DNA from: Nitrososphaerota archaeon | GTDB taxonomy: Archaea; Thermoproteota; Nitrososphaeria; Nitrososphaerales; Gagatemarchaeaceae | NCBI GenBank assembly: GCA_005877365.1 | Contig: VBPP01000135.1 | Location: 1 to 28,179 of the forward strand | DNA: 28,179 nt | Direction: 5' to 3' | Shown: piece after piece, positions 1-28,179 of the stretch | How positions within the stretch are numbered: position 1 is the stretch's first letter | Layout of the letters: each line of letters begins with the position of its first letter | Translations under genes and position numbers: made by a program | Notes under the pieces: generated by a model | Seen by the model: the letters and a program-made list of their open reading frames with translations, nothing else | Database searches by the model: none | Told to the model about the DNA's origin: nothing

Positions 1-836
1 TTCTGGTTGGTCAACTCCTCGTTCGCGAACTTCAGGAAATCCCTCTCCGGTATCCCGTAGACCCGTGTGAGCTCGACCATCTTCAAGCGAGCATTCTCGA
101 ACTCGCCGTCGAGGGCGAGTCTTACAATATCCCCGACCCTCCCCTTCACCGTCGCGCCAGTCACGGCCTTGACTTTCTCGAGGGAGAGCTCCCCCGACGC
201 CGAGGCCGCCTGGAACAGGTTGATGGCCTGCCTCAGGTCACCGTTCGTCGACTCGTAGATGGACGAGAGGACTCCGGGCTCGAGGGGCTTAATCTTCTCC
301 TTCTTCGCAATCTCCTTGAGGTGCGTCGTAACCGAACCCTCGTCCAGCCGCTGGAACCTGAAGATCGCGCACCGACTCTGCAGGGGCTCGATGATTCCCG
401 ACGAATAGTTGCAGATGAGGATGAATCTGGTGAATTGGGAACTCTCCTCCATTATCCTGCGAAGGGCCGTCTGGGCGTCGGCCGTCATCGAGTCGGCTTC
501 ATCTAGTATGATCAGCCTGAAGGGCACACCGTCCCTTCTGTCTGAGTACCTTGCGAAGTTTTTCACTCGCTCACGGACCATGTCGATCCCCCTTTCATCG
601 CTCGCGTTGAGCGAGAGCGTGTAATCGCTCGAAAGGTCTCCCAGGATCTCCTTGACGATGATTAGGGCAGTCGTCGTCTTCCCTGAGCCAGGCGGTCCAG
701 CAAAGAGGAGATGCGGCAGCTCACCCTTCCTCTCGAGAAGGGGAGTGAGCCTCTCCTTCATGCTAGCTTGGTTCACCAAATCCTCGAGCTTCTTCGGCCT
801 GTATTTCTCGACCCACATCATCTCCTCAAGTGGCAT
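1..836 (-). CDS. rfcS: Replication factor C small subunit (clamp loader), 3' end truncated by the window
   Basis: Own translation from ATG 836: MPLEEMMWVEKYRPKKL, Walker A LLFAGPPGSGKTT, LNASDERGID, Walker B IILDEAD, SRC motif (LQSRC), GDLRQAIN. Open to the window edge. Confidence 0.96.
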   Translation of the reverse strand, partial: MPLEEMMWVEKYRPKKLEDLVNQASMKERLTPLLERKGELPHLLFAGPPGSGKTTTALIIVKEILGDLSSDYTLSLNASDERGIDMVRERVKNFARYSDRRDGVPFRLIILDEADSMTADAQTALRRIMEESSQFTRFILICNYSSGIIEPLQSRCAIFRFQRLDEGSVTTHLKEIAKKEKIKPLEPGVLSSIYESTNGDLRQAINLFQAASASGELSLEKVKAVTGATVKGRVGDIVRLALDGEFENARLKMVELTRVYGIPERDFLKFANEELTNQ

Positions 837-897
837 CGTTCAGCACTCCTGTTGCCTGCTCTCACTTACATTCATGAAGAGCGGCGAAGCGGTATCG

Positions 898-905
898 TAT
901 TTATT
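898..905 (-). promoter_or_regulatory. Candidate TATA box for rfcS
   Basis: AATAAATA on the minus strand ~60 nt above the ATG, with an SD-like AGGAGTG just before the start. Confidence 0.35.
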
Positions 906-1199
906 CCTAAGGGCGGGATGGCCTTGCGACATGCCCCAGGCGAGTATGGCGGCGAAGGTGTTACGAGATTTGTACAAGCCTATGAGCATCCCGGCGACAG
1001 GTGTCGGCTTCGACTGCGTCGTCGTAGACTCGTGCCTTCCTCCCCCAGGACTCACTCGAACCTGTCTCGGTCTCACCAGAAAGGCTTTGTCCGTCCCCAT
1101 CCTCTGACTTCTCGCTGCTGGCAGAATTATTCTCGAGAGCACGTCTGATGCTTCTAGCGTCTCTTGATCTAGTATCGGGTACGCTTTATCCTTGAAGGT

Positions 1200-2417
1200 C
1201 TAGTGTGAGACAGCAGCTGCACCCTTCTCGCTCACCAGCCTGTCCTCCCGGAATCTCGAGAGTCTGAACGGTCTGATGACGTCGGGAGTCCTCTTTGTTG
1301 CGATCAGTTCGGCGATCCTCTTCCCCGACACTGGTCCTGCCTTGAAACCGTAAGTCCCCCAGCCCACATCGAGGACAAACCCCTTCAGGCCATCTACCTC
1401 CCCAAGTATCGGGCTGTAGTCAGGGGTCATATCGCACAACCCTCCCCACTGCCTCAGCACCCTCACGTGCCTCAGTCCTGGAAAGAGCTCGAGCGCATGA
1501 GCTACGATACTCTCCAGAGTCTCGAGCGTGGATCCCTGGCTATACGACGAGTACGGGTCAATCTCTGACCCCATGACGAGCTCACCCCTGTCAGTCTGGT
1601 ATACATAGACGTGAAGGTTAGCAGAGACGACCACCTTGTCCAAGAAGGGTTTGAGTGGCTCTGTGACACACGCCTGGAGGGGGTGGGTCACCACCGGAAG
1701 ATCGACGCCCACCATCTTCGAGACGGTGGTGCACCATCCTGAGGTTGCGTTGACCACGCAGTCTGCCCTTATCACTTCTCCCTTGTCGGTCCTCACACCG
1801 GTGACCTGGTGGTCTTTCACGTCTATGGTGATAACCTCGGTGCGGGGGTGAACCTCTCCCCCATGCCTCTCAACCCCCCTTGCATACCCCCAGACGACCG
1901 CGTCATGCCTGATCACCCCTCCGGGAGCGTGATAGAGTGCCGCCTTCACAGGATATCGAGGTCTGTCACTGGTGTCGAGCGCGGGAACCAGCCTTTTTAT
2001 CTCGTCGGGCCATATGACCCGGCTGTTGACTCCAAGAGCCTTGTTGACCTCCGCCCTCCTCCAGAGGCCATTTACCGCCGAGTCCGTGTGGGCAAGGCTT
2101 AGGTGGCCAATCTGCGAGAAGAGAAGGTTGAAGTTGAGCTCCTTCGAGAGCTCTTCGTAGAGCTTCAGACTCTCGCTGTAGAAATGTACCCCCTCCACGG
2201 TCATGTAGTTGGCCCTGATGATGGCGGTATTCCTACCGCTGTTCCCACCGCCCAGGTAGACCTTGTCCAGGACCGCTACGTTAGTGATGTTGTGATTCTT
2301 TGCAAGATAGTAAGCAATCGAGAGACCGTGAACTCCCGCACCGATAACTACAACGTCGTATCTCGGTTTCAGCTTATGTCTCTGCCACATCTTCTCCTTT
2401 CTGAACAAGGCTCGCAA
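1200..2417 (-). CDS. soxB: Heterotetrameric sarcosine oxidase / N-methylglutamate dehydrogenase beta subunit (SoxB/MgdA)
   Basis: YDVVVIGAGVHG FAD motif, GGGNSGRNT, RHDAVVWGYARG, DMTPD, GWGTYGFKAGP and C-terminal EKGAAAVSH typical of SoxB. TTG start. Confidence 0.92.
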   Translation of the reverse strand: MRALFRKEKMWQRHKLKPRYDVVVIGAGVHGLSIAYYLAKNHNITNVAVLDKVYLGGGNSGRNTAIIRANYMTVEGVHFYSESLKLYEELSKELNFNLLFSQIGHLSLAHTDSAVNGLWRRAEVNKALGVNSRVIWPDEIKRLVPALDTSDRPRYPVKAALYHAPGGVIRHDAVVWGYARGVERHGGEVHPRTEVITIDVKDHQVTGVRTDKGEVIRADCVVNATSGWCTTVSKMVGVDLPVVTHPLQACVTEPLKPFLDKVVVSANLHVYVYQTDRGELVMGSEIDPYSSYSQGSTLETLESIVAHALELFPGLRHVRVLRQWGGLCDMTPDYSPILGEVDGLKGFVLDVGWGTYGFKAGPVSGKRIAELIATKRTPDVIRPFRLSRFREDRLVSEKGAAAVSH

Positions 2418-2427
2418 CTCAATCGCC

Positions 2428-3180
2428 CTAACCTGACGACCTCGAACCCCCTAACCTATCGGGAGAGTCGAGCCCGAACGGGGCGATTCCATACTCATGT
2501 CCAGCCTCGATGATAGCATCCCACACATACTCCGCGTAGTCTCTCCCACAGTAGACGTCGAAGGCAGTTGTGCCTCCTGAGGACTTCCCATCGAATCGCA
2601 CTATTGTTGAGTGGACCTTTGCGAGGCCGGCCTCCAGGCAGAAAGGTCCGCCTGTCTCTCTACCCGACAAGTCCACTTGAACCAGCTTCCTGAGAACCGC
2701 CTCGCTGGACGGCCCCCCAACTGTGAACCCAGCAAGGATCGAGGAGACGTTGGTGAGATTTGCTCCGTCCTCCAATTTCAGCATACCCTCAACGTCAAGG
2801 GCGGAGGTGGACTTGAACGGTTGCGTGAGGAGGAGCGCGTGCTCCTTCGTCAGCCTGCAAGCGTAAATCAAGGAGAAGCGCTTACTCCTCACATCTCGCT
2901 CTGATACCTGACTCGAAAGCTTGACCTCTCCCGCCTTCCTTGGGATGACTACAGAGGACAGGTTCTTCTCCATGAACTTGTCGACCTCGGTCCCCTTGAC
3001 GTCAACCTTCCCGTAATGGCTGATGTCGCATATTCCGACGGAACGGAGAACATTCTTGAACTCGTCTTCCGCCCCTCTGTAGAATCTCGGAAGAATCCAT
3101 CCATCAAGGTCTGCCAGCTTGGCACCCAACTCCGCGTGCCTGCGGTGGAGGGCTGTTCTCCTACTTGGCATCTCGCTCAC
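2428..3180 (-). CDS. GcvT-like folate-binding subunit at the gamma position (SoxG/MgdD-like)
   Basis: RRTALHRRHAELGA...GWILP...VGICDISHYGK resembles the GcvT N-terminus; DVYCGRDYAEYVWDAIIEAGHEYGIAPFG; lies between soxA and soxB. Confidence 0.75.
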   Translation of the reverse strand: MSEMPSRRTALHRRHAELGAKLADLDGWILPRFYRGAEDEFKNVLRSVGICDISHYGKVDVKGTEVDKFMEKNLSSVVIPRKAGEVKLSSQVSERDVRSKRFSLIYACRLTKEHALLLTQPFKSTSALDVEGMLKLEDGANLTNVSSILAGFTVGGPSSEAVLRKLVQVDLSGRETGGPFCLEAGLAKVHSTIVRFDGKSSGGTTAFDVYCGRDYAEYVWDAIIEAGHEYGIAPFGLDSPDRLGGSRSSG

Positions 3181-3207
3181 CCGTCCTGATGCTACCCCAC
3201 TGCTTCG

Positions 3208-6183
3208 TCATGCCCTCAATCTCTTCCCCTCTGGATCGTAGAAGGGCGCCAATGTGACCTCCGCACCATTCAGCGCATCGTCTGACTTTACCCTTATCAG
3301 TGACCCTTCCTTGTAATGCTCTGGGGTGACGAGAGCCATACCCACGCATCTGCCAACTTTTGGACTGAACTTTGAGCTTGTCACGAAACCGACATGCCGG
3401 CTCCCGTCCTGCGAGAAGACCTGGTCGCCGTCATGCGCAACCATGGAGTCCTTCATGACGAAACCCACAAGCATCCGCTCGGGCTCCTTCTTCTCGGCTG
3501 CGACCAGCGCAGCTTTACCGACAAAGTCCTCCTTCTCGAACTTCACGGTCCACGCCATGTCCGCCTCGAACGGATTTGACAGGGCGTCTGTATCTTGCCC
3601 TACGATAACGTGCTTCTTCTCCAGCCTCAGGACCCGTTGTGTCTCGACCCCGAATGGCTTAACTCCGAACTCCTTTCCGGCTTCAAGAAGGGTGTCCCAG
3701 AAATACTCGCCGAACTCGGCAGGGAAGTGTATCTCCCAACCGGTCTCGCCCACGAATCCAATTCTGAGCAGGATGCATGGAACCCCGGCCACCTCCCCTT
3801 CGGCGGAGCTCATGTAGGGGAACGCCCCACTGGAGAGGTCGACGGTCGTTAATTTTTGAAGGAGGTCTCTGGCTTTCGGACCAGCAACGTTCACTGCACC
3901 CAGACCAGCGGTCACGTTGGTGATGTAGGCGTCCAGCCTTAGTGCGGTAGCCCACCAGACGAGCCACTCTTCGACGAACTCTACATTCCCAGTCGTCGTC
4001 GTGATAAAGTAGTGAGTCTCGGAGAGCCTTGTCACAGTCCCGTCGTCCAAGACTATTCCAGCGTCGTCGCAGATGACTCCGTAGCGGCTCTTTCCGACCT
4101 TGAGTGTCGAGAATATGTGCGTATAGACAAAGTCCAGAAGCTTCCCGGCATCTCTTCCCTTAACATCAAGCCTCCCCAACGTGCTGACGTCGATTACCCC
4201 AACGCTCTCCCTGACTGCCTTGTACTCCTCTTCCACAGAGGTGTAGACGTGAGGTCTCTTCCACTCCCCCATGTCCATGATTCGCGCCCCGAGTTCGATG
4301 TGCTTGTAATGTATGCCTGTGAGTTTCACTGGATGAAGCTCGGCTCCCGCGAGTGCTCCCATGGCGACGGGCACGTAGGGTGGGCGGGAGACCGTCCTCC
4401 CCGTCTGAGCTATCGAGCGCCCCGTAACTCTGCTGCAGAGATGGAGCGAAGGCATGGAGCACATCTTCCCCTGGCAAGGACCCATCGTCACCGTACTGTA
4501 TCGCTTTAGGGTCTCTATATCGTCGAACCCCTCGAAGGTCGCGAGCGAAATATCCTTCGCCACGACATCTTCGCAGACGCACACGAACCTCTTCCGCATC
4601 TTGTCGGATCCAGGATATTCAACGACCAGCACATCGGGACCTCTCGTGCGTTTCATCCCCTCCCGGTATTTGCCCTCATACTGAGAGACTAGCCTGGAGT
4701 AGGTCTCGAGCGACTTTCTTTGATACTCGACCTTCAGTTCCGAACTTCGCTCCATCGCGGGGAGATTGACGGCAGCGCTCAGCCCCGCAACCTTGCCTTG
4801 CATTATGGCGATGTTGAGATCATGAATCCCGGTCAGGTCGCCACAGACATAGACGGTGGGTTTGAGTTCTCGAGGGATAAACTCCCTCAAGAGCTCGTCA
4901 TAGATCGTTCGAGAACCAGTCTGATTCAACAACCAAGCTTCGGTCTCAAAGCCTGTCGAGAGGCTTACCAGGTCGCAGCTCACAACCCTCTCCGTACCAT
5001 GTACCAACTCGCCCTCGTTGTCAACTTCGCATATCACGACGGAGCTCACGTGCTTCGACCCTCGCGCCTCTTTCACCGCCCATCCCAGAAAGGTCTGAAC
5101 CTTGGCGTCCTCAATCTCGGCCAGTGTTTCGGGCGCTCCGACCGCCTTCCTGGAGTCGATGTACGCTTCCAGCTTGACGCCTGCATCCATAAGCGTGCGA
5201 GCGACGCCGAGACCTGAATCGTTGTTCGAGACGACTACTGCCCTCTTTCCTGGGATGACACCGTACAGATTGACCAGACGCTGGATCCCCCTCCCCAAGA
5301 AGACCTCGGGAAGGTCGTTATTCTGGAAGACCGACGGGAATTCGTGAGCTCCAGTTGCGAAGACGAGTTGTTCGGCGCGTAGCCTGATCACACTGTTTCC
5401 CCGTACGATGCCAATCAGGTTCGACTCGTATATTCCGAATGCCGTCGAGTTGTCGAGGACTGTCATGTTAGGGCGGTCTCTGACAGCCTTCTCGAGTGTT
5501 GAGGCCACGGCGGAGGACTTGAGCCCAGAGTACGCCCCCTCGCCGGTCGCAACGTCTATGCTCAAGGTCTCGCCGGAGTACCGGAGGTGCCCTCCGAGAG
5601 CGGGTTGGTCATCAACCAGTACAACCCTCGCCCCGGCGTTGCCGGCCTCCAGCGCCGCGAAGATGCCACTAGGTCCGCCCCCAATCACTGCCACGTCAGC
5701 CTGGAGATTGAGGTGCTCGAAGCTGCTGGAGTGAATAGATCGACCATCCTTCGGACCCTTACCGGTCGCAGAGGCGATCTCCTCCTCGATGTCGCCGAGC
5801 CCGGTGAGCCGGCGGATAATCCACTCAACCCTGGACCATTCGATTGGTGGGTTGATGAAAGTCTTGTAGTAGAACCCGACGGGGAGGAACCGGCCAATCT
5901 TGTCGATAACGGAAAAGATGTCATGCTCGAGTGAAGGCCAGCAATTCTGAGATTTGACCTTCATCCCCGCCCTGACTCTCTCGGTGCATGCCTTGACGTT
6001 TGGGACCCCATCCACGCTCATCAGGCAGTTGGGACATCTTCCCGAGACGCAGAGTAGGCCTCTCGGCCGGTGATACTTGAAACTCCTGCTGAAGATCCTG
6101 ACCCCGGATGCGTACAGGGCAGACGCAATAGTATCACCCTCAAATGCACTCATTCTTCTACCGTTGAATTCGAAGTTCAGCAA
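3208..6183 (-). CDS. soxA: Sarcosine oxidase / N-methylglutamate dehydrogenase alpha subunit (SoxA/MgdC) with Fer2, pyridine-nucleotide, BFD-like and GcvT domains
   Basis: GDTIASAL, SRSFKYHRPRG, DVAVIGGGPSG, TLKRYST, GcvT-like C-terminal half (DVSTLG, RIGFVGETGWE, LRLEK). Start uncertain: TTG 6183 is the first in-frame start. Confidence 0.92.
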   Translation of the reverse strand: MLNFEFNGRRMSAFEGDTIASALYASGVRIFSRSFKYHRPRGLLCVSGRCPNCLMSVDGVPNVKACTERVRAGMKVKSQNCWPSLEHDIFSVIDKIGRFLPVGFYYKTFINPPIEWSRVEWIIRRLTGLGDIEEEIASATGKGPKDGRSIHSSSFEHLNLQADVAVIGGGPSGIFAALEAGNAGARVVLVDDQPALGGHLRYSGETLSIDVATGEGAYSGLKSSAVASTLEKAVRDRPNMTVLDNSTAFGIYESNLIGIVRGNSVIRLRAEQLVFATGAHEFPSVFQNNDLPEVFLGRGIQRLVNLYGVIPGKRAVVVSNNDSGLGVARTLMDAGVKLEAYIDSRKAVGAPETLAEIEDAKVQTFLGWAVKEARGSKHVSSVVICEVDNEGELVHGTERVVSCDLVSLSTGFETEAWLLNQTGSRTIYDELLREFIPRELKPTVYVCGDLTGIHDLNIAIMQGKVAGLSAAVNLPAMERSSELKVEYQRKSLETYSRLVSQYEGKYREGMKRTRGPDVLVVEYPGSDKMRKRFVCVCEDVVAKDISLATFEGFDDIETLKRYSTVTMGPCQGKMCSMPSLHLCSRVTGRSIAQTGRTVSRPPYVPVAMGALAGAELHPVKLTGIHYKHIELGARIMDMGEWKRPHVYTSVEEEYKAVRESVGVIDVSTLGRLDVKGRDAGKLLDFVYTHIFSTLKVGKSRYGVICDDAGIVLDDGTVTRLSETHYFITTTTGNVEFVEEWLVWWATALRLDAYITNVTAGLGAVNVAGPKARDLLQKLTTVDLSSGAFPYMSSAEGEVAGVPCILLRIGFVGETGWEIHFPAEFGEYFWDTLLEAGKEFGVKPFGVETQRVLRLEKKHVIVGQDTDALSNPFEADMAWTVKFEKEDFVGKAALVAAEKKEPERMLVGFVMKDSMVAHDGDQVFSQDGSRHVGFVTSSKFSPKVGRCVGMALVTPEHYKEGSLIRVKSDDALNGAEVTLAPFYDPEGKRLRA

Positions 6184-6202
6184 CTTCGACCTGTCGAGGA
6201 GT

Positions 6203-6439
6203 TCAGATGGACACGGAGTTGTCCCGAGTATCTCTTATCGCGAGAAACCACTTATGACAGCCAAGCCTGTGAAACCACCACTCCTGTTGAACGCCTGCGA
6301 CGTTCTCCCTCATGTATACATACTTCATCCACTCCTCGGAAGAGGAGTTGACTCTCGGCCTCTTGTGAGCCTCCCCCCCAAATCTGAATTCGTATACGTC
6401 TCTCTTGCCGCAATTCGGACACTCAAGCAGGAATCCCAT
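6203..6439 (-). CDS. soxD: Sarcosine oxidase / NMG dehydrogenase delta subunit (SoxD/MgdB), Zn-binding
   Basis: CPNCGKR..EFRFGGE, YVYMREN, EWWFHRLGC..WF..RDT; Cys/Cys/His/Cys ligands intact. Confidence 0.92.
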   Translation of the reverse strand: MGFLLECPNCGKRDVYEFRFGGEAHKRPRVNSSSEEWMKYVYMRENVAGVQQEWWFHRLGCHKWFLAIRDTRDNSVSI

Positions 6440-6493
6440 GGTATCTAGCTCACTTCATCCCTCCCCAGCTGATAGGTTTGTACAGTGAAACCA

Positions 6494-7849
6494 TCAGAGG
6501 TACGTCAGGTATCGGTCAACTTCCCACTGACTGACTGTGCTGTGATACTCGTTCCATTCCCTCATCTTCATCTTGGCATAATAATCCGCAAACTCCTTCC
6601 CGAGCGCATCAAGACTCACTCTGTCCCTCTGGAACTCGTCGACAGCTTCCTTCAGTGATCCGGGGAGTAGTTCGATCCCGCGCTCCTCCAAGTCCTTCTC
6701 AGTCGTCCTGTACATGTTCCCCTTATTCATCGGTCCCGGGTCGAGCTTTCTGTCTATCCCGTCGAGACCTGCCGCGAGCATCGCCGTGGTTGCGAGGTAG
6801 GGATTGCAGGCTGAATCGGGAGTCCTGTTCTCGATATGCTCACCCGAAGCTACCCTGATCATCTGCGTCCGGTTGTTCCCGCCATAGGAGATGTAGACGG
6901 GTGCCCAAGTCGCCCCCGAGGCCGAGCCGCCAGCCACCAGACGCTTATACGAGTTAACGGTTGGAGCGGTTAGCGCGATATACGCCTTGGCATGTTCGAG
7001 TAATCCACCGATGAAATGGTACGCGGTCTTCGAGAGACCTAGCTTCTGCGGGTCCCTCTCGTCGTAGAAGAGGTTCTTTGTCCCCTCCCATAGGCTCATG
7101 TGGAAGTGAGCTCCGTTACCTGTCCTGTTGGTGAAGGGCTTGGGCATGAAAGACGCTACTGCGCCCATTGTACCAGCAAGGTAGGAGACCGCGAACTTGA
7201 AGAAGGTATACTTGTCGCATGTGGCCAGGGCGTCATCGTACCTGATGTTGACCTCATACTGTGCAGGTCCGTCCTCATGGTCCGTGGCCTCGCTGTGCCA
7301 TCCAAGTTCATCGAGATAGTTGTTCAAGGTCTGGAGGAAATCGAGATTCCTCCCGAGAAGCTTGAGGTCGTAGCATGGCTTTGCAATGTTCTCTATGTCG
7401 TCGTACGTCCGAATGCGTCCGGCCTCCCTTTTCACGAGGTAGAATTCGGGTTCAATCCCTGTCTTGAAGGAAAGCCCCCTCTCCTTCTTCACTCTCTTCA
7501 GGAACCTGTCGAGTATCGTCCTGGTGCAGTAAGGCCAAGACTTTCCCTCGGTGTACAGGTTCGCCGCAAACCAGACGGTGTTCTTCTTCCAGGGGAGGAC
7601 CGTCATTGTGTTGAGGTCGGGTATCGTTATGAGGTCTGGTTGGTGTGGCTGCTGCCCCATCTCGGTGCTTACGGCGAACCCGGCGAAACCCACCCCGTTG
7701 GTGACCAAGTTCTGGAACTCAGAGACAGGAACCATCTTCGCCTTTGGCACCCCGTTGATGTCGACGAACTGAGAGAGCACGAACTGGATCCCCTTGCTCT
7801 TCAGGGCTTTCACCACTGAGGCAATCTCCTTCGTGCTAGCGCCATTCAA
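6494..7849 (-). CDS. gmaS: Gamma-glutamylmethylamide synthetase (GlnT/GmaS, glutamine synthetase-like)
   Basis: GS fold with GlnT/GmaS-type motifs GFAGFA, KPCYD, DHEDG, MPKPFTNRTGNGAHFH, SGATWAP, GGNNRTQMIR; embedded between mgs and mgd-like genes. Confidence 0.85.
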   Translation of the reverse strand: MNGASTKEIASVVKALKSKGIQFVLSQFVDINGVPKAKMVPVSEFQNLVTNGVGFAGFAVSTEMGQQPHQPDLITIPDLNTMTVLPWKKNTVWFAANLYTEGKSWPYCTRTILDRFLKRVKKERGLSFKTGIEPEFYLVKREAGRIRTYDDIENIAKPCYDLKLLGRNLDFLQTLNNYLDELGWHSEATDHEDGPAQYEVNIRYDDALATCDKYTFFKFAVSYLAGTMGAVASFMPKPFTNRTGNGAHFHMSLWEGTKNLFYDERDPQKLGLSKTAYHFIGGLLEHAKAYIALTAPTVNSYKRLVAGGSASGATWAPVYISYGGNNRTQMIRVASGEHIENRTPDSACNPYLATTAMLAAGLDGIDRKLDPGPMNKGNMYRTTEKDLEERGIELLPGSLKEAVDEFQRDRVSLDALGKEFADYYAKMKMREWNEYHSTVSQWEVDRYLTYL

Positions 7850-7855
7850 GTTCAG

Positions 7856-8938
7856 TTATTCACCTGCAAGCCTGACCCCGCTCATCAGAGAAGCTTCGAG
7901 CGTGAGGGCGGAGAGGTCTTCGTATTCCAGACTGTGTACATCCCCTTTACCCAATGATCTGGCCAATAGAGCAATCTCCATCGTCATCGAATTTATGAAT
8001 TTTGCAACTCTTATCCCTGTCCCCGGCTCAATCTTCCGGTTCGGGCGGCCCTCCTCTGCTATTTCGTTTGATGAGTTGTAGTATCCGAGAGCAATCAGCG
8101 CCGCTTCATCGATTCTCACAGCGTCTGCACCCAGAGCGAGAGCCTTCGACGCATCAGCACCGTTTCTTGTCCCTGTCGCCGAGATGAGGCTCACTTCCCC
8201 GAGTACCTTCCTCTCGCGCAGTGCCTCCCTTGCCCTCGGGATTCCCGCGATGATCGGAACCCTGCAATAGTCGAACAGGCCCTCTGGCCTCGTGATAGTC
8301 GAAGTCTTCAGGCCTCGGAGGACCAGACCGTCGGCCCCGACGCCTACCGCGGCTTTGACCTCGTCTTCAACCCGTGCCCCTGGGCAGCTCACAAAGATGG
8401 GGACCTTAACAGCCCCCCCTCTTCTGAGATCCCTTATGAGGCCGTGCAGCGCATCGACAGTCGTCCCAAGCTCGAGGTTGAGCTGTCTTGCTTCTGCCTT
8501 GAGGGAGGAGACGAGCCTCGATGCACCCTTTCGGACTGGCACCTCGTAGATCATTCGGTGAGCGAGCTTCCTCTCGTCGCGATTCACCTTGCCTTCCAGT
8601 GAGATCGCAGAGTTTGCCAAACTACTCCCCCTGGCAAGTTCCAGCCGCGCCCTGTTCTCTAGAGCCGATGACGCGCCGACGTAGATGGGAGTCTCGAGGA
8701 CGAGCGGGGTTGAGGCGGTTCTGGACCCGAGGGTGGTCTCTGTCTTGCATTTCTCCTTGTATCCCTCAAGCGGAAACCTGGTCAACCCGGACGCCAAGAA
8801 GACGAGTTCGTCGAATGTGGGCAGGTCGCGGAGAGGCCTGAAACCGCTCAGCCGGTATTGGCCTTGGGCCCTGCTGTGAATATCCGCGATTGTCTGGGGT
8901 GTCCAGATCTGACTATGAGGATAGATCAATGCCTTCAC
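7856..8938 (-). CDS. Degenerate MgsC-like FMN-glutamate-synthase-family paralogue, probably non-catalytic
   Basis: Aligns with the upstream MgsC (LPTFDELVFL, TRFPLEGYKEKC, RNGADASKALALGADAV, SMTMEIALLARSLGK) but lacks GMSYG, TGDGG, GQGAKP and the Fe-S cysteines. GTGA overlap with the mgsC stop. Confidence 0.8.
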   Translation of the reverse strand: MKALIYPHSQIWTPQTIADIHSRAQGQYRLSGFRPLRDLPTFDELVFLASGLTRFPLEGYKEKCKTETTLGSRTASTPLVLETPIYVGASSALENRARLELARGSSLANSAISLEGKVNRDERKLAHRMIYEVPVRKGASRLVSSLKAEARQLNLELGTTVDALHGLIRDLRRGGAVKVPIFVSCPGARVEDEVKAAVGVGADGLVLRGLKTSTITRPEGLFDYCRVPIIAGIPRAREALRERKVLGEVSLISATGTRNGADASKALALGADAVRIDEAALIALGYYNSSNEIAEEGRPNRKIEPGTGIRVAKFINSMTMEIALLARSLGKGDVHSLEYEDLSALTLEASLMSGVRLAGE

Positions 8939-10269
8939 TTTCCCCTTCCCGCACTCTTCAGCAGAGTCCCACCACTTCCGACCATCGGAACCTTCGCCAT
9001 CATCGACGCCTCGACGTTGAGCGCCGAGAGATCGTCTACCGTCAGGTCGTGGACATTCCGTTTACCAAGTGCACAGGTGATCAGCTTCATCTCGAGTGTC
9101 ATCGAACTCAGCAGGTTCGCGACTCTGACGGCCGCTTCATCGATAGCCAATCGCTTCTCGAGGAGCGGGTCCTGGGTGGTTATCCCGACGGGGCACTTCC
9201 CCGTGTGGCACTTGGTGCAGTATCCTGCAGGTACCCCTACCTCTCGAACAAAATCGGTGATTCCAGGAAGCTCCCGGTTGCAGTTCAACGCGATGATTGC
9301 CGCCTGTCCTATCGCGACGGCGTCCGCGCCAAGTGCGATGGCCTTCGCCGCGTCTATACCGTTCCTTATTCCACCGGATGCTACAAGGTAGACCTTCTTG
9401 AGAAGACCTAGCTCTTCGAGTGCCTCTCTTGCGAGCACGATTCCCGGAAGCGTCGGTATGCCGGAATGGTCGAGGACCACCTCGCTCGATGCTCCCGTCC
9501 CAGCCTGCATGCCGTCTATCACGATCCCATCGGCGCCGGCTTTTGCGGCGAGCTTCACGTCGTCCTTCACCCTGCAGGCTGGAATCTTCACCTGCACCGG
9601 GACCCTCCAGTCTGTCACTTCCCTCAGCATCTCGATGAAGATCCCAAGGTCGTCTGGACCGAGCCAGTCCGGATGCCGGGTGGGAGACCTCTGATCTATC
9701 CCTGGCGGCAGCTCCCTCTTCTTTGCGATGATCGCGCTCACCTTCTGACCCATCAGTAGGCCGCCCGTGGCTGGCTTGGCACCTTGGCCTACGACAACCT
9801 CGACAGCGTCACCGCTGATCATGTCCTGTGGTGTGACGCCGTACCTGCTCGCGTTCACCTGATAGATCATCGTCGTCGAGTACTTTCGCTCCTCGGTCAG
9901 CATCCCGCCATCGCCCGTGCAGGTGGCAGTCCCGACCTTGGCAGCTCCCTTGGCGAGAGCAGTCTTCGCGCTCCTTGAGAGTGCACCGTAGCTCATTCCG
10001 GTGATGTAGACGGGAGTGGAGATACTTATCGCGTTCCTTGCGTAGCGGGTCCCCAGAACTGTCTCTGTGCTGACGTCAGCCGGCCGTAACTCAACCCCCC
10101 TCCCAGATATGTACCTCGGAATGAAGATAATGTCGTCGAAATGGGCTATCCGCTGGAACGTGCTAAAACCCCTTATTCTGTAGCGCCCGAGGTCTGCCTT
10201 CACCTGGAGGTCCTGGAAGACTTCATTGGTCCAGCCCTCGCGCCGAGAGACTTCATCGGACACAATCAT
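8935..10269 (-). CDS. mgsC: N-methylglutamate synthase subunit C (FMN-binding glutamate synthase domain, Fe-S cysteines)
   Basis: GMSYGALS, TGDGGM, EVVVGQGAKP..GG.LMGQK (MgsC-type rather than GltB EIK), RSPTRHPDW, CTKCHTGKCPVGITTQDP. Confidence 0.88.
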   Translation of the reverse strand: MIVSDEVSRREGWTNEVFQDLQVKADLGRYRIRGFSTFQRIAHFDDIIFIPRYISGRGVELRPADVSTETVLGTRYARNAISISTPVYITGMSYGALSRSAKTALAKGAAKVGTATCTGDGGMLTEERKYSTTMIYQVNASRYGVTPQDMISGDAVEVVVGQGAKPATGGLLMGQKVSAIIAKKRELPPGIDQRSPTRHPDWLGPDDLGIFIEMLREVTDWRVPVQVKIPACRVKDDVKLAAKAGADGIVIDGMQAGTGASSEVVLDHSGIPTLPGIVLAREALEELGLLKKVYLVASGGIRNGIDAAKAIALGADAVAIGQAAIIALNCNRELPGITDFVREVGVPAGYCTKCHTGKCPVGITTQDPLLEKRLAIDEAAVRVANLLSSMTLEMKLITCALGKRNVHDLTVDDLSALNVEASMMAKVPMVGSGGTLLKSAGRGK

Positions 10270-10306
10270 TCGGTTGTTATCACTTCAGCGCTGGCGGCTC
10301 CAGTGA

Positions 10307-10319
10307 ATTATACTTTCTT
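10307..10319 (-). promoter_or_regulatory. Candidate internal BRE-TATA promoter for mgsC
   Basis: AAGAAAG-TATAAT on the minus strand in a 65-bp gap, ~38 nt above the mgsC ATG. Confidence 0.45.
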
Positions 10320-10334
10320 GGAGCGTTAGAGCGG

Positions 10335-11090
10335 CTAGATGACCAGTCTTTCTCTCTCCAATGGTTCGAGAGAGTCGTACTGGTAGAGCCTCTTGGCCGA
10401 GACTATCTTCCTGAATCTCCTTGGAAGAATGTCGTCCCGGAATTTAAGGGCCTTCAGAAAAGCCCTCAATTCTACCTCCTCACTTCGGGTCGCGGACTCG
10501 GTCTTCGCATCTACGCCGAGTGAGCCGATCTCCCCGCCGACGTACACGATTCCCTCGTACATCGAGTCACCTGCAGCGTCTCCCACACCCCCCATGACGA
10601 TTATCCTGCCTCTCTGCATCATGAATCCAGTCAGGAATCCGCTGTTGCCGGCGATCACCAGAGTCCCTCCCTTCATCGATATGCCGGCCCTCGCACCCGC
10701 GTTCCCCCAGACGAGAATCTGACCGCCCCTCATCGATGCGCCCACGGAGGCGCCAGCATCTTCCCTGATGACTATGCTCCCTGACATCAGATTGTCTCCC
10801 AAGCCCCAACCGGAGTTGCCCTCGATTGTGGCGCTGATACCGTCACAGAAGGCGCAGCAGTAGTATCCCACGCTCCCGGCGAAGGATAAGCTGCATCTCT
10901 TGACTATCCCGACCGCGAGATTATGCCTCGCGTCGGGGTTGAGGATTGTGATGTACCTTCCCTTCGAGACTCCCGACTTTATTGAAGCGTTCAGCAGTCT
11001 CGTCGTAAGCTTGCGTGCGTCGATAGAGTACCCCTGTGAGACTGGGGCGGAGAGAGCTTTGGGCACGTTACCTGCCAGCCTCTCGGTCAA
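10335..11090 (-). CDS. mgsB: N-methylglutamate synthase subunit B (GXGXG / GltB C-terminal-like)
   Basis: NPDARHNLAVG, repeated GXGXG units (GNSGWGLGDNLMSG, GNAGARAGISMKGG, GFLTGFMMQRG, GDSMYEG). Confidence 0.9.
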   Translation of the reverse strand: MTERLAGNVPKALSAPVSQGYSIDARKLTTRLLNASIKSGVSKGRYITILNPDARHNLAVGIVKRCSLSFAGSVGYYCCAFCDGISATIEGNSGWGLGDNLMSGSIVIREDAGASVGASMRGGQILVWGNAGARAGISMKGGTLVIAGNSGFLTGFMMQRGRIIVMGGVGDAAGDSMYEGIVYVGGEIGSLGVDAKTESATRSEEVELRAFLKALKFRDDILPRRFRKIVSAKRLYQYDSLEPLERERLVI

Positions 11091-11103
11091 GATCGGTGCA
11101 TAG

Positions 11104-12051
11104 TTAATTGAGGCGGACTTTTATCCGAGGTGCGAGAGAAACATTCCAGGTAAGGACCTCGTGCTCTTGCGGCTCGATCCTCCTCACGTCGTCAGGGAAG
11201 ATTCGCCGGAGCGCAACCTCTTCTGAGGCGACCCCGACCATTTCGTCGGTCTCCAGTATTACGAACGGCTTTGCGGACCAGCGGTCCTTCGCCATGCCAA
11301 TCCCCGAGTCGGTGGAGACCACGTACGTGAAGGTCCCGTCCAGGTCGTCCAAGCTCTCCTCGAGGGCGTCTCCGAGCTTCCGTCTCCTGCTTAGTTTGTC
11401 AGCGATGTACACAGCGATAACTTCAGAGTCGTTATGTGTCTGGAACCTAAAGCCTCGCTGCTGAAACTCTCTTTTCAGCTTGTGGTAGTTGGTCAATTGG
11501 CCATTGTGGACGACGGTAATGTCCGGAAAGGGATACGCCCAGAAAGGATGAGAGTGCGTGATATCGACCTGGCTCTCGGTCGCAAGTCTTACGTGTCCAA
11601 GCCCGTGTGTCCCGTTGACCTTTGAGAAATGATGCTTCTTATCCAGCTCGTAAGCATCTCCCACGTCCTTGATAACCTCTGAGGATCTACCTATACTGTG
11701 AATCTCTGCTCCCTTGACAGAGAGGATTGAGTCTGACAACTTTCCCAGGTCCCCTGAGTAGTTCAATCCAATCCTGCGAAACCTGCCAAAGTCGTCAATG
11801 AAGACGACGGATCCCCCGAGCGCTGCGACGGCGTTCCTCACGCCCTCAATTACATGCGAAGCTCCTTGGTCCTCTGAGACCACCACGCGGACGACATAGT
11901 CAGTCCCAAAGTGCTGGCCGGCAATGTTCACACCCGTCGAGTCAACGCCCCTGTGTCGCATGGAATAGAGCATCTCCCTTAGCTGAAGACCAACGGCTTG
12001 TGAACTGGTGCTTTCGCCCGTCTTATACAGGATCGCGGCTATTCCGCACAT
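11104..12051 (-). CDS. mgsA: N-methylglutamate synthase subunit A (class II glutamine amidotransferase, Ntn)
   Basis: Start reassigned to ATG 12051 so that Cys2 is the Ntn nucleophile: MCGIAAIL, RHRGVDSTG, GHVRLATES, HSHPF, VHNGQLTNY, NDSEV, LDGTFT, KDRWSAKP. Confidence 0.9.
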   Translation of the reverse strand: MCGIAAILYKTGESTSSQAVGLQLREMLYSMRHRGVDSTGVNIAGQHFGTDYVVRVVVSEDQGASHVIEGVRNAVAALGGSVVFIDDFGRFRRIGLNYSGDLGKLSDSILSVKGAEIHSIGRSSEVIKDVGDAYELDKKHHFSKVNGTHGLGHVRLATESQVDITHSHPFWAYPFPDITVVHNGQLTNYHKLKREFQQRGFRFQTHNDSEVIAVYIADKLSRRRKLGDALEESLDDLDGTFTYVVSTDSGIGMAKDRWSAKPFVILETDEMVGVASEEVALRRIFPDDVRRIEPQEHEVLTWNVSLAPRIKVRLN

Positions 12052-12075
12052 TACTTCTTCCCATGGGCGATGGTG

Positions 12076-12090
12076 GAAATAAGCTTTAGC
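12076..12090 (-). promoter_or_regulatory. Candidate BRE-TATA promoter for a near-leaderless mgsA transcript
   Basis: GCTAAAGC-TTATTT on the minus strand, TATA ~26-31 nt above the ATG, just outside the IS end. Confidence 0.4.
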
Positions 12091-12109
12091 CGTCATTGTT
12101 CTGATACCG

Positions 12110-12749
12110 ACAAGATGAGCTGAATGGAGTCTCTCCATTCAGCGTCTCATGAGGCCTCATGCGATTTGTACCAGAATGCGAACAGATGGACGAACCTTTC
12201 GACCCTCTTGATTGCCTTGATCCCCTCCCTGACGCCGAAGTTGTGGTGGAATCGCTTGGTCCCCTCCTTGAAGGTCCGATACCACCGTTCGATGTAGTTC
12301 CTGATGCTGAACGTCAGGGGCACCCGGTCCACGTCCAGCCACTCGAAGGCGCATGCTTACCATGGGGCGTGGTCGACTATGAACAGCGGATTCCTCCTGC
12401 ACGACTCCAGGGCCATCTTCGTGGTGTCTATGGTTGACGATGCTCACCGACCTGTAGGATTTGGCGGATACGATCTCCCTCCTCGTAAGGTGCGCGGAGA
12501 CGCAAGCAATCTTGCCGTTCCTCTTCACCTTAGTCTCGTCGAAGAGAATTACCGACATCTCCTTCCTCCTGGAGAGTGGTCGTGAGGAGAAGTACGACTC
12601 GAACTTGAGGATCCACTGTGGCCGCTTCAGCCTTGCTTCGACTGGAAACCTTGTGCCTCTGGAAATATCCTTCTGTGCTTCGTGGCTAGGAGGAACTCAT
12701 CCTTCGTCTTTTCATCACCCAATGAATGCGGAGGATGCCTCCTCGCCAT
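12110..12749 (-). pseudogene. IS6-family DDE transposase pseudogene
   Basis: Fragments across frames: QWILKF, LFDETKVK, LFIVDHAPW*, RNYIERWYRTFK..TKRF, MRPHETLNGETP. In-frame TAA at 12357-12359 plus several frameshifts. Confidence 0.88.
12119..12143. repeat. Perfect 11-bp inverted repeat with a 3-nt loop
   Basis: gctgaatggag-tct-ctccattcagc, read directly; adjacent perfect 14-bp palindrome catgaggcctcatg at 12148-12161. Confidence 0.9.
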
Positions 12750-12802
12750 ATCTGTTCCGTTATCTTGACGGTATCACTGATATGAATCTGCTCGACCTAG
12801 CA

Positions 12803-13723
12803 TCACTTTCGGATCCTCGGCGCCGGCGAACCGAGAACGGTAATGCGCGCCATGTTCCACATCGACTCTAGGCAGTTTCTCACGACCCTGGACGAAGGAC
12901 CGAGAACCCGTGCCACCAGCCCTAGAGTCATAGCCGTTGGGCTAACGCCGAGAAGCGTGTCCTCCTTGTGAGAGGCCGTCTGGATCATGTCGACAAGTTG
13001 CTGATTAACGCGTTCACTTATTACGTAGAAGTTGCCGAGGACATCATAGCCTCCCATCAATCCTTTTCGAGTCAGAATTGATTTCTTTGGCTCCAAGACC
13101 AGCGTGTCCGACAACAATGGGTTCCCAGCCTCGTCCTCGACCTTGAGCTTCGAGTAGAAGATGTCGAACTCAAAGTGCTCACGCCCCTTCCTGCCGGGGG
13201 TCAGTACCTCCCAGTAAATGAACGAAGAATCTCGGCCCATCACCACGTTTACCTCTTGGTAGTATCGGGAATTCCTGTACGGGATCGTTTGGTCTGGAAG
13301 GTATTCGAGGTACGAGCCTTCTCTAAGACTCACGTTGACGACTTGGGTAGCAAAGTCAGAGTTCATCCTGTAGATCTTCGTGGCCGCCTGTGTGGTCAGG
13401 TGCGCCCTCGCTGCGGTTCCCATGTCGATGTCAATGCGGATGCGGTCTCCCTGGAGCGTTCCCCCCGTTGGGTTGAGGATGTAGACGATGGCTAGATCTG
13501 GCTCATTCTGGTCATAGTAAAACGGCCTCAACACCTGCACTGGAATCTGCTTCCACACATCCTTGATGATGGTCTTTCCTGACTCGTCTTTTGCCAGCGC
13601 GAGTCTGAGACCGCCGAGCTTGCCTGGACTGCCCACGGATAGCTGTCTTACTCTTCCACCATAGGTCTGGACCTCTGGAGGTATTGCCGCCGGCTGGTAG
13701 TAAGCAAGATCCAACTGGCTCAC
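12803..13723 (-). CDS. ureD: Urease accessory protein UreD
   Basis: VYILNPTGGTLQGDR, HLTTQAATKIYRM, LEYLPDQTIPYRNSRY, EVLTPGR. GTGA overlap with ureG. Confidence 0.93.
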   Translation of the reverse strand: MSQLDLAYYQPAAIPPEVQTYGGRVRQLSVGSPGKLGGLRLALAKDESGKTIIKDVWKQIPVQVLRPFYYDQNEPDLAIVYILNPTGGTLQGDRIRIDIDMGTAARAHLTTQAATKIYRMNSDFATQVVNVSLREGSYLEYLPDQTIPYRNSRYYQEVNVVMGRDSSFIYWEVLTPGRKGREHFEFDIFYSKLKVEDEAGNPLLSDTLVLEPKKSILTRKGLMGGYDVLGNFYVISERVNQQLVDMIQTASHKEDTLLGVSPTAMTLGLVARVLGPSSRVVRNCLESMWNMARITVLGSPAPRIRK

Positions 13724-14346
13724 ATGAGCAGAACATTCTTCATTATCAGGTCCTCGAGCTGGTCGAGCCCCTCCCCGGTCTTACAGTTCGTGAAGACGAA
13801 GGGTTTTCCCTTGCGTATCGCACGGGCATCTCTCTCCATCACTGCAAGGTCCGCTCCGACGTATGGAGCCAAGTCCTTCTTGTTGATCACGAGGAAGTCC
13901 GACTGTATTATTCCCAACCCGTTCTTTCGAGGATACTTCTCTCCTCCCGCGGTATCAATGACGTAGATGAAGAAGTCCGCAACCGCCGGGCTGAAGGTGA
14001 TGGTGATGTTATCGCCGCCCCCCTCGATCATCACAAGATCAAGTTCGGGGTGCCTCGTCTCGATCTGCTGCAGCGCGTCGATGTTGATGGAAGGGTCCTC
14101 TCTGACGGCTGTGTGTGGACAGCCGCCCGTCTCAATCCCGACGACGAGGTCGTCCGGGAGGAGCTTGAGCTCATGGCACAGCTTGTCGTGCAGCCGTATC
14201 GCGTCCTCCTTGGTAACCACGTCGTTGCTGATTATTGCCAACTTGATCCCTCTCCTGCTCAGGTCCACGGTCAGCTTCTCGATCAGCGTGGTCTTTCCAG
14301 AGCCGACCGGTCCACCGACGCCGAGGCGGATTATCTTCTTTGCCAA
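13720..14346 (-). CDS. ureG: Urease accessory GTPase UreG
   Basis: GVGGPVGSGKT, ETGGCPHTAVREDPS, EGGGDN, NKKDLAPYVGA. Confidence 0.97.
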   Translation of the reverse strand: MAKKIIRLGVGGPVGSGKTTLIEKLTVDLSRRGIKLAIISNDVVTKEDAIRLHDKLCHELKLLPDDLVVGIETGGCPHTAVREDPSINIDALQQIETRHPELDLVMIEGGGDNITITFSPAVADFFIYVIDTAGGEKYPRKNGLGIIQSDFLVINKKDLAPYVGADLAVMERDARAIRKGKPFVFTNCKTGEGLDQLEDLIMKNVLLM

Positions 14347-14355
14347 GCCTTGTGC

Positions 14356-15051
14356 CTAGCAGTAGAACATCCTTGATTGGAGATAAACGTGTTGCATCCC
14401 CATCACGTCAAGCATGGGAGAGAAAGCATGCATGCTCCTCCAGGCGATGGCGGAGCTCCTTCTTGCACAGTTCATCAACTCATCTTTCGTCGAATGCAAG
14501 ATCTGCTGTGCCTGTACATGAGTCACGCTTCCGAGACGGACTGATGCCCCGACTAGGCTTACGGCAGAAGTGTACAACAGCAGGATGACTGCGCGTTCCT
14601 CGCCGATGCCTAGAGTACTGCAAGCAATTGCCAGACAGACGGCATAGTTGCCAGGCGCCTTCCCGGACTCGACCAAATTCCAGAATGAGGAAAGAATCCC
14701 GGTCTTCTTCAAGGCCCTCACTGTACGAAGCAATGAGCGTCCGGTTCTCCTACTGGCCTCGCTGAACTCCGTCACATTCTTGAATGAGGCGAGCTTCCTG
14801 TCTATCGCCACCAGAAGCCGGAGATCGTTCTCTCCCGCAGCAGAGAAGCTGCCTCTGAGTGCAACGCAATCCAGGGTCGAGAGTTGTTCCAAGAAGACTG
14901 AGAGGATGGATGATACGTCATCAGGACCCTTCACTAGCCCGAGTTGCGAGAGCGTCTCAATTCCGAATGACAGAGAGTAGCTTCCGAGCGGAAAGAAAGA
15001 GTCTGAGAACTGCAGAGTGGAGACGAGATCGTCATCAGTGTGTGTGCTCAT
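14356..15051 (-). CDS. ureF: Urease accessory protein UreF
   Basis: LQFSDSFFPLGSYSLSFGIE, SRRTGRSLL, VRLG...QAQQIL, C-terminal H...SRMF. Start reassigned to ATG 15051, overlapping the ureE end. Confidence 0.93.
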   Translation of the reverse strand: MSTHTDDDLVSTLQFSDSFFPLGSYSLSFGIETLSQLGLVKGPDDVSSILSVFLEQLSTLDCVALRGSFSAAGENDLRLLVAIDRKLASFKNVTEFSEASRRTGRSLLRTVRALKKTGILSSFWNLVESGKAPGNYAVCLAIACSTLGIGEERAVILLLYTSAVSLVGASVRLGSVTHVQAQQILHSTKDELMNCARRSSAIAWRSMHAFSPMLDVMGMQHVYLQSRMFYC

Positions 15052-15559
15052 ATCCGAGTATCTCGGGCTCAACATCGAGAATCCTCTTTTCAACCTTCAA
15101 GGATACCCCACCGAAGCTAGAAAGCACCTTCGAGAGGTCTTCCTTAGACCCTTCAATCGGGATCACAATCTCATTTCCCTTGGGGAAGAGCGGGAAGTGC
15201 TTGATACCAAGCATGTAACCAATCCTCGCCGCGGTCTCGACCCCCTCCCTCCAATCCTCATGAGGGGAAAGGGTGACGACCATCGTCTCTTCTGGCAGCC
15301 ACTCCACCGTAAGAATCTCGTCCTCGCCCAGATGGAGTACATCGCCGTGCTTTAGGGTTGTACCTCTCGGCACGTCTATCAGCACGTCGGTCCCTCGTTG
15401 ACTGGTAACGCGCAGCCTGTTCTTCGCTGCGTCCCTCCGCGGCAGTCGGATTCGGTCCGCCCTGTCCTTGGACAAGAGGTCGTGAAACCGGCGACCCAAT
15501 CTTTCGTCACTGTACACGTTCCCCATCACGGCCTCGACCCTCAGGCTCAAGGCCACCAT
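15035..15559 (-). CDS. ureE: Urease accessory protein UreE
   Basis: KNRLRVTSQRGTDVLIDVPRGTTLKHGDVL, RIGYMLGIKH, short EHTH tail; lies between ureC and ureF. Confidence 0.88.
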   Translation of the reverse strand: MVALSLRVEAVMGNVYSDERLGRRFHDLLSKDRADRIRLPRRDAAKNRLRVTSQRGTDVLIDVPRGTTLKHGDVLHLGEDEILTVEWLPEETMVVTLSPHEDWREGVETAARIGYMLGIKHFPLFPKGNEIVIPIEGSKEDLSKVLSSFGGVSLKVEKRILDVEPEILGYEHTH

Positions 15560-15562
15560 CGC

Positions 15563-17272
15563 TCAACGGAGCGTGTAGAGCTGTGACAGAGGTAGGATCT
15601 TGGCCGGCTTTGAAGTGGCAAGTTTTCCATCGACCGTCACCTCATATGTCTCAGGATCCACCTCGATCTTGGGCAAGGCTTCGTTGTGCAGCATGTCCTT
15701 CTTCTTCAGTTTCCTAGTACCCTTCACAGGTAGAATCATCCTGCTCAGACCCAGTTTCTTTCGCAGCCTCTCCCGTACGGCGCTCGCCGCGACGAAGTTC
15801 GCGCAGAGGGCACCCACCGCCTTGCCAAATCCTCCGTACTGTGGCTTGTAAATGATCGGCTCGCACGTCATGAGGGAGGCGCTCGACTCCCCGGCCGCTG
15901 CCCACACGGGAAAACCACCCTTAACAATGACCTCCGGCTTGATTCCGAAGAACCCGGGCTTCCACAGGACTATGTCGGCCATCTTGCCTCGTTCGAGAGA
16001 ACCGACGTACTCGTCAATCCCGAAGGAGATTGCATTGTTTATTGTATACTTCGCGATGTATCGCTTCACGCGGAAGTTGTCATTCTGCTCCCCGTCTTCG
16101 GCCAGCTGGCCTCTCTCGAGCTTCATCTTGTGAGCCGTCTGCCATGTGCGCACTATGGTCTCTCCGATTCTTCCCATTCCCTGCGAGTCGGACCCAATCA
16201 TGCTTATCGCTCCCAGATCATGAAGGACATCCTCGGCGGCTATCGTCTCCGCCCGTATTCTTGACTCGGCAAAGGCCACGTCCTCCGGAATCTTAGGTTT
16301 CAAGTTGTGGCAGGTCATGATCATGTCAAGGTGCTCGTCGACGGTGTTGAAAGTGTAGGGTCTAGTGGGATTGGTGGATGATGGGAGGAAATTCGATTCC
16401 CCCGCTACCCTGATAATGTCAGGTGCGTGCCCCCCGCCAGCACCCTCCGTGTGGTAGGAGTGAATCGTCCTCCCCCCGACGGCTTCAATCGTGTCCTCGA
16501 CGAACCCTGACTCGTTGAGTGTATCCGTGTGGAGGCACACACAGACATCGTGCTCGTCGGCCACATCCAGACAAGGCCCGATTACTGCAGGCATTGCGCC
16601 CCAGTCCTCGTGTATCTTGAAACCTATGCACCCGCCCCTCAACTGCTCATCCAAGGATTCTGGCTTGCTGCTGCTGCCCTTTGCCAAGAAACCGAAGTTC
16701 ACGGGCATCGCCTCGGCGTGTTGAAGCATCCTGCCAACATTCCATTGGCCGCCTGAGCATATCCCGACGGTCACCGGGCCGAGGCCACCGCCTATCATTG
16801 TGGTTATCCCATTGCTGAGGGCCTCGTAGGCAAGTTGCGGGCTGTCGTGGTGGACATGAATGTCGATGCCCCCGGGAGTGGCGATTAGCCCCTCTGCGGA
16901 GATCACGTCGGTATTGGCACTGACGACAAGCTTCCTACCCACTCCATCCATCGTGTCCGGGTTGCCTGCCTTGCCCACACCTGCGATGAGACCGTTCTTG
17001 ATTCCTAGGTCAGCCTTGACTATACCAAGTACTGGGTCGATTATCAGCACATTGGTGATGACAAAATCGAGGGCGCCCATCTCCGAAGTAAAACCTGGGG
17101 CCAGGCCTAGACCATCCCTGAGAGTCTTCCCGCCGCCAAAGACGCATTCGTCTCCGTGTACGAGGAGGTCCTTCTCTACCTCGACCATCAGGGCAGTGTC
17201 GGCCAGCCTAACCTTGTCCCCTGTAGTGGGGCCGAAGAGCTCTGAATATTCCTTTCTAGGGATCTCTTTCAT
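15563..17272 (-). CDS. ureC: Urease alpha subunit (divergent substrate-pocket type)
   Basis: Start ATG 17272 ([27 protein letters not shown] overlap with ureB). Ni ligands intact: [36 protein letters not shown]. Confidence 0.97.
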
Positions 17273-17667
17273 CGTCCGGCATCCCTGTAGCCGTGCTTCC
17301 TCGCCAGCTTGAATGCCCTGCTGCGCACCGCCCTTGAGCGGATATCGCCCCGCGTCAGGTCGTTGAAACCCCAGAGCTTCTTCCTCCCCCCGAACTCCAC
17401 GAGCGAGACCTCCTTCTCGTCCCCAGGCTCGAACCTGACGCACGTCCCAGCCTGAATGTCCAGATGCATCCCGAAGGCCTTTTGCCTGTCGAATTCGAGC
17501 GCCTTGTTCACCTCGAAGAAGTGGAAGTGGGACCCTACCTGAACGGGACGGTCACCAGTGTTCTTGACAACGAGCCTCTCAGACCTGCGTCCGCGGTTCG
17601 TCACAACTGGCTCGTTTCCGTAGATGACCTCACCAGGAAGAAATACTTGAGATTCGCCAACTGACAT
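17269..17667 (-). CDS. ureB: Urease beta subunit
   Basis: [38 protein letters not shown]. Start reassigned to ATG 17667. Confidence 0.96.
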
Positions 17668-17672
17668 CTCTT

Positions 17673-18044
17673 CTACCCCCTGATCGGGTCGTGGACTGAG
17701 ACGAGTTTCGTCCCGTCTGGGAAGAGACACTCGACCTGCACCAGGCTGATGAGCTCGGGAACCCCGGGCATGACGTCAGACCTTCTCAGAATCTTCGTCC
17801 CGAGCTCCATGCACTCGGCAACAGACTTCCCGCCTCGCGCGGCCTCAGCGATCTCGTCGCAGATGAGGGCGACCGATTCGGGGTGGTTGAGCTTTAGTCC
17901 TTTTGACCTCCTCCTTCTCGCAAGCTCGGCCGCGGAGAAGAGGATGAGTCTTTCAACCTCCTTCGGAGTTAGTCTCGTATCCTCATTCTCAACTCCAGTG
18001 TACGCGGCTCGGAAGGATTTTTGTTTGAAATTGTCAGTTATCAT
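17673..18044 (-). CDS. ureA: Urease gamma subunit; start ambiguous (ATG 18044, or ACG 17978 at the canonical Met position)
   Basis: [48 protein letters not shown]. Confidence 0.94.
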
Positions 18045-18071
18045 TCACTCACTCCGATTTTTTGCGGGAAC

Positions 18072-18082
18072 GAATTTAAGTC
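18072..18082 (+). promoter_or_regulatory. Candidate TATA box for the solA-like gene
   Basis: gaaTTTAAGtc in the divergent intergenic region, preceded by purine-rich ggaacg. Confidence 0.4.
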
Positions 18083-18139
18083 TTGTGTCATGCGGGTGGG
18101 TCGGTCCCAGATGGCGTCGAGGGCGGGTGCACCCGGGCG

Positions 18140-19273
18140 TTGAAGCGGTTCGAGACAATCGTCGTGGGCTGCGGAGGAATGGGCTCCTCAATATCTTATC
18201 ACCTCTCTAGAAGGGGCGCGAGGACCCTCGTCTTGGAGAGGTTCAAACTCAATCACGAAAATGGGTCTTCGCACGGCAGGACGAAGATAATTCGAACGGC
18301 GTACTTCGAGGACCCGAGGTACGTGAGACTGGCGAAGCGGGCTTTTCAGCTCTGGGCGGCGTTGGAGAAGGAAACAGGGAGGCGTCTCTTGGAGGTTACT
18401 GGCGGCCTTATGATAGGTAAGCCCGACAGCCCCATCGTCGTCGGGTCGCTCAGAAGCGCACGGGAGTTCAGCCTGCCTCACTCGCTTCTGGATGCGAAGG
18501 AGTTGGCCGAGAGGTTCCCCGCCTTCGCCGCCTCCGATTCGGAGCGTGCCCTCTACGAGCCAAACGCCGGGATCCTCTTTCCGGACAGATGCATCGAGGC
18601 CCACAAGGAGATGGCTGAGGAGGAGGGGACTAAGTTTCACTTTGGGGAGAGGGTAACTCGTTGGGAGGCGGGAAGGAGTTTGGTCACAATTCATACTGAA
18701 AAGGAAACGTACGCTGCGGAGAAGGTGATCTTTGCTGCAGGACCGTGGAACCGGTCACTGCTGCCCGACCTGAGACTTCCCCTCGAGTGCGAGAGGCAGG
18801 TAATCTTCTGGTTCAGGCCGTCTACGAGGGGAGAACTATTCAACCCCCGGAGGATGCCCATCTTCGGCTGGGAAGTCGGGAGGGGGAGGATCTTCTACGG
18901 TATCCCCAACACGGGACATGGCGTCAAGGCTGCGCGCCACCACGGCGGCAGGGTCTCTCCCCCGGATGAGGTCGATAGAAGGGTGACCGCTGAGGACGAG
19001 GCGCCGGTCAGGACCTTCCTCAAGAGCCGCCTGCCGCTCCTCGATAGGACGCCAATATCCTCGATGACATGCACCTACACCAATACCCCCGACGGCCACT
19101 TCGTCATCGACCGTCACCCACGCCATCGCAACATCTGGCTGGTGAGCCCGTGCTCGGGTCACGGCTTCAAGTTCTCCTCAGTCATCGGCGAGATAGTTTC
19201 GGAGCTGGCTCTCCGAGGATTTACAAGGCAAGACATCTCCCTCTTCTCTCTCGCGCGTCTAGGGATCACGTAA
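18140..19273 (+). CDS. solA: Monomeric sarcosine oxidase / N-methyltryptophan oxidase family flavoprotein
   Basis: Probable TTG start 18140 (MKRFETIVVGCGGMGS); GSSHGRTKIIRTAYFE, CTYTNTPDGHFVID (covalent-FAD Cys position), SPCSGHGFKF. Confidence 0.88.
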   Translation: MKRFETIVVGCGGMGSSISYHLSRRGARTLVLERFKLNHENGSSHGRTKIIRTAYFEDPRYVRLAKRAFQLWAALEKETGRRLLEVTGGLMIGKPDSPIVVGSLRSAREFSLPHSLLDAKELAERFPAFAASDSERALYEPNAGILFPDRCIEAHKEMAEEEGTKFHFGERVTRWEAGRSLVTIHTEKETYAAEKVIFAAGPWNRSLLPDLRLPLECERQVIFWFRPSTRGELFNPRRMPIFGWEVGRGRIFYGIPNTGHGVKAARHHGGRVSPPDEVDRRVTAEDEAPVRTFLKSRLPLLDRTPISSMTCTYTNTPDGHFVIDRHPRHRNIWLVSPCSGHGFKFSSVIGEIVSELALRGFTRQDISLFSLARLGIT

Positions 19274-19289
19274 GTGAGGCTCGGGGGAC

Positions 19290-20012
19290 TTACGAGAGTT
19301 TCAGTCCGAGGTACATCCTCGCGAGCTCCTGATGGGAGAGAAGCTCCTTACTGCCTCCCTCGAAGACCTTCTTCCCACCGACAAGCAGGTAGGCCCTATC
19401 TCCCATCTCGAGGGCTCTCCTCGCGTTCTGCTCCACGAGGACGACGGCCAGCCCCAGGTCACTCGCCAAGGACTTTATGGTCTCAAGCACTTCGGTGGCG
19501 ATCTTCGGTGCAAGGTTAGCGGTGGGTTCGTCGAACATTATGGCCTTGGGTTTTCTTATCATGGCCATCGTCATCGCGACCATCTGCCTCTCCCCCCCGC
19601 TGAGGTTGGCGACCTTGGTGCCCATGTACTCTGATAACCGGGGGAAGATTCCCAACGCCTCTCGAAGTCTTGTCGCATAGTCTTCCGCACCCACGGTGTA
19701 CCCGGCCATCTTGAAATTTTCGGTTACCGTGAGCTGTGTGAAGACACTCTCGGTCTGGGGAAGATAGGCGAGCCCGAGCCGCGCGATCTCGTAAGGGGGC
19801 AATCCAGAGATCACGCGCGAATCGAAGACTATCCTTCCTTGGTAGAGGGTCGTCAGTCCCGATATCGTCTTCAGGAGCGTACTCTTGCCAGACCCGTTGG
19901 GTCCCACAATCACGGTAACCTCCTTGGGGCGAGCCTCGACCGAGATATCGGAGAGAATCTGTAGCTTTCCGTATCCCGCCGAGACCTGCTCGACCGAGAG
20001 CACCTCATCCAC
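19290..20012 (-). CDS. livF: HAAT (Liv-type) ABC transporter ATPase, LivF-like
   Basis: GPNGSGKST, LSGGERQM, FDEPT, LVEQNARRAL, YLG end. Confidence 0.93.
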   Translation of the reverse strand: MDEVLSVEQVSAGYGKLQILSDISVEARPKEVTVIVGPNGSGKSTLLKTISGLTTLYQGRIVFDSRVISGLPPYEIARLGLAYLPQTESVFTQLTVTENFKMAGYTVGAEDYATRLREALGIFPRLSEYMGTKVANLSGGERQMVAMTMAMIRKPKAIMFDEPTANLAPKIATEVLETIKSLASDLGLAVVLVEQNARRALEMGDRAYLLVGGKKVFEGGSKELLSHQELARMYLGLKLS

Positions 20013-20763
20013 CCAGATACGCTTCTATGACCCTCGCGTCGCTAAGGACCTTGTTTGCGTCCCCAGAGGTGAGAACCTTTCCGTAGGCCATCGCGATTAT
20101 TCTGTCGACATACCCCAGCGCTACCTCCAGCCTGTGCTCGACGATGAAGAATGTGAGGCCGAGCTCGTCCCTCAGCTTCAGCAGCTTCGAGAAGATCTCG
20201 TGGGCGAGGGTGGGATTGACGCCCGAGATTGGTTCGTCCAGCAGTAGGACTCTGGCGTCGGCCATCAAGGCCCTCCCGATCTCGAGCAACTTCATCTGAC
20301 CACCGCTCAGGTTTGTCGCGGGCTTATCCCAGACATGGGAGAGTCCGACCAACTCGAGGATGCGAAATGCCTTCTCCGCAGCCTCGGTCTCCTCCTTCAA
20401 CCAAGACCGTTTGATTAGCGCGCCCAGGAATCTCTCCCCAGGATTCCGTCTAGCGGCGGTTAGGAGGTTCTCGAGGACGGTCAGCTTCCAGAAGAGCGTC
20501 GGTATCTGGAAGGTCCTTGCCAGCCCGAGGTCGTAGAGCTTGAAGGGAGCGAGGCCGGTGATTTCCTTTCCATCAAGAAAGACGCTCCCCGAGTCGGGGG
20601 TGTAGAAACCGCTTATCACGTTAGTCAGGGTCGTCTTGCCGGAACCATTCGGCCCAATCAGGATGGTGACCTTCTTCTCTTCCACGTCGAGAGTCACCCC
20701 GTCGAGGGCTCGGAGGCTTCCAAACGACTTAGTGACGTCTCGTACTTCCAGCAACTGACCCAT
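20005..20763 (-). CDS. livG: HAAT ABC transporter ATPase, LivG-like
   Basis: KSFGSLRALDGV, GPNGSGKTT, ARTFQ, LSGGQMKLLEIGRAL, LLDEP, VEHR, VIEAYLG. Confidence 0.93.
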   Translation of the reverse strand: MGQLLEVRDVTKSFGSLRALDGVTLDVEEKKVTILIGPNGSGKTTLTNVISGFYTPDSGSVFLDGKEITGLAPFKLYDLGLARTFQIPTLFWKLTVLENLLTAARRNPGERFLGALIKRSWLKEETEAAEKAFRILELVGLSHVWDKPATNLSGGQMKLLEIGRALMADARVLLLDEPISGVNPTLAHEIFSKLLKLRDELGLTFFIVEHRLEVALGYVDRIIAMAYGKVLTSGDANKVLSDARVIEAYLGG

Positions 20764-20790
20764 TAGTTACCACAAAAGAGAGTGGGGGAC

Positions 20791-22152
20791 TTATGGTGCG
20801 TTGATCCAGGTGACGGTGTCGGTATCGTAGCTCCAGGTTCCTGCCAACGCCCAGCTGTAAGTGCCGCCTGGAATAGCCACAACCTTCCAGATCTGGTAGG
20901 ATCCCGGGATTCTGTCGCCTGAGGCCTGAAGCCCTTCCCATCCGGTGAGGCCGAAGAAGTTGCCTGCGACAGTTGGAAGGACGTTGTGAATCGCCGTTCC
21001 ATCATTCTTCCCTGCGGAGAGTATCGAAAGTGCCGCGATCCAGACGTCGTTGTAGCCCTCTAGGCTGTAGAATACGTTGCTTGAGATAGCTGCATACGCC
21101 GGCGTACCCTTGATTCTAGTGAAGAAGGCATTAGTCTTGCTGTTGTTGATTACGTTGAACAGCGTTGAAGGAAATTTGACCTGAGCCATAAGTGGACCTG
21201 AAGTCGTCTTGTTCGTGAGTTTGGTATTCTGAGCGATCCCGTCAGTTCCGAACCACGGCAGAGATGTGCTCAGCAGCGGTTTGTAGGTTGGGTTGTTGTT
21301 CGCCTGGATGAGCATCGTGCCCTGCTCCTCGAAGGAGACGACGAAGATCGCTACGTTCGCCGCGCCTACCTGGCCCGAGAGAGTTTGGTAGTCGCTGTTG
21401 ATCTGAGCCAGTATCGCGCTGAAGTCTGTCGTATTGATGTCGTACTTGTACGGTCCCTTGATCACTACGCTTATGCTATCCTTCTGCAGGAAGGTCTTCG
21501 TGGCGTTCGCTAGACCGTTCCCGTAGGTATCATCCCTGTTTACTACGACCGTCCTGAACAGGTAGTCGTTGGGAATCGCAAGAGCAGGCGAAGTCGAAGA
21601 TGGGCTGAGCAATACGATGTGGTTCGAGTTGGCGTAGCCAAGAATGGCTGCCGCCGTTCCGCTATTTAGCGGACCTATTACGATTTGAATCCCTGCCGCT
21701 GCCATCGCCTGCAGCTGCGCCAGCGCGGTGGGATTGTCAAGTTTGTAGTCGACGGCATTCAGCTTGAAGGTCAGGTTGCAACCTGCGCTCTGCGTGTAGG
21801 CGTTCACGTCGGTGATTGCCAGATTCTCGGACGCCAGGTCGCCTGCTCCTTGAGACGAAAGTTGCCCGCTGAGGTCGTTTAGTGCCCCAATAGTCACGGT
21901 CTGACCGTTGCAGAGGCCGCCTCCGCCGCCGACACTCGTCGTGAGTGTGACTGTGCCACCTGCTACGGTGGTTGTCGTTGTGCCGCCCCCGACACTCGTC
22001 GTGAAAGTGGATGTGCGGCCCGCAGCCGTGGTTGTCGTTGTGCCGCCAAGGCCAAGCGCCGGAGCGGCTCCATAGATTACTCCCGCACCAATCAGGAGTC
22101 CCACAATTAGCGTTCCGATTGCTATGACTGTAGAAACCCCTCTCTTTTTCAA
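20791..22152 (-). CDS. Membrane-anchored HAAT substrate-binding protein (LivK-like), with an apparent internal in-frame deletion
   Basis: N-terminal hydrophobic anchor, Thr/Gly linker, IGALNDLSG, VIGPLNSG, SPSSTSPAL, RDDTYG, WFGTDG, GLTG. TTG start. Confidence 0.88.
   Translation of the reverse strand: MKKRGVSTVIAIGTLIVGLLIGAGVIYGAAPALGLGGTTTTTAAGRTSTFTTSVGGGTTTTTVAGGTVTLTTSVGGGGGLCNGQTVTIGALNDLSGQLSSQGAGDLASENLAITDVNAYTQSAGCNLTFKLNAVDYKLDNPTALAQLQAMAAAGIQIVIGPLNSGTAAAILGYANSNHIVLLSPSSTSPALAIPNDYLFRTVVVNRDDTYGNGLANATKTFLQKDSISVVIKGPYKYDINTTDFSAILAQINSDYQTLSGQVGAANVAIFVVSFEEQGTMLIQANNNPTYKPLLSTSLPWFGTDGIAQNTKLTNKTTSGPLMAQVKFPSTLFNVINNSKTNAFFTRIKGTPAYAAISSNVFYSLEGYNDVWIAALSILSAGKNDGTAIHNVLPTVAGNFFGLTGWEGLQASGDRIPGSYQIWKVVAIPGGTYSWALAGTWSYDTDTVTWINAP
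21928..22047 (-). repeat. Two tandem 60-bp (20-aa) units in the binding-protein linker
   Basis: gacactcgtcgtga at 21931 and 21991; gtggttgtcgttgtgccgcc at 21968 and 22028. Protein GGTTTTTAAGRTSTFTTSVG / GGTTTTTVAGGTVTLTTSVG. Confidence 0.9.
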
Positions 22153-22174
22153 CGGAATGCAGGAGCGTCCTCGC

Positions 22175-22194
22175 GAAAGTATTTTAATCCTTCG
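22175..22194. promoter_or_regulatory. Candidate bidirectional BRE-TATA between the binding-protein gene and livH
   Basis: GAAAG-TATTTTAAT on plus reads CGAAGG-ATTAAAATA on minus. It is centred in a 69-bp divergent gap, ~28-35 nt from both starts. Confidence 0.5.
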
Positions 22195-22221
22195 TCAGGT
22201 TTGCGATAGAGTTTTTCGGGT

Positions 22222-23334
22222 TTGGTAGTCCCATACTTCAACTCAGCGGTTGTCTACGCTTCTCTTTTTGCTTTCATGGCTATCGGGCTGACACTTACAT
22301 ATCTCACGACGAAAGTCCCCAATTTTGCTTACGGGTCTTTCGTGACCATAGGGCTTTACACGTCGTACACGATGTGGAAAATCAACGGAATAGCTCCCTA
22401 CTACGCCAGCGCCGTGGCGTTCCTGCTCGCCGGATTGTCCTCGGCCATAATGTATCTTGTAGTTCTCAGACCCCTGGCAAGGAGAGGGTCCTCGCTCGTC
22501 TCGTTGATGATTGCTACGTTTGGGGTCGACTTCGGCTTCGTTGGAATATTTGGCATCTATACTGACTACCTTAGGAATAGGTACAATCTTAACGACACGA
22601 AGCAGTTCTTCCAGCTCCAGGCTGACTTCAACCTTGGCGAAGTGCCCGGAATAGTCTACGTTGCTCCCGCAGCGCTGACCCTAATCGCGCTGCTGCTCTA
22701 CCTTCTCCTGACGAGGACCAAGTTCGGAGTTGCTATGAGGGCTTCTGTGGAGAATCCTTCTCTGGCGAAGGTTCTGGGCATAAACGTGGAACGTGTCTAC
22801 GTAGTGTCGTGGATCCTCGCGGGCGGTTTCGCCGGCATGGCTGGCGCGTTCTATACCCTCTGGCTACCGGGAGGGACGAGCACAGGGTCTGACTTGATTG
22901 TGGAGATCTTCGCCTCGAGCATCTTGGGAGGACTCACGAGCATCTTCGGTGCTATACTGGGCGGCCTCGTCATAGGGGGTAGTGAGATAGTTGTCGGGAC
23001 AAACTTGACCACCGGATTCGGTGCGATTGGTGCTGCGGCCCTCGGGGTACTTCTGCTCCTCGTGTCGGTCTACTTGTGGAGACTGAAGAAAGGCCGGGCC
23101 AGAATCGTAGGAGTCGCTGGTATCGTCCTGGGTGCGTACGTATTCTTGGAGGCAGCCTCCGGACTCTCTCTAGATCCCCTGGTGTCGGGACTCGTCGGTG
23201 GATTCGGCGTAGAGGCCATAGCCTATCAAAAGGCGGTGCCGCTCCTGATAATGGTCGCCGCACTCATCGTGATGCCGAAGGGTTTGGTTTCCATCAACTG
23301 GAGAAAACTTCTTCGGAGAGAGAGGAAGAAATAA
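22222..23334 (+). CDS. livH: HAAT ABC permease, LivH-like
   Basis: AIGLTLTY...NFAYG, TKFGVAMRASVENPSLAKVLGINV, FASSILGGLTSIFGAILGG. Confidence 0.92.
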   Translation: MVVPYFNSAVVYASLFAFMAIGLTLTYLTTKVPNFAYGSFVTIGLYTSYTMWKINGIAPYYASAVAFLLAGLSSAIMYLVVLRPLARRGSSLVSLMIATFGVDFGFVGIFGIYTDYLRNRYNLNDTKQFFQLQADFNLGEVPGIVYVAPAALTLIALLLYLLLTRTKFGVAMRASVENPSLAKVLGINVERVYVVSWILAGGFAGMAGAFYTLWLPGGTSTGSDLIVEIFASSILGGLTSIFGAILGGLVIGGSEIVVGTNLTTGFGAIGAAALGVLLLLVSVYLWRLKKGRARIVGVAGIVLGAYVFLEAASGLSLDPLVSGLVGGFGVEAIAYQKAVPLLIMVAALIVMPKGLVSINWRKLLRRERKK

Positions 23335-23335
23335 C

Positions 23336-24538
23336 ATGGCCCTTCCGCAGGCCGTATTCTTTGGAGTCGACCTAGTAAAGTTCGGGATCGACTTCGTGAA
23401 CTTTTACGCGCTCTACTTTGCAATCAGCCTCACCCTGAACCTTGAGGCTGGGTACACGGGCATTCCAAACTTCGGCAAGGTGTTGTATGTCGCTGGGGGC
23501 GCGGCGGTTGCTGGTTCGCTTTCCGGAAGATTAGCGGCCTACGTTTACGGAATAAACACCCATGGCGACTACGTCACCTTCAACGCCCAGATAATCACCC
23601 AAGTGAACAACCTAATCGCGTCTGACCCCGTCTTCGCTACCGAGCTGGTTCTTCTCTCGCTGCTGATAGCAGCTCTGATAGGCGCCGCCTTTGGTTATCT
23701 ATCGTCATATCCTGCGATCCGGCTGAGAGAGGATTACCTGGGTATGCTACTCCTGGCCGTGGCGCAATTCTTCCAAATATTCCTCAGAGGCTTCGTCCCG
23801 CTGGTCGGGGGGACACAGACAATCCAGGTACCAGACCCTTACGTTTACTTCGCCAGTCTTGGTATCGGATTCCGTGACCTTGTCGCGGCTGCGGTGATCA
23901 GCGTGTTCGCGATAACTGTGTACTTCTTCGCCGAAAAGGTGGCTAAGTCCCCCCTCGGAAGGACGATGAGAGCCGTGAGGGACAATGAGGACGCTTCTAG
24001 GGCGCTCGGGAAGGACGATGCATCGATCAGGAGAAAGGTGCTCGTGGTCGCCTCGGCGATGGCTGGGATGGCGGGTGCCCTCGTGACCTTTTACTATGGG
24101 TCGGTAGGAGCTGACACCTGGACCCGGTTCGCGTGGACATTCTGGCCTTGGTTGATAGTAATCATAGGAGGTGCGGCGAACAACGCTGGCATAGCTCTGG
24201 GGGCGCTGTTCTTCACGGCCCTGTTCAAGGGACTCGCTCAGATACAAGTTCTGCTTCCTCCTTCGGTTCTGAGCGACCCCAACTACATAGTCGACATCGC
24301 CTTCGCGGCTCTGATCGTGATCGTGCTTCTAGTCAGGCCGGAGGGGATATTGCGTGAACGGCCCACGCTTACGCTGCCGCGAAGGAAACTCGTGATGATT
24401 GCTCGGTCCTCCAGCACTCAACTCCCACCCGCGGAGGGCGATTCATCAACTCGAGAGGGAGGGGGGAAACTCGGAAGGCTGAAGTCGCTGCTCGGGCGAA
24501 TCTTGAAGAGGAGAGGGTCCGCCGACTCTGCCCGATAG
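23336..24538 (+). CDS. livM: HAAT ABC permease, LivM-like
   Basis: LNLEAGYTGIPNFG, RLREDYLGMLLL, SPLGRTMRAVRDNEDA..ALGK, IIGGAANN, RPEGIL. Confidence 0.92.
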   Translation: MALPQAVFFGVDLVKFGIDFVNFYALYFAISLTLNLEAGYTGIPNFGKVLYVAGGAAVAGSLSGRLAAYVYGINTHGDYVTFNAQIITQVNNLIASDPVFATELVLLSLLIAALIGAAFGYLSSYPAIRLREDYLGMLLLAVAQFFQIFLRGFVPLVGGTQTIQVPDPYVYFASLGIGFRDLVAAAVISVFAITVYFFAEKVAKSPLGRTMRAVRDNEDASRALGKDDASIRRKVLVVASAMAGMAGALVTFYYGSVGADTWTRFAWTFWPWLIVIIGGAANNAGIALGALFFTALFKGLAQIQVLLPPSVLSDPNYIVDIAFAALIVIVLLVRPEGILRERPTLTLPRRKLVMIARSSSTQLPPAEGDSSTREGGGKLGRLKSLLGRILKRRGSADSAR

Positions 24539-24557
24539 CTGCTCTTTTCGCTCAAAT

Positions 24558-24586
24558 CTTTATTATTCGGACGGAATTCTGGAGGG
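24558..24586 (+). promoter_or_regulatory. Candidate TATA and SD for gins23-mcm
   Basis: CTTTATTATT ~30 nt above TTG 24593; GGAGGG at 24581-24586. Confidence 0.5.
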
Positions 24587-24592
24587 TCTTCG

Positions 24593-25156
24593 TTGAGTTC
24601 TGTGGACTTTCCCCTCAGGGAGCTATTTCAGCAGAGAGAGAGGGATTACCTCTTGTCTAACGTGAAGGTGAGCATGCGCTCCGCGGTGGAGAACATCGAG
24701 GTAGGGGACCTCAAGGTCGAGAAACTGAGGGAGGGAGAGACAGCAGAACTCCCCAGGTGGGTCGCGGAGGAGTTCGCTAGCCTCGGCCTCGCAGAAGTCG
24801 CTGAGGAACCGTTCGAGACTGAGATACTGAAGTCTCTGAGTAGAGAGAAGATGATCGGAGCTTTCCAGCTCTCGAACCTCGCCCCAGACTTTTATCTCAG
24901 GATGAAGAGGAGGCTCGCCTACCTACGCGATGCGGCGGGAGCGGGGAGGGTGAGGAAGGAAGATTACGAGAGACTCAGGGCTAGCAGCTACGACCTCATC
25001 GGGATAAGGCTGGGGAAGCTTCTGTCTCTTTCGAGCTCCTCGACGACGCTCTCGGCTATCGCCGACAAGCTCACACCCGAGGAGAAGGTCTTCTTTGCCA
25101 CGTCGCAGTCGCTCACGAAGGAGTGGAGGACCACGCTGCTCGGAGAGAAGGCCTAG
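24593..25156 (+). CDS. gins23: GINS complex subunit, Gins23 type
   Basis: B-domain-first layout (KVSM..., ELPRWVAEE), L..DFY, C-terminal LTPEEK; directly upstream of mcm. Confidence 0.82.
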   Translation: MSSVDFPLRELFQQRERDYLLSNVKVSMRSAVENIEVGDLKVEKLREGETAELPRWVAEEFASLGLAEVAEEPFETEILKSLSREKMIGAFQLSNLAPDFYLRMKRRLAYLRDAAGAGRVRKEDYERLRASSYDLIGIRLGKLLSLSSSSTTLSAIADKLTPEEKVFFATSQSLTKEWRTTLLGEKA

Positions 25157-28100
25157 TTGGCGACCCTCGCGACTCGAAAGCTCTCGGAGCAATTCGAGGA
25201 GTTCCTCAAGACGGTGACGAACAAGAGCGGGGAGTACGTCTACAGGTCAAGCATTTCACAGCTGGCGGGGTCTGGCGGAAAGTCTCTTGTCGTTGAGTAC
25301 GAGGACCTCCTTAGGTACGACGACGAACTTGCAAAGAGACTCCTGGAGGAGCCCGACAAGACTCTCGAGTCATTCAGGACAGCCGCCTTCGAGACTCTCA
25401 GGTCGGAAAGCCCGAGCTACGCCGACCACGTTGCGAGGCTGCTAGCTGTGAGGATAAAGGGAATCCCAGATAGGGTTCCCTTGAGGAAGGTCGATACCTC
25501 CCACATCGACAAGATGATCGCCGTCTCGGGGATGGTTGTGAGGTCATCGGAGCTGAGGCCCCTGATGACGGAGGCCGCCTTCGTCTGCGAGAAGGGCGAC
25601 CTGACGTATCAGAAACAGGACGACATGCTGATGAAGAAGCCCCTGATGTGCGAGACCTGCGATTCAAGGAACCTCGAACTCGACAGGAAACGCAGCAAGT
25701 TCATCGACTACCAGATCCTGAGAGTCCAGGAGCTACCCGAGGAGCTCCCGGCGGGGCAGCTCCCCCAGTTCTTCGACGTGAACGCGGAGGGGGACATCGT
25801 GAATTCTGCGAGGCCCGGCGACAGGGTTGTCCTGACGGGGGTGATGAGGGCGGTTCCGGACTACTCGACCGGGCAGCTCAAGATGAGGCTCTTCAGATCG
25901 CAGATAGACTGCAACCACATCGAGGTCATCGGGAAGGAGCCGGAGCAGGTGCAGATTACCAGGGACGACGAGGCCCTAATCAGAAGCGTCGCCTCCCGCC
26001 CGGATGCGTATCAGAAGCTCATCGCCTCGATCGCCCCGGCAATAACAGGTCATGAGCCGGAGAGGGAAGCGATACTACTCCTGCTGGCGGGAGGGGTGGC
26101 GACTCATCTACCTGATGGCACGAAGCTGAGGGGTGACATTAATGTGTTATTCGTGGGTGATCCTGGCTGCCTCGTCGCTGACGAACGGGTGGTTTTGGGC
26201 AACGGCGCAATTGTGAAGATAGGCCAGGTGGGGAACGAACACTTGCAACCGCTCAACGTTCAGGTGTTAACGGGCGAAGGAGGAGGTCGGAGAGCGATGG
26301 CGACTAAGTTCCACATGTACAGGAGTCCTAGAATAGTCGAAATATTGACGGAATCGGGGAAGAGCATCAAGGGCACTCCTAACCACCCTCTCCTGCGCGT
26401 ACGCAATGAGAATGGGAGATTGGTGAGATCGTGGTACAGGCTGGACAGGTTCAAGGTTGGCGATAGAGTGGCTGTAGTCACGGGGTTCCCGTGCACAATC
26501 AGAGAGTTCGTAAGAACGAATTTCGTTGCGGTCGAGAGACACAAGTTCGGGCCAAAGTTCAACGCCAGACTCCCTGACCGAATGACACCACAACTTGCAG
26601 CCTTTTGTGGGTACGTGCTCGGCGACGGATGGATTTCCAACGATTCACAACGTTTTGGATTCGTTGTTGCTGAGCCCGAGTTGGACATCATGCCAATGTT
26701 GCTCTCGGTAGTGAAGGAGGTCTTTGGCTTGGAACCTAATATTTCGAGGCGCTTGATAAAGGGAAGAAAGGTGCCATTGCACTACGTCCACATGAGCAAT
26801 AAGGACATAGCCGCCAATCTCAGCTTTCTTAGGCAGAAGAGAGTCCCAGATATGGTACTTCGGTCTGGGAACAGCGTTGTTTCATCATTTCTCACGTGGC
26901 TCTATGAAGCCGACGGGTCAGTCTTTGCGAAAGGAAGGGGCTCACGAGCAATTTCCCTTAAGGCCAAGGACATCGAACTGCTTCGGGACGTCCAAGTTCT
27001 CTTGCTGCGTTTTGGAATCCACTCGAGAATAGTCGGTAATGCTCTCCTCATAAGAAGGGGAGAGGACATGTCCAGGTTTGCAAAGCACATCGGGTTCGCT
27101 TCGGCTAAGAAGAAAGCGATTCTCAAGAGTCTGAATGCCGACGCTCAGAACTTCGGAAGAGTGCACCGCCAGAGGAGCGAGAGAATCGTAAGCATCTCCA
27201 GACACGGACCGGCCGACGTCTACGACATTGAGGTACCAGACGGACATAGGTTCATAGCGAACGGGATCATCTCTCATAATACCGCCAAGTCAGAGATGCT
27301 GAAGTTCGCAGCCCAGGTGGCGCCTCGAGGCTTATTCGCTTCGGGGAGGGGCTCGACAGCGGCTGGCCTCTCAGCGGCGGTTATTAGGGAGAAGAACGTT
27401 TTCATGTTGGAAGCGGGAGTCGTCGTCTTGGCCGATCAGGGAATAGCTTGCCTTCACCCCGAAACAGCCGTGATCATCGGAGACAGAATCGTGAAAATAT
27501 CCGAGTTGGAAGAGGGCGTGAAATTTGAGAGAACTTTCTCGGGAGACGGAGAGGTGGAGATCGGCTTGCTCCGGGGAAGTGTACAATCGCTCGACCTGAA
27601 CAGACTTTCTTTGACGAGGACAGCGGCTACCTTAATTCGGCGGAAACGCTACAGAGGCATCCTTCGAGTTGTCAAGTTCAAGACAGGGCACACGATGAGA
27701 CTTACACCTGACCACCTTCTATTAGACGGCAACACGTTACAGTGGAAAGCGGTCGGTAGCCTCGAAAATGGCGACTACGTGGCTGCTCCGCTTAGACTGC
27801 CTCAGGTCTCGGAGAAGCAGTGGATATGGGATATCGCGTCCGACGATATCCGAGTCGAGCTTAGCGAAAACGAACGAAACGACTTGCAAGTCTTGGCAAG
27901 AAAGCAGGCTTCGAATTCAATAATCGATTCGCTCCGCAGCAGGTCACGCTTCACCTTCGGAGAGGTCAAGAGAATCGTTCGGTCTCTAGGAGCAGAAGAG
28001 GAATGGCGAAGGCGGTGTTTGAAGTTCGGCACAGCAAGACTGAGGACAGCTTGCATATCTCCGGAGATGGCTTACTTGGCGGGTTTTGTTTTTGGAGACG

Positions 28101-28179
28101 GATCCGCGAAGATGAAGAAAAACGGGCAAGTCTGGATTTCTGTTTCGCAGTCTCAGTCTCATGCTGCCTACAGGGAGAG
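25157..28179 (+). CDS. mcm: MCM replicative helicase precursor with two inteins; runs off the window
   Basis: Own translation from TTG 25157: IDYQILRVQELPEELPAGQLP, ARPGDRV, SIAPAI.G, RGDINVLFVGDPG|intein|TAKSEML, SGRGSTAAGLSAAV, MLEAGVVVLADQGIA|intein. No stop found to the window end. Confidence 0.96.
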   Translation, partial: MATLATRKLSEQFEEFLKTVTNKSGEYVYRSSISQLAGSGGKSLVVEYEDLLRYDDELAKRLLEEPDKTLESFRTAAFETLRSESPSYADHVARLLAVRIKGIPDRVPLRKVDTSHIDKMIAVSGMVVRSSELRPLMTEAAFVCEKGDLTYQKQDDMLMKKPLMCETCDSRNLELDRKRSKFIDYQILRVQELPEELPAGQLPQFFDVNAEGDIVNSARPGDRVVLTGVMRAVPDYSTGQLKMRLFRSQIDCNHIEVIGKEPEQVQITRDDEALIRSVASRPDAYQKLIASIAPAITGHEPEREAILLLLAGGVATHLPDGTKLRGDINVLFVGDPGCLVADERVVLGNGAIVKIGQVGNEHLQPLNVQVLTGEGGGRRAMATKFHMYRSPRIVEILTESGKSIKGTPNHPLLRVRNENGRLVRSWYRLDRFKVGDRVAVVTGFPCTIREFVRTNFVAVERHKFGPKFNARLPDRMTPQLAAFCGYVLGDGWISNDSQRFGFVVAEPELDIMPMLLSVVKEVFGLEPNISRRLIKGRKVPLHYVHMSNKDIAANLSFLRQKRVPDMVLRSGNSVVSSFLTWLYEADGSVFAKGRGSRAISLKAKDIELLRDVQVLLLRFGIHSRIVGNALLIRRGEDMSRFAKHIGFASAKKKAILKSLNADAQNFGRVHRQRSERIVSISRHGPADVYDIEVPDGHRFIANGIISHNTAKSEMLKFAAQVAPRGLFASGRGSTAAGLSAAVIREKNVFMLEAGVVVLADQGIACLHPETAVIIGDRIVKISELEEGVKFERTFSGDGEVEIGLLRGSVQSLDLNRLSLTRTAATLIRRKRYRGILRVVKFKTGHTMRLTPDHLLLDGNTLQWKAVGSLENGDYVAAPLRLPQVSEKQWIWDIASDDIRVELSENERNDLQVLARKQASNSIIDSLRSRSRFTFGEVKRIVRSLGAEEEWRRRCLKFGTARLRTACISPEMAYLAGFVFGDGSAKMKKNGQVWISVSQSQSHAAYRE
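26168..27280 (+). mobile_element. Intein 1 in the MCM Walker A motif (371 aa, LAGLIDADG endonuclease)
   Basis: Begins CLVADERV; block B GTPNHP; YVLGDG and LYEADGS; ends VYDIEV...FIANGIISHN followed by Thr. Excision restores GDPGTAKS. Confidence 0.95.
27449..28179 (+). mobile_element. Intein 2 just before the MCM Walker B motif (partial; LAGLIDADG)
   Basis: Begins CLHPETAV after ADQGIA; block B LTPDH; YLAGFVFGDGS; truncated by the window. Confidence 0.92.

What the first reader, a model, noticed from the sequence alone, without database searches (positions are those of the whole stretch)
1200..12051. Complete bacterial-type N-methylglutamate (methylamine) pathway in an archaeal chromosome
Seen: nine co-oriented genes (mgsA, mgsB, mgsC, mgsC-like, gmaS, soxD, soxA, soxG-like, soxB) inside archaeal context (rfcS, gins23-mcm, TATA/BRE-like promoters). 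Established: GmaS + MgsABC + MgdABCD is the route by which bacteria such as Methyloversatilis and Methylocella use methylamine as an N or C source; archaeal methylamine use is normally described through methanogen methyltransferases. Inference: this non-methanogenic archaeon oxidises methylamine or releases its nitrogen through NMG, probably after horizontal gain. I cannot check whether this has been reported in archaea.
Basis: partly seen in the sequence, partly recalled or inferred. Interest (0 to 1): 0.88.

Follow-up and report, generated by a model that had tools for sequence, protein, structure and literature searches.

The report
Methylamine-use gene cluster in soil archaeon
A soil archaeon that does not oxidise ammonia carries a complete set of bacterial-type genes for using methylamine, probably as a nitrogen source, within an 18-kb inserted block that also holds urease. 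This extends a pathway known from bacteria to an uncultured group of archaea.

Summary
Nine co-oriented, intact genes (window 1200-12051, minus strand) encode mgsA, mgsB, mgsC, a diverged mgsC copy, gmaS, and soxD/A/G-like/B.

- The GS-like protein is GmaS-type. It scores 569 bits on TIGR03105 (cut-off 469.6). Its best solved relatives are glutamate-methylamine ligases. The GS ammonium-site Asp/Ser are Ala/Ala, and the GmaS catalytic Asp is present.
- The Sox subunits match heterotetrameric sarcosine oxidase, not Pyrococcus proline dehydrogenase.
- The contig is not chimeric. Both flanks match the gene order conserved in the family, and independent assemblies and four soil runs span the junctions.

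The host is a non-ammonia-oxidising Nitrososphaerota MAG. The cluster lies in an 18.4-kb island, with urease and a monomeric N-methyl-amino-acid oxidase, inserted between rfcS and an ABC transporter.

A GmaS-type gene occurs in only 4 of 97 species of the family. None was found in about 800 other genomes sampled from the class and phylum.

Gene trees show one archaeal clade nested among bacterial sequences. Its composition matches each host, so the transfer is old.

The function is inferred and was not assayed. The most likely role is nitrogen scavenging from methylamine, with the methyl group entering the folate pool. The scan had noted related bacterial modules before, but no archaeal one.

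The parts
11104..12051 (-). mgsA: amidotransferase subunit of N-methylglutamate synthase (class-II/Ntn type). The true start is the ATG at 12051.
   Evidence: Pfam GATase_6/7. The N-terminus reads Met-Cys-Gly at the ATG at 12051, so the catalytic Cys1 is present.
10335..11090 (-). mgsB: GXGXG subunit of N-methylglutamate synthase.
   Evidence: Pfam GXGXG, E 4.6e-18. It is 66-98% identical in four thaumarchaeal loci and 35-46% identical in bacterial clusters.
8935..10269 (-). mgsC: FMN-binding glutamate-synthase-domain subunit of N-methylglutamate synthase.
   Evidence: Pfam Glu_synthase, E 1.7e-94, covering profile positions 53-368 of 369. The thaumarchaeal sequences form a clade with 100* support.
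7856..8938 (-). mgsC2: diverged tandem copy of mgsC, found only in the archaeal versions of the cluster.
   Evidence: Only profile positions 190-312 of Glu_synthase match (E 8e-17). It is 32% identical to mgsC. Orthologues at 56-98% identity occur in L014, L015, L016 and L100; a gene with the same Pfam domains sits at this position in L147. Bacterial clusters have a single mgsC. It groups with thaumarchaeal mgsC at support 77.
6494..7849 (-). gmaS: gamma-glutamylmethylamide synthetase-type ligase.
   Evidence: TIGR03105 at 569 bits, above the 469.6 cut-off. PDB 9qur scores 439 bits and 7cql scores 359 bits. Diagnostic residues were checked, and trees.
6203..6439 (-). soxD / mgdB-like delta subunit. 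It is 78 aa here and 87 aa in the sister MAG.
   Evidence: Pfam SoxD, E 4e-27. A 97-nt stretch present in TA_8 and in 3 of 4 soil runs is missing at 6211/6212.
3208..6183 (-). soxA / mgdC-like alpha subunit, with an N-terminal four-Cys Fer2_4 domain and a folate-binding GCV_T domain.
   Evidence: Pfam and TIGR01372 matches. PDB 2gag_A scores 440 bits. The Cys45/50/53/66 motif is shared with part of the bacterial cluster-linked SoxA proteins.
2428..3180 (-). soxG-like / mgdD-like gamma subunit (GCV_T fold).
   Evidence: Pfam GCV_T, E 1.3e-26, and a weak TIGR01375 match.
1200..2417 (-). soxB / mgdA-like beta flavoprotein subunit.
   Evidence: DAO domain, E 3.8e-72, and TIGR01373 at 442 bits. PDB 1vrq_B scores 347 bits, and the covalent-FMN His173 is conserved. 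It is 56-67% identical to soxB inside bacterial gmaS-mgs clusters.
12052..12802 (.). Non-coding spacer upstream of mgsA and likely promoter region. The 133-aa ORF here is not a gene.
   Evidence: No family match even at E 5. Frame-breaking indels occur among strains at 12167, 12178, 12222 and 12343. A TTATTT box lies about 27-32 nt before the ATG.
837..19289 (.). 18.4-kb island (NMG cluster, urease operon and solA-like oxidase) inserted between rfcS and the ABC transporter.
   Evidence: In G427, G003, G014 and G012 of the same family, rfcS and abcF are about 90-130 nt apart. The GmaS-type gene and urease (ureC) were searched across family relatives: urease was found only in this genus, the GmaS type in this genus and one other.
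12803..18044 (-). Urease operon, ureABC-EFGD, part of the island.
   Evidence: Pfam matches. In the family it was found only in genus g1. It is 57-61% identical to the ureC of ammonia-oxidising relatives.
18083..19273 (+). solA-like monomeric N-methyl amino acid oxidase (MTOX/MSOX family), part of the island.
   Evidence: NF008425 at 447.7 bits, above the 257 cut-off.
3..836 (-). rfcS (replication factor C small subunit, 3'-truncated by the contig end): conserved archaeal flank.
   Evidence: Pfam matches. It is 69-74% identical and syntenic in relatives. A TA_8 contig spans soxB through rfcS.
19290..28177 (.). Family-conserved flank: liv/urt-like ABC transporter (19290-24538), gins (24593-25156) and mcm with an intein (25157-28177).
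   Evidence: Pfam and NCBIfam matches. The same order is found in most genomes of the family.

Best explanation
The nine genes form an N-methylglutamate (NMG) pathway operon in the chromosome of a Nitrososphaerota (Thaumarchaeota) soil archaeon that does not oxidise ammonia.

**Proposed working** (inferred from the bacterial pathway):
1. Methylamine enters the cell, probably through Amt.
2. GmaS ligates it to glutamate using ATP, giving gamma-glutamylmethylamide.
3. MgsA (Cys1 amidotransferase), MgsB, MgsC and the archaea-specific MgsC2 convert this to N-methylglutamate and release ammonia.
4. The four-subunit SoxBDAG-type flavoenzyme (MgdABCD-like) demethylates N-methylglutamate. This regenerates glutamate, passes the C1 unit to tetrahydrofolate through the GCV_T domain of the alpha subunit, and delivers electrons to an unknown acceptor.

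The net result is ammonia for assimilation plus methylene-THF for the C1 pool. The main role is probably nitrogen scavenging, because the cluster travels here with urease and a second N-demethylating oxidase.

**Origin.** The cluster came from bacteria once, long ago. It then gained a tandem mgsC duplicate and is now patchily distributed in one archaeal family. In this genus it sits in an 18.4-kb island inserted between rfcS and an ABC transporter.
For: **Genes and domains:**. MgsA has the catalytic Cys1.

**GmaS identity:**
- It scores 569 bits on TIGR03105 (cut-off 469.6). On the GlnA model it scores 372.7 bits, below that model's 429 cut-off.
- The best PDB matches are 9qur 'glutamate--methylamine ligase' (439 bits) and Rhodovulum GmaS 7cql (359 bits). 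Archaeal GlnA scores 300 bits.
- Six of the seven residues of the methylamine pocket described for RhGmaS are kept, as are the catalytic Asp177, Glu186 and Arg312 (PMC7948447).
- The GS ammonium-site motif, D-G-S-S in the organism's own GlnA, reads A-G-F-A here. The motif HHEV in GlnA reads DHED here.
- In the rooted careful tree the GmaS family has 100/97 support, and the archaeal clade (100/100) is bracketed by beta- and alphaproteobacterial gmaS.

**Sox subunits:**
- Their closest solved relatives are heterotetrameric sarcosine oxidases.
- The covalent-FMN His173 is kept.
- The GCV_T domains argue for a one-carbon leaving group.
- SoxB is 56-67% identical to soxB genes that lie inside bacterial gmaS-mgs clusters.

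**Archaeal chromosome:**
- Both flanks are syntenic with family relatives.
- A TA_8 contig crosses the soxB-rfcS junction at 98% identity.
- Four soil runs from four studies cover positions 1-20000 at even depth and bridge the solA-abcF junction.
- The same nine-gene order occurs on a 1.47-Mb contig and on 26-kb contigs.
- GC3 is host-like.

**Transfer from bacteria:**
- A GmaS-type gene occurs in 4 of 97 family genomes and in none of 400 class and 400 phylum genomes sampled.
- The archaeal sequences form a single clade in the GmaS, MgsC and SoxB trees.

**Downstream capacity:**
- folD lies in a purine operon.
- FTHFS is present in two cluster-bearing relatives.
- Amt is present in all five genomes searched.

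**Weak hint of expression:** four soil metatranscriptome runs hold 12-17% of the gmaS 31-mers.
Against: - No enzyme assay, isotope data or laid-out RNA data exist, so the substrate is inferred.
- One pocket residue differs from characterised GmaS (Gln175 is Ala here). All non-proteobacterial relatives share this change, and it could widen the range of amines accepted.
- SoxA and SoxB score below the NCBIfam cut-offs of the sarcosine-oxidase subfamilies (811 against 1164, and 442 against 529).
- No sequence feature separates N-methylglutamate dehydrogenase from sarcosine oxidase.
- In relative G426 the sox genes lie apart from mgs-gmaS, next to DHDPS-, Ldh_2- and M24-family genes. The two modules can therefore work independently.
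- No molybdopterin formate dehydrogenase was found in the five genomes searched, so full oxidation of the methyl group for energy is unsupported.
- The genome is only 64% complete.
- Earlier follow-ups of this scan found that some bacterial gmaS-mgs look-alikes may serve other amines.
Confidence: 0.7

Rival explanations
1. The machinery is the same but the substrate differs. The ligase and Mgs proteins tag another small primary amine (ethylamine, ethanolamine or similar), or the Sox enzyme acts on another N-methyl amino acid. The cluster would then be an NMG-pathway look-alike and not a methylamine pathway.
For: - The pocket residue Gln175 of RhGmaS is Ala here and in all non-proteobacterial relatives.
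- Characterised GmaS enzymes accept ethylamine (abstract of PMC7677707).
- Earlier follow-ups in this scan judged several bacterial gmaS-mgs modules to be sister systems for other amines.
- The extra MgsC2 subunit is unexplained.
Against: - The folate-binding GCV_T domains in SoxA and in the gamma-like subunit point to a one-carbon group being removed.
- The protein exceeds the curated TIGR03105 cut-off.
- In the tree it lies between the two proteobacterial gmaS lineages.
- The other six pocket residues and the three catalytic residues are kept.
Confidence: 0.17
2. The island degrades the products of creatine, creatinine or methylguanidine breakdown. On this reading the Sox genes are a true heterotetrameric sarcosine oxidase, urease handles the urea, and gmaS-mgs handles only the methylamine side product.
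For: - Urease and a monomeric sarcosine/N-methyltryptophan-type oxidase sit in the same island.
- The Sox subunits' closest solved relatives are sarcosine oxidases.
- This idea came from an earlier first-stage note.
Against: - No creatinase, creatininase or guanidinase-type gene is in the island. Every ORF was scanned.
- In four other archaeal loci the nine-gene or five-gene cluster occurs without urease or solA.
- SoxB is closer to soxB genes embedded in bacterial gmaS-mgs clusters (56-67%) than to solved sarcosine oxidases. The latter figure, roughly 45%, was estimated by eye from the alignment.
Confidence: 0.1
3. The cluster is an assembly or binning artefact, with bacterial DNA joined to archaeal DNA.
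For: - The genome is a fragmented MAG (357 contigs, 64% complete, 2.5% contamination).
- The closest non-archaeal homologues are bacterial.
Against: - Both flanks are syntenic with relatives.
- An independent MAG contig crosses the soxB-rfcS junction.
- Contigs from four runs in four studies cover the whole island at even depth and bridge solA-abcF.
- Twenty runs hold 73-83% of the k-mers.
- GC3 and codon usage equal those of the genome.
- The same cluster lies on a 346-kb long-read contig and on a 1.47-Mb contig.
Confidence: 0.02

Closest known systems
N-methylglutamate pathway of bacteria (gmaS, mgsABC, mgdABCD), as studied in Methyloversatilis universalis FAM5, Methylocella silvestris and Methylobacterium extorquens PA1 (my own knowledge; titles and abstracts of PMC5023235 and PMC5023228 listed, PMC4169470; papers not opened)
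   Same: - The set of enzyme families is the same: GS-type ligase, Ntn amidotransferase, GXGXG protein, FMN glutamate-synthase domain and a four-subunit SoxBDAG-type flavoenzyme.
- The genes form one co-oriented operon.
- Gene-by-gene homology to bacterial clusters is 35-67%.
   Different: - The host is an archaeon.
- A conserved, diverged second mgsC is present.
- The gene order is mgsABCC2-gmaS-soxDAGB.
- SoxA has a four-Cys Fer2_4 domain, as some but not all bacterial clusters do.
- The cluster is embedded with urease in an island.
- No serine-cycle or formate-dehydrogenase support for methylotrophic growth was found.
Solved GmaS structures: PDB 9qur (glutamate--methylamine ligase) and Rhodovulum sp. 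12E13 GmaS, 7cql (PMC7948447)
   Same: - The alignment runs full length at 439 and 359 bits.
- The catalytic Asp177, Glu186 and Arg312 are kept, as are pocket residues Tyr147, Glu179, Asn188 and Lys30'.
- The GS ammonium-site Asp and Ser are both Ala.
   Different: - Gln175 is Ala.
- Identity to alphaproteobacterial gmaS is only 42%, and to betaproteobacterial gmaS 49%.
- The source organism of 9qur was not given by the tool.
Heterotetrameric sarcosine oxidase (TSOX; PDB 2gag, 1vrq)
   Same: - It has the four subunits alpha, beta, gamma and delta.
- The beta-subunit His173 that binds FMN covalently is kept.
- The alpha subunit has a folate-binding GCV_T domain.
   Different: - Scores fall below the NCBIfam subfamily cut-offs.
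- The first ~150 residues of the alpha subunit, which include the four-Cys Fer2_4 domain (residues 1-80), do not align to TSOX alpha.
- The genomic context is gmaS-mgs, which in bacteria marks N-methylglutamate dehydrogenase.
Methanogen methylamine methyltransferases (MtmB/MtmC), the classical archaeal route; my own knowledge
   Same: The substrate would be the same (methylamine), and the host is an archaeon.
   Different: - The proteins and chemistry are unrelated. The methanogen route is corrinoid- and pyrrolysine-dependent, anaerobic and methanogenic.
- Nothing of that kind is in this window.

Membership tests
GmaS (gamma-glutamylmethylamide synthetase; NCBIfam TIGR03105 'type III glutamate--ammonia ligase') | Scores above the curated family cut-off and below the cut-off of type I GlnA. 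| tested here: met
   TIGR03105 scores 569 bits against a 469.6 cut-off. TIGR00653 (GlnA) scores 372.7 bits against a 429.15 cut-off.
GmaS (gamma-glutamylmethylamide synthetase; NCBIfam TIGR03105 'type III glutamate--ammonia ligase') | Catalytic Asp177, Glu186 and Arg312 and the methylamine pocket of RhGmaS are present, and the GS ammonium-site Asp50'/Ser53' are lost. | tested here: met
   Asp177, Glu186 and Arg312 are kept, and six of seven pocket residues are kept (Gln175 is Ala). The motif reads A-G-F-A here and D-G-S-S in the organism's own GlnA; DHED here corresponds to HHEV in GlnA. The link between D-G-S-S and GS Asp50/Ser53 rests on my own knowledge of Salmonella GS numbering.
GmaS (gamma-glutamylmethylamide synthetase; NCBIfam TIGR03105 'type III glutamate--ammonia ligase') | Lies phylogenetically inside the gmaS/glnT clade, apart from GlnA and other GS-like paralogues. 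| tested here: met
   In the careful tree rooted on the organism's own GlnA, the GmaS family has 100/97 support. The archaeal clade is bracketed by Aquabacterium (beta) and Methylobacterium/Paracoccus (alpha) gmaS that lie in gmaS-mgsABC modules.
GmaS (gamma-glutamylmethylamide synthetase; NCBIfam TIGR03105 'type III glutamate--ammonia ligase') | Prefers methylamine over ammonium in an assay. | not testable with these tools
   This needs purified protein.
N-methylglutamate synthase MgsABC | Three adjacent subunits next to gmaS: an Ntn amidotransferase with Cys1, a GXGXG protein, and an FMN glutamate-synthase domain. | tested here: met
   Pfam GATase_6/7, GXGXG and Glu_synthase. Met-Cys-Gly at the ATG at 12051. 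An additional diverged MgsC2 is present.
N-methylglutamate synthase MgsABC | Converts gamma-glutamylmethylamide or methylamine to N-methylglutamate. | not testable with these tools
N-methylglutamate dehydrogenase MgdABCD / heterotetrameric sarcosine oxidase family | Four subunits (beta DAO flavoprotein, delta, alpha with a folate-binding GCV_T domain, gamma) in one operon. | tested here: met
   PDB 2gag/1vrq alpha scores 440/434 bits and beta 340/347 bits. The beta-subunit His173 is kept.
N-methylglutamate dehydrogenase MgdABCD / heterotetrameric sarcosine oxidase family | Scores above the NCBIfam cut-offs of the sarcosine oxidase subunit subfamilies. | tested here: not met
   soxB scores 442.5 against 529.45, soxA 810.6 against 1164, soxD 85.7 against 116.5, and soxG 22.3 against 143.95. 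The proteins are diverged members. They are not filed as sarcosine oxidase proper.
N-methylglutamate dehydrogenase MgdABCD / heterotetrameric sarcosine oxidase family | Acts on N-methylglutamate and not on sarcosine. | not testable with these tools
   Only context speaks to this. SoxB is 56-67% identical to soxB genes inside bacterial gmaS-mgs clusters.
Archaeal heteromeric L-proline dehydrogenase (Pyrococcus PDH1, PDB 1y56) | The closest solved or curated relative is proline dehydrogenase, with no GCV_T domain in the alpha subunit. | tested here: not met
   1y56_A scores 94 bits and 1y56_B 170 bits, against 440 and 347 bits for TSOX. NF040813 pro_dh scores 24.6 bits against a cut-off of 600. 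GCV_T and GCV_T_C domains are present.
Native archaeal chromosomal locus (not a chimera) | Both flanks are syntenic with relatives, the junctions are seen in independent data, and composition is host-like. | tested here: met

The most novel reading that the evidence does not exclude
Some Group I.1c-type soil Thaumarchaeota may be aerobic methylamine oxidisers that gain energy as well as nitrogen from methylated amines. They would use an archaea-specific four-protein NMG synthase (MgsA, B, C and C2) and an iron-sulfur-bearing NMG dehydrogenase wired into the respiratory chain. This would be the first aerobic methylamine-based metabolism in archaea and a direct lead for cultivating this uncultured lineage.
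Probability: 0.18. Interest if true: 0.78.

Novelty: new member of a known kind. Interest (0 to 1): 0.56.

Why it matters
- Aerobic methylamine use through gamma-glutamylmethylamide and N-methylglutamate is treated as a bacterial trait. A survey of 70 nitrifier genomes, archaeal ammonia oxidisers included, found none of these genes (PMC10753782).
- The main genomic study of the related soil family does not mention methylamine, sarcosine or urease (PMC10640624).
- In the papers searched, the only archaeal attribution is an annotation-level remark about Halobacteriota reads in a salt lake (PMC13595746).
- Non-ammonia-oxidising soil Thaumarchaeota are reported to be abundant in acidic soils (abstract of PMC10640624). 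To my knowledge they are uncultured.
- A defined organic-nitrogen island (methylamine, urea, N-methyl amino acids) gives testable nitrogen sources for enrichment. It also shows how these archaea gained bacterial nitrogen-scavenging modules.
- The trait is rare (4 of 97 species), so it describes a niche specialisation and not the lineage as a whole.

Tried and rejected
1. **Chimeric contig:** rejected.
2. **The 133-aa ORF at 12157-12558 and the ORFs at 652-1148 as genes:** rejected. They have no family match even at E 5, the 12157-12558 ORF translates to low-complexity sequence, and strains differ by frame-breaking indels in both stretches.
3. **Island boundaries:** no tRNA, no direct or inverted repeats of 10 nt or more, and no integrase were found. 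The insertion mechanism is unknown.
4. **RNA elements and promoters:** there is no Rfam family in the window. Sigma-70-like sites are no more frequent than chance, 3 against 4.1 expected.
5. **A 'Bathyarchaeia' GmaS (P0038, 56% identity):** it lies on a 2.3-kb contig with only a short-chain dehydrogenase beside it. This is no evidence for a second archaeal lineage.
6. **Haloarchaea:** they could not be searched directly. Haloferax volcanii, Methanosarcina acetivorans and Methanocaldococcus jannaschii matched TIGR03105 only below the cut-off.
7. **Identity of the 1.47-Mb JGI contig (L100):** it could not be checked independently because the record is not held. It is assigned to the archaeal clade only by its genes, by the presence of mgsC2, and by one flank gene 71% identical to a G000 gene.
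8. **Vertical descent or transfer within the family:** unresolved. Monophyly of the two genus-g8 copies is not rejected (p-AU 0.066 for GmaS, and they form a weak clade for MgsC).
9. **Full C1 oxidation:** no molybdopterin formate dehydrogenase was found in five genomes. folD proved to be part of a housekeeping purine operon and not a dedicated module.
10. **Expression:** RNA runs hold only 12-17% of the gmaS k-mers. The single read-laying run had already been used, so expression is not shown.
11. **Naming the family:** the family is probably Group I.1c / Gagatemarchaeaceae, judged from 57% GC, soil origin, absence of amoA and a liv-type transporter. This could not be verified.

Full report
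**What is in the sequence**

The window is one whole contig (C290, 28,179 bp) of a metagenome-assembled genome. The genome has 1.79 Mb in 357 contigs, is 64% complete and shows 2.5% contamination.

Between 1200 and 12051 lie nine intact genes on the minus strand, separated by -4 to 65 nt. In order of transcription they are:
- mgsA: class-II amidotransferase.
- mgsB: GXGXG domain.
- mgsC: Glu_synthase FMN domain, E 1.7e-94.
- A second, degenerate Glu_synthase-domain gene, here called mgsC2 (E 8e-17; only profile positions 190-312 match).
- gmaS.
- soxD.
- soxA: Fer2_4, FAD, SO_alpha_A3, GCV_T and GCV_T_C domains.
- A 250-aa GCV_T-fold gamma-like gene.
- soxB: DAO domain.

The mechanical ORF for mgsA is over-extended. 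The ATG at 12051 gives Met-Cys-Gly, which is the catalytic Cys1 of Ntn amidotransferases.

**Surroundings**

- Upstream of mgsA is a 750-nt spacer. Its 133-aa ORF is not a gene: it has no family match, translates to low-complexity sequence, and differs among strains by frame-breaking indels.
- Next comes a full urease operon, ureABC-EFGD (12803-18044).
- A divergently oriented monomeric N-methyltryptophan/sarcosine-oxidase-type gene follows (18083-19273; NF008425 at 448 bits against a 257 cut-off).
- Then come a liv/urt-like ABC transporter, gins, and an intein-bearing mcm. rfcS lies at the other end of the contig.

**Host**

- The closest GmaS copies in 185,579 species genomes are three MAGs labelled Thaumarchaeota/Nitrososphaerota.
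- amoA was found in none of 24 sampled genomes of the host's family. It was found in four other families of the order.
- Genome GC is 57%.
- The lineage is probably Group I.1c / Gagatemarchaeaceae, which is described as 54-62% GC, soil-dwelling, heterotrophic and liv-encoding (PMC10640624). I could not verify this name.

**Is the contig truly archaeal?**

In four other genomes of the family the genes rfcS(-), abcF, abcG, sbp(-), perm1, perm2, gins and mcm(+) are contiguous, with rfcS and abcF about 90-130 nt apart. In this genome the same genes flank an 18.4-kb block (about 837-19289). That block holds the nine-gene cluster, the urease operon and the solA-like gene. This is a clean insertion into a conserved backbone.

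Independent data confirm the junctions:
- A contig of the sister MAG TA_8 (98% identical) runs from soxG through soxB into rfcS.
- Another TA_8 contig runs from ureA to soxG.
- Twenty soil metagenome runs from 14 studies hold 73-83% of the 31-mers of positions 600-10500.
- Contigs of four runs from four studies cover positions 1-20000 at even depth and bridge the solA-abcF junction.
- GC3 of the cluster genes (0.66-0.73) sits within the genome's distribution (0.69 ± 0.09).

The chimera hypothesis is rejected.

**Is the ligase GmaS or GlnA?**

- The protein scores 569 bits on TIGR03105 (cut-off 469.6). On GlnA it scores 372.7 bits, below the 429 cut-off.
- Its best solved relatives are 9qur, deposited as glutamate--methylamine ligase (439 bits), and Rhodovulum GmaS 7cql (359 bits). 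Archaeal GlnA scores 300 bits.
- The RhGmaS paper names Asp177, Glu186 and Arg312 as catalytic. It names Tyr147, Gln175, Asp177, Glu179, Glu186, Asn188 and Lys30' as the methylamine pocket (PMC7948447). After allowing for the 20-residue tag in the PDB chain, all are kept here except Gln175, which is Ala.
- In an alignment with the organism's own GlnA (contig C141), GlnA reads D-G-S-S where this protein reads A-G-F-A. This is the GS ammonium site Asp50'/Ser53' by my knowledge of Salmonella GS numbering.
- In the same alignment GlnA reads HHEV where this protein reads DHED, which includes the GmaS-specific Asp177.
- In a careful tree rooted on GlnA, the GmaS family is supported at 100/97. Aquabacterium (beta) branches first. 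The remainder then splits in two. One group holds a Chloroflexota-like clade plus the archaeal clade. The other holds alphaproteobacterial (Methylobacterium, Paracoccus), Planctomycetota/Poribacteria and Actinomycetota sequences.
- The proteobacterial references sit in annotated glnT/amidotransferase/glxC/FMN-glutamate-synthase modules.

The archaeal ligase is therefore bracketed by proteobacterial gmaS lineages.

**Are the Sox genes proline dehydrogenases?**

No.
- SoxA and SoxB match heterotetrameric sarcosine oxidase (2gag, 1vrq) at 440 and 347 bits. Pyrococcus PDH1 (1y56) scores 94 and 170 bits.
- The His173 that carries covalent FMN in the TSOX beta subunit is kept.
- SoxA has the folate-binding GCV_T and GCV_T_C domains.
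- The subunits score below the NCBIfam cut-offs for sarcosine-oxidase subfamilies, so I do not file them as sarcosine oxidase proper.
- SoxB is 56-67% identical to soxB genes that lie inside bacterial gmaS-mgs clusters. This is higher than its identity to solved TSOX, which I estimate at roughly 45% from the alignment.
- Sequence cannot separate N-methylglutamate dehydrogenase from sarcosine oxidase.

**Distribution and origin**

- GmaS-type genes above the cut-off occur in 4 of the 97 species genomes of the family. These are two genomes of this genus (this one and TA_8; a third genome of the genus lacks the gene) and 2 of 23 genomes of a second genus.
- None was found in 400 genomes sampled from the class or in 400 sampled from the phylum.
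- In a protein collection of about 5.8 billion sequences there are 26 further clusters at 67-91% identity, then a gap down to 59% or less.
- A 1.47-Mb JGI contig and a 26.5-kb contig carry the same nine genes in the same order, as does MAG AcS4-109.
- In the long-read MAG MFD09222.bin.2.70, mgsABCC2-gmaS lies on a 346-kb contig. The sox genes lie on another contig, next to DHDPS-, Ldh_2- and M24-family genes.
- The archaeal sequences form one clade in the GmaS tree (100/100), the MgsC tree (100*) and the SoxB tree (100*), nested among bacterial sequences. The nearest group is Chloroflexota-like, at modest support (88/87).
- GC of the cluster follows the host in four lineages: cluster/flank values are 0.47/0.47, 0.58/0.58 and 0.62/0.59, and about 0.56 in this contig.

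Together this points to a single, old acquisition from bacteria. Whether later spread within the family was vertical with many losses or horizontal is unresolved. The different genomic positions show that the cluster has moved.

**The extra mgsC**

- mgsC2 is 32% identical to mgsC and is present in every archaeal copy of the cluster examined. Identity is 56-98% in L014, L015, L016 and L100, and a gene with the same Pfam domains sits at this position in L147.
- The bacterial clusters examined have a single mgsC, to which mgsC2 aligns only weakly.
- It groups with archaeal mgsC at support 77.

This is consistent with a tandem duplication after the transfer, followed by rapid divergence. Its role is unknown.

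**How it most likely works**

By analogy with the bacterial pathway (inference):
1. Methylamine enters through Amt, which is present in all five genomes searched.
2. GmaS forms gamma-glutamylmethylamide.
3. MgsA, with the other Mgs proteins, converts it to N-methylglutamate and releases ammonia.
4. The Sox-type enzyme regenerates glutamate and passes the methyl carbon to tetrahydrofolate.

The organism has folate C1 metabolism. folD lies in a purine operon on C313, and FTHFS is present in two cluster-bearing relatives. No molybdopterin formate dehydrogenase was found in the five genomes searched.

The cluster also shares its island with urease and another N-demethylating oxidase, and within the family urease is confined to this genus. 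Taken together, this favours nitrogen scavenging over methylotrophic growth.

Four soil metatranscriptome runs hold 12-17% of the gmaS k-mers. This is only a hint of expression.

**Rivals**

- A different amine substrate is possible, because Gln175 is Ala here. Earlier follow-ups in this scan also found bacterial look-alike modules for other amines. The folate-binding domains argue for a C1 group.
It is also not supported by the other archaeal loci, which lack urease and solA.

**Novelty**

- Full-text searches found no report of this pathway in Thaumarchaeota/Nitrososphaerota.
- A 70-genome nitrifier survey found none of these genes.
- The family's main genomic paper does not mention methylamine, sarcosine or urease.
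- One 2026 salt-lake survey attributes gmaS, mgsC and mgdA reads mostly to Halobacteriota, by annotation alone. I could not test haloarchaea directly.

I rate this a new member of a known kind, with one variant feature (MgsC2). It is of moderate interest.

Noticed in passing
window 837-19289: The NMG cluster, the urease operon and the solA-like oxidase together form an 18.4-kb insertion between rfcS and abcF. These two genes are adjacent in four other genomes of the family. In the family, urease was found only in this genus (1 of 24 sampled relatives), and it is 57-61% identical to the ureC of ammonia-oxidising relatives. No tRNA, integrase or flanking repeats were found.
   Followed up: partly
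window 7856-8938: The diverged second mgsC (mgsC2) is conserved in all archaeal copies of the cluster examined, and the bacterial clusters examined have only a single mgsC. It groups with archaeal mgsC, so it looks like a duplication after the transfer. Whether it is a pseudo-enzyme partner was not tested.
   Followed up: partly
window 6211/6212: TA_8 and contigs of 3 of 4 soil runs carry 97 extra bases here. With them SoxD is 87 aa instead of 78 aa, so this contig has a small deletion or an assembly collapse at the soxD 3' end. A similar 69-base difference lies at 12619/12620 in the non-coding spacer.
   Followed up: partly
window 25157-28177: The MCM gene is interrupted by an intein with a LAGLIDADG homing-endonuclease domain (Intein_splicing and LAGLIDADG_3 matches). 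MCM open frames of very different lengths (about 680 to over 2000 aa) in relatives suggest variable intein content.
   Followed up: no
window 18083-19273: A monomeric N-methyl-L-tryptophan/sarcosine oxidase-type gene (NF008425, 448 bits against a 257 cut-off) faces the urease operon head-to-head. It is a second N-demethylating flavoenzyme in the island, and its substrate is unknown.
   Followed up: no
L103 (G426:C1:136000-153000), about 8544-16913: In the long-read relative the soxD/A/G/B genes sit apart from mgs-gmaS. They are co-oriented behind M24 peptidase-, Ldh_2- and DHDPS-family genes. soxA is split into two frames there, probably by long-read errors.
   Followed up: no
L006-L013 (family and order relatives): Many genomes of the family carry further GS-like paralogues (30-37% identical to GmaS). 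They form two clades separate from both GlnA and GmaS, and their function is unknown.
   Followed up: no
G426:C8:79459-81631 (L135, L136): The rfcS gene of this relative matches in two pieces about 1.3 kb apart. This suggests an insertion, possibly an intein, in RFC.
   Followed up: no
window 3208-6183 (residues 45-66 of SoxA): The four-Cys motif of the N-terminal Fer2_4 domain is kept in all archaeal SoxA proteins and in one group of bacterial cluster-linked SoxA (Planctomycetota, Latescibacterota, Gaiellales). It is lost in another group (Acidimicrobiia). It may mark a dehydrogenase-type electron path.
   Followed up: partly

Follow-up and report, generated by a model that had tools for sequence, protein, structure and literature searches.

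Does a urease that keeps its nickel centre, but carries a shortened loop and an exchanged residue around its substrate pocket, still act on urea, or has it turned to a substituted urea whose hydrolysis would release methylamine? The question is raised by a locus in the window, meaning here the whole stretch of 28,179 nucleotides that was analysed (contig C290; GenBank VBPP01000135.1), in which a urease operon is followed downstream by a module of the N-methylglutamate (NMG) pathway. From the pocket residues together with this arrangement, the first-pass annotation had proposed an N-methylurea hydrolase, supplying methylamine to the adjacent genes. On the basis of what was observed, namely which genes are present, which residues are conserved, the fold predicted for UreC, its place in the urease tree and how it is distributed, a probability of roughly three in four is assigned to a plainer reading, namely that the operon encodes an ordinary urease of a short-loop subfamily, housed within a horizontally acquired organic-nitrogen island. 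The term ordinary is an inference, because a literature search found no published kinetics for any short-loop urease.

Gene content, host and origin of the locus

The window derives from a 1.79-Mb metagenome-assembled archaeal genome, which is 64% complete, and ends with replication factor C on one side and with GINS and an intein-bearing MCM on the other. Its features, from the transporter genes towards position 1, are the following.

22222-24538, plus strand: ABC transporter permeases, upstream neighbours of the urease
20791-22152, minus strand: ABC transporter binding protein, with a generic Liv model as its only match
19290-20763, minus strand: generic HAAT-family ABC transporter ATPases, upstream neighbours of the urease
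18083-19273, plus strand: solA-like N-methyl amino acid oxidase, divergent from ureA (NF008425, 447.7 bits, cut-off 257)
17673-18044, minus strand: ureA, urease gamma subunit (NF009712, 145.1 bits, cut-off 123)
17269-17667, minus strand: ureB, urease beta subunit (NF009682, 144.3 bits, cut-off 129)
15563-17272, minus strand: ureC, urease alpha subunit of the short-loop subfamily (TIGR01792, 853.8 bits, cut-off 680)
15035-15559, minus strand: ureE, Ni metallochaperone (UreE models, 1.9e-26, under the curated cut-offs)
14356-15093, minus strand: ureF (Pfam UreF, 104.5 bits)
13720-14346, minus strand: ureG, GTPase (TIGR00101, 257.8 bits, cut-off 204.2)
12803-13723, minus strand: ureD (Pfam UreD, 189.5 bits)
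12139-12802, minus strand: spacer of 664 bp between ureD and mgsA, with a possible IS relic inside
1200-12138, minus strand: NMG module of nine genes, a neighbour and not part of the urease, consisting of the genes below
11104-12138, minus strand: mgsA
10335-11090, minus strand: mgsB
8935-10269, minus strand: mgsC
7856-8938, minus strand: second Glu_synthase-domain gene, between mgsC and gmaS
6494-7849, minus strand: gmaS (TIGR03105, 569 bits, cut-off 469.6)
6203-6439, minus strand: soxD-like gene
3208-6183, minus strand: soxA-like gene
2428-3180, minus strand: soxG-like gene
1200-2417, minus strand: soxB-like gene

The urease gene set is complete, with UreA, UreB and UreC encoded together with the maturation proteins UreD, UreE, UreF and UreG. 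The start of ureA is uncertain, given that conservation begins only at residue 24 of its open reading frame, and the ATG at 17665-17667 is the likely start of ureB within the frame 17269-17730. UreC, which comprises 569 amino acids, also lies above the NF009686 cut-off (896 against 354), and a UreE_N domain occurs at the position of ureE in relatives as well. Within the spacer, a frame at 12147-12356 resembles the C-terminal relic of a transposase, for which an atlas match to IS1/IS240-type fragments is a lead only. The same spacer contains a 133-aa open reading frame, but its Arg-rich product matches no family and it was not accepted as a gene. The neighbouring ABC genes score below the cut-offs for a Urt-type urea transporter (UrtD 181 against 304, UrtE 183 against 286, UrtB 98 against 250).

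Among 400 genomes of the same class, which includes ammonia-oxidising families, 177 others carry a urease, all of the canonical type and with at most 62% identity to UreC of the window. Within the host family, urease was detected only in the genus to which the window belongs (G000 and G002). This combination, canonical ureases elsewhere in the class and a family urease confined to one genus, fits horizontal transfer of the urease into the genus. A search for amoA in G000, G001, G002 and one complete genome of the family gave no match, whereas the positive control matched, and a host oxidising ammonia and using urease and NMG for energy was rejected on these grounds. The operon would have been gained through horizontal transfer by a non-ammonia-oxidising archaeon, a relative of Nitrososphaeria, and appears to sit in an organic-nitrogen scavenging block of about 23 kb flanked by replication genes. 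The predicted Ni urease encoded by ureABCEFGD would convert urea to ammonia and carbamate and in this way supply nitrogen; the NMG module for methylamine in the same block would have been inherited independently of it, nitrogen scavenging being the probable reason for their co-location.

The UreC active site and the short-loop clade

Alignment of UreC to that of Klebsiella aerogenes (1ejw_C numbering, HMMER alignment anchored on H134/H136) bears out the annotation that all Ni ligands are kept, the six being H134 (H139 in the window), H136 (H141), K217 (K219), H246 (H248), H272 (H274) and D360 (D362). Residues for substrate binding and catalysis are retained as well, namely H219 (H221), D221 (D223), C319 (C321), H320 (H322) and R336 (R338), along with M364 (M366). 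The AlphaFold model of UreC has a pLDDT of 90.8 and superposes on 2KAU_C with a TM of 0.97 and an rmsd of 1.3 Å, the rmsd to solved ureases overall being 1.3-1.5 Å. The positions at which the enzyme departs from that of K. aerogenes include the following, and the HxH-ICPQ segment, which reads HVHHDSPQ in the window, is a further difference that had gone unremarked in the first-pass annotation.

16748-16792, minus strand: short loop, residues 161-175, three residues shorter than GGGTGPAAGTHATTCTPG and than the loop of solved ureases
16178-16180, minus strand: Gly365, aligned to the position of K. aerogenes Ala363 (SDSQGMGR), clade-wide
16301-16312, minus strand: flap motif CHNL, with Cys319 and the catalytic His320 kept and His321 replaced by Asn323

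The deletion of three residues noticed earlier in the loop is present, G164-T165-H166 being absent in the HMMER alignment, and the span 16757-16792 given for it covers just the first 12 residues of the loop. Replacement of Ala167 by Val holds too, but the residue had been misassigned: Ala167 is the alanine of THATTC and not the one after GP, and it aligns with the second valine, Val169. The change of Ala363 to Gly lies exactly where it had been placed. In the flap, CHHL does become CHNL, but the catalytic His is not remodelled, as the H320N mutant in the PDB (1eju) reads CNHL and CHNL in the window consequently retains His320; only His321, which has no assigned catalytic role, is altered. The contacts that make these positions of interest agree with what had been annotated, in that Ala170 and Ala366 (Sporosarcina pasteurii numbering) hydrogen-bond the NH2 of urea through their backbone carbonyls, while the C-beta of Ala366 touches the water at the Ni(2) site whose place is taken by the NH2 group of urea (PMC7433671).

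Among database homologues, each of the best 120, which reach down to 66% identity, has the motif SDSQGMGR, and every loop inspected among them is of the short type. All short-loop sequences fall into a single clade of a maximum-likelihood tree (SH-aLRT 99, stem length 0.31), which divides into an archaeal subclade, a few sequences grouped around P0014, a group from alphaproteobacteria in which UreAB is fused and a cyanobacterial group. Leptolyngbya, Oculatella and Chroococcidiopsis are among the named members of the clade. Named members borne on plasmids come from Methylobacterium radiotolerans, M. bullatum and Aminobacter aminovorans, and the "urease alpha 1" of Pseudomonas syringae B728a belongs to the clade. 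Asn at the His321 position is, within the short-loop ureases, specific to the archaeal subclade, which contains the window enzyme and relatives 86-88% identical, all of them reading CHNL. Outside the subfamily, 10 of 80 canonical-loop ureases have this flap motif too; they belong to a clade in which most labelled sequences are assigned to Muribaculaceae and Porphyromonadaceae.

The UreC phylogeny, which had been suggested as a check on the methylurea proposal, shows the loop and Gly363 to mark this whole clade, beyond its NMG-linked members. Gly363 is likewise present alongside a related loop type with a four-residue deletion, which fits structural compensation for a shorter loop. The short loop and the Ala363-to-Gly exchange most likely represent coupled structural variation that would hold both backbone carbonyls in place. 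Judged by its sequence, the window enzyme is a member of a widespread, biochemically uncharacterised short-loop branch, and its pocket residues, being typical of the branch as a whole, do not count as evidence that it is a new enzyme for splitting methylurea. As an argument against its own proposal, the first-pass annotation had named the occurrence of the same substitutions in characterised ordinary ureases with no link to methylamine genes; the substitutions are indeed common where methylamine genes are missing, in enzymes that are themselves uncharacterised. Characterised cyanobacterial ureases were considered as members of the branch and rejected, those of Synechococcus WH7805, Prochlorococcus and Nostoc PCC 7120 having 56-59% identity by structural alignment, which is the range of the canonical type, against at least 64% for short-loop members. 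Representatives at 50% identity were uninformative, since urease conservation places nearly the whole family into few clusters.

The gene neighbourhoods of the clade are commonly made up of urt-type transporters, AmiC/ANTAR regulators, formamidase and purine-catabolism genes. On plasmid pAA01 of Aminobacter aminovorans, AmiC-like and ANTAR genes, urtBCDE, ureEF-AB-C-GD and HupE/UreJ adjoin allantoinase and allantoate amidohydrolase; on pMRAD01 of Methylobacterium radiotolerans, the short-loop urease lies with urate-to-allantoin genes and urtA; in a Dongiaceae genome (L100), it lies with an amide/urea ABC transporter and formamidase. Such neighbours of the alphaproteobacterial and cyanobacterial loci point to urea as substrate. 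Among 61 genomes of one cyanobacterial order, 5 of the 6 that carry a short-loop urease also possess a canonical one, which hints at a non-redundant role of the subfamily.

Association with NMG genes and its possible meanings

Every fetched urease locus was scanned against the NMG proteins of the window and counted if at least 8 kb of flank was available on one side of ureC, with a locus considered positive when at least two of gmaS, mgsA and mgsB lay within 10 kb. A metagenome search with a loop-region alignment, the patterns of which are non-specific, contributed some 20 loci of the short-loop and some 55 of the canonical type, and a contig search with P0001, which gave only canonical ureases among the matches listed (57-62% identity), was reused as the canonical control set. 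The first-pass annotation had suggested that the clade be checked for co-occurrence with gmaS and mgs genes, and such an association does exist: among loci with usable flanks, 4 of 16 short-loop ureases have NMG-like genes beside them, against 0 of 90 canonical ones (Fisher p = 0.0004, or 0.002 without the lineage of the window). Most of the clade nonetheless lacks such neighbours, and not one of the roughly 12 well-flanked short-loop loci from alphaproteobacteria or cyanobacteria has any.

The four positive loci, of which three contain a GmaS-like ligase, all have mgsABC-like genes. The first is the window, equal to L127 and G002. In locus L002, where UreC is 86% identical to that of the window, the opposite strand carries mgsABC-like genes (41-56% identity) and a GS-like gene (32%), and the locus also has FolD, formate-tetrahydrofolate ligase and the aliphatic amidase AmiE (592.8 bits, cut-off 427). 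In L125 (UreC 71% identical, NMG proteins 48-64% identical) all genes are co-oriented in the order ureABC..GD-x-EF-mgsABC-gmaS-soxD-soxA, with a module type different from that of the window. L126 contains mgsA- and mgsBC-like and GltD-like genes, gmaS and mgd being absent. No Mgd genes occur within the 10 kb read at L002 and L126, and the NMG-like genes of these two loci may be GS/GOGAT-like genes for ammonia assimilation. The differing gene orders and module types suggest at least three independent juxtapositions, in the window, L002 and L125.

The association between short-loop ureases and NMG genes is real and only partly explained. As short-loop ureases are often accessory, on plasmids or beside a canonical urease, they may land more often in mobile nitrogen-scavenging islands. 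At the level of whole genomes, TIGR03105 is common in the cyanobacterial order mentioned above (41 of 61 genomes), and its co-occurrence there was discarded as an uninformative signal (5 of 6 short-loop carriers against 36 of 55 others, p = 0.65). Counted against an ordinary urease are this 4/16 versus 0/90 signal, the adjacent ABC transporter below the Urt cut-offs and the frequent status of short-loop enzymes as second ureases.

Among the alternatives, the one that survives best, unlikely as it is, keeps an ordinary urease and couples it to its neighbours by pathway. Creatine, creatinine or methylguanidine would be degraded to urea and sarcosine or methylamine, with urea passing to the urease, sarcosine to the solA-like oxidase and methylamine to the NMG module. 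Such a division would account for the recurrent proximity of urease and NMG genes with specificity unchanged, and it draws on the solA/MSOX-family gene divergent from ureA, beside an ABC importer to which no substrate is assigned, as well as on a Creatinase_N/M24 gene about 6 kb from the short-loop ureC of the Dongiaceae locus. Family model searches of the window, however, which belongs to a genome 64% complete, found no creatinase, creatininase or guanidino-hydrolase genes, and the other NMG-positive loci, L002, L125 and L126, are without a solA homologue.

Also unlikely, and ranking below pathway coupling, is a difference in substrate range or kinetics shared by the whole short-loop subfamily, for example an ability to hydrolyse N-methylurea, or ureas with other substituents, at a useful rate. 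Its attraction lies in explaining, if true, both the retention of these enzymes as second ureases and their independent juxtaposition with NMG genes in at least three lineages; the archaeon would then possess a route from methylurea through methylamine to NMG.

A dedicated hydrolase of N-methylurea, or of another N-substituted urea, is what had originally been proposed, and is now considered quite improbable. The short loop and Gly363 would make room for the N-methyl group, and the product, methylamine or N-methylcarbamate, would be carried by GmaS, MgsABC and Mgd to ammonia and methylene-tetrahydrofolate. The chemistry is feasible, jack bean urease having been studied with N-methylurea as substrate according to a passage of PMC6077230 that cites Dixon et al. 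(1980), and the Ala-to-Gly exchange removes bulk exactly where the Ala366 C-beta contacts the Ni(2)-site water (PMC7433671). The skewed distribution of NMG-like genes, the co-oriented order of urease, mgsABC, gmaS, soxD and soxA repeated in L125 with another module type, and the usual coexistence of the subfamily with a canonical urease can also be placed on this side. Against it, the pocket features extend across the clade, to members situated beside urea/amide transporters and purine-catabolism genes and not NMG genes, and the UreC alignment has no column common solely to the three NMG-linked enzymes. The contacts made with urea at these positions are by backbone carbonyls and not side chains (PMC7433671). 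The two partners also occur apart: in the nearest relatives found for the NMG module, the three loci L236-L238, GmaS is 71-74% identical and the nine-gene order is the same, yet none of the three has a urease beside the module, and NMG genes were not seen with the close urease relatives P0008 and P0006, which lie on short contigs. Two of the four positive loci, L002 and L126, lack Mgd genes in the stretch read, the 664 bp between ureD and mgsA with their possible transposase relic speak against biochemical coupling, and a literature search found neither methylurea hydrolases nor a link between methylurea, urease and methylamine. The least probable alternative, a preference of the subfamily shifted to other small amides (formamide, acetamide or semicarbazide-like compounds), takes its cue from the repeated links to AmiC/ANTAR regulators, Fmd-type transporters and formamidase (L100, L105) and from AmiE at the archaeal relative L002, but it is countered by the retention of all residues that bind both urea nitrogens and by the dedicated amidases already in the same clusters, which make urea the evident substrate left over for a transporter shared by amides and urea.

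If the enzyme is indeed an ordinary urease, the result is a modest one, a bacterial-type urease that a relative of the ammonia-oxidising archaea, itself no ammonia oxidiser, gained through horizontal transfer. It does draw attention to a large and uncharacterised urease subfamily, spread over cyanobacteria, methylotroph plasmids and plant-associated Pseudomonas, with an active-site periphery that is consistently different. Whether such second ureases duplicate the canonical enzyme, differ from it in regulation or are adapted to other substrates bears on the counting of urea-cycling genes in metagenomes.

Comparison with known systems

The urease of the window is the same three-subunit Ni enzyme as UreABC of K. 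aerogenes (PDB 2KAU/1EJW) and the ureases of S. pasteurii and jack bean, to which it is 54-58% identical in structural alignments. The Ni ligands, the carbamylated Lys, H219, D221, the C319-H320 flap and R336 are common to all of them. Relative to K. aerogenes, G164-T165-H166 are missing and Ala167 is changed to Val, Ala363 to Gly, His321 to Asn and ICPQ to DSPQ.

Closer relatives, at 64-66% identity and in the same clade, are the second ureases of proteobacteria, comprising Psyr_2197 (Q4ZUD2, "alpha 1"), those of Bradyrhizobium BTAi1 and those of pMRAD01 and pAA01, which carry GGSLGPITVGID[CS]GG and SDSQGMGR as does the clade of the window. Psyr_2197 and the extra copies in Bradyrhizobium BTAi1 were flagged in 2008 as probably horizontally spread, without biochemistry (PMC2492869). 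The second ureases of this group differ from that of the window in their fused UreAB, in the gene order ureE-F-AB-C-G-D, in CHHL instead of CHNL and in having urt, AmiC/ANTAR, formamidase or purine-catabolism genes, not NMG genes, as neighbours. The accessory urease of filamentous cyanobacteria resembles that of the window more closely, with an identical loop motif, separate UreA, UreB and UreC and about 69% identity in Leptolyngbya sp. BL-A-14, yet it shows the order ureABC-G-D-x-F, CHHL and no adjacent NMG genes.

For the neighbouring module, a literature search found no description of the N-methylglutamate pathway in archaea. The bacterial pathway (GmaS, MgsABC, MgdABCD) has the same enzyme set and modular order as the module downstream of the urease, which is distinguished from it by an archaeal host and by an extra Glu_synthase-domain paralogue between mgsC and gmaS.

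The N-methylglutamate module and its surroundings

Features around the urease cluster in the window include the following.

1200-12138, minus strand: complete nine-gene N-methylglutamate (NMG) module
12139-12802: spacer between ureD and mgsA, with a 69-aa frame at 12147-12356, minus strand
18083-19273, plus strand: gene for an N-methyl amino acid oxidase of the solA/MSOX family (NF008425 score 447.7 bits, cut-off 257)
25157-28177, plus strand: MCM helicase gene with intein (Pfam Intein_splicing and LAGLIDADG_3)

The NMG module lies in an archaeal chromosome and is ordered mgsA, mgsB, mgsC, an additional paralogue with a Glu_synthase domain, gmaS, and soxD-, soxA-, soxG- and soxB-like genes. 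This order is identical in its closest relatives, which have no adjacent urease (L236, L237 and L238), with GmaS identity of 71-74%. A literature search found no description of the N-methylglutamate pathway in archaea.

Within the spacer, the 69-aa frame resembles C-terminal fragments of IS1/IS240-type transposases as well as small archaeal hypothetical proteins, which is a lead from the atlas only, and a 133-aa open reading frame with the look of an annotated gene is probably not one. On the other side of the urease cluster the solA-like gene is divergently oriented to ureA, and the remaining urease loci that have NMG-like genes nearby (L002, L125 and L126) lack an adjacent homologue of it. 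In ureA (17976-18044, minus strand) the conserved start (..DTRLTPKE..) has no ATG, and beginning at the sole in-frame ATG of the open reading frame would lengthen the protein by approximately 22 residues, which leaves the choice of start codon uncertain. The intein interrupting the MCM gene, which itself extends past the window end, carries a LAGLIDADG homing-endonuclease domain.

Neighbours of short-loop ureases elsewhere

On the related archaeal contig (L002:745-8500), an aliphatic amidase, AmiE (score 592.8 bits, cut-off 427), is encoded near the urease, together with HAAT-type permeases, FolD, formate-tetrahydrofolate ligase and dihydropteroate synthase, a gene set suggestive of a short-chain amide and C1/folate neighbourhood. 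Short-loop urease clusters of two different subclades are repeatedly adjoined by a small gene for an SCO4226-like protein of 79-82 aa (PF14026), at the following positions.

L003:3574-3813
L004:506-745
L125:11924-12172

Urease loop variants and a second urease in cyanobacteria

A further loop variant carries a four-residue deletion, for example GGSMGPLFAIDCGG, and is found at L103, L146, L152, L187 and L199; wherever readable, Gly also occupies the position of Ala363, and in some of these loci the flap reads CHLL. The short-loop UreC, with its three-residue deletion, occurs in 6 of 61 genomes of one cyanobacterial order (G041, G435, G443, G463, G478 and G480). As five of these six carriers also possess the canonical, long-loop UreC, the short-loop form behaves there as an accessory, second urease.
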